This document shows positions 1 through 64,000 of a DNA stretch of 64,000 nt, piece after piece. The stretch comes from Thermoplasmatota archaeon (lineage in GTDB: Archaea > Thermoplasmatota > SW-10-69-26 > JACQPN01 > JAJPHT01): contig DATLCC010000087.1 of assembly GCA_035526585.1 (NCBI GenBank), forward strand, positions 80 to 64,079. The letters are read 5' to 3'. The notes below the pieces were generated by a model. That model did no database searches, was not told the DNA's origin, and was given only the letters and a program-made list of their open reading frames with translations. Both the position numbers and the translations under genes were made by a program. Numbering within the stretch: position 1 is the stretch's first letter; every line of letters begins with the position of its first letter.

Positions 1-1
1 C

Positions 2-895
2 CCACGCAACATCACCCACGTCGAACTCCAACTACGCCGCGACAACTACGCCTACAGCGGAAGCCGCGACCCCTGGCGCCAAACCACCGGCACCACCGAC
101 TGGCACACCCTCCTCGACACCCGCGCCTTCCCCGACGGAGACTACGACCTCGTCATCCGCGCGACCGACGACGCCCACGGCACAGGCCTCACCCACACCC
201 CCATCACCATCCAGAACGGACCCACACCCAACCAGATCACCATCCAACTCGCAGACCCCCCCACCCACATCGACACCGACACCACCCTCCGCGCCAGCGC
301 CTTCCACCCCGAAGGCGTCACCCACATCCGCTATCGCATCGACCACGACGACTGGACCACGGAGACGGAGAACCCCCTCGCCTTCACCATCGACATCCAC
401 CCCAACACCCTCACACCCGGCCCACACACCCTCGAGATCCAAGCCTACCACGGGATCACCGAAACCACCAACACCACACACACCTTCACCATCCCCGGCC
501 AAACCCCCACCCTCATCATCGACGAACCCCCCAACCAAGTCGCCCACGCCCTCATCCGCGCCACCGGCCGCATCCACCACGAAGGACGCGCCCAATACCG
601 CATCGACCAAACCCTCTGGCAAAACCTCCCCCCAGGACCCACCTGGAACCTCAGCACCGACACCCTCCCCTACCACGGCGGAAACCACACCCTCCAACTC
701 CGCGCCATCAGCCCCGACGGACGACTCACCAGCGAACCCAAGACCTACCGCATCGAGATCATCAACCCACCCTTCACCCACAGCGACCAGACCCAACCCA
801 ACGAACACGCCGACCACGACGTGCCCGCCCCGACCATACCCACACTCCTCGCCGCCCTGACCCTCCTCGCCGCCGCACGACGCAAGATGACGTGA
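2..895 (+). CDS. Cell-surface protein, C-terminal fragment (gene begins upstream of the window): Ig-like beta-sandwich repeats plus a C-terminal membrane anchor
   Basis: Frame 2 is open from the window edge to TGA 893-895. It is absent from the ORF track because no start lies in the window. The translation (..ITIQNGPTPNQITIQLADPPTHIDTDTTLRASAFHPEGVTHIRYRIDHDDW..HTLEIQAYHG..HTLQLRAISPDGRLTSEPKTYRIEI..) shows repeated beta-rich modules. It ends in PAPTIPTLLAALTLLAAARRKMT, a hydrophobic helix with a basic tail. ORF 32..1126(-) is its Gly/Val-rich antisense shadow. Confidence 0.6.
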   Translation, partial: PRNITHVELQLRRDNYAYSGSRDPWRQTTGTTDWHTLLDTRAFPDGDYDLVIRATDDAHGTGLTHTPITIQNGPTPNQITIQLADPPTHIDTDTTLRASAFHPEGVTHIRYRIDHDDWTTETENPLAFTIDIHPNTLTPGPHTLEIQAYHGITETTNTTHTFTIPGQTPTLIIDEPPNQVAHALIRATGRIHHEGRAQYRIDQTLWQNLPPGPTWNLSTDTLPYHGGNHTLQLRAISPDGRLTSEPKTYRIEIINPPFTHSDQTQPNEHADHDVPAPTIPTLLAALTLLAAARRKMT

Positions 896-1134
896 AGCCC
901 CGAAAGGATTGATATCCCCCAGACGCCTCGCCACACCGGTTCGGCCGGCAGTCGCGACGCTGGCACCCGACGCCGCGCGCATGAAGCGCGGCGCACACGC
1001 TGACGGGCCAGCGTCAGCTCCGGCGGCCGGACCGGTGGTGGTGGCGGGGGAGGGGCCCGCAGTTCGGTCAGCCCAGCGCGAGCTTTCGGCGCCCCCTCCG
1101 CAAGCGCTAACGGCGCATCCCGTCATCGTCGGCC

Positions 1135-3429
1135 GTGGACGCTCGTCTTGCGTCGTGGTTGGCGCGTGCGCATGGGGCGCCTACGGAGGCGCAGGCGCGG
1201 ACGGCGGGGCCCTTGGCCGCGGGGCGGCATCTTCTGCTTTCGAGTCCGACGGGGTCGGGGAAGACGTTGGCGGCGTTCTTGCCGATCTTGTCGGCGCTTG
1301 CGGCGGAGCCGCTGGAGGAGCGGACGTATTGCGTGTATGTGTCGCCGTTGAAGGCGCTCGTGAATGACATGGCGCGGAACCTGGCGGGGCCGATCGAGGG
1401 GGCGCAGCTCCCGATCCGGGTGGCGGTGCGGACGGGGGATACGTCGGCGTATCGGCGGTCGCGGCAGCTCCGGCAGCCGCCGCACATCCTGATCACGACG
1501 CCGGAGTCGTTGGCGCTCCTTCTCACGAGCCCGAAGGCGCGGGGGGCGCTCCTTGGCGTGCGTTTCGTCGTGGTGGATGAGATCCACAGCATCGCCGAGT
1601 CGAAGCGGGGGACGCAGCTCGCGTTGACGTTGGAGCGTCTCGCTGCGTATGCGGGGGAGTTCCAGCGCGTGGGTCTTTCGGCGACGGTGCGTCCGTTGGC
1701 CGAGGTGGCGGCGTTCCTCGGCGGGGATCGTCCCGTGTTGATCGTGGAGGTGCAGCCCCGGGGCGCGCCGGAGCTGGACGTCGTCATGCCGGCGGCGGAT
1801 CCGTTGCTGTATCCGAAGGCGGCGTTGGAGACGAGCGTGCTCGGTCTCGTGGAGCGGGAGATGGCGCGCAGCCGCACGCTCCTTGTGTTCACGAACACGC
1901 GTGCTTCGGCGGAGGGGCTCGCGCGCCAGCTGAAGGCGCGTCATTCGCGCGAGGATGCGCCGCCGGAGGAGATCGAGCTGGTCCTGCCGCATCATGGGAG
2001 CCTCAGCCGCGAGACGAGGCATGATGTCGAGGCGCGCCTCAAGACGGGGCGCGTGCGCTGCGTCGTGGCGTCCAGCAGCCTGGAGCTTGGGATCCACGTG
2101 GACACGGTGGATCGCGTGCTTCTCCTGGACAATCCGAAGGGGTCCGCGCGCACGCTGCAGCGCATCGGGCGCAGCGGGCACGTGCCGGGGGCGACGGCCC
2201 GCGCGACGCTCGTGGTCGAGGATCCCTGCGAGCTCCCCGAGGCGCATGCGTTGGCGCGTCTCGCGCGCGAACGGCGCGTCGAGGACGTGCGCATCCCGTA
2301 CGGGCCGTTGGACGTCCTCATGCAGCATCTCGTGGCGTCGCGCTTCGAGCTGCCCCTCGGCCCGGATGCGCTCTTTGCGTTGACGCGCCGGGCGCACAGC
2401 TACAGGTCGCTTTCGCGGCCCGAGTTCGATGCGGTGTATGGCGACCTTCCGCGGATGCCGCGGTTCGTCTACATGCAGAACGCGGGCACGATCCCCGAGA
2501 CGAGCCTCCTCAAGGTCTTCCACAAAGACACGTACGTGGGCGAGATCGAGGAGGACTTCGCCTCCCGTCTGGAGGAGGACAGCCTTTTTCTCCTGGCGGG
2601 TCGCGCGTGGCGTTACGTGAGCGCCGGGTTGGCCCGCATCCATGTGGTGCCGGCGCGGGGCGACCCTTCCGTCCCGATCTGGCGGGGAGAAGGCCTCGGC
2701 GCGACCACACTCCTCGCCGAGGAGCGATGTTCCGTACTCCGTCACGCAAAAGACGATTATCCGTGGATGGAGTTGCAGGAACGCTGGGCAGGGCACCCAT
2801 GCGAAGGGGCGCTCGTCGAAAGCTTCCCTGCCGGCACGTGGGGGCGCGCGGTCGTCTTCCATGCGCACCTCGGCCGTCGCGCGAACAGCGCCCTCGCCTG
2901 CGCGCTCGCGCTCCGCGCCGAGAGCGACTTCACCGCCACGGATTGGGGGTTCGCGCTCCTGCGCGAGCGCGGCTGGAAGCCGTCGCGCACCGCGCTGCGC
3001 GCGCTCTTCGCCGACCCTCTCGAGCCTTCCGTCCGGAAGGCGATCCAGGAGAGCGATCTCCTGCGGCGTCGCTTCCGCCACGTCGCGATGCGCGCGCTCG
3101 TCGTCCGCCGGCGACAGGGTGAGGGGCTCGGTCGTCGCCAGAAGTGGGCGGATCGCCTGCTTCGCGACCTTCCCGCGGAGCATCCGCTCGTGCGCGAAGC
3201 ATACGCGGAATGCCTGCGCGACGCGATGGACGTCGACGCCGCCGATGCGTGGCGTGCTTCCGTCGCGGATGGCCGTCTTACCATGAAGCTCGTCGATTCG
3301 CGACCGTGCGGCTCGCCGCTCGCGGCGCGCATCCTCGCGGCCCCGGGCGCGTGGCGCCACGACGACCTGCGCGAGCACGCGGACGCGATCGACATGTACG
3401 GCGCGATCAGCGCGCGATCACGACGATGA
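1135..3429 (+). CDS. lhr: Lhr-family ATP-dependent DEAD/DEAH-box helicase
   Basis: 764-aa ORF with a GTG start. Motif I is SSPTGSGKTLAAFLP, motif II is VVVDEIHS, and an SAT-like LSATV is present. A helicase C domain (HHGSLSRETR..VVASSSLELGIH) and an Lhr-type C-terminal extension follow. Confidence 0.85.
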   Translation: MDARLASWLARAHGAPTEAQARTAGPLAAGRHLLLSSPTGSGKTLAAFLPILSALAAEPLEERTYCVYVSPLKALVNDMARNLAGPIEGAQLPIRVAVRTGDTSAYRRSRQLRQPPHILITTPESLALLLTSPKARGALLGVRFVVVDEIHSIAESKRGTQLALTLERLAAYAGEFQRVGLSATVRPLAEVAAFLGGDRPVLIVEVQPRGAPELDVVMPAADPLLYPKAALETSVLGLVEREMARSRTLLVFTNTRASAEGLARQLKARHSREDAPPEEIELVLPHHGSLSRETRHDVEARLKTGRVRCVVASSSLELGIHVDTVDRVLLLDNPKGSARTLQRIGRSGHVPGATARATLVVEDPCELPEAHALARLARERRVEDVRIPYGPLDVLMQHLVASRFELPLGPDALFALTRRAHSYRSLSRPEFDAVYGDLPRMPRFVYMQNAGTIPETSLLKVFHKDTYVGEIEEDFASRLEEDSLFLLAGRAWRYVSAGLARIHVVPARGDPSVPIWRGEGLGATTLLAEERCSVLRHAKDDYPWMELQERWAGHPCEGALVESFPAGTWGRAVVFHAHLGRRANSALACALALRAESDFTATDWGFALLRERGWKPSRTALRALFADPLEPSVRKAIQESDLLRRRFRHVAMRALVVRRRQGEGLGRRQKWADRLLRDLPAEHPLVREAYAECLRDAMDVDAADAWRASVADGRLTMKLVDSRPCGSPLAARILAAPGAWRHDDLREHADAIDMYGAISARSRR

Positions 3430-4450
3430 GCTCGCCGTCGTGCTTGATGACCTGCACGGTCGGCCCGACGCTCGCGAGCGCCGTGGGACGCAGCACGCTC
3501 ACGGTCTCGTAGCTCCACGGGTCCAGGAGCTGCAGCTCCTTCTCGTCCGAGCTCACGACGACCGCCTCGCGCGCGTTCGCGGGCGAGAGCACCTGCGCGC
3601 GCTCGACCTCGGCGCGCTCGACGTGGCGCAGGCGGCCGCCGTGGAGCTCGAGGAGCTGCACCGTCTTCTGGCCGATGCTGGACACGGTGAAGATCTCGTC
3701 GTCCAGGACGATGATATCGTTCGCGCGGTACTCGGGGAGCTTCACCGCGAACGTCAGACGGATGAGATCGAGGCCGTCCTTCTGGCCGACGGTCTTGGGA
3801 TGCTCGGAGGTCTTGCCGCCGAACTCGTTCGCGATCTGCTTCGCGAGCATGCGACCGCCGTTCGTCGTGCCCATGTAGATGTCGAGGCCTCGATCCACCT
3901 CTTCGTCCTTGAGCACGAACGCCTGGCGATCGCCTCCCTCGACGACGCGCTCGATGAAGCGGCTCGCGAGCGCCTTGATCGCGCGCATCTCGTCGCGGGG
4001 CATGTCACGGCGCGTCGCCCGCACCTGCACGATCGCCTCGTAGTAGCCGCCCTGCACGCGGCTGCACCGGACGCACGTCGCGTTCTTGATGCGGCTGCGC
4101 GTCTTGAGCTCGCTCTCGAAGGGGACGCCTTCGGCGACTCCTCCCGCGCGCACGTTCACGGTGAAGTTGCGCTCGTCCTCGGCCACGATGTCCATCTTGA
4201 GGCGCGCCTTCTCGACCGGCTTTGCGAACTCGATCGCCTCGCGGACCGCATCCTCGACGATGGGCTCCATCGCGCCATGCCCTTCGAGCCACAGCTCGCC
4301 GCGCTTGCGCGAATGGCAGTGCACGCACACCTCGACGTCGACGTGGTCGCGCACCTTCGCGAGCACGTTCTTTTCGAGGTAGCAGGAGGAGCACTCGCCT
4401 CTTCGAAGCTCGTCGAAGGGCGTCTCCTTCCCGCAGACGACGCAGAACAC
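3407..4450 (-). CDS. NMD3-family protein (archaeal homologue of the pre-60S export adaptor)
   Basis: 347 aa. The N-terminal Cys clusters CVVCG..CSSCY, CVHCH and CVRCS match the layout of the NMD3 domain. Confidence 0.8.
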   Translation of the reverse strand: MFCVVCGKETPFDELRRGECSSCYLEKNVLAKVRDHVDVEVCVHCHSRKRGELWLEGHGAMEPIVEDAVREAIEFAKPVEKARLKMDIVAEDERNFTVNVRAGGVAEGVPFESELKTRSRIKNATCVRCSRVQGGYYEAIVQVRATRRDMPRDEMRAIKALASRFIERVVEGGDRQAFVLKDEEVDRGLDIYMGTTNGGRMLAKQIANEFGGKTSEHPKTVGQKDGLDLIRLTFAVKLPEYRANDIIVLDDEIFTVSSIGQKTVQLLELHGGRLRHVERAEVERAQVLSPANAREAVVVSSDEKELQLLDPWSYETVSVLRPTALASVGPTVQVIKHDGELIVVIAR

Positions 4451-4497
4451 GAAAACGCTGACCCCTGCCCCCCTGATAAGCGTTCGCCGGGGCGAGC

Positions 4498-4782
4498 TCA
4501 GGCCGTGACCATCTGGGCGTGCGGGACGCCTTGGATGTCGAGCACGTTGTCGGGGTGGACGAAGCCGTGCTGGATCGCGAGGGTCACGACGTCGACGCCG
4601 ACAAGGTTGGCGATCGTGCAGACCGCAAGCTGGCGCACCACCTCCTGCGCGTCGGCGCCGTCCGTCCCGTAGAAATCCGGAAGGACGTGCAAGCGCATGT
4701 TCCCCTCGCGGAAGAGCTTGCCCACGAGGCCCGCGTCGCTCACCGCCACGAGCACTTCACGCCCCTGACGGTGGATGCGCAT
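4498..4782 (-). CDS. DUF424-family protein
   Basis: The ORF track gives 4498..4878. I prefer the internal ATG at 4782, giving MRIHRQGREVLVAVSDAGLVGKLFREGNMRLHV.., which matches the usual DUF424 N-terminus. It is co-directional with NMD3, 47 nt downstream. Confidence 0.6.
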   Translation of the reverse strand: MRIHRQGREVLVAVSDAGLVGKLFREGNMRLHVLPDFYGTDGADAQEVVRQLAVCTIANLVGVDVVTLAIQHGFVHPDNVLDIQGVPHAQMVTA

Positions 4783-5024
4783 GCGGAACGGATGCGGGTC
4801 CACGCGGAGGATACGTCGCGCATTCCATGAAAAGGTGCCGGGCAACCGCAGATTCAAGCCGATGACGCGCCAACGCACCTCGAGGCGCGGGCCGCGTCAT
4901 GCGAGCCCGCCATCGCCGTCCCGCGGGTGCCTCCCCATTGTACAGCCTCCCAAGCCCGCGGGACGGGCCTCTTTGTCTCCTTCGCACCGCGTGACACGCC
5001 GCTCCGGCGTGTCCGTTCAAGGGT

Positions 5025-5756
5025 CTATTGCTGCTGCAAGACTTCCACGAGCCGGTCGCAGATCCATCGGTTCGCCGCGCGGCCCAGGGCGGCGCTTGCG
5101 AGGCTGGGGTCGCCCATGACGCCGCTCGGGAAACGCCGCTCGGGGTGTGCCTCCACGAGGAACTCGGGGAACTCCACCTTGTGCGCCGCGGACGTCCCCT
5201 GCACGAGCTCCGGGCGCAGCGCCATCATGCGGCTCGTCTCGATCGCGCCTGCGTGCCCATCCCATCGCGGCACGTCAACGCCGGCCGCGGCCTTCGCGTC
5301 GAAGCCTGGCAACAGTTCGTAGTCGCTGAGGACGAAGACGCGCATGTGCGGATGGCGCTCGACGACCTCCTCCGCCGCGAGCTTCAGCGCGCGCATGTGG
5401 GCGCCGCCTGCGTGGCCGGAGACGAATGCCACCGTTCGGATATCATGGCGCTGGCAGTCCAGCAGGATCTCCTTCGCGAGCGCGCGCACCGTGTCGAACG
5501 AGAGCGAGAAGGAGCCTGGGAAGTTCTTCGTGGAGCTGCAGTTGCCGTAGTTCAACGGAGGCGCGACGAGGCATCCGAGGCGTTCCGCAACCTCGTCGCA
5601 GGTCGCGACGGCCTGGATCGTGTCCGTGTCGAGGGGAAGGTGGGGCCCGTGCTCCTCCACGATGCCCACGGGGACAAGGAGCGGGGGCTTCGGGTCGAGC
5701 GCGGCGAACCCGGGGCTCGTGAGCTCTCCGAGGCGGAGGGGCATGGCGGGGCGCAC
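5025..5756 (-). CDS. Creatininase-family amidohydrolase
   Basis: 243 aa. It has the creatininase-fold metal-ligand pattern ([13 protein letters not shown] .. SGHAGG .. GHAGAIETS). Confidence 0.75.
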
Positions 5757-5767
5757 CCCTCCGAAAC

Positions 5768-5774
5768 GATAAGA
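5768..5774 (+). promoter_or_regulatory. TATA-like box (GATAAGA) about 30 nt upstream of the purE ATG
   Basis: It is the only AT-rich heptamer in the 44-bp divergent intergenic region. The spacing fits a leaderless transcript. Confidence 0.35.
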
Positions 5775-5800
5775 ACCCTGACCCGGTTCGCCGCGCCGGC

Positions 5801-6286
5801 ATGGCCGACCGTCCCCGCGTGGGCATCATCATGGGGAGCAAGAGCGACTGGGCGACCATGCGCGGGGCGAGCGAGCTCCTCGCGGAGCTGGGCGTCGCGC
5901 ACGAGACCCGCGTCGTCTCCGCGCACCGCACGCCCGACCTTCTCTTCGAGTACGCCTCGACGGCCGAGTCGCGAGGCATCCAGGTCATCATCGCCGGGGC
6001 CGGCGGCGCGGCGCACCTTCCCGGCATGGCCGCCGCGAAGACGACTCTCCCCGTGCTCGGCGTCCCCGTGCAGTCGAAGGCCCTGAACGGCATGGACTCG
6101 CTCCTCTCCATCGTGCAGATGCCGCGTGGCGTCCCGGTCGGCACGCTGGCCATCGGCGAGGCCGGCGCCGTGAACGCTGCGCTCCTTGCGTGCTCGATCC
6201 TTGCCCTCCACGACCCGGCCCTCGCGGACGCGCTCAAGAAGCGCCGCGAGGCCGAGGCGCAGCGCGTCGTCGGGGAGTCGCTGTGA
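5801..6286 (+). CDS. purE: N5-carboxyaminoimidazole ribonucleotide mutase
   Basis: 161 aa with [10 protein letters not shown] and [14 protein letters not shown] motifs. Confidence 0.95.
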
Positions 6287-7425
6287 CCCTCGCGCCCGGC
6301 GCGACCATCGGCATCCTGGGCGGCGGCCAGCTCGGGCGCATGATCGGCCTCGAGGCGAAGAAGATGGGCTACCGCATCGCGGTCCTGGACCCCGACCCCG
6401 ACGGCCCCGCCGCGCAGGTCGCCGACGCGTTCGTGAAGGGCGCGTGGACCGATGCACCCAAGATGGTCGAGCTCGCGCGCGCCTCCGACGTCGTCACCGT
6501 CGAGACGGAGCACCTGCCGTGGGAAGGCCTCGCGGAGGTCGAGAAGCTCGGCGTTCCGCTGCGCCCCGGCTCCGCCGTCCTGCGTGTCGTGCAGGACCGC
6601 GCGCGCCAGAAGGAGTTCCTCGCGCGCCACGGCTTCCCGCAGCCCGGCTTCGCGCTCGTCCACGACGCCGCCTCGCTCGCTCGCGCGGTCGCCGCCGTCG
6701 GCGCGCCCGCGGTCCTCAAGTCGCTCCTTGGCGGCTACGACGGCAAGGGCCAGTCGCGCGCGCGCACCGCCGCCGATGCCGAGGACGCCTGGGCGCGCAT
6801 AGGCCGCGCGGCGTGCATCTACGAGGCGTTCGTCCCGTTCGAGCGCGAGGTGAGCGTCGTCCTCGCGCGCGGCATCGATGGCGCCGTTGCGTACTACCCC
6901 CTCGCCGAGAACGTGCACGTGGACGGCATCCTGCACACGACGCTCGCGCCCGCGCGCGTGCCGCCCGCCGTCGAGGCGCGCGCGCAGGCGATCGCGCGCG
7001 GGATCGCCGACGCGTTGGGCCACGTCGGCGTGATGGCCGTGGAGATGTTCCTGCTCCCCGACGGCTCGCTCCAGGTGAACGAGATCGCGCCGCGCGTGCA
7101 CAACTCCGGCCACTTCACGCTGGGCGCGTGCGCCACGAGCCAGTTCGAGCAGCACGCGCGCGCCGTCTGCGGCCTTCCGCTTGGCGACCCGTCGCTCTTG
7201 CGCCCCGCGTGCATGCTGAACGTGCTGGGCGACGCGTGGATGCCCCACGAGCCCGACTGGGCCGACGTGCTCTCGATCCCCGGCGCGCGCCTTCACCTCT
7301 ACGGCAAGCGCGAGGCGCGCCGAGGACGCAAGATGGGGCATGTCACCATCCTCCACGAGCGCGCGGAGGAGGCGCTTCGCCTCGCGCACGACGCGCATGC
7401 GCGCATCGGCGGAGGCGCGCTGTGA
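6283..7425 (+). CDS. purK: N5-carboxyaminoimidazole ribonucleotide synthase (ATP-grasp)
   Basis: GTG 6283 overlaps the purE stop (GTGA). The N-terminus is [19 protein letters not shown], followed by an ATP-grasp body. The longer ORF-track start at 6190 would overlap purE by about 100 nt. Confidence 0.9.
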
Positions 7426-8264
7426 GCGAGATCGACCCGCGCCGCCTGCAGCGGCATGTGCGCGAGACCCTGCGCGCGCAATCGCAGCCGACGCGCGTCG
7501 GCCCGTTCACGTGCTTCTTCCATCCCGATGCGCCGTATGCGGAGCTCAACGTCGCCGTCCCGGACGATCCCGTCGAGGGGCGCCGCGTGCCCGTGCTCGG
7601 GCAGGAGGCCGCGGGCGTCGCGGCCGTGCCGGACGACGATCCCGAGTACGCCCTCATGATGGTCGAGGCGCAGTTCCGCGCGCGCAAGCGCGTCCCGCGC
7701 GTCGAGCTCGTGGCCGAATGCCACCCCTCCTGGCCGTCCATCCTCGAGAAGGCCGGGTTCCGCCAGGCGGCGAGCGTGCCGCTCCTCGTGAGCACGGAGG
7801 CGAGCTGGAGATCCGCGCCCGAGGTGCCCGGCATGCTCTTCGAGGCGGTCCTCCCGACGACGGCGTGGGGCACCGTGAAACGATATCTCGAGGTGCAGCG
7901 CGACGCCTTCGGCCTCGCGATGTCCATCCCGGACGAGGCGCCACACGATCCGTGGTCCGCGCTTGGCATCGGCGCGGGCGTCCTTGCGAGCATCGAGGGC
8001 GTCGCGGTGGGCGCGGGCGGCTTCACCGCGCCGCGCGAGGGGCTTTGCGAGATCCGCGGCCTCGCCGTCTCGCCGGACGCGCGACGCCGGGGCATCGGCA
8101 CCTTCCTCCTCTCCGCCCTCGCGCGCGTCGCGCACGATGGTGGCATCGAAGGGGTCGTCGCGACGCCCGACGGCCCGAGGACCGCGCGCATGGCGAAGCG
8201 CGCAGGCTACGTCCCTTCGGCGACGCTTCTCGCGTTCACAGCGGAAGACGCTGCTGCGCCGTGA
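7422..8264 (+). CDS. GNAT-family N-acetyltransferase
   Basis: This is the C-terminal part of track ORF 6186..8264. GTG 7422 overlaps the purK stop (GTGA). The acetyl-CoA motif is IRGLAVSPDARRRGIGTFLL. Confidence 0.7.
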   Translation: MSEIDPRRLQRHVRETLRAQSQPTRVGPFTCFFHPDAPYAELNVAVPDDPVEGRRVPVLGQEAAGVAAVPDDDPEYALMMVEAQFRARKRVPRVELVAECHPSWPSILEKAGFRQAASVPLLVSTEASWRSAPEVPGMLFEAVLPTTAWGTVKRYLEVQRDAFGLAMSIPDEAPHDPWSALGIGAGVLASIEGVAVGAGGFTAPREGLCEIRGLAVSPDARRRGIGTFLLSALARVAHDGGIEGVVATPDGPRTARMAKRAGYVPSATLLAFTAEDAAAP

Positions 8265-9117
8265 GCTTGGGCCGCGGCGCGGGCGCGGGGGCGCCGACGA
8301 GCTCGGCGAGGTCGATCGCGTTGGCGACGGCCTGCGCGCGCGGCGCGTTGTTGAAGTAGCATCGCACTTCGCGTCCCGCCCGCTGATGCTCGCGCACTCG
8401 CTCCGCGACGGGGGCGAGCTCCTCCCGGCGATACAGGTAGTCGTAGCGCGCGCCGTCGCGCAGCGCGCCCTCCTGCGCCCACGCGTCCGCGGCGCGCCCG
8501 TGGAAGCGCAGGTACGCGTGGCGCGCGCCAAGCGGGGCGCGCACGTCGGGCGCGCCGGGGACGTCGGCTTCCACGAGGCACACGTCGCCGGTCGTGAACA
8601 GCTTGTCGAGCATCGGGACGACGCAGCCGTTCTCTACCCAGGACGTGTGGCGCAGCTCGAGGGCGACGCGGCGCTCGGCGAGGGGCGTCAGGGCGTCGAG
8701 GAGCGCGGCCGCGTTCTCGGCCGAGGCGAGGAAGGTGGGCGGCAGCTGCACGAGGACGGCGCCCAGCAGCCCTTCGCCCGCGAGCGGGTCGAGGACTTCG
8801 CGATCGAAGCGCCCGACCCATTCCCGGGCGGCGTCGACGTCGCCCGTGGGGAGCGCTTCGTGCGTGATGGTGCGCGGGAGCTTCAGGCTGTACTCGAAGG
8901 GCGCGCGCTGCTGCAGGGCGACGCCGTCCCGCGACCAGTCGGCGACGAGCGCCTCGTCCGGGAAGCGGTCGAAGGAGGAGCTGAGCTCGACGCTGCGGAA
9001 GCGGGTCGCGTAATGGGCGAGCCACGCCTCGGGGCGGGCGCGCAGGTGGACCGGGTAGAACGGGCCGACCCAGTCGGGGTGGCTCCATCCTGTCGTGCCG
9101 ACGAGCGCCCGCGCCAT
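8236..9117 (-). CDS. DUF72-family protein
   Basis: The internal ATG at 9117 gives MARALVGTTGWSHPDWVGPFYP, the canonical DUF72 N-terminus. The upstream part of the track ORF is Arg/Gly-rich junk. Confidence 0.8.
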   Translation of the reverse strand: MARALVGTTGWSHPDWVGPFYPVHLRARPEAWLAHYATRFRSVELSSSFDRFPDEALVADWSRDGVALQQRAPFEYSLKLPRTITHEALPTGDVDAAREWVGRFDREVLDPLAGEGLLGAVLVQLPPTFLASAENAAALLDALTPLAERRVALELRHTSWVENGCVVPMLDKLFTTGDVCLVEADVPGAPDVRAPLGARHAYLRFHGRAADAWAQEGALRDGARYDYLYRREELAPVAERVREHQRAGREVRCYFNNAPRAQAVANAIDLAELVGAPAPAPRPKLTAQQRLPL

Positions 9118-9458
9118 GATGATACGACGAGGCAGGCGAGCCCACAAGATAAGGCTGGAGGCGCAGGTGCCCGGATGCCGGGCGCACCCCCTGTTCGGGT
9201 GGAGCGGGTGGAGCCGGGTCCCTCCTGGGGCCGCGGGCGGGTCGGACCCGACCCCCATGGTTTCGTGTCCGCCGGCGGGCGGGGCAGTGTTTCCACCGGC
9301 TCCACTTTCGGAGCCCCTCCTCGAATCTCTTTGCCCTGCGGGCGGATGGATGGGTTCCCGATGGTTCCGATGCAGGCCGCACCTGAACGCGCAGCGTTTC
9401 CGCTGGCATTCATGTGCTCGGCGTGCATTCGGCTCCTTCCCGCGACGCCCTGATCCCC

Positions 9459-11681
9459 ATGTCCCCCCCGCCACCGCCCGAAGCCGGATCCGCCGCCCTC
9501 GACCCAGGGTCGGAAGAGCCTCAGGTGAAAAGCTGGGAGCGCTTCTTCAAGACGTACTACCGCGAGGAGATCAACGAGACCGCGATGGGGTGGCCCAACC
9601 GCCGCAGCCTCGTCATCGACTACTTCGACCTCCACAACCACGACGCGAACCTCGCCGATTTCCTGCTGAACCGCCCGCGCGAGGCGCTCGCGCACGCGCA
9701 CGAGGCGTTGAAGCTCGTCGACGTCCCCGGCGCCGACCTCCTCCCTTCCATGCCCCTTGGGCGCGCCGCGCTCACGGTGCGCGTGACGCGGCTTCCCGCG
9801 ACGCACACGATCGACGTGCGCGACCTGCGCGCAGACCATCTCGGCAAGCTCATCGCCGTGAAGGGGCTCGTGAAGAAGGTCACCGAGGTGCGCCCGAAGA
9901 TCCAGGAAGCGTTCTTCGTCTGCTCCCGCTGCGGCAACCCCGTCGGCGTGGAGCAGGACGAGCACCTCGTGCTGCAAGAGCCCACGGAGTGCCATGAGGA
10001 CCAGGGCGGCTGCGGGCGCGAGGCCAAGTTCAAGCTCATCGTCGGCGCGCACCGCGGCAAGTCGAGCCGCTTCATCGATACGCAGAAGCTCGAGGTCCAG
10101 GAGGCGCCGGAGAACATGCGCGGCGGCGAGCAGCCGCAGCGCCTGTCGCTCTTCGCGGAGGACGATCTCTGCGGCATGGTGCGCCCCGGCGAGCGCGTGA
10201 CGATGAACGGCGTGCTGCGCTCCAGCGTTCGCAAGGACCACGGCGTGAAGAGCACGATCTTCGACATCTTCCTCGAGGTGAACTCGGTCGAGAAGCACGA
10301 GCAGGAGTTCGAGGAGATCATGACGAGCGAGGAGGAGGAGGCGGAGATCCGCCGCTTCGCTCGCGACCCCGTCATCTACGACAAGCTGCGCGACGCGATC
10401 GCGCCGGCGCTCTACGGCATGGAGACGGAGAAGTTCACGCTCCTGCTGCAACTCTTTGGCGGCGTCGAGAAGATCCTTCCTGACAAGACGAAGCTCAGGG
10501 GCGATCTCCACGTCCTCCTCGTGGGCGACCCGGGCGTCGCGAAGTCGCAATTGATCCGCTACATGGCGAACCTCGCCCCGCGCGGCATCTACACGTCGGG
10601 CAAGTCGTCGAGCGGCGCCGGTCTCACCGCGGCGGCCGTGAAAGACGAGTTCGGCGAAGGCCGCTGGACCCTGGAAGCCGGCGCGATGGTGCTCGCCGAC
10701 CGCGGCCTTCTGTGCGTCGACGAGATCGACAAGATGGACAAGAACGACCAGAGCTCGATGCACGAAGGCATGGAGCAGCAGTCGATCAGCGTCGCAAAGG
10801 CAGGCATCACGGCGACCCTGCAATCGCGCTGCAGCGTGCTGGGCGCCGCGAACCCCAAGAGCGGTCGCTTCGACGAGTTCACGCCCATCGCAGAGCAGGT
10901 CAACTTCCCGCCCGCGCTCCTTTCGCGATTCGACGTCATCTTCGTGATGCAGGACAAGCCGAAGGTCGAGCACGACGCGAAGCTCGCGAACTACATCCTC
11001 AACAACCATCGCGGCGGCGCCATCCTCATGCAGCTGCGCCACGAGGACTCGCTCTACACCGAGGAGCAGGCCGACGCGCTCCTCGCGCGCATGCAGCCCG
11101 TGATCGCGCGCGAGATCGAGGGCTCGAAGCTCTTCAAGGACACGAAGGAGTTCCTGCGCAAGTACGTCGCGTACGCGAAGCGCTCGTGCCACCCGGTCCT
11201 CAGCGACGAGGCGCGCGAGAAGCTCGCGGCCTACTACGTCGACCTGCGCCGCCAGGCGGCGAACGCGGAGAGCAAGGCGATCCCGCTCACCGCGCGTCAG
11301 CTGGAGGCGCTCATCCGCATCAGCGAGGCAAGCGCGCGCGTGCGCCTCTCGCAGGAGGTCGCGATCGACGACGCCGAGCGCGCGATCCAGATCTACGAGT
11401 ACTACATGCGGCGCCTGGGCTCGAGCGAGGGCGGCATCATGGACATCGACATGGTGGCCTCCGGCGTCTCGGCGAGCCAGCGCAACAACATCGGCACCGT
11501 GAAGCAGGTGATCCGCGACCTCGAGGCGGCCAACCCCGACGGCGCCGAGTGGCCCGAGGTCGTCCGCGAGGCCGAGCGGCGCGGCGTGCCCTTCGCGAAG
11601 CTCGACGAGATCGTGAAGCGCCTCAAGCAGCAGGGCGAGGTCTACCAGGGGCGCACGGACAACCACCTGAAGCTCGTGTAG
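9459..11681 (+). CDS. mcm: MCM replicative helicase
   Basis: The Zn motif is CSRCG..C..C, Walker A is GDPGVAKSQ, Walker B is CVDEIDKM, and the Arg finger is SRFDVIF. A C-terminal wHTH is present. No intein is seen. Confidence 0.95.
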   Translation: MSPPPPPEAGSAALDPGSEEPQVKSWERFFKTYYREEINETAMGWPNRRSLVIDYFDLHNHDANLADFLLNRPREALAHAHEALKLVDVPGADLLPSMPLGRAALTVRVTRLPATHTIDVRDLRADHLGKLIAVKGLVKKVTEVRPKIQEAFFVCSRCGNPVGVEQDEHLVLQEPTECHEDQGGCGREAKFKLIVGAHRGKSSRFIDTQKLEVQEAPENMRGGEQPQRLSLFAEDDLCGMVRPGERVTMNGVLRSSVRKDHGVKSTIFDIFLEVNSVEKHEQEFEEIMTSEEEEAEIRRFARDPVIYDKLRDAIAPALYGMETEKFTLLLQLFGGVEKILPDKTKLRGDLHVLLVGDPGVAKSQLIRYMANLAPRGIYTSGKSSSGAGLTAAAVKDEFGEGRWTLEAGAMVLADRGLLCVDEIDKMDKNDQSSMHEGMEQQSISVAKAGITATLQSRCSVLGAANPKSGRFDEFTPIAEQVNFPPALLSRFDVIFVMQDKPKVEHDAKLANYILNNHRGGAILMQLRHEDSLYTEEQADALLARMQPVIAREIEGSKLFKDTKEFLRKYVAYAKRSCHPVLSDEAREKLAAYYVDLRRQAANAESKAIPLTARQLEALIRISEASARVRLSQEVAIDDAERAIQIYEYYMRRLGSSEGGIMDIDMVASGVSASQRNNIGTVKQVIRDLEAANPDGAEWPEVVREAERRGVPFAKLDEIVKRLKQQGEVYQGRTDNHLKLV

Positions 11682-11740
11682 GCAAAGTCCGGCGGCTGCT
11701 GGCCGTCTCCTCGCTCAGATGCGCCTATGCAGCCGACACG

Positions 11741-11747
11741 CATATCC
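11741..11747 (+). promoter_or_regulatory. TATA-like box (CATATCC) about 28 nt upstream of ATG 11772
   Basis: Its position relative to the preferred start of the DUF892 gene supports the shorter, leaderless gene model. Confidence 0.3.
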
Positions 11748-11771
11748 CGCCTGGCGAAGAATGCGCGCCGC

Positions 11772-12308
11772 ATGACGATGGAAACGCTGCACGACCTGTT
11801 CGAGCACGAACTCAAGGACATCTACGACGCGGAGTCGCGCCTGGTGGATGCGCTGCGCCAGCAGGCATCCGAATCGACCGATGCGCAGATACGAGCCGCG
11901 TTCCAGGCTCACATGAAGGAGACCGAAGGGCAGAAGGAGCGCCTCGAGCAGGTCTTCGAGATCTGGGGCAAGGAGGCCACGCGGGGCGAGGGCTGCGCGG
12001 GGGTCCAGGGGCTCCTCGAGGAGCACAAGAACTTCAAGCGCGAGAAGCCCGCCGGCCCGATCCTCGACGTGTTCAACCTCGGCGCGGCGGCGAAGGTGGA
12101 GCGCTACGAGATCACGGCCTACGAGGGACTCATCCGTCTTGCGACACAGATGGGGCTCGACGATGCGGTGGAGCTCCTCGAGCAGAACCTCGAGGAGGAG
12201 GAGGCGACGCTCGAGAAGGTCACCGGCTTCCTCGACGACGAGAAGGTCGTCGCGAAGATGAAGACCGGCGAGAAGGTCGGCTCCAAGGGGCCGACCCGGT
12301 CGCGCTGA
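11772..12308 (+). CDS. DUF892 / YciE-like ferritin-like protein
   Basis: MTMETLHDLFEHELKDIYDAESRLVDAL..AHMKETEGQKERLEQVFE matches the DUF892 helical-bundle signature. The track start is 11727. Confidence 0.75.
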   Translation: MTMETLHDLFEHELKDIYDAESRLVDALRQQASESTDAQIRAAFQAHMKETEGQKERLEQVFEIWGKEATRGEGCAGVQGLLEEHKNFKREKPAGPILDVFNLGAAAKVERYEITAYEGLIRLATQMGLDDAVELLEQNLEEEEATLEKVTGFLDDEKVVAKMKTGEKVGSKGPTRSR

Positions 12309-12326
12309 AGGGAGTCCTCGCCATCG

Positions 12327-13274
12327 CTAGACGAGCTGCATCGCGAGGAAAGCGCCGACAGCCGCGACCGGAAGGATCCACGCCCCGCGCAGGTTGATCG
12401 TCCGTGAGCGGGCGGGATCCTTCCAACGGATGTCGGACAGCGCGACGAGCGCCGTGATCAGCACGCTCCCGAAGAGGAACACGTCGATCGAGAGCATGTA
12501 GCGATCGAGGAAGATCATGTGCGACAGGCTCGGCAGGCTTGCCGACTGGCCGGCGTGGAACATGACGCTGCTGATCGCCATGTTCGCCGTCAACGCGAAC
12601 CGCGTCGCGATCTTGTCCGCTCCCACAAGGAAGAAGGAGACGGCGGAGATGACCACGAACGCGAGCGGCGGCACGATCACCTTGAGGACTCCGGAGAGCA
12701 CGCTGCGCTCCAGCGTCACGACGAAGCGCGCCTGGCTGTACGGCTCGTCGAAGCTGTAGTCGTTCTGGATCGTCTCGAACGACCAGTTCCGCACCTCCCA
12801 GCCTGCGGCCTGGAAGTCGTCGTCGAGCCCGCTCTTCTCGGTGCGCGGCGCGTACACGAGCTGGCTCTGCGGGAATGCGGTGTCCTCCACGCGGACCTCG
12901 ATCGTCTGGCGGTCGAACGGGTACGCGTCGAAGCGCGGCTCGCTGTACAGGTTGGCCTGGATCCGGTACCAGAGCTCGCGCATGCCCGTGGTCTCGTTCA
13001 CGAGGTCCGCCTGGAGGTCGCGGCTCGTCGCCCGGCCATTCGCGAACTCGAACGCGCCCGGCGTGAAATCGGGGGGCGCGCGTTGCGGGTCCCACGTCAT
13101 GACGAGGTAGAAGTCCAGCACGTAGCTGCCCTGCTTCGCGTCGTAGTTGCCGAGGTTCACGACGACCACCGTGATGTCGACGCGCACGGGATCCTGCGCC
13201 TGCGCAACACCCGACGGAGTGACCACAAGCAGGAGAAGCCCGACGACGACAAGCCACCGCTCCACGAAGGGCAC
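12327..13274 (-). CDS. Pentameric ligand-gated ion channel (Cys-loop receptor / GLIC-ELIC family) homologue
   Basis: A signal peptide is followed by a beta-rich extracellular domain of about 190 aa with the hallmark loop YPFDRQTIEVRVE. Four C-terminal TM helices follow (VLKVIVPPLAFVVISAVSFFLV, ..FALTANMAISSVMF.., ..YMLSIDVFLFGSVLITALV.., ..AWILPVAAVGAFLAMQLV). The start is uncertain: ATG 13355 or 13322, or GTG 13274 or 13265. The GTG starts give a clean signal peptide and lie about 25-30 nt from the only AT-rich site (TTAA 13292-13295). Confidence 0.8.
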   Translation of the reverse strand: MPFVERWLVVVGLLLLVVTPSGVAQAQDPVRVDITVVVVNLGNYDAKQGSYVLDFYLVMTWDPQRAPPDFTPGAFEFANGRATSRDLQADLVNETTGMRELWYRIQANLYSEPRFDAYPFDRQTIEVRVEDTAFPQSQLVYAPRTEKSGLDDDFQAAGWEVRNWSFETIQNDYSFDEPYSQARFVVTLERSVLSGVLKVIVPPLAFVVISAVSFFLVGADKIATRFALTANMAISSVMFHAGQSASLPSLSHMIFLDRYMLSIDVFLFGSVLITALVALSDIRWKDPARSRTINLRGAWILPVAAVGAFLAMQLV

Positions 13275-13346
13275 AGGCAGGAGATCGCCCCTTAACGGTT
13301 TGGTGCGCACCGGAACACCCATCCGGCGCGGCCGCCTGCGAGCCAC

Positions 13347-14207
13347 GTGGCCCATCGCGCCGGGGATATCGTGGACCTCGTGCGCCTCACGCGCCCCGCG
13401 AATGCGTTCGTGGCAGCCGCGGGCGCGTACGTCGGCGCGCTCCTCTCCGGCGCGGCGTGGGTCCCGGAGCGCGCGGTCATCGCCTCAATGATCGCCGCGT
13501 TCACGTTCGCCGCCGCAGGCAACGTGCGCAACGACCTCGGCGACATCGCGATCGACCGCGTCGCGCACCCCGAGCGCCCGCTCGCGCGCGGCAGCATCCA
13601 CGCGGCGCAGGCCCGCCAGCTCGCTGTCGGGCTCTACCTCGTCTCGCTCGCAGCCGCGCTCCTCGTCTCCTGGTGGGGCGCGCTCCTCGTCCTCCTCGCG
13701 CTCCCCCTCATGGAAGCGTACGAACGCTGGGGGAAGGCGCGTGGCCTCCCGGGCAACCTCCTCGTCGCGCTCCTCACCGGCGCCCCCTTCGTCCTTGGCG
13801 CCCTCGCGGGCGGCGGACATGTCGGCCCGGCCGCGCTCGCGGTGGCCGCCCTCGCCGCGCTCGCCACCGCGGGGCGCGAGGTGCTCAAGGACGTGGAGGA
13901 CGTCGAAGCCGACGTCGGCTTCCGCCGCACGCTCCCGATGCGCATCGGCGCGCGCCGCGCAGCGCTCGTCGCGGGCGCGTTCCTCCTTGCCGCGGCCCTC
14001 CTCTCGCCGCTGCCCTTTCTCCTCGAAACCGTTTTAGGCGAATGGTATCTTCTTGGCGTCGTCGCCGCAGACGCCTGTTTCCTCGCCGCCGCGGCGATGG
14101 GCAGCCGCGCGCCAGGACGCGCGCAGCGCCTCGTGAAGCTGGGCATGGTCGCGGCGCTCCTCGCGCTCGTCCTGGGGCGCGCAAGCTTCGTGGAGATGAC
14201 CCTGTGA
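13347..14207 (+). CDS. UbiA-family prenyltransferase, probable digeranylgeranylglyceryl phosphate (DGGGP) synthase
   Basis: 286 aa and polytopic. The Asp-rich motifs are NVRNDLGDIAIDR and KDVEDVEAD. It is translationally coupled (GTGA) to the GGGP synthase. Confidence 0.8.
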   Translation: MAHRAGDIVDLVRLTRPANAFVAAAGAYVGALLSGAAWVPERAVIASMIAAFTFAAAGNVRNDLGDIAIDRVAHPERPLARGSIHAAQARQLAVGLYLVSLAAALLVSWWGALLVLLALPLMEAYERWGKARGLPGNLLVALLTGAPFVLGALAGGGHVGPAALAVAALAALATAGREVLKDVEDVEADVGFRRTLPMRIGARRAALVAGAFLLAAALLSPLPFLLETVLGEWYLLGVVAADACFLAAAAMGSRAPGRAQRLVKLGMVAALLALVLGRASFVEMTL

Positions 14208-14959
14208 CCGAGCGCGTGTGGGAGACCGTCCAGCGCCTGCTGCGCGACGGGCCCATCCACATGACGCTCCTGGACCCCGCCTCCTCGCCCGGACGCGCCG
14301 GCGAAGAGATCGCGACCATCGCCGCCTCGAAAGGCACGCACGCGATCATGGTCGGCGGCTCCACCGACGTCTCGAGCGACAACCTCGACACGCTCGTGCA
14401 GCACATCAAGGAGAAGACGCACCTCCCCGTCATCTACTTCCCGAGCACGTCGGGCGCCATGAGCTCGCACGTCGACGCGATCTACTTCCTCAGCGTCCTC
14501 AACAGCCGCGACCCGCGCTTCATCGTGCGCGAGCAGGCGCTGGGCGCGCCCCTCATCAAGGCGATCGGCATGGAAGCGATCCCGATGGGCTACATCCTCG
14601 TCGAGCCGGGGATGAAGGTCGGCGCGGTGAGCGACGCACACCTCATCGAGCGCACGAAACACGGCGCCGAGCGCGCGGCCGGCCTCGCCCTCGCCGCCCA
14701 ATACTTCGGCATGAAGCTCGTCTACCTCGAATGCGGCAGCGGCGCCCCCAGCCCCTGCCCGGTAGACATCGTGCGTGCCGTCCGCGAGGTCCTCGACATC
14801 CCGCTCGTCGTGGGGGGCGGCATCCGCAGCGGCGCCGAGGCGCGCGCCCTCCTCGAAGCGGGCGCCGACGTCCTCGTCACGGGGACGATCGCCGAGAACC
14901 GGCAGTTCGACCGGCTGGGCGAGGTCGTGGCGACGGTGCGCGAGCGGCGACGGGCGTGA
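14204..14959 (+). CDS. Geranylgeranylglyceryl phosphate (GGGP) synthase, PcrB family
   Basis: This is the C-terminal part of track ORF 13457..14959. GTG 14204 overlaps the upstream stop. Motifs are HMTLLDP, IMVGGST, YLECGSGA and VVGGGIRS. Confidence 0.9.
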   Translation: MTERVWETVQRLLRDGPIHMTLLDPASSPGRAGEEIATIAASKGTHAIMVGGSTDVSSDNLDTLVQHIKEKTHLPVIYFPSTSGAMSSHVDAIYFLSVLNSRDPRFIVREQALGAPLIKAIGMEAIPMGYILVEPGMKVGAVSDAHLIERTKHGAERAAGLALAAQYFGMKLVYLECGSGAPSPCPVDIVRAVREVLDIPLVVGGGIRSGAEARALLEAGADVLVTGTIAENRQFDRLGEVVATVRERRRA

Positions 14960-15092
14960 GATGCCAAGTGGCGCCACATGGCGCCATGTGGGGGACATTT
15001 CAACGCTTCAACGGTCAAAACCCCGGCCTGGCGCGGGCGCGCGTGCGCGAGCCAGCATGTTTCAACCACTGTTCAACGAGGGGTCCAATCCC

Positions 15093-15099
15093 TTTATAT
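15093..15099 (+). promoter_or_regulatory. TATA box (TTTATAT) 26-32 nt upstream of ATG 15125
   Basis: This is the best TATA match in the window. The earlier in-frame ATG at 15098 lies inside it, which argues for the 15125 start and a leaderless mRNA. Confidence 0.5.
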
Positions 15100-15124
15100 G
15101 TCCACCGCGGGCCTCGTTCGACCG

Positions 15125-16786
15125 ATGACAGCGAAGGCTTGGTTCGTCCTCGCGTGGCTCGCGGTGCTCCCCCTTGCGGCGGCCACCTACGGCGAGGGTA
15201 GCGCGCTCGAGGTCGCGGCGCCGGCGACGACCGATGGCCAGGCCGACACGCTCCTTCCCGCCGGGGTCGCGAGCTTCGTGAGCCCCAGCGCGAGCACGCC
15301 GATCCTCGTCCATCTCAATGCGGATGGGGCGCAGGTGGTGCTCCGGACCTACGATCCAAGCTGCGGCTTCCCCACCACGATCCCGGGCGCGCCCCCGGGC
15401 GCCTGCGGCGGGCAAGGACAGGCGCGCGACGAGGAGGTCGTCCTTTCCGACGTGAGCCTCGCGGTCGTGAAGCCCCTTTCCGCCTACAAGCTCGTCGTGT
15501 CGACCGACCGCCAGTATGCGGACTCGCCGAGCTTCGGCGCGGGCGGCGACCTCGTCGTCACGACGAGCGGCACGACCACGCTTGGCACGAACGACGCGCC
15601 CCAGTACCTCTCGGGGAGCGACACCGGGTGGAACTCGGACACGTCCAACAAGCCCTTCCAGCCGATCTACACGGCGGACGCGGACGGCGCGCAGTTCGGC
15701 GCGAGCGGCGCGATCTTCCGCGCGGTCGACAGCTTCGAGGTCTTCCTCCAGGGCGTCCAGATCACCGTCCTGGGCACGGACCCGGACGGGAGCGACTACA
15801 GCCAGACGTTCGACACCCGCGTCCCGAGCGACGCGAACGCGCCCATGAAAGTGCTGGTGGTCGAGGTGAACGGCGGCGACCTCCAGGCGACGTCGAGCGC
15901 GCCGTTCACCGGCTTCGCGCCGGCGGATCAGCATCCGATCACGGACGTGCACACGCGCGCGAAGTTCGACGGCGCGACCGGCACCGTGCACAAGGACGGC
16001 GACACGATCGACCATACATCGGAAGCGGTCTCGCTCGCCGGCCCCCTCTCGCTCCAGCTCACGCGGGCGGGCGACGGCCGCCTCGCGTACACGATCGTGG
16101 ACGGCCTCCAGCTCTCCGCGCTCGCGCAGCCGCCTGCGGACGACGACAAGCCCATCCCGCCCGCCGCGCTCGCCGCAGCGGGCGCCGCTGGCGCCGGCGG
16201 CGCGGGCGCGCTCGTGGCGCTCCTGTACTTCTGGCCTCGCCTCAAATACGCGTGGACGCTCGCGCTCCTCCCGATGTACACGCGCATCGAGCGCGACGCC
16301 GTGCTCGAGCACGAGAAGCGCGACGAGCTCTACGAGCTGATCCGCGTCACGCCCGGCATCCACGCGCACGAGATCGGGGAGAAGGCGCGCATCGGCTGGG
16401 GCACGACCGTCTACCACCTGAAGCTCCTCGAGAACCACGGGCTCATCGTATCCAAGAAGAGCGGACGCTACAAGCGCTTCTTCGTGAACACGGGCGAGTA
16501 CACCAAGAAGAAGGACGTCTATGGCGCGCTGCGCAACGAGACCGCGAAGGGCGTCGCCGACTACATCGTGAACCACCCGGGCACGACGCAGAAGGAGATG
16601 TGCGCCGCGCTTGGCATCCAGCCCTCCCTCGCGAGCTGGCACGTCGAGAAGCTCGAAGGCGTCGAGCTCGTGAAGCGCGTGAAGGACGGCCGCATGGTGC
16701 GCTACTTCGCCGGCCCCGCGTGGAGCGAGCTCAACGTCCGCATCGACCCGCTGGGCGGGGGAGCCGGATCGCCGGCGGAGACGTAG
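15125..16786 (+). CDS. Membrane-tethered transcription-regulator-like protein: signal/anchor, extracellular domain of about 390 aa, TM helix, two cytoplasmic winged-helix domains
   Basis: The N-terminus is MTAKAWFVLAWLAVLPLAAA. The central TM is AGAGGAGALVALLYFWP. The C-terminus holds tandem wHTH modules (ELYELIRVTPGIHAHEIGEKARIGWGTTVYHLKLLENHGLIV and VADYIVNHPGTTQKEMCAALGIQPSLASWHVEKLEGVELV). Confidence 0.7.
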   Translation: MTAKAWFVLAWLAVLPLAAATYGEGSALEVAAPATTDGQADTLLPAGVASFVSPSASTPILVHLNADGAQVVLRTYDPSCGFPTTIPGAPPGACGGQGQARDEEVVLSDVSLAVVKPLSAYKLVVSTDRQYADSPSFGAGGDLVVTTSGTTTLGTNDAPQYLSGSDTGWNSDTSNKPFQPIYTADADGAQFGASGAIFRAVDSFEVFLQGVQITVLGTDPDGSDYSQTFDTRVPSDANAPMKVLVVEVNGGDLQATSSAPFTGFAPADQHPITDVHTRAKFDGATGTVHKDGDTIDHTSEAVSLAGPLSLQLTRAGDGRLAYTIVDGLQLSALAQPPADDDKPIPPAALAAAGAAGAGGAGALVALLYFWPRLKYAWTLALLPMYTRIERDAVLEHEKRDELYELIRVTPGIHAHEIGEKARIGWGTTVYHLKLLENHGLIVSKKSGRYKRFFVNTGEYTKKKDVYGALRNETAKGVADYIVNHPGTTQKEMCAALGIQPSLASWHVEKLEGVELVKRVKDGRMVRYFAGPAWSELNVRIDPLGGGAGSPAET

Positions 16787-16900
16787 TCGCCGCCAAGATG
16801 CAGGAGCCCTCTCCCCTGCCTCCGTCCTCCCGCTTCCTCTTCCGCTTCCGCCACCTCTTGGCAGAGGAACCCTGAAGCGCGCCCCCCGCCTCGCGCGCGC

Positions 16901-17578
16901 ATGGCGCGCCACCCTGTCATCGAGGGGATGCTGCGCGCCCTCTCGCTCGCGCCCGGCATCATCCCGCTCGGCATGGTCTTCGGCGCCGCCGCGAGCGCCG
17001 CCGGCATGGGCGCGGCGGGCGCGACGCTCCTCTCTGCGCTCGTGTTCGCAGGCGGCGCGCAGTTCGCCTCGCTCGCATATCTGGGCGCCCCTTACGTCGC
17101 GATCGGCCTCGTCGCGATCGTGAACTCGCGCTATTTTCTGCTTTCCGCTGCGGCGCTGGACCTGGCCCGGAGGGCGGGCGCCACGCGCGCGCAGCGCGTG
17201 CTCATCGCTCTGGGCGTCGTGGATGAGAGCTACGCGCTCCAGGCCGCGTGGGCCAGAGAGACGATCCCGTCGATCGTGGGCCTCCTTGCGGTCCCGTTCA
17301 CGTTCTGGACCATGTGGGTGGGCGGGACGTTGGCGGGCGCGCTCATCGGGGATCGGTTGCCTTCGCTCGTCCCATTCGGCCTGGACTACGCGCTCCCCGG
17401 CATCTTCGTCGGCCTTCTGGGCATCTTCGCCGACACGCGCGCGCGCCTCGTGGCGGGACTCGTCGCGCTTGCGCTGGGTGGCGCGCTCGCCCTCGCGGGC
17501 TTCGGCACGATCGCGGTCTTGCTCGTGCCGCCCGCGCTCGCGTTCGCGCTCGGGAGGTGGGGGCCTGCTCAGCGCTGA
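16901..17578 (+). CDS. azlC: AzlC-family branched-chain amino acid exporter subunit
   Basis: 225 aa and polytopic, with LVFAGGAQF and an AzlC-like profile. Confidence 0.85.
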   Translation: MARHPVIEGMLRALSLAPGIIPLGMVFGAAASAAGMGAAGATLLSALVFAGGAQFASLAYLGAPYVAIGLVAIVNSRYFLLSAAALDLARRAGATRAQRVLIALGVVDESYALQAAWARETIPSIVGLLAVPFTFWTMWVGGTLAGALIGDRLPSLVPFGLDYALPGIFVGLLGIFADTRARLVAGLVALALGGALALAGFGTIAVLLVPPALAFALGRWGPAQR

Positions 17579-17588
17579 ATGGATCCTC

Positions 17589-17873
17589 GTGCTTGGCGCG
17601 GGCGCGGCGAGCGTCGCCATCCGCCTCGCGCCCGAGATGTGGCTGCGCGGCCGCGCGCCCCCCACCGCCCTCGCGCGAGCCCTCCCCTGGCTGCCCGTGG
17701 TGGTCGCGGGCGCGCTTGCCGGCATCCTCCACTTCGGAGCGCCTCCGGACGTGCGCTCGCAATACCTCATCGCGGCGATACCAGCGGGCTCCACCCTTCT
17801 ATGGCGCCGCTCCTTCTACCTGCCGCTCCTCGCAGGCGCGGCGACGCTGGCATTGCTGCGAGCGATGACCTAG
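17589..17873 (+). CDS. azlD: AzlD-family small membrane protein
   Basis: This is the C-terminal part of track ORF 17223..17873 (..WILVLGAGAASVAIRLAPE..). It lies directly after azlC. The first canonical in-frame start is GTG 17589; CTG 17565 would give a fuller N-terminus. Confidence 0.6.
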   Translation: MLGAGAASVAIRLAPEMWLRGRAPPTALARALPWLPVVVAGALAGILHFGAPPDVRSQYLIAAIPAGSTLLWRRSFYLPLLAGAATLALLRAMT

Positions 17874-17895
17874 CGACGTGCTGCGCGCCCGCGAC

Positions 17896-19434
17896 TCATG
17901 CGCGCCTGCGCGTGAGCGCGACCGCGCATCCCAGCGCCGCGAGCCCGATCCACGCGGGTGCGGGGATGCCGAGCCCTGCTAGAGGCCCTGCCTCGGCGTC
18001 CACGGCCGCCTGGAGCGCCGCTTCGTCCTTCACGAACGGCCTCACGCGCGCGTCGAAGCCCGCGGGGTCGCTCGTGCGCACGCTTTCCCAGGGGCGGAAG
18101 AGCGAATCGTCGTCGAGGATCTCCTCGATCCATCCATCCTTGCAGGGGCATCCGTCGCCTGTGGCGAATGCCTTGTCGATCGTGTCCCATGCGGAGCGGT
18201 AGCCCGGCTCGCCGCGCTGCGCGATCCATGCGCCGACGACGAGCTCGCTGTAGCCGTAGTAGAACGTGCGCGTGTCGTCGTCTTGTGGCGCGGAGGGTTC
18301 CCAGTCGCGGTCGAACGTGAAGTCGGATCGATAGCCGGCGGTCGCGTTCTCGATCGTGATGCGGTCGTCGAAGCTCCAGCAGGTGACGCGCGTCGCCTCC
18401 TTCTCGCAGTGGTTCGTCGCGTTCGGCATGGTCGCGTCCACCTGCCGCTCGGCGTGTCGCGCGGTCCCTTCGAGCCACCAGGCGATCGTCTCCTCGACGT
18501 CGCCCTGCCCGTATGGGAAGCTCGCGGCGTGGAACGCCTCGTGGACGAGGAGCTTCACGGGCACGTAGGGGTACCCCTTGGAGGCGTCCTCGTCGAGTGA
18601 GCTCTCCTTCACCTGGACGAAGCCGTGCCCGTTGTAGTGGCCCGCCTCCCACGGGAAGGGCGTCTCGCGCGCGTAGCGCACGCGCAACGTGTCGAACGGG
18701 CGCGTCAGGCCCGCCTCCGCGAGCGCGGCGTCGAAGGGCGCCGTCGCGAGGCGCGCGACCTCGCGCGCACGGTCCGCGAGCGCGGGCTGCGCGTAGATGC
18801 GGAAGGGCCCCTCGTCGAAGACGTCGAGGGCGCGCCCCGATCCCAGCGGCGCCTCGTACGTGTAGAAGACGTGCGTCGGTCCGTCCTTCGCGACGGTGCC
18901 GTGCCGCGCGTCGTCGGCGATGCGACCCCCGTCGCTGAGGAAGAAGAGCGTGTGGCCCTCGGGGACGCCGACCTCGACCTCGACGCGGCTGTCCTCCGGC
19001 ACGCAGAAATTGATATCCCCCGCGTACAGCGGGTGGTCGGCGCTCCCCGGTCCAGCGCGCGCCATCTCCACGGTGACCTTCTCGGTGCGGGCGACGAAGC
19101 TGATGGTCCGTCTTCCGCCCTCGTCCTTCGCGTCGTAGGGCATCGCGCCCAGCGCGTCGTACACCTTCGTCTCGCGCGCCCGCTCGGGAAGGCAGAGGCC
19201 GCGGTATTGGGTGAGCTTGTGGAGCCCCTCGAAGGCGAGGACCATCGTTTCTTCATGCTCGCTCCCCACGGCGAGCGCGAGGCGGGCGACGACGTCGGCG
19301 TCCTGCGCGGCCGCATGCGGCAACGTCACGCAGACGAGGAGGAGAAGCGCGAGGATGCGCACGGTCGGGCGACGGCGGCGTTCCGGCGTAAGGATTGCCG
19401 TGCGCAGGCCCATCGAGCGGCAACGCGAACGCAC
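17896..19434 (-). CDS. Secreted HExxH protein (putative zinc metalloprotease) with a C-terminal anchor
   Basis: 512 aa. The signal peptide is ILALLLLVCVTLPHAAAQ. An HEAFH motif lies within VKLLVHEAFHAASF. The C-terminus is PAPAWIGLAALGCAVALTRRRA. An alternative start is ATG 19413. Confidence 0.65.
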   Translation of the reverse strand: MRSRCRSMGLRTAILTPERRRRPTVRILALLLLVCVTLPHAAAQDADVVARLALAVGSEHEETMVLAFEGLHKLTQYRGLCLPERARETKVYDALGAMPYDAKDEGGRRTISFVARTEKVTVEMARAGPGSADHPLYAGDINFCVPEDSRVEVEVGVPEGHTLFFLSDGGRIADDARHGTVAKDGPTHVFYTYEAPLGSGRALDVFDEGPFRIYAQPALADRAREVARLATAPFDAALAEAGLTRPFDTLRVRYARETPFPWEAGHYNGHGFVQVKESSLDEDASKGYPYVPVKLLVHEAFHAASFPYGQGDVEETIAWWLEGTARHAERQVDATMPNATNHCEKEATRVTCWSFDDRITIENATAGYRSDFTFDRDWEPSAPQDDDTRTFYYGYSELVVGAWIAQRGEPGYRSAWDTIDKAFATGDGCPCKDGWIEEILDDDSLFRPWESVRTSDPAGFDARVRPFVKDEAALQAAVDAEAGPLAGLGIPAPAWIGLAALGCAVALTRRRA

Positions 19435-19453
19435 CCCCTGCCCTTGTCCTCCG

Positions 19454-19954
19454 TCAGGAGATCGTGACGCCCTTCACCCCGTGGCCGGCGCGGATCTCCT
19501 CGATGACGTCGCCCGGCACGCGCTGCTCGGTGATGACGTAGAGGCGCGGCTCCTCGACGAGCTCGGGGTCGTCGACGATGGCCTGGCGTATGCTGATGCC
19601 GCGCCTCGCGAGCACGCTGGCGAGGTGCGCGAGGATCCCCGGCTCTCGCGCGTCGCTCGGGATGATCTCGATCACGCCCCATCCCATGATGGGCGCAGCG
19701 TCCTTGAGATGGCACGTCGGCCCGAGGCGCGTGTAGAAGCGCATGAGCTCGGGCTCGCGGCGGATCGTCTCCACCGTCGCGCTGATGATCCGGCGATCGA
19801 CCTCGCACGCGCGCGCGAGCGCCGTGTCGCTGATGGCGACGTTGCCGGAGTAGACGCCGTCCTCCCGCACCGAGAACCCGTGGACGAGGAGCGTCTGCGC
19901 GACGCGGCTCTGGGCTGGGAAGCGCTGGAAGTAGCGCGTGAGAAGCTCCCACAT
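19454..19954 (-). CDS. ACT-domain putative regulator of amino-acid metabolism (COG2150-like)
   Basis: 166 aa from ATG 19954. A C-terminal ACT-like fold is present (GVIEIIPSDAREPGILAHLASVLARRGISIRQAIV). It is divergent from the aromatic operon. Confidence 0.6.
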   Translation of the reverse strand: MWELLTRYFQRFPAQSRVAQTLLVHGFSVREDGVYSGNVAISDTALARACEVDRRIISATVETIRREPELMRFYTRLGPTCHLKDAAPIMGWGVIEIIPSDAREPGILAHLASVLARRGISIRQAIVDDPELVEEPRLYVITEQRVPGDVIEEIRAGHGVKGVTIS

Positions 19955-20045
19955 GCCAAACCTCAAGCTTGTGCAGTGCAACATGAATCTTTGCATCATT
20001 GGACAAGAACCGACATTCCCAACGTCCGTTTGTGGCGAGGAATGT

Positions 20046-20052
20046 CTTTATC
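20046..20052 (+). promoter_or_regulatory. TATA-like box (CTTTATC) about 30 nt upstream of the aromatic-operon start, ATG 20082
   Basis: It is an AT-rich heptamer in a GC-rich spacer. A mirror candidate for the divergent ACT gene lies at 19984-19991 (AAAGATTC on the minus strand). Confidence 0.4.
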
Positions 20053-20081
20053 CGCGCTCCGCTCACTTGGACTCGACGACC

Positions 20082-20885
20082 ATGACAAGCCTTGGCAAGC
20101 GGCTGCGCCTCCGCCGCCTCCTCGGGGCCGACGGCAGGGGCGTCGTCGTGCCCATGGACCACGGCGTGAGCGACGGTCCGGTCGCGGGCCTCGAGCGCCC
20201 CGCGGAGACGCTCGCACGTGTGCGCGAGGGGGGCGCGGACAGCGTCATCGTCCACAAGGGGCTCGTGCGCACGCTCGTTCCGCAGCTGGGCGCGCTGGGC
20301 TTCTGGCTCCACGTTTCGGCGGGGACGGCGCTCAACCCCGATCCCAACGACAAGCGCCTCGTCGCGAGCGTCGAAGAGGCGCTGCGGCTGGGCGCGGACG
20401 GCATCAGCCTCCACGTGAACGTGGGCGCGAAGGAGGAGTCCCGCATGGTGGAGGACATGGGTCGGATCGTCACCGAATGCGACAAGGTCGGCCTCCCGGT
20501 CCTCGCCATGATGTACCCGCGCGGTCACTCCATCAGCGACCCGCACGACCTCGCGCTCGTGGCGAAGGTCGCGCGCCTGGGCTACGAGCTTGGCGCGGAC
20601 GTCCTGAAGGTCCCCTACACGGGATCTCCCGACACCTTCGCGCAGGTCGTGCGCGCGGTCGACGTCCCCGTCCTCATCAGCGGGGGCCCGAAGGCCGAGA
20701 GCGACCGCGCCTTCCTCGGCGCCGTGCACGGCTCCCTCGCGGCAGGCGGCGCGGGCGTGAGCGTCGGGCGCAACCTCTGGCAGCACAAGGACCCCGCCGC
20801 GATCACGCGCGCCGTCGCGCGCCTCGTCCACGACCGCGTGAGCCTCGACGACGCGCTGCACGAGCTGGGCAAGGCGCAGCGATGA
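20082..20885 (+). CDS. aroA': 2-amino-3,7-dideoxy-D-threo-hept-6-ulosonate (ADH) synthase, class I aldolase family
   Basis: The N-terminus is MTSLGKRLRLRRLLGADGRGVVVPMDHGVSDGP, followed by a DeoC/FbaB-type aldolase body. It sits directly upstream of DHQ synthase II. Confidence 0.8.
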   Translation: MTSLGKRLRLRRLLGADGRGVVVPMDHGVSDGPVAGLERPAETLARVREGGADSVIVHKGLVRTLVPQLGALGFWLHVSAGTALNPDPNDKRLVASVEEALRLGADGISLHVNVGAKEESRMVEDMGRIVTECDKVGLPVLAMMYPRGHSISDPHDLALVAKVARLGYELGADVLKVPYTGSPDTFAQVVRAVDVPVLISGGPKAESDRAFLGAVHGSLAAGGAGVSVGRNLWQHKDPAAITRAVARLVHDRVSLDDALHELGKAQR

Positions 20886-21907
20886 GCACCGACCGCGTGT
20901 GGATCCTCATCGACGCCAAGGGCGCCAAGCAGGCCAAGGGCGCCAACAACGACATGACGGCTGCCTTGGAAGCCGGCTTCCGTACGTTCGTCATCGACGG
21001 AGACGCCGCGCCGTTCCTCGGCCTCGCCCGCGCGCGCGTGCTCACGATCGACGAGCACGGGATCCGCGAAGGAGAAGAGATCGTCGCCCCGCGCGTCGTC
21101 ATCTCGAGCCCGAAGGACCAGGAGACCGCCCTTGCCCTCGCCGGCAAGCACGACGCCGTCCTCGTCGACGCCAAGGCGTGGAAGATCATCCCGCACGAGA
21201 ACCTCATCGCCGCCTACCGCGGCCGCGGCACGCGCCTCCTCGTCGAAGCCAAGGGCGTCGACGAGGCCGCCCTTCTCCTCTCCACGCTGGAACGCGGCGT
21301 GGATATCGTTCTCCTCCCCGCGGCCGCCGCGGCAGCGGCTGCCAAGCGGTTCTCCATGGCAGGAACAGAATCGCTGCGCGAAGCTGCTGTCACCAAGGTG
21401 AAGCCGGTGGGCGTCGGGGACCGCGCGTGCCTCGACACCGCGAGCCTCCTCGCCGAGGACGAAGGCGTCCTCACCGGCAGCGCGAGCGGCGGCCTCTTCC
21501 TCGTCGCGAGCGAAGCGCGTGAGTCCGGCTATGTCGCGAGCCGTCCCTTCCGCGTGAACGCGGGCGCCGTGCACGCGTACGTCTTGGTCCCGGGCGGCCG
21601 CACGCGTTACCTCAGCGAGCTCCACGCGGGCGACGAGGTGCTCGTCTGCGGCAAGGACGGGACCGCGCGCCCGGTCGTCCTTGGCCGCGTGAAGATCGAA
21701 CGCCGCCCGCTCCTTCTCGTCGAGGCGGAGCTCGACGGGCGCATCGTGAAGACGCTCCTCCAGAACGCCGAGACCATCCGCCTCGTGGGATCCCGCGGCA
21801 CGATCAGCGTCGTGGACCTTGCGCCCGGGGACAAGGTGCTCGTGCGCCTCGACGAGGGCGGGCGCCATTTCGGCATGGCGGTCGACGAGACCGTGGTGGA
21901 GCGATAG
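20882..21907 (+). CDS. aroB': 3-dehydroquinate synthase II (archaeal type)
   Basis: 341 aa. ATG 20882 overlaps the upstream stop (ATGA). The profile is DHQS-II-like (VWILIDAKG..MTAALEAGF..). Confidence 0.85.
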   Translation: MSTDRVWILIDAKGAKQAKGANNDMTAALEAGFRTFVIDGDAAPFLGLARARVLTIDEHGIREGEEIVAPRVVISSPKDQETALALAGKHDAVLVDAKAWKIIPHENLIAAYRGRGTRLLVEAKGVDEAALLLSTLERGVDIVLLPAAAAAAAAKRFSMAGTESLREAAVTKVKPVGVGDRACLDTASLLAEDEGVLTGSASGGLFLVASEARESGYVASRPFRVNAGAVHAYVLVPGGRTRYLSELHAGDEVLVCGKDGTARPVVLGRVKIERRPLLLVEAELDGRIVKTLLQNAETIRLVGSRGTISVVDLAPGDKVLVRLDEGGRHFGMAVDETVVER

Positions 21908-21908
21908 C

Positions 21909-23366
21909 ATGACCCGGATCGTCGTGACGGCCTTCGGCGACACGCCCGACGCGCTCTACGACGCGGCGCGCAAGGCCGAGCCCCACGCCGACTGGATCGA
22001 GATCCGCCTGGACGGCCCGAGCGGGCTCCCGTGGGACCTGCGCTCGTTCTTCTCCTTCGCGAAGCCCTGCATCGCGACCGTGCGCCACACGCTGGATGGT
22101 GGCCGCAGCGGCGCCGACGACGCCACGCGCGCGGCGCTCCTACGCCGCGCGGTGCTTGCGGGCGCGACGGCCATCGACGTGGAAGCGTGGAGCGACGAGG
22201 CTCCGCGCCTCGTCAAGGAAGCGCGCGGCCACGGCGTGACGACGATCGTGAGCGAGCACATGCCCGACACGCCCAGCGACAAGGCGCTCCTCGAAGCGCT
22301 CCGGGGCATGCGCGCGCTGGGCGCCGACGTCGCGAAGCTCGCGACGCGCGCGGGCGCGCCCCACGACGTCGCGACGCTCGCGCGCGCTGCGCAGCTCGCC
22401 CGCGACGAGGGGCTCCCGTTCGCCCTCATGGCGGTGGAGGATCCGTTCCTGCGCTACGCCGCGCCGGCATTCGGGATGCGCCTCGCGTACGCGCACGCGC
22501 CTGGCGCGCCTGCCGCCGCCCCCGGGCAGCCCGCGGCCGACGCCTTGCGCGCCGCGCACGCGCAGCTGGGGGACGCGCGGCGCTTCGCGTGCCTCCTTGG
22601 CCACCCGGTCTCTCATTCGAAGAGCCCGCCGATGCAGAACATGGCGTTCGTCGCCCTCGCCATGGACGAGCGATACGCGGCGTTCGACGTCGCTCCCGAG
22701 CAGCTCGCGGGCGCGCTGGCCGGCCTGCGCGAGAGCGGCGCGCTGGGCTGCAATCTCACGATCCCGCACAAGGAGGCCGCCGTGCCGCTCATGGATGCGC
22801 TGGACGAGGACGCGCGAGCCGCGGGCGCAGTGAACACGGTCGTCGTCCGCGCCGGCAAGCTCGTCGGGCACAACACGGACGGCGCCGGCGCGCTGGATGC
22901 CCTCGCGGAGGCGGGAGCGCCAGCCGAAGGGGCCGTGCTCCTCCTGGGCGCGGGCGGCACCGCGCGCGCCATCGCCGCCGCGCTCCGCCGCGCCGGCCGC
23001 CGCGTCACGGTCGCGAACCGCACGCACGCACGCGCGGAGAGGCTGGCGCGCGAGATCGGCGCGGCCGTGTTTCCGTGGAGCGAGGCCGTCGCGAGGTTGC
23101 CTACGTTCCCAGTCGTGATCCACGCCACGTCGGTCGGCCTCGTGGACGACGCGACGCCCTTCGACCACCGCCTGCTCGCACGCGACGCGACGCTCCTCGA
23201 CTGCGTGTACCGCGCGGGGGGGACCGCCCTCGTGCGCCGCGCGCACGCGCGCGGCGTCCGAGCCATCCCCGGCGAGGCGATGCTGCTGCACCAGGGCGCG
23301 CGCGCGTTCGCGCTATGGACCGGCCGCGAGGCACCGATCGACGACATGCGGGAGGCGCTCGCGTGA
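21909..23366 (+). CDS. aroD/aroE: Bifunctional 3-dehydroquinate dehydratase (type I) / shikimate 5-dehydrogenase fusion
   Basis: 485 aa. The N-terminal half is type I DHQase-like (WIEIRLD.., VSEHM.., ADVAKLA). The C-terminal half is AroE (GHPVSHSKSPPMQN, NLTIPHKE, NTDGAG, GAGGTARA). Confidence 0.85.
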   Translation: MTRIVVTAFGDTPDALYDAARKAEPHADWIEIRLDGPSGLPWDLRSFFSFAKPCIATVRHTLDGGRSGADDATRAALLRRAVLAGATAIDVEAWSDEAPRLVKEARGHGVTTIVSEHMPDTPSDKALLEALRGMRALGADVAKLATRAGAPHDVATLARAAQLARDEGLPFALMAVEDPFLRYAAPAFGMRLAYAHAPGAPAAAPGQPAADALRAAHAQLGDARRFACLLGHPVSHSKSPPMQNMAFVALAMDERYAAFDVAPEQLAGALAGLRESGALGCNLTIPHKEAAVPLMDALDEDARAAGAVNTVVVRAGKLVGHNTDGAGALDALAEAGAPAEGAVLLLGAGGTARAIAAALRRAGRRVTVANRTHARAERLAREIGAAVFPWSEAVARLPTFPVVIHATSVGLVDDATPFDHRLLARDATLLDCVYRAGGTALVRRAHARGVRAIPGEAMLLHQGARAFALWTGREAPIDDMREALA

Positions 23367-24253
23367 GCGTCGGCCGGGCGCGCGCGAACGGCGCGATCAG
23401 CATCGTGAACGCGATCGTGACCGGGCACGCCGGCGGCAGCGCGGCGATCGACCTGCACACGCAGGCGAAGGTCACGCTCCTCGAGGACGCGCCGGAGGTC
23501 GAGGTGCTGATCGATGGAAAGGAGGCCGGAGAGGAGGGGATCCTCGCACGCCTGTGCCTGAAGGCGGTCGTCGCGCGCCTGGGCGAGCCCGAGTGGGGCG
23601 GCCGCGTCGAGACGACAAGCGACATCCCGTCCTCCCGCGGCCTCAAGTCGTCGAGCGCGGCGGCGAACGCGGTGACGCTCGCGGCGAACCAGGCGTTCCA
23701 TCTCTACGAGGGGAAGGCGCTCTCGCGCGGCGAGTGCCTGGCAGCCGCGATCGAGGCCGCGCTCGACGCAGGTGTCACCATCACCGGCGCCTTCGACGAC
23801 GCGAGCGCGAGCCTCGACGGCGGCGTCGTCGTCACGGACAACCTCGCGCGCCTGGTCCTTCACCGCGAAGCCGTCGATGAAGCGCTCCGCGTCGTGCTCG
23901 TCGTTCCCGCCTCGAAGACGCCGACCGCGAGCGTGCGCGACCTCCCCTACGGCGCCTTCGCCACGCTCGCGCTCCACGCGCACGCCCTCGCCCGCAAGGG
24001 AGACTGGTACCGAGCCATGACCTTGAACGGCCTCTACGCCGCGGCCCTCTACGGCGCGCCCTCCTCGTGGACGCGCGACGCGCTGGGAGCCGGCGCGCTC
24101 GCCGCGGGCCTGAGCGGCACGGGCCCGGCGTTCGCCGCCGTGTGCCGCGCGGAGGACGCGGGCGCCGTGGGAAAGGCGCTGCGCGACGCGGCGCCCTCCA
24201 CCGAGATCCGCACCGTCTCGCTCACCAACCGACGCGCGGACGTGATCCCATGA
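23363..24253 (+). CDS. aroK: Shikimate kinase, GHMP-kinase type (archaeal)
   Basis: GTG 23363 overlaps the upstream stop (GTGA). Motifs are GAISIVNAIVTG and the GHMP motif PSSRGLKSSSAAANA. Confidence 0.85.
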   Translation: MSVGRARANGAISIVNAIVTGHAGGSAAIDLHTQAKVTLLEDAPEVEVLIDGKEAGEEGILARLCLKAVVARLGEPEWGGRVETTSDIPSSRGLKSSSAAANAVTLAANQAFHLYEGKALSRGECLAAAIEAALDAGVTITGAFDDASASLDGGVVVTDNLARLVLHREAVDEALRVVLVVPASKTPTASVRDLPYGAFATLALHAHALARKGDWYRAMTLNGLYAAALYGAPSSWTRDALGAGALAAGLSGTGPAFAAVCRAEDAGAVGKALRDAAPSTEIRTVSLTNRRADVIP

Positions 24254-25512
24254 GCCTCCGCATCCATCCTGGCACGGTGAAAGGCGCGGTCTCCGCGCCC
24301 CCCTCGAAATCCTACACGCACCGCGCGTACCTCCTCGGGCTCCTCGCCGAAGGCACGACGACGGTGCGAGACGGCCTCGCGAGCGAAGATCCACGCGCCA
24401 CCCTCCAGGGGATCGAGGAGCTCGGCGCGCTCGTCACGCGCGGCGCGCCCACGCTCATCGAGAGCGACGGCAGGCTCCGCCCCGCCAAGGCCACGATCGA
24501 CTGCCTCAACAGCGGCACGACGCTGCGCCTCCTCACCGCGATCGCGAGCCTCGCCTCCGGTACGACCACGCTCACCGGCGACGCAAGTCTCCGCAAGCGC
24601 CCCATGCGACCGCTCGCCGAGTCGCTGCGGCGGCTGGGGGTGGAGGTGTCGCTGACGGAGGGCAAGGCGCCCATCACCGTGAGCGGTCCGATGAATGGCG
24701 GGCGCACCGAGCTTCCCGGAGATATCAGCAGCCAGTTCGTCTCGGCGCTGCTCCTCGCGGGCGCGCGGACCAAGGACGGGGTGGAGGTCGCGATCCAGGG
24801 GACGCTCAAGAGCCGCCCCTATGTCGACATCACGATCGAGATGATGGAGGACTTCGGCGCGCGGGTGCAACGCCGCGGCGAAGGGTTCGTCGTCGCGGGC
24901 GGACAGAGCTACAGGGCGCGCGACTACCGCGTGCCGGGCGACTTCAGCACCGCGGCGTTCCCGCTCGTGGCCGCGGCGATCGCAGGCGACGTGCGCGTCG
25001 ACAACCTCCCCGCGAAGACCGCGCAGGGCGACAAGGCGATCCTCGACCACCTCGAGCTCTTCGGCGCGAAGGTCGTCCGCGACCCCCGCTCCGCCCGCGT
25101 CGCCGCAGCCCCGCTCCGAGGGGCTCAGATCGACCTCAGCGACACTCCCGACGCGTTCCCCGCGCTCTGCGCGCTCGCCGCGCACGCGCAAGGCGAGACG
25201 ATCCTCTCCGGCGCGGCGCACCTGCGCTTCAAGGAGAGCGATCGCATCCACGCCATGGTCTCGAACTTGCAGAAGATGGGCATCGACGCGACCGAGCGCG
25301 AGGATGGCGCCGTGATCCGCGGCGGCATCGTGCGACGCGCCAAGGGGCTCGTGACGGAGGGCGATCACCGGATCCTGATGGCGCTCGCCGTGTGCGCGCT
25401 CAGGGCGGAGGGGCCGATCGAGCTCGACGACCACGAGTGCTTCAGCGTCTCGTACCCCGGGTTCCTGGACGACATGCGGAAGCTTGGCGCGAAGATGGAG
25501 GTCGTCGCGTGA
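24250..25512 (+). CDS. aroA: 3-phosphoshikimate 1-carboxyvinyltransferase (EPSP synthase)
   Basis: 420 aa with an ATGA overlap. Motifs are PPSKSYTHRA and LNSGTTLRLL. Confidence 0.95.
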   Translation: MSLRIHPGTVKGAVSAPPSKSYTHRAYLLGLLAEGTTTVRDGLASEDPRATLQGIEELGALVTRGAPTLIESDGRLRPAKATIDCLNSGTTLRLLTAIASLASGTTTLTGDASLRKRPMRPLAESLRRLGVEVSLTEGKAPITVSGPMNGGRTELPGDISSQFVSALLLAGARTKDGVEVAIQGTLKSRPYVDITIEMMEDFGARVQRRGEGFVVAGGQSYRARDYRVPGDFSTAAFPLVAAAIAGDVRVDNLPAKTAQGDKAILDHLELFGAKVVRDPRSARVAAAPLRGAQIDLSDTPDAFPALCALAAHAQGETILSGAAHLRFKESDRIHAMVSNLQKMGIDATEREDGAVIRGGIVRRAKGLVTEGDHRILMALAVCALRAEGPIELDDHECFSVSYPGFLDDMRKLGAKMEVVA

Positions 25513-26618
25513 ACACGATCGGGCGCCGCTTCCGCCTGACCATCGTCGGCGAGAGCCATGGCGAGCTCGTGGGCGTCGTCCTCGACGGCGTACCACCTGG
25601 CGTCCCCTTCGGCGAGGCGGACGTGCAGCCCGCGCTGGATCGTCGCCGCCCCGGCCAGTCGCTCCTCACGACGCAGCGCGCCGAGGCCGATCGCGTGCGC
25701 ATCCGGAGCGGCGTGCACGAGGGCAGGACGACGGGCGCGCCGCTCCTCCTCGAGATCCTCAACGAGGACAAGCGCTCGCAGGACTACGCCGAGCTTCGTC
25801 ACAAGCCGCGCCCTGGCCACGCGGACCACACGGCGAGCGTGCATTACCTTGGGCACAACGACCCGCGCGGCTCGGGGCATTTCAGCGGCCGCATGACGGC
25901 CGCGTGGGTGATGGCGGGCGCGCTCGCGCAGAAGGTGCTCGCGGCGCACGGCATCCAGGGCGCAGCGCACGCCGTGCGCATCGGCGGCGTCGAGACGACG
26001 TCCCAGCTCGCGGTGCGCCCGATCCGCGAGGCCGTCGAGAAGACGCCCGTGCGCTGCGCCGACCTTGCGCAGGCCGACGCGATGATCGCCGCGATCGAGC
26101 AGGCCCGCAAGGCGGGCGACAGCGTGGGCGGGATCGTCGAGTGCGTCTACGAGGGCCTGCCCGAAGGGCTGGGCGACCCGATCCTCGACAGCGCCGAGGC
26201 GCTCCTCACGCACGCGCTCTTCGGCATCCCGGCCGTGAAGGGGGTCGAGTTCGGCAGCGGCTTCGCGCTCGCGGCGATGCGCGGCTCGGAGGCGCGCGAC
26301 GAGTTCGTGATGGAGGAGGGCGCGCTCCGCACGCGCGCGAACCACAACGGCGGCATCCTGGGGGGCATCACCACCGGGATGCCGGTGCGCTTCCGCGTCG
26401 CGTTCAAGCCCACGAGCAGCATCCCGCTCTCGCAGCAGACCGTCGACCTGCGCACCGGCGAGCCGGCGGAGCTGCGCGTCAAGGGGCGCCACGATCCGTG
26501 CATCGTGCCGCGCGCCGTCCCGGTCGTCGAGGCCGTCGCCGCGTGCGTGCTCCTCGACCTCCTGCTCGAGCGTCACGGAGTGCTTGGCGTGGCGGCGCCC
26601 TTCCAGGAGGCGCGATGA
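25509..26618 (+). CDS. aroC: Chorismate synthase
   Basis: 369 aa with a GTGA overlap. Motifs are FRLTIVGESHG and GRHDPCIVPRA. Confidence 0.95.
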   Translation: MNTIGRRFRLTIVGESHGELVGVVLDGVPPGVPFGEADVQPALDRRRPGQSLLTTQRAEADRVRIRSGVHEGRTTGAPLLLEILNEDKRSQDYAELRHKPRPGHADHTASVHYLGHNDPRGSGHFSGRMTAAWVMAGALAQKVLAAHGIQGAAHAVRIGGVETTSQLAVRPIREAVEKTPVRCADLAQADAMIAAIEQARKAGDSVGGIVECVYEGLPEGLGDPILDSAEALLTHALFGIPAVKGVEFGSGFALAAMRGSEARDEFVMEEGALRTRANHNGGILGGITTGMPVRFRVAFKPTSSIPLSQQTVDLRTGEPAELRVKGRHDPCIVPRAVPVVEAVAACVLLDLLLERHGVLGVAAPFQEAR

Positions 26619-27709
26619 CAGAGGAGGAGATCGCCCGCCTGCGCGACGAGATCCGCGCGGTCGATCGGCGACTGGTGGAGCTGACCGCTCTCCGGCTCCG
26701 ACTCGCGAAGCGGGTCGGGGAGCTGAAGCAGCATGCGCGTCAGCCGATCCGCAACTATGTGGTGGAGGCGGAGGCGATCCGGCTCGTGCGCGACGCGGCT
26801 CGTGAGCTGGGCGTGCGTCCGGAGATCGCTGAGGAGCTGCTGAAGCTCGAGATCCAGGAGAGCCTGCGCGTCCAGGAGAAGGACCGCGTGGGCCGCAGCC
26901 GTCCCCAGGGAACGGCGGGGAAGGCGCTCGTCGTGGGCGGCGCGGGCAACATGGGGCGCTGGTTCGTCGAGTTCCTGGAGAGCAAAGGATATCAGACGTC
27001 GATCCTCGACGTGCGAGGTCCCCCGCCGGGCCGGCCGCACGTCACCGACCTCGTGGCTGAGGCCGGGGCGTTCGATATCGTCCTTCTTGCGACGCCGCCA
27101 AGCGCGACGAGCGACGTGCTGCGCTCGCTCAAGGGGCGCACGTCTGCGCTCATCCTCGACATCGCGAGCCTCAAGGCGCCGGTGGCGGCGGCGCTGCGCG
27201 AGCTCGCGGCGAGCGGCGCGAACGTGGCGAGCATCCACCCGATGTGGGGCCCCGGCGCGGAGATCCTCGCGGGGCGCAACGTCGTGGTCTGCGACTTTGG
27301 AGCCCCCGACTCCGCGCTCGCCGCGAGGAAGCTCTTCGAGGACACGGCCGCGAACCTCGTCTCGATGGGGCTCGAAGAGCACGATCGCTTCATGGGGCTC
27401 GTCCTCGGGCTGCCGCACGCCGTGAGCCTCGTCTTTGGCGCGGCTCTCGCGGGGATGGGGACGCCTTTCGCGGAGGTGTCGAACCTGGGGGGCCCGACCT
27501 TCCAGAAGCAGGTCCGCGTGAGCGCCGAAGTCGCCGCGGAGAACAAGGACCTGTATTTCGAGATCCAGAAGCTCAATCCCCATACGGCGAACGTGCTGGC
27601 CAGGCTACGGCGAAGCCTTGATGAGCTGGAGGCAAGTCTCGCGAGCAACGAGGAGTTCCGCGCGTACATGTCCCGCTCGCAGCGCTGGTTCGAGGAGGGG
27701 TCCCGCTGA
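26615..27709 (+). CDS. tyrA: Chorismate mutase / prephenate dehydrogenase fusion
   Basis: 364 aa with an ATGA overlap. An N-terminal AroQ-type CM helix (IARLRDEIRAVDRRLVELTALRLRLAKRVGELK) is followed by a Rossmann fold (VVGGAGNMGRWF) and a PDH C-terminal domain. Confidence 0.85.
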   Translation: MTEEEIARLRDEIRAVDRRLVELTALRLRLAKRVGELKQHARQPIRNYVVEAEAIRLVRDAARELGVRPEIAEELLKLEIQESLRVQEKDRVGRSRPQGTAGKALVVGGAGNMGRWFVEFLESKGYQTSILDVRGPPPGRPHVTDLVAEAGAFDIVLLATPPSATSDVLRSLKGRTSALILDIASLKAPVAAALRELAASGANVASIHPMWGPGAEILAGRNVVVCDFGAPDSALAARKLFEDTAANLVSMGLEEHDRFMGLVLGLPHAVSLVFGAALAGMGTPFAEVSNLGGPTFQKQVRVSAEVAAENKDLYFEIQKLNPHTANVLARLRRSLDELEASLASNEEFRAYMSRSQRWFEEGSR

Positions 27710-27711
27710 TC

Positions 27712-29085
27712 GTGATGAAGTTCGGGGGGACGAGCGTCGGGAGCGGCCCCATGCTCCAGCGCGCGTGCGAGATCGTGGAGCGCGCGCCGCGCGAGCGCGT
27801 CGTCGTCATCAGCGCGATGAGCGGCGTCACGGACTCGATCATCGAGGCGCTGCCCCGCATCCAGCGCGACGAGGGGGCGATCGAGCCGTTCCTGCGCTCC
27901 CTCCTCGAGCGTCATCTCTCGACGCTGCGCGAGGCCGGCGTGAGCGACGCGGAGCTCACGCGCGTGACGCGGGAGATCGACACGCTCCTCCAACGCTTCG
28001 AGCGCCTCCTGTATGGGATCGCGTACACCGAGGAGCTCACGGCGAAGACGAAGGACATGGCCGTCTCGTTCGGCGAGCGCCTCTCGGTGCGCGTCCTCGC
28101 CGGCCTGCTGCGCTCGCGGCGCGTGGAGGCCGAGGCGGTGGACGCGGACGAGGCGGGCATGCTCACGGACGGCGTCTTCGGCAACGCGAGCCCCGTCATG
28201 CCGGCGATCGCGAAGAACCTCGAGCGCAGCATCGTCGGACGCATCCAAGGGGGCGTGACCCCCGTCATGACGGGCTTCTTCGGCTGCGACAACGTGGGTC
28301 GGGTGACGACGTTCGGCCGCGGCGGGAGCGACTACGCGGCGAGCATCGTCGCGGCGGCGCTGCGCGCGGAGCGGCTGGAGATCTGGAAGGACGTGGACGG
28401 CTTCCTCACCGCCGACCCTCGCATCATCAAGGACGCGCAACCGATCGATGCGATGACGTACGACGAGGCGGCGGAGCTCGCCTACACGGGGGCGAAGGTG
28501 CTGCACCCGCGGACGGTCGAGCCGTTGAAGGAGGTCGACATCCCGATCGTCGTGCGCAACACCGGCTCGCCGGAGCTGCAGGGGACGGTCATCACGAACA
28601 ACGCGCCCGTGTCCCGCCGCAACCTGCGCAGCGCGGCCGTCAAGGAGAACCTCGCGATCGTGCGCATCTCGGGCCCCGGCATGGGCTACACGCCGGGTGT
28701 CGGCGAGAAGGTCTTCACGGCATTGGGCCGCAGCAAGGTCAACGTGTACAACATGGCCGCCTCGCAGGCGAGCTTCGCGCTCCTCATCGACCAGGTGGAC
28801 CTCGATCGCGCGATGAAGTCCATCCAGGGCCTGAACGACCCGATCATCCAGAGCGTCGAAGGCATCACCGACCAGTGCCTCGTGTGCGTCGTCGGCGTCG
28901 GCATCGGCAGCACGCACGGGACGGCCGGCAAGATCTTCACCGCCGTCGGTCGGGCGGGCGTGAACGTCGAGATGATCTCGGTGGGCGCGAGCGACATCGC
29001 GCTCAACTTCGTCGTCACGCGCAAGGACCGCAACGCCTGCATCCAGGCGATCCATTCGGAGTTCCTCGTGGAGAAGTCACCATGA
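27712..29085 (+). CDS. lysC: Aspartate kinase
   Basis: 457 aa. Contains (M)MKFGGTSVG, and C-terminal ACT repeats are present. The GTG start lies 2 nt after the tyrA stop. Confidence 0.9.
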   Translation: MMKFGGTSVGSGPMLQRACEIVERAPRERVVVISAMSGVTDSIIEALPRIQRDEGAIEPFLRSLLERHLSTLREAGVSDAELTRVTREIDTLLQRFERLLYGIAYTEELTAKTKDMAVSFGERLSVRVLAGLLRSRRVEAEAVDADEAGMLTDGVFGNASPVMPAIAKNLERSIVGRIQGGVTPVMTGFFGCDNVGRVTTFGRGGSDYAASIVAAALRAERLEIWKDVDGFLTADPRIIKDAQPIDAMTYDEAAELAYTGAKVLHPRTVEPLKEVDIPIVVRNTGSPELQGTVITNNAPVSRRNLRSAAVKENLAIVRISGPGMGYTPGVGEKVFTALGRSKVNVYNMAASQASFALLIDQVDLDRAMKSIQGLNDPIIQSVEGITDQCLVCVVGVGIGSTHGTAGKIFTAVGRAGVNVEMISVGASDIALNFVVTRKDRNACIQAIHSEFLVEKSP

Positions 29086-30119
29086 CCCGCACGTACAAGG
29101 TCGGCATCCTCGGCGCCACCGGCATGGTCGGCCAGCGCTTCATGGCGCTCCTCGACGAGCACCCGTGGTTCAAGGTGACCGAGCTCGTCGCGAGCGAGCG
29201 CAGCGTCGGCAAGCGCTACGCCGAAGCCGCGCCGTGGGTGCTTGATGGCGACCCGCCCGCGTGGGCCGCGGACAAGGCGCTCAAGCTCCCGACGGACGAC
29301 CTCGACGTGGATCTTGTCTTCAGCGCGATCCCCGCGGGCCAGGCCGGCCCGATCGAGAGCGCGCTCGCGGCGCGCGGGATCCACGTCTTCACGAACGCGA
29401 GGGATCACCGCTGGGACCCGGACGTGCCGCTCCTGCTGCCCGAGGTGAACCCGGACCACCTCGCGCTCGTGGATCGGCAGAAGACGCCCGGCAAGATCGT
29501 GACGAACGGCAACTGCAGCACCATCGCGCTCATGATGTCCCTCGCGCCGCTCCACCGCGCGTTCGGCGCCAAGCGCGTGTTCGTCACGACCTACCAGGCG
29601 CTCTCGGGCGCGGGCTATCCGGGCGTCCCGTCGCTCCAGATCCACGGCAACATCGTCCCCTACATCGGCGGCGAGGAGGAGAAGATGGAGAAGGAGAGCA
29701 CCAAGTTCCTCGGCAAGCTCACGCCCGAAGGCGTGAGCCTCGCGGACCTCAAGGTCTCCGCGACGTGCGTCCGCGTCGCGGTCGCCGATGGCCACACGTG
29801 CGCCGTCGCGGCCGAGTTCGAGCGCCCTCCGAGCCCGGAGGACGCGGCGCGCGTGCTTGCCGATTGGCGCGGCGTCCCGCAGCAGCTCAAGCTCCCGAGC
29901 GCGCCGCTGCGCCCGGTGCACGTGCGCGGCGAGCCCGATCGCCCGCAGCCGCGCAAGGACGCGGGCGCGGAGCGGGGGATGGCCGCGAGCGTGGGTCGCA
30001 TCCGGCGGGACAATGCGTTCCACCTTCGGTGGATCTCGTTGGCGTCGAACACGATCCGCGGGGCGGCGGGCTCCAACGTGCTGGGAGCGGAGCTCTTCGT
30101 GGCGCAGAAGCGGCTCTGA
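29082..30119 (+). CDS. asd: Aspartate-semialdehyde dehydrogenase
   Basis: 345 aa with an ATGA overlap. Motifs are GILGATGMVGQ and the active-site segment TNGNCSTI. Confidence 0.9.
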   Translation: MTRTYKVGILGATGMVGQRFMALLDEHPWFKVTELVASERSVGKRYAEAAPWVLDGDPPAWAADKALKLPTDDLDVDLVFSAIPAGQAGPIESALAARGIHVFTNARDHRWDPDVPLLLPEVNPDHLALVDRQKTPGKIVTNGNCSTIALMMSLAPLHRAFGAKRVFVTTYQALSGAGYPGVPSLQIHGNIVPYIGGEEEKMEKESTKFLGKLTPEGVSLADLKVSATCVRVAVADGHTCAVAAEFERPPSPEDAARVLADWRGVPQQLKLPSAPLRPVHVRGEPDRPQPRKDAGAERGMAASVGRIRRDNAFHLRWISLASNTIRGAAGSNVLGAELFVAQKRL

Positions 30120-30139
30120 GCCCTTCCGGCTCGACCGTC

Positions 30140-30631
30140 TCAGCGCCAGAAGGAGTAGCGCTCGAGGAGCCTTCCGAGCGCATCGCGCTGGTCAGCCGTG
30201 ATGATCTTCCCTTCCGTCTCCTTCTCGTCGAGGAAGACCTGGGCGTCCTCGGTGCTCTGGCGCGCGCCGCGCGCGAAGAGGCCTTCGAGGAAGGCGCGGA
30301 CGTCCTTGTCGTCCATGCCGCCTTCGCGCATGCCGAGCGCTTCCTTCGCGTCGTACATGAAGTGGCCCTTGCGGCCCTGCGCCATCATGCGCTTCCTTGC
30401 GCCGGGCACGGGCACGCGCGCGGGGCGGTCCGCGTTGCTCGCGAAGCCCGACGAGCGGTTGCCCTGGAAACCGGTGCTGCCACCGGTGGGGCGGACGAAG
30501 CAGTCACGGCAGAAGACCGGGCGCCCGGGTGTCGGGGCGAAGGGGACGGAGGCGGCCTTGCCGCACTTCGTGCAGGTGATCTCGGTGCGGGTCTGGGGGG
30601 CGGGCGAATAGTGGGAGATGGGAGCGGACAT
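30140..30631 (-). CDS. Zinc-ribbon protein with a CxxC-x17-CxxC domain; C-terminal domain unknown
   Basis: 163 aa. TCTKCGKAASVPFAPTPGRPVFCRDCF has exactly 17 residues between the two CxxC pairs. A Gly/Ser/Arg-rich linker and an unknown helical C-terminus follow. Confidence 0.6.
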   Translation of the reverse strand: MSAPISHYSPAPQTRTEITCTKCGKAASVPFAPTPGRPVFCRDCFVRPTGGSTGFQGNRSSGFASNADRPARVPVPGARKRMMAQGRKGHFMYDAKEALGMREGGMDDKDVRAFLEGLFARGARQSTEDAQVFLDEKETEGKIITADQRDALGRLLERYSFWR

Positions 30632-30962
30632 GGGTATCAGGTGATGGGTCGTGGTGTTCGAGCGTAGGCGAGGAAAGGAGCGCGAGGCACGCGGGCGGTG
30701 GGGGACCGCTGCGGGCGTGGCGCTCGTCGGGCCGCCGAGGCAGCCCGGGACCCATCACGCACAGACGTCGAGGGGGGCGCGCGGGCCGTTGCAGGAAAAT
30801 GCGTCGTTCAGTGCGTCACCCAACCTATGCGACTTTTTGCGTCGGCTTCGGGTATAAGCGCGCCGATGCGAGTCGCATGGCCCAGCTCAAGAATGACCAC
30901 ATGTGGGCAATAGCGGCCAGTTTCCAACAATGCCGCGTGCCTGCCGGCGCGGCATTCCTGTC

Positions 30963-31242
30963 AGGCCGAAATGTCTCTGATGATCAAGTTCGGGATGCCT
31001 GACAAGCGAGGATGTGGGTGACGGAGGTTGCCCCTGCTCATGCCACGACACGGGGGGTCTCTTTGTTGCGCCCCCAGCGGACTTCCCTCCGGGCGTCACG
31101 CAGCGCGCGCGACATCACCGCCTTCACCGATGCGGGCCGCATCGAAGGCTCCGTTGTTCGCTTGGCGAGCCGGATCTCCCCGTCACTCCCCTCCTCGCTT
31201 CGTGGGGGACGCGAAACTTTTCATCAGAAAAATGTCGCCCCC
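30963..31242. mobile_element. ORF-less MITE-like unit of about 280 bp, bounded by an inverted pair of the 62-bp palindrome-tipped repeat
   Basis: The left copy is 30963-31024 (+): CCGAAATGTCTCTGATGATCAAGTTCGG + ..GCGAGGATGTGGGTGACGG. The right copy is 31177-31242 (-): reverse complement GCGACATTTTTCTGATGAAAAGTTTCGC + GTCCCCCACGAAGCGAGGAGGGGAGTGACGG. The palindromes face outward and the tails face inward. Confidence 0.45.
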
Positions 31243-31370
31243 GGCGACCTTGTCTCTGCTTAGGCCGTGCGCCATCGCGGTCGATGCGCGCGAGCGCCTC
31301 CGCTCGTCGCGTCGGAAGTAGAAGAAAAGGAGCGGGCCGCGAAGCGGCCCCGCCCACGGAAAGTTCGCCC

Positions 31371-32636
31371 TCAGGCCGACTTTCCGGTCGCGATGATCTT
31401 CATCGTGCCGTCGTCCTGGACCTGCCAGTACGAGTAGATGCCCGTGGTGGGCTCGCGCTTCGCGGGATCGAAGGCGAAGGCGTGGGCGTAGCCGTCGAAG
31501 TCGATGTCGTCGCCCTTCTTCACGGCCTCGGCCGCGTCCTTGAACCGGTCGGCCGTGTACTTCGTGCCCGGCGCGTTCAGGATGTCGGGGAGCTTCGCGG
31601 CGATGTCCTTGCCTTCGACGCTCTTCGCGGCGAGCGCGGCAAGGGCGAGGTACATGACGCCGTCGTAGCTCTCGGCGGCATAGAGCGCGGGCGTATGGCC
31701 GTAGCTCGCGTTGAAGACCGCGTTGAAGCGCGAGAGGTTCGCCGTCTCGGGGTTCGTGCCCTTGACGCCGGCGGCGAGGAACTTGTCGTCCGGGCCCTTG
31801 CCGGCCTTCGTGGCGAGCTGCTCGTTGTACACGCCTTCGGAGCCGTACACCTTCGTGCCCGCGAGGCAGCCCTGCGTCTGCATGGCCTTGAGGGCCGCGG
31901 CGCCGTCGTCGACGTACGCGACGAGGACGATCGCGTCGGGCTTGGGGGCCGCGCACACGGTCGTGACCTGGCTCGACATGTCGCCGGCCGCGTTCTCTTC
32001 GTACTTGGCCTCGTGGCCGGGGACGACCGCGACGGGCGGGACGCTCGTCGTGAGCGCCTGCTTCATGACGGCCGTGAGGCCGTTGCCGTACGCGTTGTTG
32101 ACGATGATGATGCCGACGGTCTTCACGCCGTCGTCCGCGATGAGCTTCGCGAGGACCTTGCCCTGGACGGCGTCCGAGGGCGAGATGCGCAGGAAGTAGC
32201 CGCCGTTGTCCTTCTCCGTGAGCGTGGGGCTCGTGGCGGAGGGGGAGGCGACGACGATCTGCTCCTGCTTCGCGAGGTCGAGGACCGCCGCCGTGACGCC
32301 GGAGCAGCAGGGGCCGACGATGCCGGTGACGCCGGCCGAGGCGAGCTGGTTGAACGTCCCCGTGATGGCGGCGCTGTCGGTCGTCTTGTCGTCCTTGTAG
32401 GTCGCGGTGATCTTGATGCCGACGTTGGCGTCGTTCACCTGCTCGACGGCGAGCTTCGCGCCGTTCTCCATGTCGGGGCCCAGCGAGTTGAGGGCACCGG
32501 TGAGCGGCATCATCGAGCCGAGCTTGAATTCCAGCGTCTTGTCGTTGCCAGTGTTGGTGCCGTTCTGCGCGCAGCCGGCCAGCATCGGGGCAGCAAGGAG
32601 CGAGACGGCGGCGAGAAGGAGCATCTTGTGCGTCAT
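31371..32636 (-). CDS. ABC-transporter substrate-binding lipoprotein, branched-chain amino acid (LivJ / Peripla_BP_6) type
   Basis: The internal ATG 32636 gives MTHKMLLLAAVSLLAAPMLAGC (lipobox LAGC). A type I periplasmic-binding fold follows. No permease or ATPase genes are adjacent. Confidence 0.85.
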   Translation of the reverse strand: MTHKMLLLAAVSLLAAPMLAGCAQNGTNTGNDKTLEFKLGSMMPLTGALNSLGPDMENGAKLAVEQVNDANVGIKITATYKDDKTTDSAAITGTFNQLASAGVTGIVGPCCSGVTAAVLDLAKQEQIVVASPSATSPTLTEKDNGGYFLRISPSDAVQGKVLAKLIADDGVKTVGIIIVNNAYGNGLTAVMKQALTTSVPPVAVVPGHEAKYEENAAGDMSSQVTTVCAAPKPDAIVLVAYVDDGAAALKAMQTQGCLAGTKVYGSEGVYNEQLATKAGKGPDDKFLAAGVKGTNPETANLSRFNAVFNASYGHTPALYAAESYDGVMYLALAALAAKSVEGKDIAAKLPDILNAPGTKYTADRFKDAAEAVKKGDDIDFDGYAHAFAFDPAKREPTTGIYSYWQVQDDGTMKIIATGKSA

Positions 32637-32706
32637 GGTCGTGGCTTCCCCCATTCGGAAGGTGATGCGAGACCCGGGATACGATGGATAAACCTTGCCT
32701 CTTTTG

Positions 32707-33591
32707 TTATCTCGCTCGCCACAGGAGCCGAGCTCCCTCGATATAGGCCTCGACGCGCCCCGCGCGCTCCAGCGCCGCGAGATAGCCGCGCACCGTCGCC
32801 GCCTGGAGCGCGTACAGCTCCACCGTGAGCTGCGCGGGCGGGAAACGGTCGAGGAGAGCCACGAGCACGTCCTCCGCGCTCGCCGGCGCCCGCCCCAGGA
32901 ACGCGAGCGCGGCCTCCTCCGCCGCGTGCATCGCGTCCGCGTTCGCGCGCACGGCGGCGTCCACGTCGCCGACCACGCCGCCGTGATAGCTGACGATCGT
33001 CCTGTCCGCAAGCGTCCGCAGCCGCTCGGTGCTCGCGCGGGCTGCCACCGGATCCACCGCGAACACGAGCCCGTACTTCGAGAGCGTCGCCTCCGGCAGC
33101 AGGGCGTCGCCCACGAAGATCGTGCCGTCGACCTCGATCCCCATCTGCCCGACGCTGTGGCCGCCGAGGGCATGCGCGCGGATCCGGAAGCCGGCGACGT
33201 CCTGCTCCCCCTCGTGCAGCTGCTGCCCCACGGTGGAGGGCTGCGCCTGCAGGAACTTGCCCTGCAGGGCCTTGGGCGCGCCTGCGCCAAAGAGCGTGTA
33301 CGGCTCGAGGTCGGGGTGCTCGACGAAATAGTGCTCGTAATGCGGCGCCGCGATCAGGCACCCCGTCCGCTTCGCGACCCATGCGTTCCCGCCTATGTGG
33401 TCGGCGTGCGCGTGGGTGTTCACGACCGCGGCCACGGACACGCCCTCGTTCTGCAGGGAGTTCGTCACCTTCCGGACGAGATTCTCGTCGAGGCCGCTGT
33501 CCACGAGCAGCGCACTTGCTCCATGCGTGACGACGCCAATGCCCGTCCCTGCCTTGGCCACGCGTACCGAGGGCGATATCTGCTCGAACAT
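32707..33591 (-). CDS. MBL-fold metallo-hydrolase with a C-terminal winged-helix-like extension
   Basis: The metal motif is NTHAHADHIGG, and downstream His/Asp ligands are present. I take the start at MFEQISPSV (ATG 33591); the track start is 33627. Confidence 0.8.
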   Translation of the reverse strand: MFEQISPSVRVAKAGTGIGVVTHGASALLVDSGLDENLVRKVTNSLQNEGVSVAAVVNTHAHADHIGGNAWVAKRTGCLIAAPHYEHYFVEHPDLEPYTLFGAGAPKALQGKFLQAQPSTVGQQLHEGEQDVAGFRIRAHALGGHSVGQMGIEVDGTIFVGDALLPEATLSKYGLVFAVDPVAARASTERLRTLADRTIVSYHGGVVGDVDAAVRANADAMHAAEEAALAFLGRAPASAEDVLVALLDRFPPAQLTVELYALQAATVRGYLAALERAGRVEAYIEGARLLWRAR

Positions 33592-33658
33592 CACGCGACA
33601 CCTCCCGCGCATAGGGCCACCGACCACATGGCGCCGACGGTCCAGAGGAACAGAGAGA

Positions 33659-34480
33659 TCACCCCGTGACGGGACACACAGGCAGATCGCACGAGCGCGC
33701 GACGAGGATATCGACCGTCACGACGCGGACGAGGAAGGTCAGGTCTTCGCCATACAGCACGTGATCCTCGTTCCCCGCGATCGTGTACGCCTTGTCTTTG
33801 GGCACACGGACGGCGAGCGTCTCTCCGGCGACCATGCCGGAGCCGTCGCCGGCATCCTGCAGGCGCGCGTCGAAGCCTTCGATGACGGGGTGATAGCCCG
33901 TGGAGTTGTAGGGCTCGGGCGGCGGCGTGCCACGCTCTCCGCCGACGTAGACCTTGAGGGGCACGTCGCCGGACGTGTCGTTGGCGTCATCGAGGATCGC
34001 GTTGCCCAGCGTCGCGCGGGCGCGCAGGGCAGGATCGTTCGTGGACGCGAGCGTGCCGTTCGCATACCAGAGGACGTAGTACACCTGCGTCCCGATGCCT
34101 GCGCGCAGCGGCTCGCGCCCGAGGTCGCGCACGTTCACGATGACGCGCGACTTCGTGTCGCCCACGTGCAGCGTCACCTCGCGCGGCTCGTGCGTCGCGT
34201 TCGCGTCGGGCGTCACGCGCACGACGAGGCTCGACGTGTCCTTCCCGCGCAGCTCGACGCTGTCGTTCTCCGCCTCGAAGGTCCAGCCATCGGGTCCGTC
34301 GAAGGAGACGTCCAGCGTCTGCTTGAAGGGGGAGGTGCTCCGCAGGAAGAAGGCGAACTCCGTCGCGCGCCCCGGCTGCGCGTCGTTGATCACATAATAG
34401 GGCTCGACGTCGACGGGCGACGTCTTCTCGACGCATCCTGCGAGAAGGAGGACGAGGCCCAGGACAAGGAGCCGGCGCAT
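33659..34480 (-). CDS. Lipoprotein with a C-terminal FKBP-like (PPIase-like) segment
   Basis: ATG 34480 gives MRRLLVLGLVLLLAGC (lipobox). The C-terminal YHPVIEGFDARLQ..GMVAGETLAVRVPKDKAY resembles the FKBP flap and active-site region. An alternative start is ATG 34537. Confidence 0.55.
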   Translation of the reverse strand: MRRLLVLGLVLLLAGCVEKTSPVDVEPYYVINDAQPGRATEFAFFLRSTSPFKQTLDVSFDGPDGWTFEAENDSVELRGKDTSSLVVRVTPDANATHEPREVTLHVGDTKSRVIVNVRDLGREPLRAGIGTQVYYVLWYANGTLASTNDPALRARATLGNAILDDANDTSGDVPLKVYVGGERGTPPPEPYNSTGYHPVIEGFDARLQDAGDGSGMVAGETLAVRVPKDKAYTIAGNEDHVLYGEDLTFLVRVVTVDILVARSCDLPVCPVTG

Positions 34481-34563
34481 GCAGCGCGCGCAGGCCGAGG
34501 GGCGCGCTTGAGGGTTGCGGGAGGGAACAACCTTCATGCTGCGTCCTCGCCGATCAGCGGTGC

Positions 34564-35385
34564 ATGTGCCGCATGGTGGCCGTCGTGGGCACCCGCGCTG
34601 CGGGCGTCGACATCGCGCGCCGCTTCCGCCGCGAGGCGCACGAGGGGCGGGTCGCGCGCGGGGCCGCTCCCGGCCACAGGGACGGCTGGGGGATCGCCTA
34701 CGCCGACGCGAACGGCGCGCTCCGATACGCGGGCCGATCGACCGCCGACGCCGCGACGGACCCGGCCTACACCGAGGCGCTCGACACGCTGGCCGCAGGG
34801 GCTGGCGCGCGCGGGGTCGCCGGAGCGAGCGAGGACCAAGCCGCGCGCAGCTCGCGCATCGTGATGCTGGCGCACGTGCGCAAGATGACGCTGGGCGCCA
34901 AAGCGATCGAGAACACGCACCCCTTCCTCGCAGAAGGGCTCGCGCTGGCCCACAACGGCACGGTGCACGGCTTCGCGGCTCCGGGCCAGAACGACACGCG
35001 CGCGCTGTTCGCGCGCCTCCTCGACGAGCGCCGCAGGGGCGCCAGCGTCGGGGACGCGCTCGTGGCACTGGCCCGCGACGTGGAGGCGCGCTCGACCTTC
35101 ACCTCGCTCACGCTCCTCGTCACCGACGGCGCAAGCCTCTGGGGGCTGCGCCTCGTCGGGAACGACCCCGTCGCCTGCGCGCCCGAGGCATGCGCCTCCG
35201 ACTACTACACGCTGGGCCACGCCACGCTCGCCGACGGAAGCGTCGTCCTGAGCCAGGAGCACGAGGTGCTCGGGCTTGCCGGCTGGACGCCCATCGCGGA
35301 CGGCGCGCTCGTCCACGTGGACCCACATGGGCGCATCCGGACGCGCCTGGCGCTCGAAAAGCCGAAAGGGTCATCCCCCGCGTGA
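34564..35385 (+). CDS. Class II (Ntn) glutamine amidotransferase-like protein, YafJ type
   Basis: 273 aa. It has an N-terminal MCR.. (catalytic Cys2) and a GATase_4-like profile (HVRKMTLG..NTHPF..HNG). Confidence 0.75.
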   Translation: MCRMVAVVGTRAAGVDIARRFRREAHEGRVARGAAPGHRDGWGIAYADANGALRYAGRSTADAATDPAYTEALDTLAAGAGARGVAGASEDQAARSSRIVMLAHVRKMTLGAKAIENTHPFLAEGLALAHNGTVHGFAAPGQNDTRALFARLLDERRRGASVGDALVALARDVEARSTFTSLTLLVTDGASLWGLRLVGNDPVACAPEACASDYYTLGHATLADGSVVLSQEHEVLGLAGWTPIADGALVHVDPHGRIRTRLALEKPKGSSPA

Positions 35386-36755
35386 CCCGCTCCAGACGCA
35401 TGCCCAGCCTCCCCGCGCCGCCCGCAAAGCTCCTCGACGAGCTGCGCGCCTCGAAGGACACGCGCGTCAAGGTCGCGGTCTCCGACGTCGACGGGATCCT
35501 ACGCGGCAAATACATGGACAAGGCGAAGTTCCTCTCCGCCGCCGAGTCCGGCTTCGGCTTCTGCAACGTCGTCTTCGGCTGGGACGCCGGCGACGTCTGC
35601 TACGACAACGCCACCTACACGGGCTGGCACTCCGGGTACCCCGACGACACCGCGCGCGTCGACCTCGCCACGATGCGCCGCGTGCCGTGGGAGAACGACG
35701 TCCCCTTCTTCCTCGCCGACTTCGCGAACGACGTGTGCCCGCGCACGCTCCTCAAGCGCACCGTCGACAGGGCGCGCGGCATGGGGTTCGCGCCCGTCTT
35801 CGGCATGGAGTTCGAATGGTTCAACTTCCGCGAGACGCCCCAATCGCTCGCCGCGAAAGGATATCGCCGACCCGAGCCCATCACCCCCGGCATGTTCGGC
35901 TACTCGATCCTGCGCGCCGGCCAGAACGAGCCCTTCTTCGCCGCGATCATGGACGAGATGGCGCGCTACGGCATCCCGATCGAAGGGCTCCACACCGAGA
36001 CGGGCCCAGGCGTCCTCGAAGTCGCCCTCGGCCCCGCGGACGCACTCGAAGCAGCCGACCGCGCGCTCCTCTTCAAGACCGGCGTCAAACACATCGCCCA
36101 ACGCTTCGGCATCATGCCGAGCTTCATGGCGAAATGGGACCAGAAGCTCCCCGGCTGCAGCGGCCACGTCCACCAGAGCCTCTCCGACATCGCGGGCAAG
36201 AAGAACCTCTTCCACGAGGAAGGCGACCCGCACAAGATGAGCGCGACCTACAAAAGCTATCTCGCAGGCCAGATGAGATGCCTCCCCGAGATCCTCCCCA
36301 TGTTCGCACCCACCATCAACTCCTACAAGCGCCTCGTCGACGGCTACTGGGCCCCCACGAAGGTCACCTGGGGCATCGACAACCGCACCACCGCCTTCCG
36401 CGCCATCCCCGCCTCCCCCAAGGCGACGAGGCTCGAGACGCGCGTCCCCGGCAGCGACGTCCACCCCCACCTCGCCATCGCCGCATGCCTCGCGAGCGGC
36501 CTCTACGGCATCGAGAAAAAACTCGAGCTCCACGAGAGACCTATCGAAGGCAGCGCCTACCTCGACAAGCACAGCGAACGCCTCCCCCGCAACCTCCAAG
36601 AAGCGACCGCACGCATGAAAGACAGCAAGCTCGCCCGCGAACTCTTCGGCCAAGGATTCGTCGACCACTTCGTCGCCACACGCGAATGGGAATGGCGCCA
36701 ATACCAAGACGCCGTCACCGACTGGGAGACCCAACGCTACTTCGAGATCATATGA
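35382..36755 (+). CDS. Glutamine synthetase-family ligase (GlnA3 / PuuA-like gamma-glutamyl-amine synthetase candidate)
   Basis: GS catalytic-domain motifs are GMEFEWF, HTETGPGVLE, NSYKRLV and RLETRVPGSD. GTG 35382 overlaps the upstream stop (GTGA); an alternative start is ATG 35400. Confidence 0.85.
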   Translation: MTRSRRMPSLPAPPAKLLDELRASKDTRVKVAVSDVDGILRGKYMDKAKFLSAAESGFGFCNVVFGWDAGDVCYDNATYTGWHSGYPDDTARVDLATMRRVPWENDVPFFLADFANDVCPRTLLKRTVDRARGMGFAPVFGMEFEWFNFRETPQSLAAKGYRRPEPITPGMFGYSILRAGQNEPFFAAIMDEMARYGIPIEGLHTETGPGVLEVALGPADALEAADRALLFKTGVKHIAQRFGIMPSFMAKWDQKLPGCSGHVHQSLSDIAGKKNLFHEEGDPHKMSATYKSYLAGQMRCLPEILPMFAPTINSYKRLVDGYWAPTKVTWGIDNRTTAFRAIPASPKATRLETRVPGSDVHPHLAIAACLASGLYGIEKKLELHERPIEGSAYLDKHSERLPRNLQEATARMKDSKLARELFGQGFVDHFVATREWEWRQYQDAVTDWETQRYFEII

Positions 36756-36813
36756 TCCTCACCGCTCGCGCTGCGGCGCTCGCTGTCGACCACAACCCTC
36801 TCCACGTGATATC

Positions 36814-37998
36814 ATGACCGTCGTGCAATTCAGCTTCCCAACGACCATCCGATTCGGCCCTGGCGCGTCGCGAGAGGTCGCCTCGCATCTCGCCGCGCAA
36901 GGCCTGCATCGCCCGCTCGTCGTCACCGATGCCGGGCTCGCGAAGCTCCCCCTCCTCACCGACTTCGCGAAGGCGCTCTCCGGCGCGGCCGTCTTCAGCG
37001 ACATCGCCGGCAACCCGGGCGAGGGCCACGTCGCGAGCGGCGTCGACGCGTACCGCGCGCACCGCGCCGACTGCATCGTCGGCATCGGGGGCGGCGCCGC
37101 GCTCGACGTCGCGAAGGCCATCGCCCTCATGGTCCACCATCCCGGCGCGATCCTCGACTACGAGGACGCGAGCAGCGCTCCGCAGAGCGCTGCGAGTCCG
37201 CCGTCCCCCGCAGGGGACGGCTGGAGAAAGCCGGACGCGCGCCCCGTCGACAAGGAGATCCCCTACTGGGTCGCGCTCCCCACGACCTCCGGCACTGGAA
37301 GCGAGGTCGGCCGCAGCACCGTCATCTCCGACGCGCATCACGTGAAGCGCATCATCTTCCACCCGCGGCTCCTCGCGCGCGCGGTCTTCGCCGACCCCGC
37401 GCTCACGCTCGACCTCCCGCCGAAGATCACCGCCGCCACCGGGATGGACGCGATCACGCACTGCGTAGAAAGCTATCTCGCCAAGGACCACCACCCGATC
37501 TGCGACGGCATCGCGCTCGAAGGCCTGCGTCTTGCGTCCAGGGCGCTTCCCCGAGCCGTGGCGCACGGAAGCGACATGGACGCGAGGCGGGACATGATGA
37601 TGGCGAGCATGATGGGCGCCATCGCCTTCCAAAAAGGGCTCGGCGTCGCCCACAGCTGCGCCCACGCCCTGAGCGCCGTCGCGGACCTCCACCACGGCCT
37701 CGCCTGCGCCATGATGATCGACCACGCCATCGCCATGAACGTCCCCGCGCGCGAGGAGCGCTTCCGGGAGATGGCCCGCGTCGTCGGCGCCAAGGAGCAG
37801 ACCGCGGCCAGCTTCCTGCGCTGGCTCGCCGACCTCAAGGCCGAGATCGGCATCCCCGCCAGGCTCACGCAAGCCGGCGTCACACCAGAGCACCTCATCC
37901 GACTGCCCGACGCAGCCTTCGCGGACAGCTGCCACCAAAACAACCCAGTGCCCGTGACGACGCAGGATCTCCAGCGCATCTTCCACGAGGCCGCCTGA
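36814..37998 (+). CDS. Iron-containing (group III) alcohol dehydrogenase
   Basis: 394 aa with GIGGGAALDVAKA, TTSGTGSE and the His cluster HSCAHALS..HH. Confidence 0.9.
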   Translation: MTVVQFSFPTTIRFGPGASREVASHLAAQGLHRPLVVTDAGLAKLPLLTDFAKALSGAAVFSDIAGNPGEGHVASGVDAYRAHRADCIVGIGGGAALDVAKAIALMVHHPGAILDYEDASSAPQSAASPPSPAGDGWRKPDARPVDKEIPYWVALPTTSGTGSEVGRSTVISDAHHVKRIIFHPRLLARAVFADPALTLDLPPKITAATGMDAITHCVESYLAKDHHPICDGIALEGLRLASRALPRAVAHGSDMDARRDMMMASMMGAIAFQKGLGVAHSCAHALSAVADLHHGLACAMMIDHAIAMNVPAREERFREMARVVGAKEQTAASFLRWLADLKAEIGIPARLTQAGVTPEHLIRLPDAAFADSCHQNNPVPVTTQDLQRIFHEAA

Positions 37999-37999
37999 G

Positions 38000-39370
38000 A
38001 TGCTCGACGTCCACAACCCCGCCACAGGCGAACGCATCGCCCGCATCGACGCCGACACGCGCAACGACGTCGCCCGCAAAGCGCGCGCCACCCGCGCCGC
38101 CCAGCCATCCTGGCAAGAGATCGGCCTCGCAGCACGAAGCGAGATCCTCCGCACGCTGGGCCAACAGCTCCGAGGCCGCAAAGAAGACCTCGCCCGCACC
38201 CTCACCACCGAGGTCGGCAAACCCATCACCCAAAGCCGCCGCGAGCTCGACGGCACCCTCACCCGCCTCGACCACTTCCTCGCAGACTCCGCCGCTGCTG
38301 CGGCGGAGTCTGTGGTGTACGAGGATGGCTCGATGAAAGAGCTCGTCGAGCGCGAACCGCTGGGCGTCATCGCCAACATCAGCGCGTGGAACTACCCCTA
38401 CTTCGTCGGATCGAACGTCTTCCTCCCCGCGCTCCTCATGGGGAATGCCGTCCTCTACAAGCCCAGCGAATACGCCACGCTCACCGGCCTCGCCATCGCC
38501 GAGATGATGCATGCCGCGGGTGTACCGCCGGACGTCTTCGCCCCGGTCGTCGGCGGCGGCGACGTCGGCGCCTCGCTCCTCGCCGAGGACATCGACGCGG
38601 TCTTCTTCACGGGCTCCAACGCCACGGGCCGCCGCATCGCCGCCGCCGCGGGGGAGCGCATGATCCGCGCGCAGCTCGAGCTGGGCGGCAAGGACCCCGC
38701 CTACGTCGCGGACGACGTCGACGTGGGCGCCGCCGCCGCCTCGCTCGCGGACGGCGCGTTCTACAACGCAGGCCAATCGTGCTGCAGCGTCGAGCGCATC
38801 TACGTGCACGAGCGCATCCACGACGCGTTCGTCGACGCGTTCCTCGCAGAGGTGAAGACGTTCCAGGTGGGCGACCCGATGGACGAGCGCACGTACATCG
38901 GCCCGCTCGCTCGCCGGCAGCAGCTCGACGTGCTCGATGCGCAGGTCTCCGACGCGAAGGCCAAGGGCGCCCGGCTGCGCTGCGACGGGGCGCGCATCGA
39001 TGGACCGGGCTGGTACTACGCGCCCACGGTCCTCACCGACGTCGACCACACGATGCTCGCCATGCGCGAGGAGAGCTTCGGTCCGATCATCGGCATCCAG
39101 CGCGTGCGCGACGACGCGGAGGCCCTGCGGCTGATGAACGACAACGAGTTCGGGCTCACCGCCGCCGTCTATTCGCGGGACGAGGCGCGCGCGGCGGCGA
39201 TCCTGCGCCGCGCGCGCGCGGGCTCGGCCTACTGGAACTGCTGCGACCGCGTCTCCCCGCGTCTTCCCTGGTCGGGGCGCGGCGCCTCGGGGTATGGCGC
39301 GACGCTCGGACGCGACGGCATCCTCGCGATGACGCAGCCCAAGGCCTGGCACCTCAGGAGCGGCCCTTGA
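38000..39370 (+). CDS. NAD(P)-dependent aldehyde dehydrogenase
   Basis: 456 aa with FTGSNATG, LELGGKDP and the catalytic segment GQSCCSVER. It starts 1 nt after the ADH stop. Confidence 0.9.
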   Translation: MLDVHNPATGERIARIDADTRNDVARKARATRAAQPSWQEIGLAARSEILRTLGQQLRGRKEDLARTLTTEVGKPITQSRRELDGTLTRLDHFLADSAAAAAESVVYEDGSMKELVEREPLGVIANISAWNYPYFVGSNVFLPALLMGNAVLYKPSEYATLTGLAIAEMMHAAGVPPDVFAPVVGGGDVGASLLAEDIDAVFFTGSNATGRRIAAAAGERMIRAQLELGGKDPAYVADDVDVGAAAASLADGAFYNAGQSCCSVERIYVHERIHDAFVDAFLAEVKTFQVGDPMDERTYIGPLARRQQLDVLDAQVSDAKAKGARLRCDGARIDGPGWYYAPTVLTDVDHTMLAMREESFGPIIGIQRVRDDAEALRLMNDNEFGLTAAVYSRDEARAAAILRRARAGSAYWNCCDRVSPRLPWSGRGASGYGATLGRDGILAMTQPKAWHLRSGP

Positions 39371-40136
39371 CGGCCCACGCGCGCGCCACGAGCGCGATCG
39401 AGCCGTCCCCGCGCGCCGGCACGCGGCGCCGCATCTCCTCGCGCAGCGCGTCGTGCGCCTTGGGCTCCAGCGACGCGAGGTAGCCCGGCGCGGGCCCCTG
39501 TCCTCCAAGGAACGGGCGCCAGAGATCCTCGAAGTCCGCGAAGACCGTCGGCACGTCGATGGCGCGCGTCTCCACGCCCGCGAAGCCCGCGTCGCAGAAG
39601 AGCGCGTGGAGGGCCTCCGGCTGGCAGAGCGGGAAGCGCGCGCCCTCATCCAGCGCCTTCGCGCGCGCGTCGAGGACGCCCGCGGCATCCCAGAAGCGGC
39701 GCAGCATCTCCATCTTCCCGGCGTAGTCCCACACGTAGAGCGCGACGACGCCGCCGGGCCGCACCACGCGGCGCATCTCGCGCGCCATGCGCAAGGGCTC
39801 CGGGAGGAAGTTCGCGACGAGCCCGGAGGCGGCGGCGTCGAAGGACGCGTCGGGGAACGGGAGCGCCTGGGCGTCCGCGACCTCGAAGCGGGCGCGCTCG
39901 CCGCCGAGTAGCGCGCGCGTGCTCTCCACGTAGGCGGGCGAGAGGTCGACCCCCGTCACGCGCGCGGCGCCCGCGGCGAGCGCGGCCTCCGAGAGGGCGC
40001 CGCTGCCGCACCCCACGTCGAGCACGCGCGCCCCCGTCGGGAGCTGCGCCCATGCGAGGAACGCGGGCGCGATCCGGCGCGACCACCGGCCGACATAGGC
40101 CTCATACGCATCCGCCTGGTTCCACGCGTCGGGCAT
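39354..40136 (-). CDS. Class I SAM-dependent methyltransferase
   Basis: Motif I is VLDVGCGSGAL and post-I is VTGVDLS. I take the start at MPDAWNQADAY (ATG 40136); the track start is 40163. Confidence 0.8.
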   Translation of the reverse strand: MPDAWNQADAYEAYVGRWSRRIAPAFLAWAQLPTGARVLDVGCGSGALSEAALAAGAARVTGVDLSPAYVESTRALLGGERARFEVADAQALPFPDASFDAAASGLVANFLPEPLRMAREMRRVVRPGGVVALYVWDYAGKMEMLRRFWDAAGVLDARAKALDEGARFPLCQPEALHALFCDAGFAGVETRAIDVPTVFADFEDLWRPFLGGQGPAPGYLASLEPKAHDALREEMRRRVPARGDGSIALVARAWAVKGRS

Positions 40137-40650
40137 GGCGGGGTCAGGCGCGCTGGGGCGCAAAAGGGAGACGGACTGGCGCGACCGCCTGCGCGCCGAG
40201 GCGATCCGCAGCGCGCACGACGACTTCGACCTCCTCTACCACGTCTCCCTCGCGCCCGCGTTCCCGCCCGGCTACGACATGCCCGGCATCGTCGCGATCA
40301 CGTTCCGCCTGCGCGAACGGGCTCGCGGCGGCCATCTGTTCGTCACCGCGCTCGACCCGGCCGCGGCGGTGCGCCTGGGCGGGCGGCTGGGCCTTGCGCC
40401 CGAGGAGGCGCTCGCGATGGTGGACTCGCACGAGCGGATGCACGTGGAGCTCCAGCTCGCCGGCGTGCCTGAGGAAGTGGAGGAGGCGCGCTCGCGGTTC
40501 CTCGATGCGGTGTGGCTCTCCCTGCGTCACCCGCGCGCCGAGGCGCTCGTGCGCACGGGAGCGTTCGGGCTCGTGAGCGAGGTGGGCGCGGACTTCTGGG
40601 AGCGCCTCCTCGACCCCGAGGCCAAGGCTGAAGCGCAGCGCCCGCGTTGA
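40135..40650 (+). CDS. Hypothetical protein with an HExxH motif (HERMH)
   Basis: 171 aa. GC3-rich codon periodicity supports this frame over antisense ORF 40144..40854. Contains MVDSHERMHVELQ. No family is recognised. The start is uncertain because the ATG shares CATG with the divergent methyltransferase start. Confidence 0.45.
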   Translation: MAGSGALGRKRETDWRDRLRAEAIRSAHDDFDLLYHVSLAPAFPPGYDMPGIVAITFRLRERARGGHLFVTALDPAAAVRLGGRLGLAPEEALAMVDSHERMHVELQLAGVPEEVEEARSRFLDAVWLSLRHPRAEALVRTGAFGLVSEVGADFWERLLDPEAKAEAQRPR

Positions 40651-40657
40651 CCCGTCC

Positions 40658-41716
40658 ATGCGCATCCGGCTGCTGCTGGTCCTTGCCCTCGTAGCCGGCT
40701 GCGTCACGCCCGACGCGCACTCGCCCACCCCCGAGACGAACGTCACGAGCCCCACGGGCGACGCGAGCATGCCGAACGGAACGATGTCGATGCCCCCGAT
40801 GGGGGAGCGCATGGCGGTCGCGACGGAGCCGTTCCTGCTCATGAGCGACCACACGATGACGGTCGTGCCGCGCGACGCGCAGCCGATCCCGGAGGCGACG
40901 GTCGCCGAGACGGCGCGCGCGACGGCCTTCTACGAATCGTTCGCGAGCGGGCTCGAGCTCACGCCGTGGACGGGTCCCCCCTCGCGCAGCGCGTGGGAGA
41001 CGACCGCGGACCTCGACATCACCGTGAAGTTCAAGACGAACGCTCCTGCCGTCGGAACGAACCCGAGCCCGGCGGGCTTTCCGGCCGTCGGCGGCTGGTT
41101 CGGCACGACCGAGCGCGCGGCGTTCTTCGTCCTTGCGACGGACGCGCCGCAGACGCTCGAAGCCAACAAGGTCTACACGGTGCATCTCGTCGCGACGCCG
41201 CCGAAGGGCGGATTCTTCCTGCGGGAGGGAGAGCATCTCGCGCTCACGACCTTCCTCTCCTACCAGGTCGCGGATGGGAGCGCGCCCATGTACGTCGTGG
41301 GCGGCGACGAGCCCGCGGGCTTCGCGCTCGTCCACGAGCACTTCAACCTCACGGCGCCCACCGCGACCGTGCTCTACGACAAGAGCGGCGAGGTGGGGCC
41401 CAACCCCGGCTTCACGGGCGACATGCAGCAGACCCCGGTCGACGTGCCGTTCAAGGTGCCGCCGGACGCGCTCTTCGTCGTGCTCGAGATCACGGGCGCG
41501 CCGAAGGCCGGGACGCGGGTCGACCTGGATGTGGGCGCGCGCACGGCAGGCGGCGACGTCATCGCCTCGGGCTCGAGCCCCGAGGCGACGGAGATGGTCG
41601 TGCTCGGCCCGGGGAACCTTGCGGCGTACGGGCGCGACCTCGTCGCGCGCGTCACGAGCTCGTCGAACCCGTCGGGCGCGACGTTCGCGCTGAAGATCAC
41701 GTCCTACGCACCCTAG
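40658..41716 (+). CDS. Lipoprotein of unknown function
   Basis: 352 aa. The N-terminus is MRIRLLLVLALVAGC (lipobox). A Thr/Pro-rich linker and a beta-rich body follow. It lies 8 nt after the preceding ORF. Confidence 0.65.
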   Translation: MRIRLLLVLALVAGCVTPDAHSPTPETNVTSPTGDASMPNGTMSMPPMGERMAVATEPFLLMSDHTMTVVPRDAQPIPEATVAETARATAFYESFASGLELTPWTGPPSRSAWETTADLDITVKFKTNAPAVGTNPSPAGFPAVGGWFGTTERAAFFVLATDAPQTLEANKVYTVHLVATPPKGGFFLREGEHLALTTFLSYQVADGSAPMYVVGGDEPAGFALVHEHFNLTAPTATVLYDKSGEVGPNPGFTGDMQQTPVDVPFKVPPDALFVVLEITGAPKAGTRVDLDVGARTAGGDVIASGSSPEATEMVVLGPGNLAAYGRDLVARVTSSSNPSGATFALKITSYAP

Positions 41717-42657
41717 AATCCTGGGAGCGCGCGCGTGGTCCCGCGTCGGAACGCGACGGCCTGGAACGCGCTTCCGAGGCGCGCGGGGCTCGTGAGCTCG
41801 TGGTCGTCCACGTCGAGCGCGGTGAGGAGATCCTCCTGCGTCACGAGCCCCAGCTCCTCCAAGCCGGCGTCGGTGGCGGCGCGCGCGACCGCGCTCCAAT
41901 CGACGTCGGCCGTCATGTCCTGCTCGCCCACGCTCGCGTACCAGTCGTGGTTCTGGCCGTGCGCGCGGTACGCGGCGAGCGTACCGTTGGGACGCGTCTG
42001 CGCGTAGAGCGCGGGAGCGGGGTCGCCGTAGTCGATGAAGAGGAGGAACCCAGGGTCCGCGAGGCGCGCGGCGGCTCGCACGAACGCGGGGAGGTCGGGC
42101 GCGACGTCGCAGATCTGTCCGCGGGCGGGCGCGACGCCAGGGAACCGGTCGTCGCACGGGAGCAGCCGGTCGCGCAGGTGGCCCGACGCATCGAGGTCGA
42201 CGTACACCTCGAAGTCCGAGCGCGGCCCGCCGACGATGCGCCGGACCGGCAGCGCATCGAGGACCTCGTTGCCGAACACGAGCGTCGGCGCGCCCGTTGG
42301 GATCTCCTCGATGCGCGCCACCGCGCGCGCGCCCGCGCTCGCCTGCTGCGCGCGCAGCCCCGCGCTCGCGTCGACCGTCCAATATTCGACGTCGGGGAGA
42401 GCCTCGATCACGTGGCGCGCGAGCGCGCCGGTGCCGGCCCCGATCTCGACCACGCGCGGCATGCCCGAGGCGGCCACGAGGCGCGCGATGGCATCGCGGA
42501 ACGCAGGGTACCGCACGCTCGTGGAGAAGTCGCCGTCGGGCCCGATGGCGGGGCCGCGTCCGTAGTACGCGTCCAGGCAGCGCGCCATGTAGCGGTCGAA
42601 ACGCATGGGGCCCTCGCGGCGGATCTCGGCCTTGATCTCCTCCACGAGCCCGGTCAA
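41713..42657 (-). CDS. MidA / NDUFAF7-like (DUF185) SAM-dependent methyltransferase, paralogue 2
   Basis: This is the C-terminal part of track ORF 41713..43944. TTG 42657 overlaps the upstream stop (TTGA), and GTG 42645 is an alternative start. LTGLVEEIKAEIRREGPMRFDRYMARCLDAYYGRGPAIGPDGDFSTS aligns with the N-terminus of paralogue 1. Motif I is VVEIGAGTGALA. Confidence 0.7.
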   Translation of the reverse strand: MTGLVEEIKAEIRREGPMRFDRYMARCLDAYYGRGPAIGPDGDFSTSVRYPAFRDAIARLVAASGMPRVVEIGAGTGALARHVIEALPDVEYWTVDASAGLRAQQASAGARAVARIEEIPTGAPTLVFGNEVLDALPVRRIVGGPRSDFEVYVDLDASGHLRDRLLPCDDRFPGVAPARGQICDVAPDLPAFVRAAARLADPGFLLFIDYGDPAPALYAQTRPNGTLAAYRAHGQNHDWYASVGEQDMTADVDWSAVARAATDAGLEELGLVTQEDLLTALDVDDHELTSPARLGSAFQAVAFRRGTTRALPGF

Positions 42658-43664
42658 CGACGGCTCGCCCCGGGATAGAGATCGGCACGGAACCCTGGCA
42701 GGGGCGGTTCCTTCGCGACGCCGCGTCCGAGGCAGAGCACGCGGAAGCGCTCGCCCATCGCGGTGGGCATGAGAAGGCTCTTGCCCGCGGCGTACGCGTC
42801 GTGGTCGCCTCGCCCCATCGCGCTCATCATGTCCTCGACGAGGCCGAGGTCCGCGAGGAACTCGCCTTGGCTGCGGGCGCCCAGGACCTCGAAGCCGCGG
42901 GCGAGCGCGAGCCGTTCGATCGCGGCGAAGTCCACGTCGGCCGTGATGTCCTGCTCTCCGGGCGCCCGAAGCGGCGAGGTCACCTGGTGCTTCGAGAAGC
43001 CGCGCAGCGTGCCGCCGGGGCGAGGCGGGCCGGCCGCGTAGTCGAGGAAGAGCGCGATGCAGCGCGGCGCGGCGACCGCCATCGCGTCGAGGAGCGCGCC
43101 CGCCTCGACGCACACCTCGGCGACGTCGCCCTCCTGCAGGTCCGAAGGGACGCTGGCGGGTCCCAGCGTGAGGGGCCCGGTCGTCTCGACGAACTCTTCG
43201 TCCCGCCACACGACGTAGCCTTCGCGCGCGCCCTCGGGGGTCATGTGGATCCGGTGGACGGGCAGCGCGTCGAGGAGCTCGTTCGCGACGAAGATCGTGG
43301 GCCGGGGGCGCAGCTCCCCGAGCGATGACGCGACCTGGAGGCCGCGCGCCTCCTGCTTCTTCGCAAGGCCCACCGAGGGCTCGACCACCGTGATGTCGAC
43401 TCCCAGCTGCGAGGCGAGGTCGCCGCGGCCGCCTCCGAGCTCGACGACGCGCGCGATGCCGTCCATGCGCGCGAGTGCGCCTTTCACGAAGCGCGACAAG
43501 GCGAGCGGGAAGAGCGAGACGTTCGAGGCGGTGTAGAAGTCGCCCTCCGCGCCGATGTCGGGCCCCCTCGCGTAGTACGCCTGCGCCGCGGCGGCCATGA
43601 AGTCGCGCACCGTCATCGGCCCGTCCTTCTCGATGCGCGCGCGCAGCTCGTCCGCGAGGGGCAC
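42654..43664 (-). CDS. MidA / NDUFAF7-like (DUF185) SAM-dependent methyltransferase, paralogue 1
   Basis: 336 aa with ..GPMTVRDFMAAAAQAYYARGPDIGAEGDFYTASNVS.., VVELGGGRGDLA and ANELLDALPVHR. Confidence 0.75.
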   Translation of the reverse strand: MPLADELRARIEKDGPMTVRDFMAAAAQAYYARGPDIGAEGDFYTASNVSLFPLALSRFVKGALARMDGIARVVELGGGRGDLASQLGVDITVVEPSVGLAKKQEARGLQVASSLGELRPRPTIFVANELLDALPVHRIHMTPEGAREGYVVWRDEEFVETTGPLTLGPASVPSDLQEGDVAEVCVEAGALLDAMAVAAPRCIALFLDYAAGPPRPGGTLRGFSKHQVTSPLRAPGEQDITADVDFAAIERLALARGFEVLGARSQGEFLADLGLVEDMMSAMGRGDHDAYAAGKSLLMPTAMGERFRVLCLGRGVAKEPPLPGFRADLYPGASRR

Positions 43665-43691
43665 GCGCCGCGCATGCGGGGGGCGGCATTT

Positions 43692-44264
43692 CTATTCGAC
43701 GGGCTCGTCCAGCTCCCCGGCTTCCAGCGCGCCCGTGTCCCACTCGTCGAGGAGCCGGTTGGGCTCGGCCAGGATCGTGGGGTCGAGGAGCATCTCGAGG
43801 CGCTGCGCCCCGCGGCGCTCCTCCGCCTCGAGCCCGGCGAGCGTCTCGCGCAGCAGGAGGATCAGCTTGCGACGCGCGGTGGGCTCGTGTCCGTACTCGC
43901 TCGACCACTTGCGCCAGGCCGGGCGCCGGTGCGCGAGCTTCCACTTCGTTCCTTCCATCACGGTCTGATAGCTGTTCGAGTCGAGCTTGCGCACGCGCTG
44001 GTGGGCGAGGACGTACCAGTGGAACATCGTCCCTTCGGGCGCACCGCTGCCGGCGGGAGCGCTCGTGCGGCGGCGCTTGGTCGCGCGGAAGCTGAAGTCC
44101 CAGCGGTCGGGGGCGACCTTGCGCTCGCGCCAGCGGCCCTCGGGATAGCCCCAGTCGTGGGCGCCGCCGACGGGCATGCCCGTGTAGGTCCGACCGTCGA
44201 AGACTTTCGTCGCGTCGTAGCCCACGAGCACTCTTCGCGCGTCCTCGCCTTCAAAGCGCGCCAA
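43692..44264 (-). CDS. Hypothetical protein (Trp/Arg-rich, acidic C-terminal tail)
   Basis: 190 aa. The frame has a good GC3 pattern. It overlaps the upstream SMUG1-like gene by 14 nt. No recognisable motif. Confidence 0.5.
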   Translation of the reverse strand: MARFEGEDARRVLVGYDATKVFDGRTYTGMPVGGAHDWGYPEGRWRERKVAPDRWDFSFRATKRRRTSAPAGSGAPEGTMFHWYVLAHQRVRKLDSNSYQTVMEGTKWKLAHRRPAWRKWSSEYGHEPTARRKLILLLRETLAGLEAEERRGAQRLEMLLDPTILAEPNRLLDEWDTGALEAGELDEPVE

Positions 44265-44949
44265 GGCCCCCGAGCTGCTCCTCTGCCTGCCTGGCCCACC
44301 CCTTGTTGGCGACGGGGGACGCGGGGCTCGGATGGAGCACGCGGCCGATCCTCGCGCGGTCCCCGACCACGCGGCGTGCCCGCTCCTCGGCGAACCGGCC
44401 GACGCCCACGACGATCTCCGGCGCGAGCGCGCGCACGACGGCGTCGAGGTGCGCGTCGCACGCGGTCTCGAGCGCTTCGACCGCTTTCGCGCCCAGCTGC
44501 GGCGGCGTCAGGTTCTTGCCGGCCTCGTCGAAGAAAAGGAGCGGGCAGTAGTTGACGATGAAGAAGCGCTCGAAGAACGCGGGCGCGGCGCCGTAGCGCC
44601 CTTGCGCCCAGCCATAGAGGCGCGAACCGGAGGGCTCGCGGCGCGCGCAGGCGAAGCCGGTGACGGGGCGCTTGGGGTGCGCTCGGGCGGGCTGCGCGTG
44701 CTCGCCGGAGATCCCCATCCAGTCGCGCACGTAGACGACGTCGCCGAAGGGGACTCCCGTCTGGCCCATGCCCCACGGACCCGGGTTCATGCCGACGAGG
44801 AGCGCGCGGCGCTTCCCCTTCCCGAACGTCTCGGCATACTTCGCGTGCGCGCCCCAGGCGTAGCGCAGCGGGTTGTAGACGTAGGGCGCGAGATGGTCGA
44901 GCGCGTCGCAACGGTCGCGAAGCGTCTTCGCCGCCTCGAGCACGGACAT
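44251..44949 (-). CDS. SMUG1-family (family 3) uracil-DNA glycosylase, copy A
   Basis: 232 aa. GMNPGPWGMGQTGVPFG and HPSPASPVANKGW match the two SMUG1 signature motifs (GMNPGPFGMAQTGVPFG / HPSPRNPQANKGW). Confidence 0.8.
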   Translation of the reverse strand: MSVLEAAKTLRDRCDALDHLAPYVYNPLRYAWGAHAKYAETFGKGKRRALLVGMNPGPWGMGQTGVPFGDVVYVRDWMGISGEHAQPARAHPKRPVTGFACARREPSGSRLYGWAQGRYGAAPAFFERFFIVNYCPLLFFDEAGKNLTPPQLGAKAVEALETACDAHLDAVVRALAPEIVVGVGRFAEERARRVVGDRARIGRVLHPSPASPVANKGWARQAEEQLGGLGAL

Positions 44950-44973
44950 GCGACGGGCAAGCGCCTGACCGCT

Positions 44974-45654
44974 CTAAAGGATGGCGTCGAGATCCTCGCC
45001 CCATCCGGCGTTGTTGGCCGGGTTCGCGGGCGACGGGTGACGGACGGCATGGATCGCGGCAGAGGGCGCGATGCGCCGCACCTGCGCCTCGACGAACTGG
45101 CCCATCGGGACGAGGACGCAGGGCGCGAGCGCGTCCAACGCATCCTCGAGCCAGGCGTCGCACGCCGGCTGCAGGCGCGCGAGCGCGTGCTTCGCGAGCG
45201 ACGGCAGCGGAATGTTGCGCCCCTGTGCATCGAGGAGAAGGAGCGGGCAATAATTGGTCACGAAGCAGCGCTCGAAGAACGCCTTCGCGGTGCCGAATCG
45301 CCGCTTGGCCCAGCCGTAGAATTTGCCGCCGCTGGGATCGCTGCGGGTGGAATCGAAGCCGAGGATCGGCCGCTTCGGATGCGTCCTCAGAGGTGGCGCC
45401 ACGTGGCCCCCGATGCCCATCCACCCGTGCGCCCACGCGACGTCCGCGAAGGGGACGCCCGTCTGCGCCATGCCCCACGGACCCGGGTTCATGCCGACGA
45501 ACAAGGCGCGCCCGCGGGCGTCGCCGTAGGCGCGGAGGTACTTCTCGTGCGGATCCCAGGCGTAGCGGAGCGGGTGGTAGGCGTGCGCGACGCCGGGGAG
45601 CTCCACCTCGTCCAGCGCGTCCCTCAGGCGCGCTGCTGCCTCCACGAGCCGCAT
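44974..45654 (-). CDS. SMUG1-family (family 3) uracil-DNA glycosylase, copy B
   Basis: 226 aa with GMNPGPWGMAQTGVPFA and HPSPANPANNAGW. It is a tandem paralogue of copy A. Confidence 0.8.
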   Translation of the reverse strand: MRLVEAAARLRDALDEVELPGVAHAYHPLRYAWDPHEKYLRAYGDARGRALFVGMNPGPWGMAQTGVPFADVAWAHGWMGIGGHVAPPLRTHPKRPILGFDSTRSDPSGGKFYGWAKRRFGTAKAFFERCFVTNYCPLLLLDAQGRNIPLPSLAKHALARLQPACDAWLEDALDALAPCVLVPMGQFVEAQVRRIAPSAAIHAVRHPSPANPANNAGWGEDLDAIL

Positions 45655-45699
45655 GGCTTGCGGTGGGCCCCTCGTGCCAAGAGGTTGGCGGCTGCCTCT

Positions 45700-48600
45700 T
45701 CACCGAGCCCGGGCCGTGGGCGCCTTCTTTCCGCTCGAAGTCGGCGCGGCAGCGCCGACTTCGCGAGCGAGGAGCGGTTTGAGGAACTGGCCGGTGTAGC
45801 TTTCTGGGACCGCGGCGACTTGTTCGGGCGTGCCTTCGGCGACGATGCGGCCCCCTTTTTCGCCGCCTTCGGGACCGAGGTCGACGAGCCAGTCGGCGTG
45901 TTTGATGACGTCGAGGTTGTGCTCGATGACGAGGACCGTGTTGCCGGTGTCCGCAAGGCGGTCGAGGACGCCGAGGAGGCGCTCGATGTCGGCGAAGTGC
46001 AGCCCTGTCGTGGGCTCGTCGAGGATGTAGAGCGTCTTTCCGGTGGCGCGCTTCTGGAGCTCGGTCGCGAGCTTCACGCGCTGGGCTTCGCCGCCGGAAA
46101 GGGTGGTGCTGCTCTGCCCCAGGCGCATGTAGCCGAGGCCGACGTCGAGAAGCGTCTGGAGGGCGCGCTTCATCGCGGGCACGGCCTCGAAGAACGTGTG
46201 CGCTTCCTCGACCGTCATGTCGAGGACCTCCTTGATCGTCTTGCCCTTGTAGCGCACCTGGAGGGTCTCGCGGTTGTAGCGCGCGCCTTTGCATTCTTCG
46301 CAGGGGACGTACACGTCGGCGAGGAAGTGCATCTCGATCTTCACGGTGCCGTCGCCCTCGCACGCCTCGCAGCGGCCGCCTTTCACGTTGAAGCTGAACC
46401 TCCCCGGCTGGTAGCCGCGCGACTTCGCGTCGGGCGTCTGGGCGTAGAGGTCGCGGATGTTCGTGAAGAGGCCCGTGTAGGTCGCCGGGTTCGAGCGCGG
46501 CGTGCGGCCGATGGGCGACTGGTCGATGATGATGACCTTGTCGATCTGCTCGATCCCCTCGAGCTTCGCGTGCTTCCCGGGCTGCTCCATCGCGCCGTTG
46601 AGCTTGCGAGCGAGCGCCTTGTAGAGCACGTCGTTGATGAGCGTGGACTTTCCGGATCCCGACACGCCGGTGACGCAGACGAACTTGCCGAGCGGAAAGC
46701 GCGCGTCGACGTTCTTGAGGTTGTTCTCGCGAGCGTTCTTCACGACGAGCGCCTTGCCGGTGCCTTCGCGCCGAACCGAGGGGATCGAGATCTGGCGCTT
46801 GCCGCTCATGAACTGCCCCGTGATGCTCTTCGGGTTGCGCAGGATCTGCGCGGGCGTCCCTTCGGCGATGATCTGCCCGCCGTGCTCCCCGGCACCGGGC
46901 CCCAGGTCCACGACCCAGTCCGCCGCGCGGATCATCTCCTCGTCGTGCTCGACGACAAGGAGCGTGTTGCCAAGCTCGCGCAGCCCCTTCAGCGACTCGA
47001 TGAGACGCTGGTTGTCGCGCTGGTGAAGGCCGATCGAGGGCTCGTCCAGGATGTAGAGCACGCCGACGAGCCCGGAGCCTATCTGCGTGGCGAGGCGGAT
47101 GCGCTGCCCTTCGCCGCCCGAGAGCGTCGCGCTGCTGCGATCCAGCGTCAGGTAGTCCAGCCCGACGTCGATCATGAACTTGAGCCGCTCGCGGATCTCC
47201 TTCACGACCTCGTGCGCGATGTGCTTCGAGCGGTCGTCGAGCGACTGCTCGTACTCGAGGAACCACCCGTAGAGACGCCCGACGGGCATGGACGAGACGT
47301 CGGCGATGCTCTTCCCGGCCACGAGGACATGCAGGATCTCAGGCTTCAACCGCTGCCCCTTGCACGCCTTGCAAGGCTTCGATGCCATGAGCCCCTGGAT
47401 CGACTCGCGCTTCGACTCGCTCTCCGTCTCCTTGAAGTAGCGCTGGAGGCGAGGCACGATGCCTTCGAACATGTCGTACCCCTCCCAGATGCGGCCGCTC
47501 GACATCTCGTACTTCACCTTGATGCGGCGATCCGTCCCGTAGAGGATGACCTCCTTCGCGCTGTCGCTGAGCGACTTCCACGGCGTGGCCATGCTGAACT
47601 TGAACGCGCGCGCCAGCTGCTCCAGCTCGTAGAGTACCCACGGCATCGAGCGCTTCACCGTCCCATGCAGGCAGCCATCGTGGAGCGACGCCTCCGCGTC
47701 GGCGATGATCACGTCGGGATCGACCTCGAGCGAGAAGCCCAGGCCCACGCAATCCGGACACGCCCCGTGCGGCGCGTTGAACGAGAACGATCGCGGAGCG
47801 AGCTCAGCCATCGAGAATCCGCATTTCGTGCACGCGAACTTCTCGCTGTAGACGTCCAGCTGCGGCTCGACGTCCTTCAAGACCCGCATCTCGCCCTCGC
47901 CCAGCTTCAGGCACTGCTCGACGGAATCGGTGAGGCGCTGGCGCGCGTCCGCCGACCGGTCCGCCTTGCGGACCACGATGCGGTCGACGACGATCTCGAT
48001 CGTGTGCTTCTCGTAGCGCGCGAGCTTCCAGTCGTCGTCCACGGTGCCCAGCGCGCCGTTCACCCGCACGCGCTCGAACCCTTGCGACTTGTACTCGGCG
48101 AAATTCTTCTTGTACTCGCCCTTGCGGTCCTTCACGACCGGCGCGAGGAGATGCAGCTTCGTCCCCTCGGGGTAGGCGAGCAGCCGCTCGACGATCCCGT
48201 CGGGCGTCTGCCCCTTGATCGGCGTGCCATCCTTCGGACAGTGCGGCTGGCCGAGGTTCGCGTAGAGGACGCGAAGGTAGTCGAAGATCTCCGTGATCGT
48301 GCCGACGGTGGAGCGAGGATTCTTCGACGTCGTCTTCTGGTCGATCGAGATCGCGGGGGAGAGGCCTTCGATGCTGTCGCAGTCGGGCTTCTCCATCTGG
48401 CCGAGGAACTGGCGCGCGTAGGCAGAGAGCGACTCGACGTAACGCCGCTGGCCTTCCGCGTAGAGCGTATCGAAGGCCAGGCTCGACTTGCCCGACCCCG
48501 AGAGGCCGGTGATGACCACGAGCTTGTCTCGGGGGAGCGTCACGTCCACGTTCTTGAGGTTGTGCTCGCGCGCACCCCTTACGATGATCTCGTCTCTCAC
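45700..48600 (-). CDS. uvrA: Excinuclease ABC subunit A
   Basis: 966 aa with a GTG start. It has two ABC ATPase modules ([14 protein letters not shown]; [10 protein letters not shown]) and Zn-finger cysteines. Confidence 0.97.
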
Positions 48601-48796
48601 CTAGAATCGGCCGCCCATCCCTCCGTATCGTATTTAGCGGTTTGTCGGTGGCGACCGAATGGACGGGACTCGCCTCGGGGAAGGGGCCCATCCGGACCCG
48701 TCCGGATCGAGGGCCGAAGGCCCGAGAGAGGACGAATCGCAGCGAGAGACCAGTTCTTCGTCCGACCCCAGATCCGGCGGCGGCGGTGGGGCGGCT

Positions 48797-48850
48797 GGAT
48801 CCACCGGGCGCCAGGTGGATCCAGGTGGATCCAGGTGGATCCAGGTGGCT
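48797..48850. repeat. Phased 10-bp tandem array: GGATCCACC-gggcg-(CCAGGTGGAT)x3-CCAGGTGGCT
   Basis: Read directly from the sequence. It uses the same 10-mer as the array at 63366-63415 but in reverse orientation. It abuts the stop of the asparaginase-II-like gene and lies about 200-250 nt upstream of the uvrA start. Confidence 0.9.
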
Positions 48851-49853
48851 AAGGGCCCAGCGTCAGGACCGGCTTCACGCGCCCCACGACGCGCCCGCTC
48901 CAGTTCGTGAGCGTCGGCATCCACCAGGTGCCCAGCACCTCGAACGCGCGACCTTCCAACCAGGCGAGCTGGCGGAGCGCCTCGATCGTGGCGGGCGGGA
49001 CCGGTCGACCTGCGCCGTCCTCCGCCTTGAGGAAGAGGCCCATGCCGGTCCGCAGGTCGCCGACGCCTTCGCACCCTTCCGCGCCGGCTTTGGCGACGAG
49101 CCGATCGTCGCTCGCGCCCATGAGGTCCGTGTCGAAGCTTTCCCCGCCGCCCACCATCTCGGGATGGTGCACCATCGCGTCGCGCAGGCGCGCGAGCGCG
49201 GCGGCGGACGGCGGCGCGACGCCCTGCGGCATGGCGAGCCGCGCGAAGAGGAGCGCCGCGTTCGACAGCGGGAGCGCGAAGTTGGGCGCGCTGCATCCGT
49301 CCGTGCCGACGCGCACGTCGCCCTGCGGCATGCCGGCGACCTCGGCCACGCTGCGAAGGATCGCTTGCTGCGCAGCCGAGTCGCGTTGCCAGTAGTCCGC
49401 GGGGTCGCCCCCCAGATGCTTCTGCAGGAGCATCATGCCCGCGTGCTTCCCGCTGCAGTTGTGGTGCAGGGGCGTCGTGCGGCCGCCCTTCAGCGCATCT
49501 TTCGCGAGCTTCGAGCGCGGCGCGTGCGTCCCGCACTGGAGGAGTGCCGCCGATACGCCGCCCTTCTCGAGCATGCGGGCCGCGGTCTCGACGTGCAGGG
49601 GCTCGCCGCTGTGGCTTCCGCAGCAGAGCGCGAGCTCCTGCTTGGTGAGCCCGAAGGCATCCGCGGCCCCCGACGTCACGAGCGGGACGGCCTGGAAGGG
49701 CTTCGCCGCGCTGCGCAGATACGTGACGAACGATGCGTCGCCCGCCTCGTGCACGACGCTGCCTGCCCCGTCCACGACGACCACGTGGACGCGATGCACG
49801 CTTTCCACGACGTCGCCACGCACGATCTCGACACCCACGGGGGCCGGCTTCAC
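48849..49853 (-). CDS. Asparaginase-II family protein (Rhizobium-type L-asparaginase)
   Basis: 334 aa. VRGDVVESVHRVHVVVVD..YLRSAAKPFQA..NCSGKHAGM match the Asparaginase_II profile. Confidence 0.8.
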   Translation of the reverse strand: MKPAPVGVEIVRGDVVESVHRVHVVVVDGAGSVVHEAGDASFVTYLRSAAKPFQAVPLVTSGAADAFGLTKQELALCCGSHSGEPLHVETAARMLEKGGVSAALLQCGTHAPRSKLAKDALKGGRTTPLHHNCSGKHAGMMLLQKHLGGDPADYWQRDSAAQQAILRSVAEVAGMPQGDVRVGTDGCSAPNFALPLSNAALLFARLAMPQGVAPPSAAALARLRDAMVHHPEMVGGGESFDTDLMGASDDRLVAKAGAEGCEGVGDLRTGMGLFLKAEDGAGRPVPPATIEALRQLAWLEGRAFEVLGTWWMPTLTNWSGRVVGRVKPVLTLGP

Positions 49854-49889
49854 GCGGGAGCCAAGCCCCTCCGACGAAAGAGCCTTTCC

Positions 49890-50243
49890 TCACCCGCCGC
49901 CCACGGCGCCCGGCTGCCGGCGGAGCGCATCCGGGGCCGCGCCTGCTTCGAGCTGCGCGACGAAGGCCGTGACGGCGGCAAGCGGGGCGAGCTCGAGCGC
50001 GTACACGCGGCCGCGGCCGGCGGCGCGATCGGCGACGAGGCCGGCTTCGCGCAGGAGAGCGAGGTGCTTCGACACGGCGGGGCGGCTGATGCGGGAGAAT
50101 TCGGACGCGATCTCGCCCGCGGGTCGGGAGCCGCGCGCGAGGAGCGCGAGGATCTGGCGGCGCGTGTCGTCGGCGAGCGCGCGGTAGACGAGCTCCTGCT
50201 GGGCGGGGGCCTTGCGGCGCGCGCGGGTCTTGGGGGCGGCCAT
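49890..50243 (-). CDS. ArsR/SmtB-family transcriptional regulator
   Basis: 117 aa. YRALADDTRRQILALLARGSRPAGEIASEFSRISRPAVSKHLALLREAGLV is a canonical ArsR wHTH. Confidence 0.85.
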   Translation of the reverse strand: MAAPKTRARRKAPAQQELVYRALADDTRRQILALLARGSRPAGEIASEFSRISRPAVSKHLALLREAGLVADRAAGRGRVYALELAPLAAVTAFVAQLEAGAAPDALRRQPGAVGGG

Positions 50244-50270
50244 CGCATTGTGTAACCGTTCGGTTACGCA

Positions 50271-51473
50271 TCAAGCTTGCGTTGCGCGCCGCAGCGTGAC
50301 GATCGCGACCTCGGGCCAGGCGCCCACGCGCAGCGGGACCGCCCAGTAGTTCGTGCCCGGATGGATGTAGAGCGAGGACGCGTCGCGCTGATAGCTTCCC
50401 ATGGCAAGCTCGAGGAACGGGCTCGCGAGGCTCCACTTCAGCCATGGGACCGAGAGCTGTCCGTGGTGCGTGTGCCCGGAGAGCGTGAGGTGCACTCCGC
50501 GCGCCTGGAGCGCGGGCCAGAGGGCGGGGTTGTGCGCGAGGGCGAGGACGAAGGCGCCCGGCGGCACGTCGGCGAGCGTCTTCGGGATGTCGGGCGCCAC
50601 CTCGGGCTGCGCGTCGCCGAACGTGCGCAGCCCAGCCGGGTCGCCCGTGCCGGCGATCCAAAGCCGCGCGCCTTGGCGCTCGATGGGCGTCGCTTCGTTC
50701 ACGAGGACGCGCATCCCGGCCGCCTGCATCCCGTCGCGCACGCCCGGCCAACCCGCATACACGTCGTGGTTGCCGGCGATCGCATAGACGCCCAACGGCG
50801 CGCGAAGCGGCCCGAAGAACGCGGCGAAGCGCGCGACGTCCACGTCGTAGTCGTCCACCTGGTCGCCGGTGTGCGCGACGAGGTCGGGCTTCTCGCGCTC
50901 GACCGCGCGCACGATGCGGCGGAGGAAGCGGGCGCTCGTGTGCGGCCCCACGTGGAGGTCGGAGAGCTGCGCGATGCGCACGCCATCGAACGCCTCGGGA
51001 AGATCGGCGAACGTGAACGTGAGCCGTCGGACGACGAGCGCCTTGGAGCCGACGTAGCCCACGACGATGAGGAGGAGCGCCGCCGCGCCCGCGAGGAGCG
51101 CGCCCGTGCGTCCCGCCGCGAGCGGCGCGTGGAAAGGGAGGCCCAGCACGAAGCCGAACGCGCCGGCAAGACTTGCAGGAAGAAGCACGATCTGCGCGTA
51201 CCAGAAGGGGCGCATCACGAAGAGTCGTGTGGCTTTCGTGGGGTATGCGTCCGGACGGAAGCTGCGGATGAGGAGGACGATCGCAAGGAGGAGGTAGGCG
51301 TAGATGGCGACGAAAGGCCACCAGCCGCCGGGCGCAAGGCCGTGCAGGAGTGCCGCCACGACCGCGAGGTGGAGCGTGGTCCAACCGGTGAAGACGAGGG
51401 CGACGCGCGGGAGGAAGCTGGATGTCGTGGGCTTCTCCCGTGTGGGTGCTGCGGTGGCCGTCGCGTCCGTCAC
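50271..51473 (-). CDS. Membrane-anchored metallophosphoesterase
   Basis: N-terminal TM helices are followed by the calcineurin-like motifs QLSDLHVG, TGDQVD, GNHD and SGHTHHG. The track ORF extends to 51617 across the palindromic repeat. The first plausible start inside it is GTG 51473. Confidence 0.75.
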   Translation of the reverse strand: MTDATATAAPTREKPTTSSFLPRVALVFTGWTTLHLAVVAALLHGLAPGGWWPFVAIYAYLLLAIVLLIRSFRPDAYPTKATRLFVMRPFWYAQIVLLPASLAGAFGFVLGLPFHAPLAAGRTGALLAGAAALLLIVVGYVGSKALVVRRLTFTFADLPEAFDGVRIAQLSDLHVGPHTSARFLRRIVRAVEREKPDLVAHTGDQVDDYDVDVARFAAFFGPLRAPLGVYAIAGNHDVYAGWPGVRDGMQAAGMRVLVNEATPIERQGARLWIAGTGDPAGLRTFGDAQPEVAPDIPKTLADVPPGAFVLALAHNPALWPALQARGVHLTLSGHTHHGQLSVPWLKWSLASPFLELAMGSYQRDASSLYIHPGTNYWAVPLRVGAWPEVAIVTLRRATQA

Positions 51474-51536
51474 AGTGCCAGTGTCGCTGCGCTTCCTCTT
51501 GGCGCTTTCTGCGACGCTCCGAGCACATCCTTGCCT

Positions 51537-52104
51537 GGGCCGAAATTTTTCTGCGGAAAAATTTCGGGTCCCCCATTCGGCAAGGACGGGAGTGGCGGTG
51601 TAGCCTGATCTCGGCAAAGCCTACCATCGGCTTCCACTTGTCACCGAGGACTGCCACCCCCTGCTTCCCACAAGATCGGACTATCGTTGTCGACGGGCGC
51701 CGGATCGGACGATGAAAGACTAATGATAGCATCGCGCATCATACTACACAGGGATCGCACATGCCGGTCAACGTGAAAGTCATTGCTGCGAGCGCAATTG
51801 CCATCTTGGCCCTACTTTTGGGATGGGCGGCCGTGATGGCTATCAAAGAGTGGATCACGACGAACCCCACATACGCCCTGGCGACGCTAGTGGTCGTCGG
51901 AGGCGTTGTTGTTACCGTTGCCGGTCCACGGCGCGGAGGCCGGTTCACGCCGCTCATCGGAGCGGGTATGATCATTGCGGACGTGGTGCTCTTCTATTTC
52001 GCCTAAGCCTGCACCATGAGGGGCCGGCGTCAAGAGCAAGATAGCACCTCACACCCATCCCCGCCAGCCGTCGTGCGAAATTTTCCGCAGAAGAATTTCG
52101 CTCC
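51537..52104. mobile_element. MITE-like 568-bp cassette bounded by an inverted pair of the 62-bp palindrome-tipped repeat
   Basis: The left end is 51537-51598 (+), with core CCGAAATTTTTCTGCGGAAAAATTTCGG at 51540-51567. The right end is 52047-52104 (-), with core at 52075-52101. The interior is visibly lower in GC and carries a single atypical ORF. Confidence 0.5.
51761..52006 (+). CDS. Small hydrophobic protein (2-3 TM) encoded inside the cassette
   Basis: 81 aa: MPVNVKVIAASAIAILALLLGWAAVMAI..LATLVVVGGVVVTVAG..LIGAGMIIADVVLFYFA. Its codon usage (att, gct, cta, ctt, gtt, ggt, tat, and a TAA stop) is unlike the neighbouring genes. Confidence 0.45.
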   Translation: MPVNVKVIAASAIAILALLLGWAAVMAIKEWITTNPTYALATLVVVGGVVVTVAGPRRGGRFTPLIGAGMIIADVVLFYFA

Positions 52105-52121
52105 CTCGCGTGAGCGCGGGC

Positions 52122-54122
52122 TCACGCGGGTGGCTTCTCCGCTTCCAGACGCATCCGTATCTCCCGGAGCTTGTCCCTGTACATCGCGGCCGTCTCGAAG
52201 TCGAGCCGCTTGGCCGCGGCACGCATCTTCGCCTCCAGCTCGTCGGCGAGGACGAGCAGGGAATCCGTGTCCGCCTCGGCGAGCTTGATCTCCACTTCCT
52301 GCTCCTTCCTCTCCCGCATCTTGCGGAGCGCCTTCACGATCGTCTGCGGCGTGATGCCGCGAAGCTCATTGTGCTCCTCCTGCTTCGCGCGGCGGCGTCG
52401 CGTCTCGTCGATCGCGCGCTGCATGGAGCCCGTGATCTGATCCGCATAGCAGAGCACCTTGCCGTTCACGTTGCGCGCCGCGCGACCGAACGTCTGGATC
52501 AGGGAGGTCTCGCTCCTGAGGAAGCCTTCCTTGTCCGCGTCGAAGATCGCGACGAGGGAGACCTCGGGAAGATCGAGGCCTTCGCGCAGGAGATTGATGC
52601 CCACGAGCACGTCGAACTGGCCACTGCGCAGATCCTCGAGCAGGTCCACGCGGTCGAGCGTCGTCACGTCGCTGTGCAGGTAGCGCACGCGGACGCCGTG
52701 GCTCGCGTAGTAGTCGGTGAGGTCCTCCGCCATGCGCTTCGTGAGCGTCGTCACGAGGACGCGCTCGTTCTTCGCGGCGCGAGCGCGGATCTCGCCCAGG
52801 AGATCGTCGACCTGGCCCGAGGACGGGCGGATCTCGATCACGGGATCCAGGAGGCCGGTCGGGCGGACGACCTGCTCGGCGATCGTCTCGCTCACCTCGA
52901 GCTCGTACGGGCCCGGAGTCGCGCTCACGTGCACGGTCTCGGTGGTGCGGCCGCGGAACTCGTCGAAGGTGAGGGGACGATTGTCGACCGCGCTCGGCAG
53001 GCGGAAGCCGAAGTCGACGAGGACCTGCTTGCGGCTGCGATCGCCATGGTACATGCCGCGCACCTGCGGCACGGTGACGTGCGACTCGTCGATGATCGTG
53101 AGGAAACCCTCTGGGAAGTAGTCGAGGAGCGTGTAGGGCGGCTCGCCGGCCTTCTTGCCGGTGAAGTGGCGTGAGTAGTTCTCGATGCCGTTCATGTAGC
53201 CGATCTCGCGCAGCATCTCGAGGTCGTACTTCGTGCGCTGCTCCAGCCGCTGAGCTTCGAGGAGCTTCCCCTGCCGCTGGAACTCGGCGAGCCGCGCCTC
53301 CAGCTCGACGGTGATGCTCTTCGCGACCCGCTCGATCTCGCTTGGAGAGGAGACGAAATGCTCCGCGGGGTGGATGACGGCTTCGTTCAGCTTCCTCCGC
53401 ACGACGCCCGTGATCGGATCCACGAGCGAGATGCTCTCCAGCTCGTCGCCGAAAAGCTCGATCCGGTGCACGTTCTCGCCGTCGGGCGAGCGCACCTCGA
53501 CGACGTCGCCGCGGGCGCGGAACTGGCCCCAGTCGGGCGCCTGGTCGTTGCGCTTGTAGTAGATGTCGATGAGCCGGCGGAGCAGGACCTCCCGGTCGAG
53601 CTTGTCACCGACCTTCAGCACAAGGTGCTGGTCGTGGTACTCCTTGGGGTCGCCCAGGCCATAGATGCAGGAGACGGACGCGACGACGATGACGTCGGGC
53701 CGCGTCATGAGCGCCGCGGTCGTGGCGTGGCGCATCTTCTCGATCTCCTCGTTCCTGTCCGACTCCTTCGCGATGTAGAGGTCCTTCGACGGGACGTACG
53801 CCTCGGGCTGGTAGTAGTCGAAGTAGCTGACCCAGTAGGAGACCGCGTTGTCGGGGAAGAACTCCTTCATCTCCTCGTAGAGTTGCGCGGCGAGTGTCTT
53901 GTTGTGCGACACGATGAGCGTCGGCCGGCCGATCTGCTGGATGACGTTCGCCATCGTGTACGTCTTGCCCGAGCCCGTGACGCCCAGGAGCGTCTGGTCG
54001 CGCTGCCCCTTCCGGATCCCCTCCACGAGCGTCTTGATCGCCTCGGGCTGGTCGCCCGCCGGCGCGTAGGGCGCCCGCAGGTCGAAGGGGGACTTCGCGA
54101 CGGACGCGGATCTCGGGGCCAC
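52122..54122 (-). CDS. uvrB: Excinuclease ABC subunit B
   Basis: The track ORF runs to 54998, antisense through a tRNA. GTG 54122 gives (M)[28 protein letters not shown].., aligned with the canonical UvrB N-terminus. It has [10 protein letters not shown] and a C-terminal UVR domain, and is 666 aa. Confidence 0.93.
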
Positions 54123-54206
54123 TGCCCCGAACGAGGCCGCGCTCCGGGATGAAGCTTCGCGGAGGGCGGCCGAAAGCGGGAAAAGCCACGAGGGCCCTCG
54201 AAGCGC

Positions 54207-54812
54207 GTGGGCCGCCTCCTGCTCGCCATCCTCCTTCTCGCGCCGGCGGCAGCGGCCGCCCCGGTCGCGATCGAACCCACGGGCGACGCGGAAGCCGACG
54301 CCGTCGCCGTGAGCGGCACGAAAGACGCGCACAGCAGCTGCAGCGCCTTCGGCACGATCCCCTGCGCTGCCGTGAGCGGCACGGGGAACGCAAGCGGCTC
54401 CTCGCGCGTGGAGGGAGCGCATCTCCTCGTCTGCCCGACGAACGGCTTCGGCACGCCGCACTGCCTCGTGAACGGCGACGACGACCAGGAGGTCGCGAGC
54501 GCGAGCCTCGAGGGCCACGCGGAAGGAGGCGCGGCAAGCCTCGCCCCCACGGGCCGCGCCAACGGCTCCCTCGTCGCCGTCGGACGCGATGGCGCCCGCG
54601 GGAGCCTCCTCGCCGTCGGAGGCGACGCCGATGGGACGATCGCGGTGTCGACGGGCCAGGCGCATGGGATCGTCGCCGTCGGGGCGGGCGAGGCGAGGGG
54701 GTTCATCGCCGCCTCGGCGGCCGGGGACGCGGAAGCCGAGGGGTGCCTGGCGACGCCTCTTGACCCATGCCATGAGGGCGTGGCTGTGGATCTCGAGCCC
54801 GAGCAACGATGA
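54207..54812 (+). CDS. Small secreted Gly/Ala-rich repeat protein with three Cys-x7/9-Cys loops
   Basis: 201 aa with a GTG start. The signal peptide is [18 protein letters not shown]. It has repeats of the type G-x-[AD]-x-G-x-[LIV]-[LIV]-A-V ([30 protein letters not shown]). The frame is opposite the shadow of uvrB. Confidence 0.5.
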
Positions 54813-54815
54813 CCA

Positions 54816-54878
54816 GGGCCGAAATTTTTCTGCGGAAAAATTTCGGGTCCCCGCAGCGGCAAGGATGGGGGTGACGGG
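54816..54878 (+). repeat. Solo copy of the 62-bp palindrome-tipped repeat
   Basis: Its core at 54819-54846 is identical to the one at 51540-51567. The tail is GTCCCCGCAGCGGCAAGGATGGGGGTGACGG. The core starts 6 nt after the stop of ORF 54207..54812, so it may act as that gene's oligo-T terminator. Confidence 0.85.
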
Positions 54879-54945
54879 AATGTCTCTCGCCCGCCCCGGA
54901 GCCGAGCCTTTTTCAGCGGGGACCCTTTGCCAAGGATATCCCATT

Positions 54946-55029
54946 GCCGAGGTGGCAGAGCGGCCCAATGCGCCAGTCTTGAAAACTGGTGGGCGCAAGT
55001 CCTCGCAGGTTCAAATCCTGTCCTCGGCG
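54946..55029 (+). tRNA. tRNA-Ser (anticodon UGA), class II with a long variable arm
   Basis: Hand-folded. The acceptor is GCCGAGG/CCTCGGC and the anticodon stem is CCAGT/ACTGG with loop CTTGAAA. The T arm is GCAGG-TTCAAAT-CCTGT and the discriminator is G. Confidence 0.9.
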
Positions 55030-55053
55030 CTAGCAAGGATCGTTGACGCCCCT

Positions 55054-55173
55054 GCCGGTGGGGCGGCCCAATGCGCCCGTCCCGCAGCTTGCTGCGGCGT
55101 GCGGCGCGCCCGCGGGTACGCCGCGTTGAAAACTGGTGGCAAGTCCTCGCAGGGTCACGTCCTGTCCTCGGCG
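55054..55173 (+). pseudogene. Aberrant tRNA-Ser paralogue with a 44-nt GC-rich insertion in the anticodon loop and a degenerate T-loop
   Basis: It aligns to the intact gene 25 nt upstream (GGCGGCCCAATGCGCC..TTGAAAACTGGTGG..CAAGTCCTCGCAGG..CCTGTCCTCGGCGC). There is a 2-nt deletion in the 5' acceptor and an A-to-C change in the anticodon stem. The insertion is CCGCAGCTTGCTGCGGCGTGCGGCGCGCCCGCGGGTACGCCGCG, and the T-loop is GTCACGT instead of TTCAAAT. Confidence 0.55.
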
Positions 55174-55190
55174 CTTCCACGATCGCGGGT

Positions 55191-55211
55191 GCTAGGTGAC
55201 GGGTACCTAGC
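55191..55211. repeat. Hairpin repeat GCTAGGT-GACGGGT-ACCTAGC (copy 1 of 3)
   Basis: Read directly from the sequence. It is nested inside an outer palindrome GATCGCG..CGCGATC (55181-55227). Confidence 0.85.
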
Positions 55212-55255
55212 CCTCGCGGTACGCGATCAGGCGCTTTCCTCGTGGGCGCGGTTCC

Positions 55256-55278
55256 GGCTAGGTGAGGGGTACCTAGCC
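55256..55278. repeat. Hairpin repeat GGCTAGGT-GAGGGGT-ACCTAGCC (copy 2 of 3)
   Basis: Read directly from the sequence. It lies about 100 nt upstream of the transketolase TATA box. Confidence 0.85.
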
Positions 55279-55377
55279 ACATGTCACCCCCCGGTTACGC
55301 ATCCCGCGCTCCGGTCGCATCGGAAGCCCCCGATGCGGTCTCGCGAAGCGGAGCTCGCCGTCCACGCGCGGGGACAC

Positions 55378-55385
55378 CTTTTATC
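55378..55385 (+). promoter_or_regulatory. TATA-like box (CTTTTATC) about 28 nt upstream of ATG 55410
   Basis: The spacing supports the shorter, leaderless model for the transketolase N-terminal subunit gene. Confidence 0.45.
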
Positions 55386-55409
55386 TGGAAGACCCGCCTC
55401 GGCGACACC

Positions 55410-56357
55410 ATGTTCCCGCTCGCGCTGGCTCCGGCGAGGCCCGACCTCGCGGATCTCAAGGAGGCCGCCCGCCAGGTGCGCCTCGACGTCCTCCGCATGA
55501 CGCACAAGGCGCAGAGCGGCCACCCTGGCGGCAGCTTCAGCATGGCCGAGCTCGTCGTCGCCCTGTACGCGACGCGCCTCCGCGTGGACCCGAAGGCGCC
55601 CAAGGCCCCCGCGCGCGACCGCTTCATCCTCAGCAAGGGGCACACGTGCCCCGCGCTCTACGCCGTCCTTGCCGAGCGCGGATTCTTCTCGCGCGACGAG
55701 TTCAAGGGGCTCCGCCGCGCGGGCCACCTCCTCCAGGGGCACTCGGACCACAAGATCCCCGGCGTCGACATGAGCGCGGGATCGCTTGGCATGGGCCTCG
55801 GATTCGCGAACGGGGTCGCGCTGGGCCAGAAGCTCCAGGGGCACGCCGACACCCGCGTCTGGGTCATGATGGGCGATGGCGAATGCCAGGAGGGCAGCGT
55901 CTGGGAGAGCGCGATGACGACTCCCTTCCGCAAGCTGGACAGGGTCACCGCGATCGTGGACGTGAACCAGATCCAGATCGACGGCTTCACGAAGGACGTG
56001 AAGGACGTCGAGCCGCTCGCCGACAAATGGCGCGCCTTCGGCTGGGACGTCGTGGACATCGACGGGCACGACTTCCGCCAGATCCTTTCGGCATACGAGT
56101 ACGCCGACTCGCGCGTCGGCAGCGGCAAGCCCGTGTGCATCCTCGCGCGCACGAAGAAGGGCGCCGGCGTCTCCTTCATGGAGCTCAAGTCCGACTACCA
56201 CGGCCGCGCCCTCACCGACGACGAGATGAGGCGCGCGTTCGCCGAGCTCGGCGAGAGCGCGTGGGAAGGGCCCACGGCGCCGCAGGCGACGCGGGAGGGC
56301 CCTACGCGCGCGGCCGGATCCGCAGGATCCGGCCAGAGCTTCACGGGGGCGATCTGA
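55410..56357 (+). CDS. tkt: Transketolase, N-terminal (TPP-binding) subunit
   Basis: Contains SGHPGGSFS and GDGECQEGSVWE. I take the start at MFPLALAPAR (ATG 55410); the track start is 55281. Confidence 0.9.
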   Translation: MFPLALAPARPDLADLKEAARQVRLDVLRMTHKAQSGHPGGSFSMAELVVALYATRLRVDPKAPKAPARDRFILSKGHTCPALYAVLAERGFFSRDEFKGLRRAGHLLQGHSDHKIPGVDMSAGSLGMGLGFANGVALGQKLQGHADTRVWVMMGDGECQEGSVWESAMTTPFRKLDRVTAIVDVNQIQIDGFTKDVKDVEPLADKWRAFGWDVVDIDGHDFRQILSAYEYADSRVGSGKPVCILARTKKGAGVSFMELKSDYHGRALTDDEMRRAFAELGESAWEGPTAPQATREGPTRAAGSAGSGQSFTGAI

Positions 56358-57313
56358 TGTCCGTCCCCACGAAGTTCGAGAAGCCCACCGCCACGCGCGA
56401 CGGCTACGGCGCGGGCCTCCACAAGCTGGGCGCGATGGACGCGCGCGTGGTCGCGCTCGACGCCGACCTCGCCGAGAGCACGCGCAGCAAGTGGTTCCAG
56501 GAGAGCTGGCCGGACCGCTTCTTCCAGATGGGCATCGCCGAGCAGGACATGGTCCTCACCGCCGCGGGCCTCGCGTCGACCGGGCTGCGTCCGTACGCGA
56601 GCACGTTCGCCATCTTCACGGAGCGCGCGTTCGAGATCACCCGCAACGCCGTCGCGCGCCCGAACCTCAACGTCAAGATCGTGGGCTCCCACGGCGGCAT
56701 CATGACCGGCGAGGACGGCGCCTCCGCGCACGCTATCGAGGACGTCGCCATCTACCGCGCGCTCCCGAACTTCCGCGTCGTCGTCCCCGGCGACGCGAAC
56801 GAGGCGATGAACGCCACGATCGCGCTCAACGAGACGGACGGTCCCGCGTACCTCAAGCTCACGCGCCAGAAGGTCCCCGTGCTCACGGCGCCCGACGCGA
56901 CGTTCCGCGTCGGCCAATGGACGACCCTGCGCGACGGCGCCGACGTCACGCTGCTCGCGAACGGCGCCCTCGTCTCGGAGGCGCTCGTGGCCGCGGACCT
57001 GCTGAAGGCGATCGGCGTCTCCGCGCGCGTCGTGAACGCGCACACGGTGAAGCCGGTCGACATGGTGACGCTCGAGCGCGCGGCGCGCGACACGGGCGCG
57101 CTCGTCACGGCCGAGGACCACAGCGTGATCGGCGGTCTCGGAAGCGCCGTCGCCGAGGGCGCCGCCGACACGTACCCCGTGCCCATCGCGCGCGTGGGCG
57201 TTCCCGATCGCTACGTGGAAAGCGGGCTCCCGACCGAGCTCTACGAGAGGACCGGGTTCACGGGCAAGGCGCTCGCCGAGGCGGCGCTGGCCGTCATGAA
57301 GCGCAAGCGGTAA
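56357..57313 (+). CDS. tkt: Transketolase, C-terminal (pyrimidine-binding) subunit
   Basis: 318 aa. The ATG overlaps the upstream TGA by 1 nt (TGATG). Contains FQMGIAEQDMV. Confidence 0.9.
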   Translation: MSVPTKFEKPTATRDGYGAGLHKLGAMDARVVALDADLAESTRSKWFQESWPDRFFQMGIAEQDMVLTAAGLASTGLRPYASTFAIFTERAFEITRNAVARPNLNVKIVGSHGGIMTGEDGASAHAIEDVAIYRALPNFRVVVPGDANEAMNATIALNETDGPAYLKLTRQKVPVLTAPDATFRVGQWTTLRDGADVTLLANGALVSEALVAADLLKAIGVSARVVNAHTVKPVDMVTLERAARDTGALVTAEDHSVIGGLGSAVAEGAADTYPVPIARVGVPDRYVESGLPTELYERTGFTGKALAEAALAVMKRKR

Positions 57314-57327
57314 CGGAGACCGCCTGC

Positions 57328-57350
57328 GGCTAGGTGACGGGTACCTAGCC
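57328..57350. repeat. Hairpin repeat GGCTAGGT-GACGGGT-ACCTAGCC (copy 3 of 3)
   Basis: Read directly from the sequence. It lies 15 nt after the transketolase C-subunit stop. Confidence 0.85.
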
Positions 57351-57373
57351 CCAGGGCTGGCGCTGGTGGATCA

Positions 57374-57409
57374 AGAAAGAAAAAATGACGCCGCCCGAAG
57401 GCGGCGTCG
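57374..57409 (-). terminator. Hairpin plus T-tract terminator downstream of the thermosome gene
   Basis: On the minus strand, GACGCCGCC-TTCG-GGCGGCGTC (a 9-bp perfect stem) is followed by ATTTTTTCTTTCTT. It lies about 85 nt after the stop at 57494. Confidence 0.55.
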
Positions 57410-57493
57410 TTCGCAGTCCCGGACGTCGTCCCCGCCGGCACTGGATGGCCTCGCGTCCGTGCCGGCGGCTGCGGCTTCTTCGCGCTTACGCGC

Positions 57494-59110
57494 TCAGAAG
57501 TCCTCGCCGCCGGGCGCGCCGCCCTTCGGGGCTTCGAACTCCTTGGCGGCGATGACGTCGTCGATGCGCAGGATCATCGTGGCGACCTCGGTCGCGCTCT
57601 GGATGGCCTGCGTCTTCACGCGGAGGGGCTCGACGACGTTGTTGGCGAAGCTGTCCTCGACCTTGCCGGTGTCGAGGTTGATTCCGTAGGTCGTGTGGCC
57701 TTTCTCGTGCGCGCTGCGCAGGTCGACGAGCACGTTGATCGCGTCAAGGCCCGCGTTCTCGGCGAGGGTGCGGGGGATGATCTCGACCGCGTCCGCGAAC
57801 GCCTCGATGGCGAGCTGCTCGCGGCCGCCCACGGACGCCGCGTACTTGCGGAGGTGGAGCGCGACCTCGATCTCGGGCGCGCCGCCGCCGGCGACGAGCT
57901 GGCCGTCCTTGAGGGCGGTGCCGACCACGCCGATCGCGTCGTCGAGCGTGCGCTCGACCTCGTCGATCACGTGCTCGGTGCCGCCGCGGACCATGATGCT
58001 CACGGCCTTCGCGGAGGGGCACTCGGTGACGAACGTGAGCTCGTCGTTGCCGATCTTGCGCTGCTCGACGCTGCCGGCGTTGCCGAGGTCGTCCTTCGTG
58101 AGCTCCTTGAGGTTCGAGACGATCTTGGCGCCCGTGGCGCGCGCGAGCTTCTTCATGTCCTTCTCGGAGACGCTCTTCACGGCGAAGACGTTCTCCTTGG
58201 CGAGGAAGTGCTGGGCGAGGTCGTCGATGCCCTTCTGCGTGAAGAGCACGGTCGCGCCGCTGTTCTTCACGGTCTCGACCATGCGGCGGAGCGTCTTCTC
58301 TTCCTCGTCGAGGAAGGCCTGGAACTGGTCCGGGGCCGTGATCTCGATGTTCGCGTCGACCTCGGTCTTCTTGATCTCGAGGGCGGCGTTCACGAGCGCG
58401 ATCTTCGCGTTGCGGACGTTCTTGGGCATGCGGCTGTGGGCGCGCTCCTTGTCGAGGATGACGCCGAGGACGAGCTCGCTGTCCTGGACGCTGCCGCCGG
58501 TCTTCTTCTCGATCTTGATGTTGTCCTTCTCGACGCTCCACTTGCCGTTCGCGTCCTTCTCGGAAACGGCGGCGACGGCGCGGACGGTGATGTCGGCGAG
58601 GATGTCGCTGTAGGCCGAGGCGCCCTTGGACGCCATGGAGGTGCGGGCGATGCGGAGCATCGTCTCGCGGTCCTCGGGGCGGACGGGCTTCGCGATGCTG
58701 CGGAGCACTTCGAGCGCCTTCTCGACGGCCATGCGGTAGCCCTGGGTGATGATGGTCGGGTGGAGGTCCTCGACGAGGTCCTCGGCCTGGCGGAGGAGCT
58801 CGCCCGCGAGGACGACGCTGGAGGTCGTGCCGTCGCCGACCTCGGCTTCCTGCGTCTTTGCGACCTCGATGATCATCTTCGCCGCGGGGTGCGCGACGTC
58901 GATCTCCTTGAGGATGGTCGCGCCGTCGTTCGTGATGACGACGTCGCCCATGCTGTCGACGAGCATCTTGTCCATGCCCTTCGGTCCGAGCGTCGAGCGC
59001 ACCGCTTCCGCGACGGCCTTGGCCGCGAGGATGTTGTTCGACTGGGCGTTGCGGCCCTTGGTGCGCGACGTGCCTTCCTTCATGATGATGATCGGCTGGT
59101 TGCCCTGCAT
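57494..59110 (-). CDS. ths: Thermosome subunit (group II chaperonin)
   Basis: 538 aa with [19 protein letters not shown] and VGDGTTS. It has a full-length CCT/thermosome profile. Confidence 0.97.
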
Positions 59111-59128
59111 GGTTTCACCTGGTGGAAT

Positions 59129-59716
59129 TCAATCGATGGACACGGAGTGTCCGGGATCCGCGGGGGTGGCCCGCTGGAGAGTGACGTCGAGGATGCCGTT
59201 CTTGAAGGTCGCCTTCGCGCTCTGCGGCACGACCTTCGACGGGAGCCTGACCTGCTTGTGGTAGCGGCGCGCGCCCTTCTCGACGCGCACCGTGAGGGAT
59301 TCCTCCGCGACCTTGAGGCTCAGGTCGCCCTTCTCGACGCCCGGGAGCTCGACCGTGACGGCGATGTCCTTCTCCCCCTCGATGACGTCGGAGAGGGGCT
59401 CGCGGACGAGGTCGTCGACGGCGGCCGCGCCCGCGTCGATGGTGGGCGCGGAGGGGTCGCCCGTGAAGCCGGGGGCCGAGGACCCGAAGGGGGTCAGATG
59501 GGGCTGGCCGTCCTTCCCGACGCGCATGGAGAAGCCATAGACGAAGGGCTGCTCGCGCTGGGGGGATTCGGCGTGCCGCATGGCATCCTCCATGATCTTG
59601 GAGATCATGCCCTGCATGCGGGCGAACTCCTTCTCGAAGTCCGCGAAGAATTCGGGGGGGATGCCTGCGCCAAAGCCGCGCTTCCGCCACAGATCGAAGG
59701 GGTCTTCGGGTGCCAT
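59129..59716 (-). CDS. hsp20: Hsp20 / alpha-crystallin small heat-shock protein
   Basis: An alpha-crystallin domain is present ([34 protein letters not shown]). ATG 59716 is preceded by GGAGG; the track start is TTG 59731. It lies 18 nt upstream of the thermosome gene, so an operon is probable. A TATA-like box (TTATAGAA on the minus strand) is at 59750-59759. Confidence 0.85.
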
Positions 59717-59842
59717 GTGCGGTTCCTCCAAGCGCCCCTAAACGAGGACTTCTATAAGGAGCTATCGCCCTCCCGGGTCAAGTCCATGAGACGCATCGGC
59801 AGCCGTGCGAAGGACGGTCATGCCCCGCGCGGGGAGCCGACG

Positions 59843-59851
59843 CTTTTATAT
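59843..59851 (+). promoter_or_regulatory. TATA box (CTTTTATAT) about 33-40 nt upstream of the purF GTG at 59884
   Basis: This is the strongest AT-rich element in the hsp20-purF divergent spacer. Confidence 0.45.
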
Positions 59852-59883
59852 GAGAGGCCTGATGGGCGAAGCAGTCGGAGGAC

Positions 59884-61317
59884 GTGCCCTTGGACCCCGA
59901 TGTCGCCGATGAAGAGGAGGTCTTCCGGGACAAATGCGGCGTCGTGGGCATCGCGGGGACCGTTGAAGTCGCGCCGCTCCTCTATTACGGCCTCCACGCC
60001 CTCCAGCATCGCGGCCAGGAGTCGGGCGGCATTTCTGTGTTCAACACAGGCGCCACCCGGACCCACAAGGCCATGGGGCTCGTGGACACGGTGTTCACGC
60101 CTGAGACGCTCGCCCAGATGCCCGGCCACGTCGGCATCGGGCACGTCCGGTACGCCACGACCGGCGGCAGCCACATCGAGAACGCGCAGCCTGTGGTCAT
60201 CGAGGCACAGCAGGGCACGCTCGCCCTCGCGCACAACGGCGACGTCGTGAACAGCGCGACGCTCCGTGACGAGCTCATGGCGAAGGGCTGGGGCTTCCTC
60301 ACCACGAACGACACCGAGGTCGCGGTCCGGCTCCTTGCGACCGAGCTCGCGACGCAGGACAACCGCATCAAGGCGATCCGCAGCGTCATGAAGCGCCTCA
60401 CGGGATCGTACTGCTTCGTCCTCCTCCTCGGAGAGACGATCTACGCCATCCGCGATCCCCTCGGCATCAAGCCGCTCTGCTACGGCGAGCTCAAGGACGG
60501 CAAGGGATGGGTCGTCGCGTCCGAATCCACGGCGCTCAACATCCTCGACGCGCGCCTCGTGCGCGACGTGTCCCCGGGCGAGATCCTCGAGCTCACGAAG
60601 GACGGCGTGAAGAGCTACCCCGCGCTCCAGGTGAGCGAGGTCGCGCACTGCATGTTCGAGTACGTGTACTTCGCGCGCGCGGACAGCGTCATCGACACGC
60701 GCCCCGTGCACGACGTGCGCACCAAGATCGGCGAGCGGCTCGCGAAGGAAGCGCCCGTGCAGGCCGACGGCGTGATCCCCGTGCCCGACAGCGGGCGCAC
60801 GCACGCGCTCGGATTTGCGGCCGCGAGCGGCATCCCCTTCGCGGAAGGCCTGATGAAGAACCGCTACGTGCACCGCACGTTCATCATGCCCAGCCAAAGC
60901 GCGCGGGACCTGGGCGTGCGCATGAAGCTCAATCCTGTCGAGGCGGTCGTGAAAGGCAAGCGTGTCGTCCTCGTCGATGATAGCATCGTGCGCGGCACGA
61001 CGATGAAACGCATCGTGCACATGCTGCGCGACGCTGGCGCCGTCGAAGTGCACGTGCGCATCGGCTCGCCGCCCATCACGAGCCCGTGCTACCTGGGCAT
61101 CGACATGAACACGCGCACGCAGCTCGTCGCCGCCAACCACACTGTCGACGAGATCGGCACGATGATCGGCGCCGACTCGCTCGCCTACATCTCGCTCGAA
61201 GGGCTGCAGACGAGCATCGGGCACGACCCGCGGTCGCTCTGCACCGGGTGTCTCACGGGCCAGTACCCCGTGGACATCCCGGGCGAGATCCGCCGCAAGC
61301 AGTCGACGCTGTTCTAA
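59884..61317 (+). CDS. purF: Amidophosphoribosyltransferase
   Basis: 477 aa. A propeptide precedes the catalytic Cys (..DKCGVVGI). The Ntn GATase domain is followed by a PRTase motif (VVLVDDSIVRGTT). It has a GTG start. Confidence 0.95.
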   Translation: MPLDPDVADEEEVFRDKCGVVGIAGTVEVAPLLYYGLHALQHRGQESGGISVFNTGATRTHKAMGLVDTVFTPETLAQMPGHVGIGHVRYATTGGSHIENAQPVVIEAQQGTLALAHNGDVVNSATLRDELMAKGWGFLTTNDTEVAVRLLATELATQDNRIKAIRSVMKRLTGSYCFVLLLGETIYAIRDPLGIKPLCYGELKDGKGWVVASESTALNILDARLVRDVSPGEILELTKDGVKSYPALQVSEVAHCMFEYVYFARADSVIDTRPVHDVRTKIGERLAKEAPVQADGVIPVPDSGRTHALGFAAASGIPFAEGLMKNRYVHRTFIMPSQSARDLGVRMKLNPVEAVVKGKRVVLVDDSIVRGTTMKRIVHMLRDAGAVEVHVRIGSPPITSPCYLGIDMNTRTQLVAANHTVDEIGTMIGADSLAYISLEGLQTSIGHDPRSLCTGCLTGQYPVDIPGEIRRKQSTLF

Positions 61318-61321
61318 TGTT

Positions 61322-61492
61322 GAGGCCGAGGCTTAGGCCGAGGACGAGGAAGGGACGAGAACGAGGCCGAGGTCTCGCGCCACGCGTCGTACCGCCTGGC
61401 TTCCACGTGGGGTCCACGTGGCAGCACCTGCGCCTCCTCTTCGTCCGCGTCCTCGTCCTCGTCCTCCCTCGGCCTAAGCCTGGGCCTCGGCC
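61322..61492. repeat. Long imperfect inverted repeat: purine-rich arm 61322-61372 and pyrimidine-rich arm 61433-61492, enclosing twin CCACGTGG palindromes
   Basis: The left arm is GAGGCCGAGGCTTAGGCCGAGGACGAGGAAGGGACGAGAACGAGGCCGAGG. The right arm read in reverse complement is GGCCGAGGCCCAGGCTTAGGCCGAGGGAGGACGAGGACGAGGACGCGGACGAAGAGGAGG. CCACGTGG occurs at 61403-61410 and 61414-61421. Confidence 0.8.
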
Positions 61493-61521
61493 TTATGCGG
61501 CGGGAGCCGCATGCCTCCCGC

Positions 61522-61779
61522 ATGGGCATCGCCACCTGGCTCAAGGAACGCCGTCTCGAGCGCACGCACCGGAAGCTCAAGCACCTGCGCGCGTTCCAGT
61601 CGCGCCTGCGTGACCAGGAGGCCGACGTCGTGAACCAGCGCAAGGCCGGCGCGCCCTCGACCGAGCTCGAGGCCAAGGAGCGCAAGCTCCACGAGGAGCG
61701 CGAGAAGCTCACGCGCGAGATCAAGACGCTCCAGGCCGAGGAAGAGAAGCTCAAGGCCGAGCTGAAGCTGGCGGCTTGA
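61522..61779 (+). CDS. Small coiled-coil protein (hypothetical)
   Basis: MGIATWLKERRLERTHRKLKHLRAFQSRLRDQEADVV..EAKERKLHEEREKLTREIKTLQAEEEKLKAELKLAA shows a heptad-like charged pattern. The track start 61495 lies inside the inverted repeat. Coding status is uncertain. Confidence 0.4.
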   Translation: MGIATWLKERRLERTHRKLKHLRAFQSRLRDQEADVVNQRKAGAPSTELEAKERKLHEEREKLTREIKTLQAEEEKLKAELKLAA

Positions 61780-61894
61780 GCGCCTGACGGAATACCTCTT
61801 CTGGACCAACCCGCGCGCGAAGACGGCTCTCGCGACCGTCACGGGCCACGCGGCGGGCGGCTTCACCCTCGACCGCTCGGTCTTCCACGCCTCC

Positions 61895-62506
61895 GTGGAA
61901 GGATATCACCATCGCCAGCCGTGCGACCTCGGGCACGTGCTCGCGGCCGGCCACAAGCTGAAGATCGTCAAGGTGTTCTGGGACCAGCGCGGCCGCCTCG
62001 TGCATCGCACCTCGGGGCCGTTGCCGCCGATCGGAGAAAAGGCGCAGCTCCACGTGGACCAAGACAAGCGCGAGCTGCGGGCCCGGGCGCACGCGGCGCT
62101 TCACCTCACGATCACCGCCGCGAGCGAAAACTATGCGACGTTCACGGAGCCTCCTTTCCTCGTGGGCGGTGGCGAGGCGCGCCTCACGTGCCGCTTCCGC
62201 GACGACCCGCGCGTCATCCTCCCGAAGGTCATCGCGCGCGCGCAGCAGCTCGCCGACGCGCGCGAGGACATCGCGGTGAAATGGGCGCCGCGCGACGACG
62301 CGGTGAAGCTCGCAAGCCACGCGCCGGTGCCCTTCGAACAGGTGATGCCAGGTGAGCCCACGTTGCGCCTGGTGCAATGCGGGAAGCGGAGCCTTCTGCC
62401 ATGCGACGCGCCCTTGTGCGATCACACGTGGCAGATCGGGCAGCTGAAGCTGGGCCTCGTGCAGATCAAGGCCGAGGGCGTGCGCTTCGGCGTGAAGGTC
62501 GTGTAG
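61895..62506 (+). CDS. AlaX-like (COG2872-type) putative aminoacyl-tRNA editing / metal-dependent hydrolase, divergent
   Basis: Contains HxxxH (AHAALHL) and C-terminal LCDHTWQIGQLKL, which resembles the CGGTHV..EIG segment. The same frame is open upstream to 61766. That upstream stretch encodes TEYLFWTNP..FTLDRSVFHA..QPCDLGHV, resembling the conserved N-terminal barrel. The true start is therefore probably near 61784, where only CTG is available. Confidence 0.55.
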   Translation: MEGYHHRQPCDLGHVLAAGHKLKIVKVFWDQRGRLVHRTSGPLPPIGEKAQLHVDQDKRELRARAHAALHLTITAASENYATFTEPPFLVGGGEARLTCRFRDDPRVILPKVIARAQQLADAREDIAVKWAPRDDAVKLASHAPVPFEQVMPGEPTLRLVQCGKRSLLPCDAPLCDHTWQIGQLKLGLVQIKAEGVRFGVKVV

Positions 62507-62552
62507 AGATCATCAGCGAGCGCGGCCCGCAGGCCACGCGAGCGGAGAGTGT

Positions 62553-62681
62553 TCACTTCTGGGTGAGCTTGGCGAGGGCTGCGACGCGGATCTTTTCGCG
62601 GGTGAGTTTGGTGGGGTCGCAGAGGTGGCTGGGGCCGCGCATCTTGTGGCCACAGTTGGGGCAGGTCGCCTTGGCGGGCAT
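62553..62681 (-). CDS. 42-aa CPxCG zinc-finger micro-protein
   Basis: It falls below the ORF-track size cutoff. The sequence is MPAKATCPNCGHKMRGPSHLCDPTKLTREKIRVAALAKLTQK. A TATA-like box (CGCTTATCT on the minus strand, 62705-62713) lies about 28 nt upstream of the ATG. Codons are GC3-rich. Confidence 0.45.
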   Translation of the reverse strand: MPAKATCPNCGHKMRGPSHLCDPTKLTREKIRVAALAKLTQK

Positions 62682-62822
62682 GGGCGCGCGAAGGAGGGTC
62701 CCCCAGATAAGCGTTGGCCGCGTGGTCCAGCTGTGACGCGTCTTCGGCGCTGGCTGAGAATCGTCTTATAGGGGGACGGGGTTCATCGGCGCGTTCCAGG
62801 GGTCGTTCCTTGGGGCGAGAAA

Positions 62823-62896
62823 GGGCTCATGGTCTAGTTGGTTATGACATCCCCTTGACATGGGGAAGATCCCCAGTTCGAATCTGGGTGAGCCCA
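62823..62896 (+). tRNA. tRNA-Val (anticodon GAC)
   Basis: Hand-folded. The acceptor is GGGCTCA/TGAGCCC. The anticodon stem is TCCCC/GGGGA with loop TTGACAT. The T arm is CCCAG-TTCGAAT-CTGGG. Confidence 0.9.
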
Positions 62897-62956
62897 CTCG
62901 CCCGCCCTTCGGGCGGGCTCGTGAAGGAGGGCCCTGCGGGGCCCATCATACGCACC

Positions 62957-63077
62957 GGGCGCTTAGATCAGTTGGTAGATCACTCCCTTGGCATCGGCAG
63001 TCGACGCGTGCTGCGGCACGCGTCTCTGCCGCACTGCTGTGCGGAGAGGCCGCGAGTTCGAATCTCGCGAGAGCCCA
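62957..63077 (+). tRNA. tRNA-Ala(GGC)-like gene with a 48-nt intron-like insertion after the anticodon; aberrant acceptor (possible pseudogene)
   Basis: The 5' half, through the anticodon loop (GGGCGCTTAGATCAGTTGGTAGATCACTCCCTTGGCAT), is identical to the intact tRNA-Ala 156 nt downstream. An insertion lies at 62995-63042 (CGGCAG-TC-GACGCGTGC-TGCG-GCACGCGTC-T-CTGCCG..). The T arm is intact. The 3' acceptor is AGAGCCC, giving G3:C70 instead of G3:U70, one G-A mismatch and one extra nucleotide. Confidence 0.5.
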
Positions 63078-63112
63078 CCGGAGATCGGCCGGACGGAACC
63101 GATCGACACACC

Positions 63113-63185
63113 GGGCGCTTAGATCAGTTGGTAGATCACTCCCTTGGCATGGGAGAGGCCGCGAGTTCGAATCTCGCAGCGTCCA
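63113..63185 (+). tRNA. tRNA-Ala (anticodon GGC)
   Basis: Hand-folded. The acceptor GGGCGCT/AGCGTCC contains the G3:U70 identity pair. The anticodon stem is CTCCC/GGGAG with loop TTGGCAT. The T arm is GCGAG-TTCGAAT-CTCGC. Confidence 0.9.
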
Positions 63186-63365
63186 TTCAAGAAGGGTCGT
63201 CCGCGCTGTCGCGCGCCCGTGTGGCGAGCGCGGCGTCGTGACTGCAGCGGCGTACTGTCTTTTCTGAGCCTCATGGTGAAGGGCCGAAGCGCGGCGTTTG
63301 CCGCGCACGAGGGGGGAGCACCGCGGATCGGGCGGTTCGTGCCCGTGCGGCACCTGGAGTCAGTT

Positions 63366-63415
63366 GGATCCACCTGGATCCACCTGGATCCACCTGGCAC
63401 CACCTGGATCCACCT
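63366..63415. repeat. Phased 10-bp tandem array: (GGATCCACCT)x3-GGCACCACCT-GGATCCACCT
   Basis: Read directly from the sequence. It has five head-to-tail units with no spacers and is flanked on both sides by CACCTGGAG. Confidence 0.95.
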
Positions 63416-63455
63416 GGAGGCCGCTGACCCCGATCGATCGCCAATGGCCCCGCGC

Positions 63456-63737
63456 TCACCCCGGCATCTGCAATTCGCGCCCGAACCATGTCGGTTCGAA
63501 GTATTCGCCGATCGGGTCTCTTCCTTCGCGGACAAGACCTTGGCCTGCAAGCGAGAGCTCGATCGAGTAGTCGGGTGGGTCCCCTCGTACCATGCCTCTG
63601 ATCCGAGTGGGACGGATCCCGGTCGCGTCGGCGAGCTCGCCTACGCGTGCGCGCCCTCGTGCGCGGATCTCGTCGTACAGGATCTCACGGTCGTCGCTTC
63701 GTCGGAAGGAGCGTGCGATGTCGCCGCCAGCATGCAT
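63456..63737 (-). CDS. Small winged-helix DNA-binding protein (hypothetical)
   Basis: 93 aa. ILYDEIRARGRARVGELADATGIRPTRIRGMVRG is an HTH-like segment. It sits between the two inverted 10-bp arrays. Confidence 0.5.
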   Translation of the reverse strand: MHAGGDIARSFRRSDDREILYDEIRARGRARVGELADATGIRPTRIRGMVRGDPPDYSIELSLAGQGLVREGRDPIGEYFEPTWFGRELQMPG

Positions 63738-63813
63738 CGGCGGTAGAGAGTGGTCGGTGGGATATCATGGTTCTCGGCGCGTCACGTCATGGGGGGGTCG
63801 CCGAATGTATCGT

Positions 63814-63853
63814 CCAGATGGATCCAGCTGGATCCTGATGGCGCCTGCTGGTC
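63814..63853. repeat. Degenerate 10-bp array in inverse orientation: CCAGATGGAT-CCAGCTGGAT-CCTGATGGCG-CCTGCTGGTC
   Basis: The reverse complement gives GGATCCAGCT and GGATCCATCT, each differing by 1 nt from GGATCCACCT. The outer two units are eroded. Confidence 0.7.
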
Positions 63854-63905
63854 GCAAGGACCGATCGTGCTCACGCTGGCCCAAGAAAAGGTGAGAAGAA
63901 GGGTC

Positions 63906-63928
63906 GGGCCGCGCGTCATGCGCGGCCC
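63906..63928 (-). terminator. GC hairpin (GGGCCGCGC-GTCAT-GCGCGGCCC) followed on the minus strand by a T-rich run
   Basis: It lies 18 nt after the stop of the partial minus-strand CDS at the window edge. The downstream minus-strand sequence is ..CTTCTTCTCACCTTTTCTTGG. Confidence 0.4.
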
Positions 63929-63945
63929 GATTGGCTCGACGCGCC

Positions 63946-64000
63946 TCAGGCGCCCACGTGGTAGTTCGTCGCGGCGTCGCCGTTGTTGCCAAGCTTCGCG
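63946..64000 (-). CDS. 3' end of an unidentified gene running in from beyond the window
   Basis: Reverse-frame reading ends ..AKLGNNGDAATNYHVGA-stop (TGA at 63946-63948), followed by a hairpin and T-tract. The fragment is too short to classify. Confidence 0.3.
   Translation of the reverse strand, partial: AKLGNNGDAATNYHVGA

Follow-up and report, generated by a model that had tools for sequence, protein, structure and literature searches.

MITEs and mobile insertion cassettes, e.g. the Correia elements of Neisseria and the IS231-derived MICs of Bacillus, are small non-autonomous units that are bounded by inverted repeats, lie in intergenic regions and are lineage-specific; some of them contain passenger ORFs or signals of the promoter or terminator kind. 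Another kind of small repeat is represented by the REPs of bacteria. Their dimers are inverted, with the partners 20-100 bp apart and arranged tail-to-tail around variable spacers, and both homodimers and heterodimers occur; furthermore, DNA can be inserted between the partners, the elements are located downstream of genes, and their abundance is strain-specific (PMC3733652). In CGTC REPs, the tag abuts a stem of 8-9 bp, and some REP families are found without a dedicated transposase (PMC3733652). REPINs, which were defined with a spacer limit of 130 bp, were "not detected in archaea" (bioRxiv 10.1101/2021.07.10.451892). REP/REPIN replicators are described as bacterial and as tied to RAYTs, the HUH-Y1 transposases (Pfam PF01797) that mobilise REP doublets and are encoded by a single-copy gene, usually with REPs on its flanks; the family presented here is an archaeal counterpart by its population structure.

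The stretch of DNA that was analysed (64,000 nucleotides, referred to as the window) lies on contig C87 of a metagenome-assembled genome (G000; 2.66 Mb, 70% GC, 86.5% complete, 130 contigs). The host is an archaeon, as is evident from the presence of an archaeal SRP RNA and two TBP repeats. A 740-bp gap between two genes of the window contains a pair of inverted modules, designated here as the window doublet. We regard it, with a probability of roughly 0.6, as an old and partly decayed copy of a non-coding, REP/REPIN-like doublet family that is private to this genome. The features of the window that belong to this family or surround the doublet are the following (window coordinates).

30140..30631, minus strand: gene for a treble-clef zinc-finger protein of 163 aa (gene call; Pfam PF23477, E 1.8e-13)
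30852..30859, minus strand: likely TATA box of the zinc-finger gene, reading TTATACCC on the minus strand (prediction)
30948..31036, plus strand: left arm of the window doublet, alpha-type, with outer arm, core palindrome, ATGC linker and G-rich tail
30966-30993, plus strand: core of the plus copy, CCGAAATGTCTCTGATGATCAAGTTCGG
30967..30992, plus strand: left core palindrome, CGAAATGTCTCTGATGATCAAGTTCG, with 7 positions unlike the family consensus CGAAATTTTTCTGCGGAAAAATTTCG
31005..31024, plus strand: left G-rich tail, AGCGAGGATGTGGGTGACGG, with 3 mismatches to the right tail
31037..31167, no strand: spacer, unique, 131 nt, 70% GC, with a short local hairpin CGATGCGGGCCGCATCG
31168..31257, minus strand: right arm of the window doublet, beta-type, with TCCCCC linker (covariance model R1)
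31180..31199, minus strand: right G-rich tail, AGCGAGGAGGGGAGTGACGG, an exact match
31211-31238, minus strand: core of the minus copy
31212..31237, minus strand: right core palindrome, reading CGACATTTTTCTGATGAAAAGTTTCG on the minus strand
31371..33290, minus strand: gene for a periplasmic-binding-type protein of 639 aa (Pfam PF13458, E 5e-36)
51521..51610, plus strand: left arm of another doublet (covariance model R1, 93.9 bits)
52045..52104, minus strand: degenerate right arm of this other doublet (nhmmer, 35.7 bits, E 1.3e-8)
54799..54889, plus strand: solo module upstream of tRNA-Ser (covariance model R1, 85.8 bits)

The sequence-only reading of this region had described an inverted pair of one and the same repeat, and both arms are indeed significant members of the family. 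In a search with a covariance model (R1) built from 52 genomic copies, the right arm scores 73.4 bits (E 8e-14; C87:31247-31336, corresponding to 31168-31257 of the window). The left arm, the more decayed one of the pair, scores 50.1 bits (E 2.8e-8; C87:31027-31115, corresponding to 30948-31036) and 46.8 bits with nhmmer. The left copy is therefore far above chance, which answers the doubt that had been raised about it. The core and tail strings quoted for both copies are present at the positions listed above, and the 20-nt tail pattern, with ≤3 mismatches allowed, matches the window at exactly these two sites (0.01 on average in shuffles). As had been noted, the palindromes face outward, with the tails directed inward. 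The unit had been given a length of ~280 bp; it is real, but with full arms it extends over 310 nt (30948-31257). The fold of the doublet has an energy of -72.9 kcal/mol (z=-3.8). Both arms score under the family median, which suggests an older copy; the window doublet is an ordinary, decaying member of its family. Its spacer has no similarity to the spacer of any other doublet and finds only weak GC-rich matches of 31-46 nt elsewhere in the genome, and no target duplication is visible at this locus.

The family was delineated by a genome-wide palindrome search of the whole assembly, in which every match was aligned. The module is ~90 nt long and consists of an outer arm (..CCGGAGACATCGTTGYC-WGGG), the palindrome, a 12-nt linker and a tail of the form GGCAAGGATGGGGGTGACGGGG(A/T)TGYCT. 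The core is a perfect AT-rich palindrome of 26-28 nt, S-CGAAATTTTTC-TGCG-GAAAAATTTCG-S', and it is this core rather than the outer termini that is best conserved; the outer arm is conserved weakly. The core palindrome is kept by compensatory changes: its closing pair (alignment columns 21/48) is C-G in 31 copies, G-C in 17 and A-U in 3, and is unpaired in one, and 96% of the cells of the core helix are paired (74% for the outer helix). The genome contains ~80 modules (nhmmer and covariance model R1), which range in decay from 99 down to 27 bits (R1) and all lie outside reliable gene calls. Besides the window doublet, two loci of the window belong here, i.e., the doublet at 51.5 kb, with an 81-aa ORF inside its spacer, and the solo module. 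The earlier description of the loops was accurate, as CTGATGA is present in both arms of the window doublet and CTGCGGA in the 51.5-kb pair and in the solo copy. In the family as a whole, ~80% of the members carry CTGCGG and not CTGATG.

Genome-wide, 32 doublets are convergent (a plus-strand module followed by a minus-strand one, tails inward, with gaps of 17-480 nt), and divergent pairs are absent; solo modules number ~22, and five are cut by contig ends. An all-against-all comparison of 22 spacers showed them to be unrelated, save for one tandem duplicate and one 17-nt motif (GTAACC..GGTTAC) that is common to two spacers. Elsewhere in the genome, matches to the spacers are limited to short shared motifs and GC-rich sequence of low complexity. 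As convergent pairs are the genome-wide rule and spacers are unrelated, the window pair is a typical doublet. Several spacers hold symmetric palindromes. Small ORFs are carried in two doublets; such ORFs of two doublets other than the window doublet matched no Pfam or PHROG family.

Two types of arms can be distinguished. The alpha arm has an ATGC linker, a G-C or A-T closing pair and, in many cases, a CTGATG loop together with a GCGAGGATGTGGG tail; the beta arm has a TCCCC linker, a C-G closing pair and a CTGCGG loop. The two types are combined in 16 of the 18 well-kept doublets (p=0.0017 for random re-pairing). The window pair has an alpha arm on the left and a beta arm on the right, the latter happening to carry a CTGATG loop. 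The loop shared by its arms had been taken as a sign that the ends co-vary within a pair, which is not borne out by the family. Partner arms are no more alike (identity 0.676) than non-partners (0.675; permutation p=0.24, 19 doublets), and the alpha and beta arms differ systematically. In mutual similarity, the arms of the window doublet rank only 31st and 54th of 58, and CTGATG is found in both arms in just two of the seven doublets that have it at all. The distances among alpha arms are weakly correlated with those among their beta partners (Mantel r=0.34, p=0.025), and this could reflect either copying of doublets as units or merely shared age. In the single-strand fold, the arms pair with each other to form one long hairpin, with 48-72 of the 90 left-arm bases paired to the right arm. 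No association was found between the arm type (alpha or beta) and the 5' or 3' end of the adjacent gene.

The distribution of the family is restricted to a single species-level genome. Neither a pattern search with ≤2 mismatches in 40 relatives (4 congeners among them) nor the covariance model in 30 relatives (4 of the same genus and 26 more distant ones) gave any match. Among the GTDB species representatives, only single chance matches were obtained, in AT-rich genomes. Two scans of JGI metagenomes yielded none, and an exact-protein look-up of a neighbouring gene returned nothing that would point to metagenome relatives. A viral origin was rejected, as the palindrome is absent from IMG/VR and the 12 matches of the tail pattern turned out to be collagen-like GKDGRDG repeats in phage genes.

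Evidence for insertion comes from a doublet of 246 nt (spacer included) on another contig (C18:23954-24199), which has a small zinc-ribbon gene on one side and a glyoxalase-like gene on the other and lies downstream of aIF5B. Both flanking genes are kept in the closest relative (G004; aIF5B 89% identical), and the doublet is missing there. The conserved blocks at this locus are 366 nt apart in the host genome versus 90 nt in G004. In view of these distances and of the length of the doublet, the doublet and its spacer look like one inserted unit. The interpretation as an insertion is therefore reasonable in so far as the closest relative lacks a whole doublet at one locus; a convincingly duplicated target, a shared interior and a transposase, on the other hand, were not found. 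At this empty site, no target duplication is visible. Direct repeats of 8-9 nt flank 2 of 19 pairs, with uneven offsets and in slight excess over shuffled partners (p about 0.01), and the other 17 pairs have none. A second empty site, at the FtsY locus, was ruled out, its downstream neighbour not being conserved, and no empty site is available for the window locus because synteny is not conserved there in any relative. This single empty-site comparison, together with the distribution of the family, points to mobility: the doublet is real and was probably inserted, and it is not a demonstrated transposon.

As for the enzyme responsible, a search for Y1/RAYT (PF01797) found none in the host assembly, with the positive controls matched, and none in eight other genomes of the taxonomic family of the host. 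Y1/RAYT is likely absent from G000, an assembly that is 86.5% complete. No TnpB in the genome exceeded the threshold; the sole match to a TnpB domain (18.5 bits, cut-off 26.3) is interrupted by a stop codon and belongs to contig C65, which yielded no module. A derivation from IS200/IS605, as PATE or omega-RNA, was rejected in the absence of both Y1 and TnpB: these elements share their palindromic end with TnpA(Y1) or TnpB, and no such gene was found here. Nor was any transposase detected between or beside the pairs or in the module-rich regions examined. Widely spaced modules (on C94, C53, C49, C1 and C27) enclose ordinary host genes only and no autonomous element, and a search for an associated enzyme in the module-rich regions of C18 and C130 led to housekeeping genes only. 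Note that contigs break at modules; as the assembly is incomplete and broken at these very sites, a mobilising gene could be missing from it. If the family is truly mobile, some enzyme other than Y1 would move hairpin doublets in archaea.

The family shares many properties with REPs and REPINs. In both cases, short extragenic palindromes occur in tens to hundreds of copies (here ~80), mostly as inverted doublets with conserved arms and variable spacers; heterodimers of two arm types are formed; the elements are often located just downstream of genes; clear target duplications are lacking; the abundance is strain- or species-specific; and the whole doublet folds as one long hairpin. There are also differences. 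The host is an archaeon, and neither its genome nor the eight others of the taxonomic family encode a RAYT or Y1 transposase. No GTAG or CGTC tag adjoins the stem, the only conserved CGTC (the complement of GACG in the tail) being ~30 nt away from the palindrome. The arms are ~90 nt long (20-40 nt in REPs), the AT-rich core stands out from a genome of 70% GC, and the spacers reach 480 nt, sometimes with an ORF, which is past the 130-bp limit of REPINs. Finally, REPIN-RAYT persists vertically across a clade, whereas the present family is found in one species-level genome only. The result is an archaeon with a population structure like that of REP/REPIN (inverted arms, variable spacers, heterodimers, placement at gene ends), in whose taxonomic family no Y1 transposase was found.

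According to our preferred reading, the family would have spread recently within the lineage as a selfish REP/REPIN-like hairpin element; whole doublets would be inserted, leaving the target unduplicated, and would later decay, the window doublet being one example. The differences from REPs listed above speak against this reading, and it does not account for the way in which alpha and beta arms stay together around unrelated spacers. One could imagine a RAYT-independent archaeal replicator in which an alpha and a beta hairpin arm are mobilised jointly and acquire or swap unrelated DNA between the two tails, in the manner of a miniature cassette carrier. With a BRE/TATA-like box and an oligo-T stop on both strands of each arm, every copy would then be an insulated unit, transcribed convergently to give complementary RNAs from unique sequence. 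Such a scenario appears doubtful at best; if true, this replicator would represent a novel type of mobile element that provides archaea with new small RNAs and promoters.

A more conventional possibility is that the modules are long terminal inverted repeats of a DDE-type IS, as in a classical MITE or mobile insertion cassette, with the autonomous copy missing from the assembly and the varied interiors being cargo or deletion remnants. The inverted pairs with inward tails and distinct left and right ends (alpha and beta) would fit, as would the inverted arms of ~90 nt and ~68% identity, the small ORFs of two doublets as cargo, the flanking direct repeats at 2 of the 19 pairs, and the state of the assembly (86.5% complete, contigs breaking at modules). 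However, copies of a MITE would be expected to share an interior and a uniform length, and here the interiors have nothing in common even near their ends and vary from 17 to 480 nt. Furthermore, conservation peaks in the central palindrome of the arm instead of the outer termini, the targets are not clearly duplicated (neither at the empty-site locus nor in 17 of the 19 pairs), no parent IS could be identified, and the pairs examined have no transposase gene between them or next to them. We consider this origin quite unlikely. The same arrangement of short unique segments flanked by inverted repeats at many loci would also be compatible with an invertible DNA switch, in which a site-specific recombinase acting at the modules flips the spacer. 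Many of the spacers, however, are only 17-100 nt long and have no orientation-dependent feature, several contain symmetric palindromes, and the two arms of a pair share only ~68% identity and differ systematically, which makes a switch very improbable. A ribozyme or some other gene for a structured non-coding RNA has hardly better prospects. The CUGAUGA loop and GAAA are reminiscent of a hammerhead core or of C/D boxes, both arms of the window doublet carry CTGATGA, and the fold is more stable than expected (z=-3.8). Nevertheless, neither the unit nor its spacer nor the whole gap matches any Rfam family, at the gathering score or even at E≤5, and the great majority of the members have CTGCGG in place of CTGATG. 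Both observations led us to reject a hammerhead or C/D box; in addition, the unit is not conserved in any relative and its spacer is unique. An origin-recognition box (dyad plus G-string) was judged improbable as well, in view of the copy number and of the spacing of the G-string.

The remaining alternative concerns transcription. The tRNA genes of the host have GAAAnn+TTTWWnAG+GGG boxes 32-39 nt upstream, and TTTT(T)C often comes after the gene. In the palindrome, each half has the sequence CGAAA+TTTTTCTG, similar to the boxes of tRNA-Ser (TTTTTCAG) and tRNA-Thr (TTTTTCCG), and thus resembles the BRE/TATA boxes of the host. With a promoter PWM made from 33 tRNA upstream regions of the host genome, the forward half reaches 8.4, a value within the top 0.04% of positions in the genome, and the reverse half 4.3, and the predicted start is the first base of the conserved tail. 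The promoter region of tRNA-Ser can be aligned to a module in which half the palindrome is deleted. Archaeal RNA polymerase terminates at oligo-T tracts, and TTTTTC, the tract found after many tRNA genes of the host, is present in every core on both strands. The modules make up 0.24% of the assembly but contribute 102 of its 403 T or A runs with a length of at least five. The palindrome side faces the 3' end of a gene in 34 cases and the 5' end in 22 (crude gene calls), and the palindrome is often situated 5-50 nt past a stop codon.

These signals could mean that the module is useful to the host as punctuation: it would terminate or insulate transcription in both directions by means of its oligo-T tracts, act as a weak BRE/TATA promoter, or do both. 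In that case, each doublet would form an insulated mini-unit whose spacer is transcribed from convergent promoters into sense and antisense small RNAs with complementary ends, and the window doublet would be either one of these units or a defunct copy. The tracts on both strands, the 25% share of T5/A5 runs, the position of many modules just past stop codons with the palindrome toward the gene, the likeness to the tRNA-Ser and tRNA-Thr boxes, the rank of the forward score with its predicted start, and the alignment of the tRNA-Ser promoter region are all in favour of a punctuating role. Nevertheless, most real tRNA promoters score higher (10-18) than the forward half with its 8.4, and the value of the reverse half is lower still; 22 of the 56 modules face gene 5' ends, and the context is inconsistent with gene starts. 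Copies decay freely, the window copy included. Since none of the relatives has the family, it does not underlie any conserved function of the host. Host-useful punctuation is thus unlikely in our opinion, and the same applies to the mini-unit with its paired small RNAs. Returning to the selfish REP/REPIN-like element, oligo-T on both strands suggests that a doublet probably stops transcription arriving from either side, and it may weakly start transcription as well, both of which would be a side effect and not the purpose of the window copy. In this way, AT-rich promoter-like and terminator-like signals are injected into a 70% GC genome, and the family may reshape the boundaries of transcription units because it supplies a quarter of the T5 tracts. 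Starts of proteins were also considered. The tail is SD-like (GGGGGTGA) with ATG/TTG/GTG 5 nt on, and an outward ATG at the outer arm could begin a leaderless gene; both possibilities were rejected, as the ORFs in question are short or compositional junk and mutually unrelated.

Concerning the gap itself, the sequence-only reading had seen no credible ORF in it, and a GC3-based gene caller likewise finds no gene between 30631 and 31371. The gene order around the gap is kept in none of the relatives G001-G004, in agreement with the expectation that the region is not conserved in synteny; there is hence no evidence for a conserved RNA gene in the gap. In G004, the zinc-finger gene has another neighbour upstream. 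Apart from a short TATAAGCG box that precedes the zinc-finger gene, no sequence of the gap was seen to be shared with relatives; this motif is also present upstream of the G004 zinc-finger homologue and resembles the tRNA promoter boxes of the host genome. The 5' end of the zinc-finger gene faces the left arm at a distance of ~320 nt, and 30632-30860 probably holds the leader and promoter of this gene. If the candidate TATA box is right, part of the length of the gap is accounted for by this promoter and 5' leader. The 740-bp gap can be annotated as a repeat doublet plus the probable leader/promoter region of a neighbour, with no hidden gene or RNA family. On the other side, the palindrome of the right arm faces the 3' end of the binding-protein gene, whose stop codon is ~113 nt away from the arm, and these final ~113 nt of the gap represent the 3' flank of that gene.

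Doublets, i.e. pairs of convergent ~90-nt modules with their tails facing inward around a spacer, are unevenly spread over the genome of the host archaeon. Contig C18 carries six well-matched doublets in 27 kb as well as one decayed pair, and this density indicates regional clustering; three doublets lie within 3.5 kb (C18:21517-25037) around the genes for aIF5B, a small zinc-ribbon protein and a glyoxalase-like protein. Furthermore, at C1:4171-4595 one arm is tandemly duplicated together with its spacer (169-bp period) ahead of a single opposing arm, which shows that local duplication can enlarge doublets. In the whole 2.66-Mb assembly, 102 of the 403 runs of at least five T or A fall inside modules, although modules account for no more than 0.24% of the bases.

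Like the 51.5-kb doublet of the window, the doublet at C130:23187-23777 has a long spacer (~420 nt). This spacer encodes an 86-aa Cys-rich ORF resembling the 81-aa membrane ORF of the 51.5-kb doublet; no Pfam or PHROG family matches either of the two ORFs. A 16-bp palindrome, GTAACC-N4-GGTTAC, is repeated within several doublet spacers and elsewhere in the genome, and is also found near solo (unpaired) modules. It may be the operator of a regulator or a second small repeat.

Doublet spacers containing the GTAACC-N4-GGTTAC palindrome
C130:18724-18923
C18:8303-8505
C35:11156-11328
C35:14281-14584
C49:25627-25896

Several contigs have a module in their first 30-270 nt (ends of C1, C27, C47, C98, C124 and C126); the repeat is therefore one cause of assembly breaks, and the sequence lost in the gaps may include partner arms, or else an autonomous element.

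The promoter region directly upstream of the tRNA-Ser gene (window 54895-54937; gene at 54946) can be aligned with the consensus of the modules if 10 nt, the second half of the palindrome, are taken as deleted; an equally high score was reached by 3 of 500 shuffles. The TTTTTCAG box at -37 to -30 occupies the expected TATA position. The promoter could be derived from a module, or else could be the module's ancestral source.

A TATAAGCG box is present 5' of the zinc-finger gene both in the host archaeon and in its closest relative, G004:
window 30852-30859, TATAAGCG box of the host archaeon
locus L085 (G004:C20), about 560-575, TATAAGCG box of G004
The box and the zinc-finger gene are separated by a 98-aa Cys-rich ORF in G004; the host archaeon lacks such an ORF and has only a ~190-nt leader there.

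What the first reader, a model, noticed from the sequence alone, without database searches (positions are those of the whole stretch)
41713..48600. Co-directional six-gene block: uvrA, two SMUG1-like glycosylases, an unknown 190-aa protein and two MidA-like methyltransferases
All six genes are on the minus strand. The gaps or overlaps, in order, are 45 nt, 24 nt, a 14-nt overlap, 27 nt and a TTGA overlap, which is compatible with a single transcription unit downstream of uvrA. NER damage recognition, base-excision glycosylases and DUF185 (NDUFAF7/MidA-type) methyltransferases are not a combination I recognise. MidA-type enzymes are known as protein arginine methyltransferases. Both accessory families are duplicated in tandem, and an uncharacterised Trp/Arg-rich protein sits in the middle. 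This could be a repair or modification module, for example handling uracil or oxidised pyrimidines with methylation-dependent control. Its function is unknown.
Basis: inference. Interest (0 to 1): 0.6.

Follow-up and report, generated by a model that had tools for sequence, protein, structure and literature searches.

The report
Archaeal uvrA–SMUG1 repair cluster with add-ons
The six same-strand genes are real, but they are a lineage-specific build-up around an older uvrA–SMUG1 DNA-repair gene pair in soil Thermoplasmatota archaea, not a widely conserved six-part repair machine.

Summary
uvrA, two SMUG1 glycosylases, a conserved unknown protein (X) and two MidA/NDUFAF7-type methyltransferases lie head to tail on the minus strand with the stated spacings. 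One detail differs: X probably starts at GTG 44225, giving 177 aa and a 25-nt gap.

The adjacency is not a one-off, but it is layered.
- uvrA→SMUG1(→uvrC) is shared by all three SMUG1-bearing families of this archaeal class. In one genome uvrA and SMUG1 share a GTGA stop/start overlap.
- SMUG1→MidA→MidA is confined to the window's genus-level clade.
- The second SMUG1 (an in-lineage duplicate) and X occur only in one sub-lineage.

Outside the class nothing is linked.
- SMUG1 occurs in 104 of 401 genomes of the phylum. MidA was absent from 32 of 35 of these that were checked, and uvrA lay apart in 30 of 30.
- Of 80 bacterial SMUG1 loci, none has MidA or X nearby and one has uvrA.
- X homologues elsewhere have variable neighbours.

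Most likely this is a co-expressed NER/BER cluster that picked up a protein-methyltransferase pair and an orphan basic protein. Nothing shows that the glycosylases depend on methylation.

X is the real unknown. It has 40 invariant residues, no Pfam family and no fold match.

The parts
48629..48650 (-). Candidate archaeal promoter of uvrA: a purine-rich BRE-like stretch plus TAAATACGAT, with the TATA box centred about 33 nt before the GTG start.
   Evidence: The sequence is. The same AAATACGAT element lies at the same distance upstream of uvrA in G001 and in metagenome contig L042, and ATATATACGAG is found there in G011. Its function is inferred, not shown.
45700..48600 (-). uvrA, the bacterial-type nucleotide-excision-repair damage sensor (966 aa).
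   Evidence: NCBIfam NF001503 and TIGR00630 equivalogs at 1528 and 1456 bits. Pfam UvrA_inter, UvrA_DNA-bind and ABC_tran.
44974..45654 (-). SMUG_a, the divergent SMUG1 (UDG family 3) paralogue (226 aa).
   Evidence: E 3e-53 to Geobacter SMUG1 5h93. It keeps GMNPGPWGM, GVPF, NYCPL and HPSP. It forms a long-branched clade (100/99) sister to the genus's SMUG_b clade. It is found only in the window, G004, G001 and L039.
44251..44949 (-). SMUG_b, the canonical SMUG1 orthologue (232 aa).
   Evidence: E 1.5e-66 to 5h93. It is orthologous to the single SMUG1 of G002 (60% identity, against 46% to SMUG_a) and of G011.
43692..44225 (-). X, a 177-aa member of an unannotated family. It has a basic all-beta core (pI 10.2), a long helix and an acidic tail (pI 4.05). 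The ORF could start at TTG 44264, but the family alignment favours GTG 44225.
   Evidence: 155 homologues at E <= 1e-3 and 536 cluster representatives. 40 invariant residues. AF2 mean pLDDT 76, core 85-92. No PDB or viral fold match. No Pfam hit in any of 32 members. Composition.
43689..43696 (-). AATAGAAA, an AT-rich box overlapping the X stop codon and centred about 28 nt before the MidA_a GTG. It is a candidate internal promoter for a leaderless MidA transcript.
   Evidence: It is one of only four 8-mers with at least 7 A/T in 7.6 kb of the sense strand, and there are 56 such windows in the whole 64 kb. Its function is inferred.
42654..43664 (-). MidA_a, a Methyltransf_28 (MidA/NDUFAF7, COG1565) SAM-dependent methyltransferase (336 aa).
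   Evidence: PF02636 at 120 bits. PDB 4f3n, 1zkd and 5ztz. Motifs ELGGGRG, NELLDALP, DY and QDITADVDF are present.
41713..42657 (-). MidA_b, an in-paralogue of MidA_a (314 aa, 33-36% identical). Its TTG start overlaps the MidA_a stop (TTGA).
   Evidence: PF02636 at 120 bits. PDB 4f3n at E 1.4e-27. The a-b tandem with a 4-nt overlap recurs in L040 and L041. The single MidA of sister genera is about equally distant from a and b.

Best explanation
The block is an evolutionary accretion around an older DNA-repair gene pair.

1. Core. A bacterial-type uvrA is followed on the same strand by a SMUG1 (family 3) uracil-DNA glycosylase. This arrangement (uvrA→SMUG1→uvrC) is inherited across this class of Thermoplasmatota and is probably transcribed from a conserved promoter in front of uvrA. 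The cell would then make its NER damage sensor together with a BER glycosylase for deaminated or oxidised pyrimidines (U, 5-hmU, 5-fU, possibly xanthine).
2. Methyltransferase pair. In the window's genus-level clade, a translationally coupled pair of MidA/NDUFAF7-type in-paralogues came to lie directly after SMUG1. These are most likely protein (arginine) methyltransferases, possibly a heteromer. Their only known substrate type, the HRGxE arginine of complex I subunit NuoD, is present in this genome.
3. Sub-lineage additions. In one sub-lineage SMUG1 was duplicated in tandem: SMUG_b stays canonical and SMUG_a evolves fast but keeps the catalytic motifs. A basic 177-aa protein from a widespread orphan family was inserted between SMUG1 and MidA.

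Shown: the gene identities, the layered synteny, the duplication history and the absence of linkage elsewhere. Inferred: co-transcription, substrates, and any contact between the products.
For: Gene identities.

uvrA-SMUG1 linkage across the class:
- The four f6 genomes read as loci (G015-G018) have uvrA→SMUG1→uvrC on one strand. In G020 uvrA lies upstream on the same contig and strand.
- G011 (family f4) has uvrA, SMUG1 and uvrC tightly packed, with SMUG1's GTG overlapping the uvrA TGA.
- uvrA lies within 5 kb upstream on the same strand in 9 of the 11 species genomes of the class that carry SMUG1.

SMUG1→MidA_a→MidA_b in the genus:
- G002, G003 (also fetched as L041) and metagenome contig L042 have this order, with gaps of 0-36 nt or overlaps.
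- The window, G004 and L039 have SMUG_a, SMUG_b and X followed by MidA_a. G001 has the triad only.

Duplication history:
- SMUG tree: the archaeal class forms one clade (98/99). SMUG_a is sister to the genus's SMUG_b clade.
- The MidA duplication is genus-level.

Promoter and terminator signals:
- Conserved AAATACGAT upstream of uvrA.
- No T5 run and no AT-rich box in the 45- and 24-nt gaps.

MidA substrate:
- MidA is found in all 21 genomes of the class.
- G000's NuoD carries HRGVE.
- The equivalent arginine is dimethylated in Paracoccus complex I but not in E. coli (PMC8042128).

Background: archaeal UvrABC was acquired from bacteria, and SMUG1 has a wide substrate range (PMC8307549).
Against: - There is no transcript evidence.
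- In two genus genomes (G002, G004) uvrA is on another contig and a divergent gene lies upstream of SMUG1.
- Relatives tolerate insertions of unrelated genes between uvrA and SMUG1, and between X and MidA. Co-regulation is therefore not strict.
- An AT-rich box at -28 of MidA_a suggests the methyltransferases may have their own promoter.
- Conservation inside one class could be inherited gene order without selection.
- The NuoD-methylase role for the MidA proteins is an analogy and was not tested.
Confidence: 0.6

Rival explanations
1. True functional module. SMUG1, the MidA pair and X (where present) work together. For example, MidA-type arginine methylation could control the glycosylases, UvrA or the DNA-binding protein X. 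Alternatively, the methyltransferases could act on a nucleic-acid substrate that SMUG1 polices.
For: - SMUG1 and MidA_a have overlapping or near-overlapping stop and start codons in G002, G003 and L042.
- Within the class, genomes with SMUG1 have 2-3 MidA paralogues in 10 of 11 cases, and genomes without a detected SMUG1 have one in 7 of 9 cases.
- In G011, MidA lies 3.2 kb from SMUG1.
- G001 has two X paralogues flanking the SMUG pair.
- One bacterial X homologue is fused to Rho_N/SAP-type nucleic-acid-binding motifs.
Against: - 32 of 35 SMUG1-bearing genomes from other Thermoplasmatota families have no MidA at all.
- None of 80 bacterial SMUG1 loci has MidA or X within 6 kb.
- In family f6 the MidA genes lie on other contigs.
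- X homologues elsewhere sit beside redox and other unrelated genes.
- The paralogue-count correlation rests on about two independent clades.
- L039 and G004 have a membrane-protein gene or a hairpin plus T-run between X and MidA.
Confidence: 0.15
2. Mere inherited neighbourhood. The genes are adjacent only because close relatives share gene order. They are transcribed separately and have unrelated roles.
For: - Every form of linkage is confined to one class of 21 species genomes.
- Intervening genes vary, and some are on the other strand.
- There is a candidate internal promoter before MidA_a.
- Leaderless archaeal promoters can lie inside upstream coding sequence, so short gaps do not prove an operon (established knowledge).
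Against: - Flanking genes are thoroughly rearranged among the same genomes, yet uvrA→SMUG1 order and strand persist across three families. Amino-acid identity of SMUG1 between them is only 46-51%.
- uvrA and SMUG1 share a GTGA stop/start overlap in G011, and SMUG1 and MidA share an ATGA overlap in L042.
- No AT-rich box lies in the uvrA-SMUG_a or SMUG_a-SMUG_b gaps.
Confidence: 0.2
3. A defence or DNA-modification island: glycosylases attack modified foreign DNA, and the methyltransferases protect the cell's own DNA.
For: Glycosylase-based and methyltransferase-based anti-phage systems exist (established knowledge). MidA_b gave a weak PADLOC hit to mad2 (E 5e-5) over the SAM-binding motif only.
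Against: - No other PADLOC or PHROG hit.
- Both SMUGs belong to a vertically inherited clade orthologous to the class's single housekeeping SMUG1.
- MidA is present in all 21 genomes of the class.
- GC content is the same as the flanks, and there are no mobile-element genes in the block.
Confidence: 0.03

Closest known systems
SMUG1 (UDG superfamily family 3), e.g. Geobacter metallireducens SMUG1 (PDB 5h93) and vertebrate SMUG1 (1oe4)
   Same: Both paralogues align end to end with solved SMUG1 structures. Both keep the GMNPG, GVPF, N-x-CPL and HPSP motifs.
   Different: These are archaeal and tandemly duplicated. SMUG_a has clade-specific changes (GVPFAD, LLLLD, a shortened PANNAGWG loop, no C-terminal helix) and a long branch. 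The genes are embedded in a uvrA(-uvrC) cluster, which 79 of 80 bacterial SMUG1 loci are not.
Bacterial-type UvrABC nucleotide excision repair genes in mesophilic archaea
   Same: uvrA is a full-length equivalog. uvrC is on contig C35. The system is regarded as acquired from bacteria (PMC8307549).
   Different: In this class a BER glycosylase gene sits between uvrA and uvrC, or directly after uvrA. I found no description of this in the papers searched.
MidA / NDUFAF7 (Pfam Methyltransf_28, COG1565), the protein arginine methyltransferase of complex I subunit NDUFS2
   Same: Strong Pfam match and conserved family motifs in both paralogues. The genome encodes NuoD with the HRGxE target motif.
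   Different: There are two translationally coupled in-paralogues instead of one gene. They lie next to repair genes rather than nuo genes. They are only distantly related to the characterised eukaryotic enzyme (E 1e-8 and 3e-4 to Dictyostelium MidA 5ztz). No prokaryotic member had been characterised in the papers I searched.
No known family for X; the nearest descriptions are purely architectural (basic beta-rich core plus acidic tail, as in SSB-like or chromatin proteins)
   Same: Basic core (pI 10.2) and acidic C-terminal tail (pI 4.05). One bacterial homologue carries Rho_N/SAP-type motifs.
   Different: No sequence or fold similarity to any solved or viral predicted structure: best Foldseek E 0.68 and 0.17. 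No OB-fold was detected. Four invariant His plus invariant Asp and Glu could equally indicate an enzyme.

Membership tests
SMUG1 (UDG family 3) | Full-length sequence similarity to experimentally solved SMUG1 enzymes | tested here: met
   SMUG_a E 3.3e-53 and SMUG_b E 1.5e-66 to 5h93. Both also match human and Xenopus SMUG1.
SMUG1 (UDG family 3) | Motif 1 G-M-N-P-G (catalytic Asn) and motif 2 H-P-S-P (catalytic His), plus the stacking Phe (GVPF) and base-recognition Asn (N-x-CPL) | tested here: met
   All are invariant in the 14-sequence alignment that includes both window paralogues and Geobacter SMUG1.
SMUG1 (UDG family 3) | Glycosylase activity on U, 5-hmU or 5-fU in DNA | not testable with these tools
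   Needs enzyme assays.
MidA/NDUFAF7 (Methyltransf_28) | Pfam PF02636 match above the gathering score | tested here: met
   120.4 and 119.6 bits against a cut-off of 23.3.
MidA/NDUFAF7 (Methyltransf_28) | SAM-binding motif I (E-x-G-x-G-x-G) and family motifs N-E-x-x-D-A-x-P, D-Y and Q-D-[IM]-T-A-x-V-[DN]-[FW] | tested here: met
   MidA_a has ELGGGRG, NELLDALP, LDYA and QDITADVDF. MidA_b has EIGAGTG, NEVLDALP, IDYG and QDMTADVDW. These were read and aligned to 4f3n.
MidA/NDUFAF7 (Methyltransf_28) | Symmetric dimethylation of the HRGxE arginine of NDUFS2/NuoD | not testable with these tools
   Only the presence of the substrate was shown: G000 NuoD has HRGVE.
UvrA | Equivalog-level match, two ABC ATPase modules, and the UvrB-interaction and DNA-binding insertion domains | tested here: met
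   NF001503 at 1528 bits against 1147. Pfam UvrA_inter, UvrA_DNA-bind and ABC_tran.
Single operon (one transcription unit) | One promoter, no internal terminator, transcripts spanning the junctions | tested here: inconclusive
   There is a conserved TATA-like element before uvrA and no T5 run in the block. However, a TATA-like box lies at -28 of MidA_a. Read mapping was unavailable.
Conserved multi-gene functional module | The same gene combination recurs in phylogenetically distant genomes | tested here: not met
   The combination is confined to one class. MidA was absent from 32 of 35 SMUG1 genomes elsewhere in the phylum. uvrA was unlinked in 30 of 30. None of 80 bacterial SMUG1 loci has MidA or X.
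Known anti-phage defence systems (PADLOC) | Match to a defence-system protein model | tested here: not met
   Only a motif-level hit of MidA_b to mad2 (E 5e-5) and a noise-level hit of X (E 0.07).

The most novel reading that the evidence does not exclude
X is a new nucleic-acid-binding or damage-processing protein with a previously unseen fold. It was recruited into a BER operon together with a neofunctionalised SMUG1 copy. In the same lineage, the MidA-type methyltransferase pair methylates a repair or chromatin protein (SMUG1, UvrA or X) instead of, or as well as, complex I. That would be a methylation-controlled BER/NER module in archaea.
Probability: 0.1. Interest if true: 0.7.

Novelty: new variant of a known kind. 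Interest (0 to 1): 0.38.

Why it matters
- It shows that in one class of soil Thermoplasmatota a base-excision glycosylase gene is built into the horizontally acquired UvrABC gene set, in places with overlapping stop and start codons. This is a concrete lead for NER/BER cross-talk in archaea.
- It offers a natural pair of SMUG1 paralogues for studying how substrate specificity diverges.
- It points to prokaryotic MidA/NDUFAF7 paralogues. I found no substrate study for them, and a tandem, translationally coupled pair suggests a heteromeric enzyme.
- It flags an unannotated, strongly conserved protein family (X). The family occurs in archaea, in some bacteria and in a fungus, with no detectable fold relative.
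- None of this overturns current understanding. The value lies in hypotheses and targets rather than a new mechanism.

Tried and rejected
- Defence-system reading: PADLOC and PHROG scans were empty.
- Identifying X by sequence. All of these were empty or noise: Pfam, NCBIfam, PHROGs, PADLOC, a Pfam scan of all 32 aligned members at E <= 1, and a PDB profile search.
- Identifying X by fold: the AF2 model searched against PDB and BFVD gave best E values of 0.68 and 0.17, which are not usable.
- Inferring X's function from gene context: five unrelated neighbourhoods have no common theme beyond some redox enzymes (nitroreductase, aldo-keto reductase, AhpC).
- The idea that uvrA and SMUG1 were co-transferred from bacteria as a unit: only 1 of 80 bacterial SMUG1 loci has uvrA nearby. 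This was not pursued further.
- The idea that SMUG_a was acquired horizontally: rejected, because it nests inside the archaeal class clade as sister to SMUG_b.
- I first thought that loci from other genomes could not be read in the Python box. They are stored in multi-record files. The full synteny map was then made by tblastn.

Full report
**Observation**

The window is uniformly GC-rich, about 70%. On the minus strand lie six consecutive ORFs at exactly the reported coordinates. Their identities hold:
- uvrA is an equivalog-level match.
- Both 226- and 232-aa proteins are genuine SMUG1-type (family 3) uracil-DNA glycosylases. Their best solved relatives are Geobacter and vertebrate SMUG1. 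All catalytic motifs are intact.
- Both 3' genes are Methyltransf_28 (MidA/NDUFAF7) proteins with the family motifs.

The recomputed spacings are 45, 24, -14, 27 and -4 nt. The middle ORF has no family in Pfam, NCBIfam, PHROGs or PADLOC. Its homologues begin at a position equivalent to GTG 44225. The protein is therefore probably 177 aa, and the '14-nt overlap' is a 25-nt gap.

**Organism and comparison set**

Source names of close homologues place the organism in Thermoplasmatota. The held genome (G000) is a 2.66-Mb MAG, and its class has only 21 species genomes.

**Is the adjacency conserved?**

I located each gene family in all 21 genomes of the class, in 401 genomes of the phylum, in four metagenome contigs and in 80 bacterial SMUG1 loci. 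The result is layered.

1. uvrA and SMUG1.
   - In the four family-f6 genomes read as loci (G015-G018), uvrA, SMUG1 and uvrC follow each other on one strand within 7-12 kb. In G020, uvrA lies 3.7 kb upstream of SMUG1 on the same contig and strand.
   - In G011 (family f4) they are packed as uvrA-SMUG1-uvrC-citrate synthase. SMUG1's GTG overlaps the uvrA TGA.
   - In the window's genus, uvrA lies 45 nt (window), 274 nt (L042), 3.2 kb (G001) or 4.4 kb (G003) upstream of SMUG1.
   - In total, 9 of the 11 species genomes of the class with SMUG1 have uvrA upstream on the same strand within 5 kb.
   - Elsewhere in the phylum SMUG1 is common (104 of 401 genomes). In 30 of 30 genomes checked, uvrA lies on another contig or hundreds of kb away.
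   - Only 1 of 80 bacterial SMUG1 loci has uvrA within 6 kb.
2. SMUG1 and MidA.
   - SMUG1-MidA_a-MidA_b, with tiny gaps or overlaps, is found in G002, G003 (also fetched as L041) and L042. L042 has a short-chain dehydrogenase gene between the two MidA genes.
   - The window, G004 and L039 have X between SMUG1 and MidA_a.
   - In G001 the MidA pair has moved away. In f6 the MidA genes are on other contigs. In G011 one MidA lies 3.2 kb away and is convergent.
   - MidA is present in all 21 genomes of the class. It is absent from 32 of 35 SMUG1 genomes elsewhere in the phylum and from all 80 bacterial SMUG1 loci.
3. SMUG_a and X.
   - These occur together only in the window, G004, G001 and L039.
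   - The SMUG tree puts all SMUGs of the class in one clade (98/99). SMUG_a forms a long-branched sister group to the genus's SMUG_b clade. It is therefore an in-lineage duplicate, not an import.
   - SMUG_b is the orthologue of the single-copy genes.

**X**

X belongs to a sizeable family: 155 homologues in the indexed search and 536 cluster representatives in the exhaustive one. It is found in Thermoplasmatota and Methanomicrobiales. It also occurs in Halomonas, fused to Rho_N/SAP-type motifs, and in a fungus, between a DinB-family domain and a RING finger.

Forty positions are invariant among 32 diverse archaeal members, including four His, several Trp and an A-P-x-G-S-G loop. The AF2 model is confident in the core (pLDDT 85-92). 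It shows short strands, two 16-residue strands forming a long hairpin, and a long helix. Neither the PDB nor the viral structure library gives a usable match. The core is basic (pI 10.2) and the genus-specific tail is acidic (pI 4.05).

Elsewhere X sits beside unrelated genes such as nitroreductase, aldo-keto reductase, AhpC and a tricorn-like protease. Only 13 of 41 relatives have it, several of them without SMUG1 or MidA. Its function stays open. A nucleic-acid-binding role is a weak inference from charge and one fusion.

**Transcription signals**

- About 33 nt before the uvrA GTG lies TAAATACGAT, preceded by an A-rich stretch.
- AAATACGAT recurs at the same distance in G001 and L042, and ATATATACGAG occurs there in G011. 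This fits a conserved archaeal TATA/BRE promoter with a very short leader.
- The 45-nt and 24-nt gaps contain no AT-rich box. The whole block has no run of five T on the sense strand.
- An AT-rich octamer (AATAGAAA) overlaps the X stop codon and is centred 28 nt before the MidA_a GTG. Such octamers are rare here: 56 windows in 64 kb.
- In G004 the same gap holds a hairpin repeat followed by a T-run, and in L039 a membrane-protein gene.

I therefore consider uvrA-SMUG_a-SMUG_b(-X) the likely core transcript, with MidA_a-MidA_b possibly also expressed from an internal promoter.

**What the MidA pair may do**

- The one characterised activity of this family is symmetric dimethylation of the HRGxE arginine of NDUFS2 (PMC3829151).
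- That arginine is also dimethylated in Paracoccus complex I but not in E. coli (PMC8042128).
- G000 encodes NuoD with HRGVE. The Pfam family also rings in Caulobacter, Synechococcus and Haloferax among the control genomes.
- A housekeeping NuoD methylase would explain why MidA is in every genome of the class.
- The a/b duplication is genus-level. The single MidA of sister genera is roughly equidistant from a and b, slightly nearer a.
- The conserved 4-nt overlap between a and b (window, L040, L041) suggests a heteromer.
- Within the class, genomes with SMUG1 tend to have extra MidA paralogues. This rests on about two clades and is not independent evidence.

**Verdict**

The block is real and is not a chance juxtaposition in the narrow sense. 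It is best read as accretion around an older uvrA-SMUG1(-uvrC) repair cluster, not as a conserved six-component system. The combination 'glycosylase + MidA methyltransferase + X' fails the test of recurring in distant lineages.

The parts worth follow-up are:
- the class-wide embedding of SMUG1 in the Uvr gene set;
- the diverging SMUG1 pair;
- the coupled MidA pair;
- the orphan X family.

I rate interest at 0.38 and classify it as a new variant of a known kind (a repair gene cluster).

Noticed in passing
window 48810-48850: A 10-nt unit (CCACCTGGAT, sense of the minus strand) is repeated four times in tandem directly after the stop of the asparaginase-II-like gene, about 210-250 nt upstream of the uvrA start.
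   Followed up: no
window 43692-44225 and loci L015-L030, L044, L045: X defines an unannotated, strongly conserved family found in archaea, bacteria and a fungus. It has 40 invariant residues, no Pfam family and no fold match. Two fusions were seen: Halomonas WP_197450064.1 is X plus two Rho_N/SAP motifs, and Bifiguratus adelaidae OZJ01952.1 is DinB-family + X + RING.
   Followed up: partly
L014 (G001:C81) 3034-3561(-) and 5069-5476(+): G001 has three X paralogues. Two flank the SMUG pair in opposite orientations, and the third is on contig C51.
   Followed up: no
window 52122-~54150 (-); genome contig C35:9275-11062: uvrB lies about 3.5 kb upstream of uvrA on the same strand. It is separated from uvrA by an asparaginase-II-like gene, an ArsR regulator and a metallophosphoesterase. 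uvrC is on another contig in this assembly, although it is linked to uvrA and SMUG1 in relatives. The asparaginase-II gene upstream of uvrA is also seen in L042.
   Followed up: partly
window 41713-41716: The 3' end of MidA_b overlaps by 4 nt the 3' end of a convergent lipoprotein-like ORF (40658-41716, +; it has an N-terminal signal peptide with Cys). No oligo-T terminator lies between them.
   Followed up: no
L013 (G004:C206) about 2430-2560: The gap between X and MidA_a in G004 holds a long GC-rich hairpin (GCCGCGAAGACGCGAAGACGCG...CGCGTCTTCGCGGC) followed by CTTTTCT.
   Followed up: no
L031 (G002:C44) 8024-8698 (+): A DUF488 protein (DUF488-N3 subclade models) is encoded divergently, directly upstream of SMUG1 in G002.
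   Followed up: no
genome contig C42:~2100-3230: NuoD (Complex1_49kDa) of this archaeon carries the HRGVE motif. In mitochondrial and Paracoccus complex I, the arginine of this motif is symmetrically dimethylated by NDUFAF7-type enzymes.
   Followed up: partly
phylum genomes of family f11 (e.g. G025:C8, G176:C1, G184:C1): The uvrA match is split into two adjacent pieces (query residues about 5-440 and 450-950) about 100 nt apart. Many also have one in-frame stop read through. This could be an insertion, a split gene or a recoded stop.
   Followed up: no

Follow-up and report, generated by a model that had tools for sequence, protein, structure and literature searches.

Extragenic hairpin repeats arranged like REP dimers in a soil Thermoplasmatota archaeon

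Genes and repeat units of the window

The window, the 64,000-nucleotide stretch of DNA analysed here, belongs to the MAG of an uncultivated soil Thermoplasmatota archaeon with 70% GC. Its UvrB is 100% identical to a protein from a 'Candidatus Thermoplasmatota archaeon' MAG, the next UvrB relatives (75-85% identity) come from further such MAGs and from soil metagenome contigs, and among the window's other genes are those for MCM, NMD3 and a thermosome subunit. The locus under study lies between uvrB and a metallophosphoesterase gene, the two neighbours named in a first-pass annotation of this DNA, and Pfam confirms both. The features on which the analysis draws are the following.

30959-31027, plus strand: repeat unit, diverged, left member of pair 1 (nhmmer E 2.3e-11)
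31028-31177, no strand: spacer of pair 1, ~150 nt, GC-rich, without similarity to other spacers
31178-31246, minus strand: repeat unit, diverged, right member of pair 1 (nhmmer E 1.1e-13)
50271-51473, minus strand: metallophosphoesterase, flanking host gene (HUR69351.1, 400 aa), start codon 66 nt from the palindrome
51510-52109, no strand: block of ~600 bp holding both pair 2 units and everything between them, missing in the related contigs L142 and L152
51533-51601, plus strand: repeat unit with perfect 28-nt palindrome and tail GGCAAGGACGGGAGTGGCGG, left member of pair 2 (nhmmer E 1.9e-16)
51602-52041, no strand: interior of pair 2, ~440 nt, 58% GC, found in no other member of the family
51761-52006, plus strand: gene encoding a hydrophobic protein of 81 aa, probably located in the membrane (NCBI hypothetical VM370_08895), homolog P0122
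52042-52107, minus strand: repeat unit, diverged, right member of pair 2 (nhmmer E 1.4e-11)
52122-54122, minus strand: uvrB, flanking host gene and not part of the element, product 100% identical to HUR69353.1
54811-54880, plus strand: solo repeat unit, the best-preserved copy (nhmmer E 2.3e-17), perfect palindrome at 54819-54846, tail GGCAAGGATGGGGGTGACGG

Five copies of the unit are recovered in the window by a direct-repeat scan, by alignment and by profile search alike. The whole-unit profile (nhmmer) returns exactly these five, at E 2e-11 to 2e-17 and within a few bases of the positions first assigned to them. A scan of the window finds the 28-nt palindrome CCGAAATTTTTC-TGCG-GAAAAATTTCGG with no mismatch at 51540-51567 and 54819-54846, where dinucleotide-preserving shuffles give a chance expectation of 0.00. 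The original description of the unit as a perfect palindrome thus fits these two well-preserved copies, but not the three diverged ones, whose palindromes are imperfect and whose identity to the reference is ~62-70%. As determined by alignment, copy 30959-31027 has the degenerate palindrome CCGAAATGTCTC-TGAT-GATCAAGTTCGG followed by the tail GGATGTGGGTGACGG, copy 31178-31246 reads GCGACATTTTTC-TGAT-GAAAAGTTTCGC with the tail GGAGGGGAGTGACGG, and copy 52042-52107, situated ~15-18 nt past the uvrB stop codon, reads GCGAAATTCTTC-TGCG-GAAAATTTCGC with the tail GGATGGGTGTGAGG. The solo unit starts right at the stop of the hypothetical gene VM370_08905 and ends 66 nt ahead of tRNA-Ser; no degenerate partner was found for it, the best alignment score falling inside the shuffle range.

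The tail common to all five window copies is GC[A/G]AGGAnGnGnGTGA/G, and the stems fall into two sub-types, CCGAAA..TTTCGG in plus-strand copies and GCGAAA..TTTCGC in minus-strand copies. The loop variant matches within pairs, being TGAT in both partners of pair 1 and TGCG in pair 2. In pair 2, the units at 51533-51601 (plus) and 52042-52107 (minus) are inverted and ~65% alike, with palindromes outward and tails inward, an arrangement already recognised at first reading and visible in the alignment. Across the window, copies are 62-88% alike and no recent near-identical doublets are seen; with so low a mutual identity, activity of the family may be ancient or absent. A 10-residue pseudo-peptide that had been noticed to recur in shadow ORFs is indeed the palindrome in translation.

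Several simpler identities of the motif were considered and set aside. Because the host is archaeal, readings as a bacterial sigma-70, sigma-54 or ECF promoter or as an SOS box are not applicable. A tRNA-Ser promoter is out, since this tRNA has its own TATA-like box CTTTTTCA ~34 nt upstream and other tRNAs have no unit. CTGATGA, as in a C/D-box sRNA, occurs in two copies, but the boxes are wrongly spaced, and in its place the other copies have CTGCGGA. An operator of the nearby ArsR regulator was likewise rejected, for L152 has the same regulator gene without a unit. Rfam 15 gave no match: nothing in the window reached the gathering score, and around pairs 1 and 2 there was nothing at E<=1.

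The block between uvrB and the metallophosphoesterase gene

The orthologous uvrB loci of two relatives are empty, as the first-pass annotation had anticipated for a mobile element. The distance from the uvrB stop to the metallophosphoesterase start is 45 bp in L142 (84% UvrB identity) and 51 bp in L152 (78%), and in a three-way alignment the extra DNA of the window forms a single gap of ~600 bp, ~51510-52109, with alignable flanks on both sides. Since the closer and the more distant relative are both empty, this block was most likely gained in the lineage of the window. The segment enclosed by pair 2 had been described as less GC-rich than its surroundings, and at 58% against 69.7% for the window it is. 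BLAST of the cassette against plasmid and phage collections gave no match.

The enclosed 81-aa ORF had been called the segment's only one. Other ORFs are present, but no other is annotated or has a homolog. A TATA-like box, CTAATGATAG, precedes the 81-aa ORF by ~35 nt. The foreign look of this ORF, also remarked on earlier, is borne out by a GC3 of 0.70 compared with 0.85-0.98 in neighbouring genes, by a TAA stop and by the setting of its homolog. Whereas a word-indexed protein search returned only the ORF itself, an exhaustive HMMER scan of 1.84 billion representatives yielded a sole real homolog, P0122 (97 aa, 63% identity, E 6.5e-23). The dN/dS between the two is 0.19, which indicates purifying selection and identifies the ORF as a genuine protein-coding gene.

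P0122 is encoded on L148, an 8.8-kb contig of tightly packed small genes that lie nearly all on one strand, with P0122 and its downstream neighbour on the opposite one. Among these are Mom-like and DNA-methyltransferase genes and one for a PD-(D/E)XK protein, and the context is virus-like or plasmid-like. At the DNA level, L148, which lacks the repeat, resembles the window nowhere but in the ORF (68.6% over 207 nt). Similarity confined to the ORF, on a contig free of repeats, argues that the cassette interior is foreign and independent of the repeat family.

Folding and distribution of the family

Each unit is a compound hairpin of 60-75 nt, in which an AT-rich inner stem of 11-12 bp and a TGCG loop are followed by the conserved tail GGATGGGGGTGACGG. 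In folds of single-stranded DNA, most copies show a second, GC-rich stem outside the AT-rich inner one. The sequence of this outer stem varies from copy to copy while its complementarity is kept:

copy 30963: TGTCAGGC/GCCTGACA, around the inner palindrome
copy 51537: (T)CCTTGCC + TGGG / CCCA + GGCAAGG(A)
L021, a related contig: GCGGCCC/GGGCCGC

At copy 51533-51601, the left flank TCCTTGCC (~51524-51531) moreover pairs with GGCAAGGA of the tail region to give a longer hairpin. Between sub-types both arms of the inner stem change, with A:T exchanged for G:C at position 4 and symmetric insertions of 1 bp or 2 bp, and in the consensus fold 6 of 16 pairs show changes on both sides. Folded as DNA, intact copies, among them 51533-51601 (-19.1 kcal/mol, z -3.87) and 54811-54880 (z -4.11), reach z-scores of -3.0 to -4.1, and decayed ones -1.4 to -1.8. 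No part of the unit is better conserved between genomes than the tail GGATGGGGGTGACGG, single-stranded on the 3' side of the hairpin, and past it similarity stops abruptly. Together, the paired changes in the stems and the conservation of the tail point to selection on a hairpin with a single-stranded signal rather than on a duplex operator.

To follow the family beyond the window, we sampled the uvrB neighbourhoods of 11 related contigs and the one contig with the ORF homolog, 178 kb in total. L021 (84% UvrB identity) is the only sampled relative that carries the family. Its 22 kb sampled hold five clear units and one degenerate one, at three intergenic loci inside 12 kb, and E-values over window and L021 run from 1e-11 to 1e-19. 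No copies were found in the ~156 kb from the 11 other related loci, orthologous gene ends included. In density, this amounts to three loci in 64 kb of the window genome and three in 22 kb of L021. The two genomes carry their copies at different intergenic positions with no orthologous site. Tail and loop are nearly identical between them, and their other intergenic DNA is barely alignable; such conservation would equally suit a binding site for a host protein.

All three L021 loci are inverted doublets with tails inward and spacers of 45-63 nt, each joining a type-1 stem, GCGAATTTTTC-TGCG-GAAAAATTCGC, to a type-2 stem, GCGGTTTTTCGC-TGCG-GCGAAAAACCGC, and they occur in both orientations along the contig. 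The L021-A doublet folds as one long hairpin (-75.2 kcal/mol, z -6.4). With the two pairs of the window, this makes five inverted doublets, one of which (in L021) has a degenerate partner. The expectation of further paired copies, and that of a dispersed multi-copy intergenic family, were accordingly borne out by a second inverted pair in the window and by three in L021 at non-orthologous sites. All six loci are extragenic, between annotated or called genes and ~4-125 nt from the 3' end of a gene. The interiors of the pairs measure 45, 51, ~63, 150 and 440 nt and have no convincing mutual similarity, that among the spacers of the L021 doublets being weak. Flanking direct repeats, which the first-pass annotation expected of a mobile element, did not materialise: no target-site duplication was detected at any of four pairs tested, where the longest shared flank words, 5-6 nt, equal the shuffle means.

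Wider searches returned no further members. Two pattern scans of a genome contig collection gave 0 matches and 19 chance matches in AT-rich or unrelated genomes; two patterns run against a metagenome contig collection gave 0 and at least 120 matches, and among the matches listed all were due to chance and none had the left arm of the palindrome; and in a viral contig collection the two patterns gave 0 and 3 chance matches in AT-rich contigs. A protein search with concatenated six-frame translations of the unit, aimed at spurious gene calls over other copies, found nothing that scored. Consistent with the first-pass annotation, Pfam scans of the window ORFs reveal no transposase, and none of any kind turned up in the fetched loci. 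Nor was a RAYT/Y1 HUH domain found in the scanned ORFs of the window or in the genes adjoining the L021 copies (64 kb and 22 kb, <5% of each genome).

Likeness to REP dimers and competing explanations

REP dimers are often heterodimers with spacers of 20-100 bp, are placed head-to-head or tail-to-tail downstream of ORFs, leave singlets as remnants and may hold inserted DNA between the two partners (PMC3733652). The archaeal family resembles REP dimers, REPINs and BIMEs in its extragenic hairpin units, their inverted pairing, the variable spacer and the folding of a doublet into one long hairpin. Also in common are two partner sub-types ('heterodimers'; Y/Z in the BIMEs of E. coli), a position mostly downstream of ORFs, the lack of a target duplication, singlet remnants and DNA inserted between partners. 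In contrast to classical REP units of 20-40 nt, those described here measure 60-75 nt, contain an AT-rich inner stem despite a genomic GC of 70% and carry a 15-nt G-rich tail instead of the GTAG/CGTC tag at the hairpin foot. The host, too, differs from those of REPINs in being archaeal. REP dimers and REPINs run to tens or hundreds of copies in a genome and have a cognate single-copy RAYT (Y1 HUH) gene that the repeats usually flank; in the scanned loci no RAYT was found. REPINs have been stated to be undetected in archaea (bioRxiv 10.1101/2021.07.10.451892), and a survey from 2025, which defines REP loosely, describes generic palindromes between archaeal genes. As to the tag, GTAG is absent from the units and GACG, the complement of CGTC, appears in 6 of 10 tails at ~8-30 nt from the hairpin foot. 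On this count, and with transposase and copy number sampled over <5% of each genome, the family cannot be assigned to the REPIN-RAYT system. The family is new at the sequence level; its doublet architecture is common with REPINs.

Two other groups of elements offer partial parallels. Inverted repeats flank RAYT-like 'TIRYT' genes, some with a GGGGWSAS motif (Di Nocera et al. 2013). These TIR repeats of TIRtrons, which border TIRYT tyrosine transposase genes, are like the archaeal units in being longer, in part self-complementary, moderately abundant and present as dimers. The best-preserved archaeal tails, GGGGTGAC, fit GGGGWSAS, a weak lead in that the full fit is limited to 2 of 10 copies; published TIR repeats, however, are bacterial, and no tyrosine transposase gene adjoins any copy seen here. 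The ends of IS200/IS605 elements and PATEs also have subterminal hairpins with conserved flanking bases, which are read as single-stranded DNA and leave no target duplication, whereas the two ends of IS200/IS605 are not mutual inverted repeats and no tnpA or tnpB is associated with the archaeal units. Of the Y1 transposases, archaea are reported to have those of IS200/IS605 only (PMC6006769).

Because the doublet anatomy matches that of bacterial REP dimers, we read the family as REP-dimer/REPIN-like, and we favour, with a probability of roughly 55%, a lineage-specific dispersed family of extragenic hairpins whose design and layout follow those of bacterial REP dimers (REPINs, BIMEs, 'TIR repeats'). 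Its units, normally inverted 'heterodimers' of different stem sub-types with tails inward and a spacer of 45-150 nt, would be propagated copy-and-paste as single-stranded DNA hairpins and be recognised in trans by a structure-specific enzyme. The likeliest candidate would be an HUH/Y1 (IS200/RAYT-like) transposase that reads hairpin and tail and leaves no target duplication. We infer mobilisation by such a hairpin-specific single-strand enzyme from the hairpin-plus-tail design, from the lack of target duplications and from the fact that the IS200-type Y1 class is the one reported from archaea. The 568-bp 'cassette' is then best read as one doublet with ~440 bp of lower-GC foreign DNA between its partners, and the ORF-bearing DNA would have come between them separately instead of being the element's own interior. 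As copies adjoin the 3' ends of genes, they may secondarily serve as transcript-end hairpins or oligo-T terminators.

The first-pass annotation had interpreted the cassette as a mobile element of MITE type. The dispersed family, the empty sites and the foreign ORF survive from that proposal; a MITE with 62-bp terminal inverted repeats and the ORF as its own interior probably does not, given the missing target-site duplication and the unrelated interiors. A classical MITE, that is a 568-bp non-autonomous DDE-type transposon with such ends and the ORF as cargo, would account for inverted units at both ends of a block missing from relatives, for the absence of a transposase inside it and for the other inverted pairs, and archaeal and bacterial MITEs are similarly small, non-coding, intergenic, inverted at their ends and present or absent between relatives. 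We nevertheless regard it as quite improbable. Four pairs are without a target-site duplication, the interiors, 45 to 440 nt long, bear no relation to one another, with 45-63 nt as the typical pair spacing, and the partners differ in sub-type and are only ~65% alike. Each supposed terminal repeat is itself a perfect or near-perfect hairpin, its pairing kept by compensatory changes; one copy is solo; and the homolog of the ORF sits elsewhere without repeats. The variable end spacing, the hairpin ends and the lack of a shared interior set the family apart from MITEs in general, and REP dimers or REPINs with DNA between the partners fit the anatomy better than a cargo-carrying MITE. An immobile regulatory or terminator element of the host, either a bidirectional terminator with T5 on both strands and a hairpin or the operator of a dimeric protein, strikes us as unlikely as well, albeit less so. 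In such a scheme the tail would be a second protein contact, and copies would arise by ordinary duplication and be kept by selection. In its favour, every locus abuts the 3' end of a gene, 5 of the window's 14 T5/A5 runs fall in units, and tail and loop are nearly identical across two genomes although the rest of their intergenic DNA hardly aligns. A host element would not, however, be expected to be missing from ~156 kb of eleven other related loci, orthologous gene ends included, to occupy different sites in the two carrier genomes, or to be decaying in several copies. The stems change and yet stay paired, which speaks for structure and not for a sequence-specific duplex operator. Moreover, T5 runs do not serve as the general terminator of this genome, the 64 kb having just 14 T5/A5 runs for ~50 genes. 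A terminator or operator function may still be a secondary role.

Much the same material could be read as a portable archaeal promoter, in which the half-palindrome CCGAAA+TTTTTC supplies BRE and TATA on either strand, the tail GGGGGTGA acts as a Shine-Dalgarno sequence and expression begins beyond it. CCGAAA with a T-rich box does resemble promoters upstream of genes here and in L021, similarity breaks off just beyond the tail, as it would where a transcript or its translation begins, and an ATG follows the tail of copy 54816 by 5 nt. That ATG, however, opens a shadow ORF running through tRNA-Ser, the L021 variants are without the CGAAA element, typical TATA boxes in this genome are TTATA-like rather than TTTTTC, and paired units would fire into gene-free spacers of 45-63 nt. 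As the 81-aa gene and tRNA-Ser each possess their own, closer TATA-like boxes, and palindromy and outer stems are left unexplained, we hold out very little hope for this explanation. ORB elements of an archaeal replication origin combine a dyad with a G-string and are inverted around an unwinding element; the unit, a short dyad followed by a G-run, is superficially similar, and pair 2 is inverted around a segment of lower GC. The spacers are, by contrast, mostly 45-63 nt and GC-rich, unlike AT-rich unwinding elements, and the MCM gene of the window lies ~20 kb from the nearest unit. The density of loci, six in 86 kb (three in 64 kb; three in 12 kb of L021), together with the lack of orc1/cdc6 among the scanned window ORFs, effectively refutes the ORB reading.

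The REP-dimer-like reading can be taken one step further, to a first REPIN-like (or TIRtron-like) system of archaea, in which doublets would be vertically inherited and maintained in a Thermoplasmatota lineage by an unseen hairpin-specific single-strand transposase, GGATGGGGGTGACGG would be the recognition or cleavage signal of this enzyme and spacers would serve as landing places for foreign genes. We offer this extension tentatively and consider it doubtful. If only a few decaying copies exist, the family would be an ordinary lineage-specific intergenic repeat. In GC-rich MAGs the repeat gives rise to shadow ORFs and causes genes to be called too long; it also marks synteny breakpoints around uvrA/uvrB, and the pair 2 locus provides an example of a small virus-related membrane-protein gene lodging in a host chromosome. 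REP and REPIN elements and their domesticated transposases have been described as bacterial; the same doublet anatomy in Thermoplasmatota would extend this biology to archaea and, if the reading is true, would suggest that archaea possess a hairpin-reading enzyme yet to be discovered.

Gene turnover between uvrB and uvrA

Comparison of window 45700-55281 with the related contigs L020, L021, L142, L145, L146, L147, L152, L153 and L154 singles out the uvrB-to-uvrA neighbourhood as a hot spot where genes are gained and lost. Metallophos, ArsR, BNR, TrkA/TrkH, ABC transporter and hypothetical genes vary in presence among the relatives; they lie between the conserved genes for uvrB, asparaginase II, uvrA and UDG. 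Doublets of the repeat unit are located at junctions of this kind both in the window and in L021, the only one of eleven related contigs with this repeat family. Relatives carry one or two copies of the UDG-family gene; the tandem window copies correspond to direct repeats D3 and D15 of our repeat scan, which also recorded two mutually inverted arrays:

44251-45654, two UDG-family genes, tandem paralogs
48776-48868, tandem array of a 10-bp unit
63335-63437, inverted counterpart of this array

The arrays (unit GGATCCACCT / AGGTGGATCC) are separated by 14.5 kb and enclose the whole asparaginase-to-tRNA-Ala segment.

Hairpins and tail at the repeat units

Two further hairpins and the tail of the best-preserved repeat unit were mapped as follows:

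30929-30956, hairpin AATGCCGCG-N10-CGCGGCATT, immediately outside the repeat unit at 30963
52108-52130, GC-rich hairpin CGCGTGAGC-GCGG-GCTCACGCG, overlapping the uvrB stop codon
54859-54882, tail GGGGGTGA of the best-preserved unit

From the positions of the two hairpins it follows that repeat units adjoin pre-existing hairpins. The tail is Shine-Dalgarno-like by the general pattern of 16S 3' ends. An ATG located 5 nt past the tail opens a long shadow ORF that extends through tRNA-Ser and is likely to give rise to spurious gene calls in metagenome-assembled genomes of this kind.

Duplicated tRNA-like sequences

54946-55030, tRNA-Ser(TGA)
62953-63090, tRNA-Ala-like sequence with the same 5' half as the neighbouring tRNA-Ala(GGC)
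63113-63185, tRNA-Ala(GGC)

After tRNA-Ser(TGA) lies a degenerate second tRNA-Ser-like copy (both within 54946-55178), in which a ~44-nt insert precedes the anticodon loop and the T-loop is damaged. A full and a partial tRNA-Ser are likewise adjacent in L021 (9690-9860). The arrangement may be the scar of an old integration or an intron-bearing duplicate in decay. The tRNA-Ala-like sequence, called by neither ARAGORN nor Rfam, carries a ~50-nt insert past the anticodon region, which may be an intron or the sign of a pseudogene.

The 81-aa ORF homolog and a possibly channel-like ORF

The sole homolog of the 81-aa ORF of the window sits on contig L148 (ENA ERZ1758406 NM_forest_Scaff0222154, 1-8817), an 8.8-kb sequence of 68% GC with ~20 small, tightly packed genes, nearly all on the same strand. 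Its content includes genes for Mom-like DNA modification, Dam-type and other DNA methyltransferases and a PD-(D/E)XK protein. L148 is probably a fragment of an archaeal virus or plasmid. Elsewhere in the window, one ORF gave weak Pfam matches:

12327-13355, minus strand, 342-aa ORF

They concern pentameric ligand-gated ion channels, in both the ligand-binding and the transmembrane domain, with E ~2.5e-6, near or below the cut-offs. If the match is real, such a channel would be unusual in an archaeon.

Follow-up and report, generated by a model that had tools for sequence, protein, structure and literature searches.

A hairpin-interrupted tRNA-Ala(GGC) look-alike between tRNA-Val and tRNA-Ala in a Thermoplasmatota archaeon, most likely a lineage-specific pseudo-tRNA

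The tRNA-Val, twin and tRNA-Ala locus

The window, by which we mean the whole stretch of 64,000 nucleotides analysed here, is contig C87 of a metagenome bin from a Thermoplasmatota archaeon (2.66-Mb assembly, 130 contigs, 69.7% GC, 86.5% complete). Near its end, an intact tRNA-Val(GAC) is followed by a 121-nt tRNA-Ala(GGC) look-alike, hereafter the twin, and by an intact tRNA-Ala(GGC) (Table 1). The initial annotation of this DNA described two tRNA-Ala-like genes with an identical 5′ half, and the two sequences, starting at 62957 and 63113, indeed match at 38/38 positions. The 5–6 nt of upstream flank said to be shared shrink to four strictly identical nucleotides (CACC) before a mismatch. Viewed as a direct repeat, 62950-62997 and 63106-63153 pair over 48 nt with two mismatches and comprise 7 nt of flank and positions 1–38; one mismatch belongs to the flank (ACGCACC vs ACACACC) and the other directly follows T38, which leaves an identical run of 42 nt that extends from the 4 nt of flank through T38. 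A second shared block of 26 identical nucleotides (63043-63068 = 63152-63177) comprises positions 40–43, the variable loop and the T arm; the T arm is thus intact, as originally described.

Between these blocks, the twin carries the 48-nt hairpin insertion noted after the anticodon, a palindrome occupying 62995-63042. It folds as CGGCAG-TC-GACGCGTGC-TGCG-GCACGCGTC-T-CTGCCG followed by a CACTGCTGTGC tail, with an outer stem at 62995-63000 / 63026-63031 and a core hairpin, GACGCGTGC-TGCG-GCACGCGTC, at 63003-63024. A further hairpin, CCGCAC-TGCT-GTGCGG, is possible in the tail.

The 3′ end of the twin (63064-63077) reads CTCGC-G-AGAGCCC-A, where the intact tRNA-Ala has AGCGTCC-A. All described features of this aberrant acceptor, namely the AGAGCCC strand, the G3:C70 pair, a G-A mismatch (G5-A68) and an extra G between positions 65 and 66, were recovered, and the covariance model alignment marks the mismatches; the intact gene has G3:U70. 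The likeness of this 3′ end to tRNA-Val holds up. The twin differs from tRNA-Ala at 68, 70 and 74 and has the tRNA-Val base at 3/3 of these, giving the octamer GAGCCCAC. From the 3′ acceptor of tRNA-Ala itself it is also only two substitutions (C68A, T70C) and one G insertion away. Both the acceptor stem and the anticodon stem of the twin are defective. The Rfam tRNA model, whose cut-off is 29 bits, gives the twin 30.0 bits, with four non-standard pairs and an insert of 52 nt; this is the lowest score among the matches listed for the genome, where the other tRNAs range from 43.8 to 72.7 bits. ARAGORN does not call it with or without the intron option, and reports a tRNA-Ala(GGC) once 44–49 nt are deleted in silico.

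Between 62690 and 63185, the sequence outside the tRNA bodies contains a single A/T-rich octamer, the box upstream of tRNA-Val (Table 1), and a scan of the tRNA-Val–twin–Ala region found no T-run before 63260. The twin is probably co-transcribed with tRNA-Val and tRNA-Ala from this putative promoter. Upstream of tRNA-Val, between it and an AlaX-like gene, lies a 42-aa ORF on the minus strand (62553-62681) with a CxxC...C motif (MPAKATCPNCGHKMRGPSHLC...), which has no entry in the protein collection. Proteins of the neighbouring genes were looked up by exact match only, and nothing was returned.

Table 1. Coordinates of the tRNA-Ser and tRNA-Val–twin–Ala features in the window
Feature	Position	Strand	Remarks
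tRNA-Ser(UGA), intact	54946..55029	+	partner of the Ser twin
tRNA-Ser twin, decayed	55054..55175	+	directly after tRNA-Ser(UGA); also in sister species G004
TATA-like A/T-rich box TCTTATAG	62764..62771	+	some 55 nt before tRNA-Val; presumed to promote a Val–twin–Ala transcript
tRNA-Val(GAC), intact	62823..62896	+	65.8 bits, Rfam tRNA model; 3′ end GAGCCCAC reappears at the twin 3′ end
Spacer S, 60 nt, tRNA-Val to twin	62897..62956	+	two hairpins inside; last bases ATCATACGCACC, similar to the end of spacer J
Hairpins of spacer S	62900-62918; 62929-62944		inverted repeat search; the second is GGGCCC-TGCG-GGGCCC
Twin, whole	62957-63077	+	121-nt tRNA-Ala(GGC) look-alike
Twin 5′ half, positions 1–38 with anticodon GGC	62957..62994	+	38/38 identical to intact tRNA-Ala
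48-nt insertion in place of G39	62995..63042	+	near-perfect palindrome
Twin positions 40–65 (3′ anticodon stem GGAG, variable loop, T arm)	63043..63068	+	26/26 identical to intact tRNA-Ala
Twin 3′ acceptor strand, aberrant (extra G, AGAGCCC, discriminator A)	63069..63077	+	mismatch marks in covariance model alignment
Spacer J, 35 nt, hairpin GATCGG..CCGATC	63078..63112	+	unique in the genome; ends ATCGACACACC, like spacer S
tRNA-Ala(GGC), intact, G3:U70, no encoded CCA	63113..63185	+	67.4 bits, Rfam tRNA model; orthologues in all relatives

Distribution among relatives and the tRNA-Ser counterpart

The arrangement Val(GAC)–46–76 nt–Ala(GGC), with an intact tRNA-Ala and no twin, was found in 8/8 relatives examined: four species of the same genus (G001–G004), three other genera of the family (G006–G008) and one member of another family (G010). 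By PurF amino-acid identity to the source genome, the same-genus species rank G004 (87%), G001 (81%), G003 (80%) and G002 (75%), so that the twin is absent even from the closest relative. Given its absence from all eight, the twin is a young, lineage-specific addition of 156 nt. The comparison shows Val–spacer–Ala as the ancestral arrangement, to which the source genome adds 156 bases that include a second tRNA-Ala copy. Wider searches agree in their own scope: pattern scans for a tRNA-Ala(GGC) with a 30–60 nt insert after position 38 returned none in 185,579 species genomes and none in JGI metagenomes, and neither the twin nor the insertion sequence was found in 60 relatives. An order-wide search with the Rfam tRNA model covers the best 150 matches only, a list outside which weak, twin-like matches would lie, and a search for normal tRNAs with the 3′ end AGAGCCCA used a pattern one base off and is uninformative.

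The AlaX-like ORF, placed about 450 nt away by the initial annotation, ends at 62506, 451 nt upstream of the twin. In G003, an AlaX-like gene likewise precedes the tRNA pair, which has no twin there, so the proximity reflects ancestral synteny and is unrelated to the twin. As in the source genome, the distance between PurF and the tRNA pair is no more than about 2 kb in G002, G003 and G004. A search for related loci with the AlaX-like protein found no relatives.

The tRNA-Ser pair earlier singled out alongside the twin is also real (Table 1). In the Ser twin, a GC-rich hairpin of 44 nt interrupts the sequence at 32/33; in addition, the 5′ acceptor is broken, the variable arm has lost 3 nt and the T loop is mutated. 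Its counterpart in G004 (L024 1583-1735) bears an insert of homologous sequence at the same site, and no Ser twin is present in G001, G002 or G003; it therefore arose in the common ancestor of the source species and G004. In its 3′ half, the Ser twin is identical to the gene of its own genome at 45/51 and 50/51 positions, compared with 38–41/51 between genomes, and this excess of within-genome identity shows concerted evolution by gene conversion with the adjoining gene. The 5′ acceptor strand is broken differently in the two species. Extra conservation of the insert was considered and rejected, its 36/47 (77%) identity between the source species and G004 being about the neutral rate given by purF third codon positions (72%). 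The Ser twin thus behaves as a pseudogene partly refreshed by its neighbour. A match to the Ser insert on contig C227 of G004 lies in coding sequence and was dismissed as chance.

Other partial tRNA copies were observed. In G005, which belongs to another genus, a third, partial Ser copy (L037 401-535) follows tRNA-Ser(GGA) and tRNA-Ser(CGA); about 35 nt of its 3′ end are identical to the CGA gene, and an insert of about 60 nt with two hairpins lies in the variable arm, not in the anticodon loop. In the source genome, a 27-nt copy of a tRNA-Gly anticodon arm (C66:331-357, 26/27 identical) lies beside long GC-rich hairpins, about 70 nt upstream of tRNA-Gly(UCC) (C66:190-260, minus strand). Taken together, the Ser, Gly and G005 copies indicate that local partial duplication of tRNA genes is recurrent in the family, and the pattern first proposed from the Ala and Ser loci, an intact tRNA next to a hairpin-disrupted copy, extends to these cases.

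The intron question and the nature of the insertion

The initial annotation placed the insertion near the canonical 37/38 intron site and suggested that splicing would yield an RNA with an alanine anticodon and no AlaRS identity pair. The genome encodes the tRNA-splicing endonuclease EndA (PF01974 and PF02778) as a single 371-aa protein, with two stretches matching the N-terminal domain and three the catalytic domain, and the A. fulgidus homodimer is among its best solved relatives. EndA would therewith resemble the two-unit, strict type, for which cleavage has been reported for canonical motifs only (PMC5829648). A canonical 51-nt BHB intron is present at 37/38 of tRNA-Tyr(GUA) (C12:11736-11862, minus strand), and EndA together with this intron identifies the genome as archaeal. 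This tRNA-Tyr is missing from the matches listed by the genome-wide scan with the Rfam tRNA model.

With its intron option, ARAGORN produces dozens of false intron-containing tRNAs in this 70% GC genome, of which only tRNA-Tyr is genuine; the intron-type calls for Val, Ala and Gln fall in sequence that looks coding, and a tRNA-Pro call at C17 falls on a repeat that encodes protein. Caution is warranted in annotation: a pipeline that permits long introns, or that relies solely on the Rfam threshold, would report the twin as a second, intron-bearing tRNA-Ala.

Splice motifs were searched with an hBHBh′ scanner that models an outer helix, a 4-bp central helix, two 3-nt bulges on opposite strands and an inner helix. 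The scan works, since the same script recovers the canonical tRNA-Tyr intron exactly (h = 5, H = 4, h′ = 2), with a 5-bp anticodon stem, the central helix CTGT/GCAG and the bulges AGA and ACA. Across the whole Ala locus, the strict scan gave six matches vs 7.5 in shuffles, and none of the six joins exons into a tRNA. The minimum-energy fold of the twin is one long irregular hairpin, at −41.1 kcal/mol for the anticodon arm. The two nearest BHB-like folds at the insertion reach −23.2 and −21.3 kcal/mol, about 18–20 kcal/mol above that minimum, and in both, the outer helix has only 2 bp and does not line up with the anticodon stem. Moreover, the insertion does not lie at 37/38 itself; it replaces G39, and therefore no precise excision restores the anticodon stem: removal from the twin always leaves a C31-C39 mismatch or the wrong loop length.

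A BHB-dependent intron was consequently rejected, there being no hBHBh′ motif, no usable relaxed motif and no stem or loop restored by ligation; on all features testable from sequence, the intron reading fails. The proposed route to an alanine-anticodon tRNA without the AlaRS pair falls with it, given also an EndA apparently of the strict type and the absence of the twin from the eight relatives. As far as BHB motifs go, the locus matches the alternative that had been named for such an outcome, a pseudogene or recombination scar. The insertion does share with archaeal BHB pre-tRNA introns a typical length (48 nt), a place in the anticodon arm of an archaeal tRNA-like gene, and a host that possesses EndA and a genuine intron. 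Unlike such introns, whether at 37/38 or non-canonical, it lacks the two 3-nt bulges 4 bp apart, takes the place of position 39 so that the stem cannot be restored, and resides with an endonuclease whose apparent type is limited to canonical motifs. A C/D-box or H/ACA guide RNA within the insertion was likewise set aside, inspection revealing no box C/D motif and no pseudouridylation pocket.

Turning to the hairpin itself, the genome holds 933 perfect hairpins with a stem of ≥7 bp and a 4-nt loop, 136 of which have the loop TGCG/CGCA, on 74 distinct stems and usually with a C:G closing pair; every other loop occurs ≤29 times. About 70% of the C(TGCG)G hairpins lie outside crude gene calls, with no strand bias. 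Examples in the window are found at 62929-62944, 63003-63024 (the core of the insertion) and 54816-54850, and such hairpins also occur in the normal Val–Ala spacers of this species and of G002. By its loop type and the presence of these spacer hairpins, the insertion is built like the ordinary intergenic hairpins and unlike an intron. It resembles REP or MITE-like hairpin repeats in its GC-rich perfect core hairpin with the genome-wide C(TGCG)G loop, and a two-hairpin layout, as in the repeats at C4 and C25 described below, is possible for it. The insertion is not demonstrably a copy of any repeat family, and no significant copy was detected elsewhere in its own genome (nhmmer E > 30; local alignments in the background tail).

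Several repeats were observed among the hairpins of this genome. One sub-family of C(TGCG)G hairpins consists of the repeat GGCCGAAATTTTTC-TGCG-GAAAAATTTCGG. At C80:8363-8501, a 47-nt tandem repeat in 3.1 copies separates two paralogous genes for small membrane proteins; its hairpin, GACGCGTC-TAAG-GACGCGTC, holds the stop codon of the upstream gene in the loop, and the array ends with a C(TGCG)G hairpin and then a T-rich tract. Three consecutive hairpins, two with a TGCG loop, make up another repeat, about 120 nt long, which occurs in at least three copies (C4:11900-12040; C4:14690-14830, inverted; C25:18640-18780). Kinship of the insertion with the C80 or C4/C25 repeats was rejected, the likeness being architectural and without statistical support.

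Origin of the twin

Most likely, the twin is a lineage-specific pseudo-tRNA of a known general kind, found only in this archaeon's genome. That it is non-functional, and arose as a by-product of local duplication within the Val–Ala pair in one species lineage, we consider probable. Like other locally duplicated tRNA pseudogenes, it lies beside its parent gene, is absent from relatives, and consists of blocks of perfect identity broken by indels, with defects in the acceptor and anticodon stems; concerted evolution with a neighbouring gene, a property of gene-converted tRNA pseudogenes, is demonstrated at the Ser locus. It departs from typical members of this group in being a mosaic of an Ala body and a Val-like 3′ end, and in carrying, as the Ser twin also does, a long palindromic insert exactly at the anticodon-loop border. 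The presence of a 44–48-nt hairpin at this border in two independent twins is a coincidence that local duplication does not fully explain.

As for the event itself, a specific mechanism is put forward tentatively, at somewhat less than even confidence. Possibly, an unequal crossover or template switch took place between the adjoining tRNA-Val and tRNA-Ala at AGTTCGAATCT, which their T loops have in common. The product would have had the order Val, spacer S, a chimera of the Ala 5′ part and a Val-like 3′ end, a copy of the spacer, and Ala, as is seen in the locus today. In the upstream, chimeric copy, the 48-nt palindrome may then have been gained or have grown where the anticodon loop ends on its 3′ side; hairpins with such a C(UGCG)G loop are plentiful in the intergenic DNA of this genome. 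Gene conversion with the intact tRNA-Ala would keep the 5′ half and T arm identical, while the unmatched parts diverged. A transcript of the twin would perhaps be trimmed by RNase P and RNase Z, and would be neither spliced nor charged by AlaRS nor used in translation.

The flanks of the twin bear on this proposal. When the tRNA-Val 3′ end plus spacer S is compared with the twin 3′ end plus spacer J, the two align at both ends (P about 0.006) and beat >99% of shuffles, a signal confined to the ends; within the interior, spacer J has no significant similarity to spacer S (P = 0.63). The 3′ strand of the twin T stem is of the Ala type, not the Val type, and this strand and the extra G mean that the crossover model needs a later conversion tract or a junction at microhomology. 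A simple tandem duplication that included the downstream flank was rejected, as the sequence 3′ of the twin resembles that 3′ of the intact gene only at shuffle level.

The changes in the twin are unevenly placed, three lying within 8 nt of the acceptor and none in 71 nt elsewhere. This distribution is less even than neutral decay would suggest. It could be a trace of selection, for instance against aminoacylation by AlaRS, an enzyme that does not read the anticodon. Together, the Ala and Ser loci offer a dated example, in a GC-rich, hairpin-dense archaeal genome, of how tRNA pairs duplicate, take up palindromes and become partly homogenised through gene conversion; a speciation event separates the older Ser twin from the younger Ala twin.

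Integration of a mobile element is the best-surviving alternative, although we judge it unlikely. The 48-nt direct repeat would then be the att core of a pTN3-like integrase targeting 5′ halves, and the 108 nt between the repeats would be what is left of the element, or of an insert-bearing attP resembling a tRNA. Tyrosine recombinases cut at anticodon-loop borders and pTN3-like integrases use the 5′ half (PMC8371274); here, the Ala repeat stops precisely where the anticodon loop gives way to the stem on its 3′ side (38/39), and that of Ser starts at 32/33. Sugahara et al. 2012 (PMC3293823) provide a precedent, where an intact tRNA gene came to be preceded by a 5′ tRNA fragment, and an insert was gained, through integration of an element. 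The twin resembles integration-derived fragments of this kind (PMC3293823, PMC8371274) in its 5′-half direct repeat upstream of an intact copy, in the repeat end at the anticodon loop, and in the extra sequence inside the tRNA-like copy. It differs in having no associated element or recombinase gene: only 108 nt separate the repeats, containing no gene or ORF and consisting in part of tRNA-Ala again, and among them is a 26-nt T-arm block identical to the host gene, a feature superfluous in an att arm. The tyrosine-recombinase domain PF00589, including any XerA-like gene, was found nowhere in the 86%-complete assembly, an absence that may reflect that completeness, and IMG/VR contains neither twin-specific sequences nor the 5′ half.

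An assembly artefact, in which two strain variants or a mis-threaded 48-nt repeat were joined in tandem, is a possibility to which we give little credence. The source genome is a metagenome bin in 130 contigs, and the Ala twin occurs in no other assembly searched. Against this, the unique 35-nt spacer J links the 3′ end of the twin to the intact gene, a junction that a collapsed bubble cannot create; an analogous Ser twin is present in the independently assembled genome of another species, G004, and a further twin in G005.

Least probable by a small margin, and in our estimate very unlikely, is that the twin gives rise to a functional tRNA-like RNA, either by losing its insert through a non-BHB route to yield an alanine-anticodon tRNA unrecognised by AlaRS, or as a non-decoding, tRNA-shaped processing, decoy or regulatory RNA whose anticodon arm is extended by the hairpin; the Rfam threshold passed by 1 bit, the ARAGORN call after in silico deletion, the non-uniform distribution of changes, a Ser twin older than a speciation event and the probable location within a Val–Ala transcript speak for it, and the lack of a BHB motif with an EndA apparently of the strict type (PMC5829648), the broken acceptor and anticodon stems, the absence of the Ala twin from the sister species and seven other relatives, a Ser insert conserved no better than the neutral benchmark and a Ser 5′ acceptor broken differently in two species speak against it.

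Only as a long shot, the hairpin-interrupted twins (Ala, Ser in two species, and Ser(CGA) in another genus) may form a lineage-specific class of expressed, tRNA-shaped non-decoding RNAs, or mark a hairpin element that inserts at anticodon-loop borders and is tolerated only where a spare copy exists. The synthetases of both alanine and serine tRNAs ignore the anticodon, and a disrupted Ala or Ser copy would thus still be charged unless its acceptor were disabled; disabled acceptors are what is seen.
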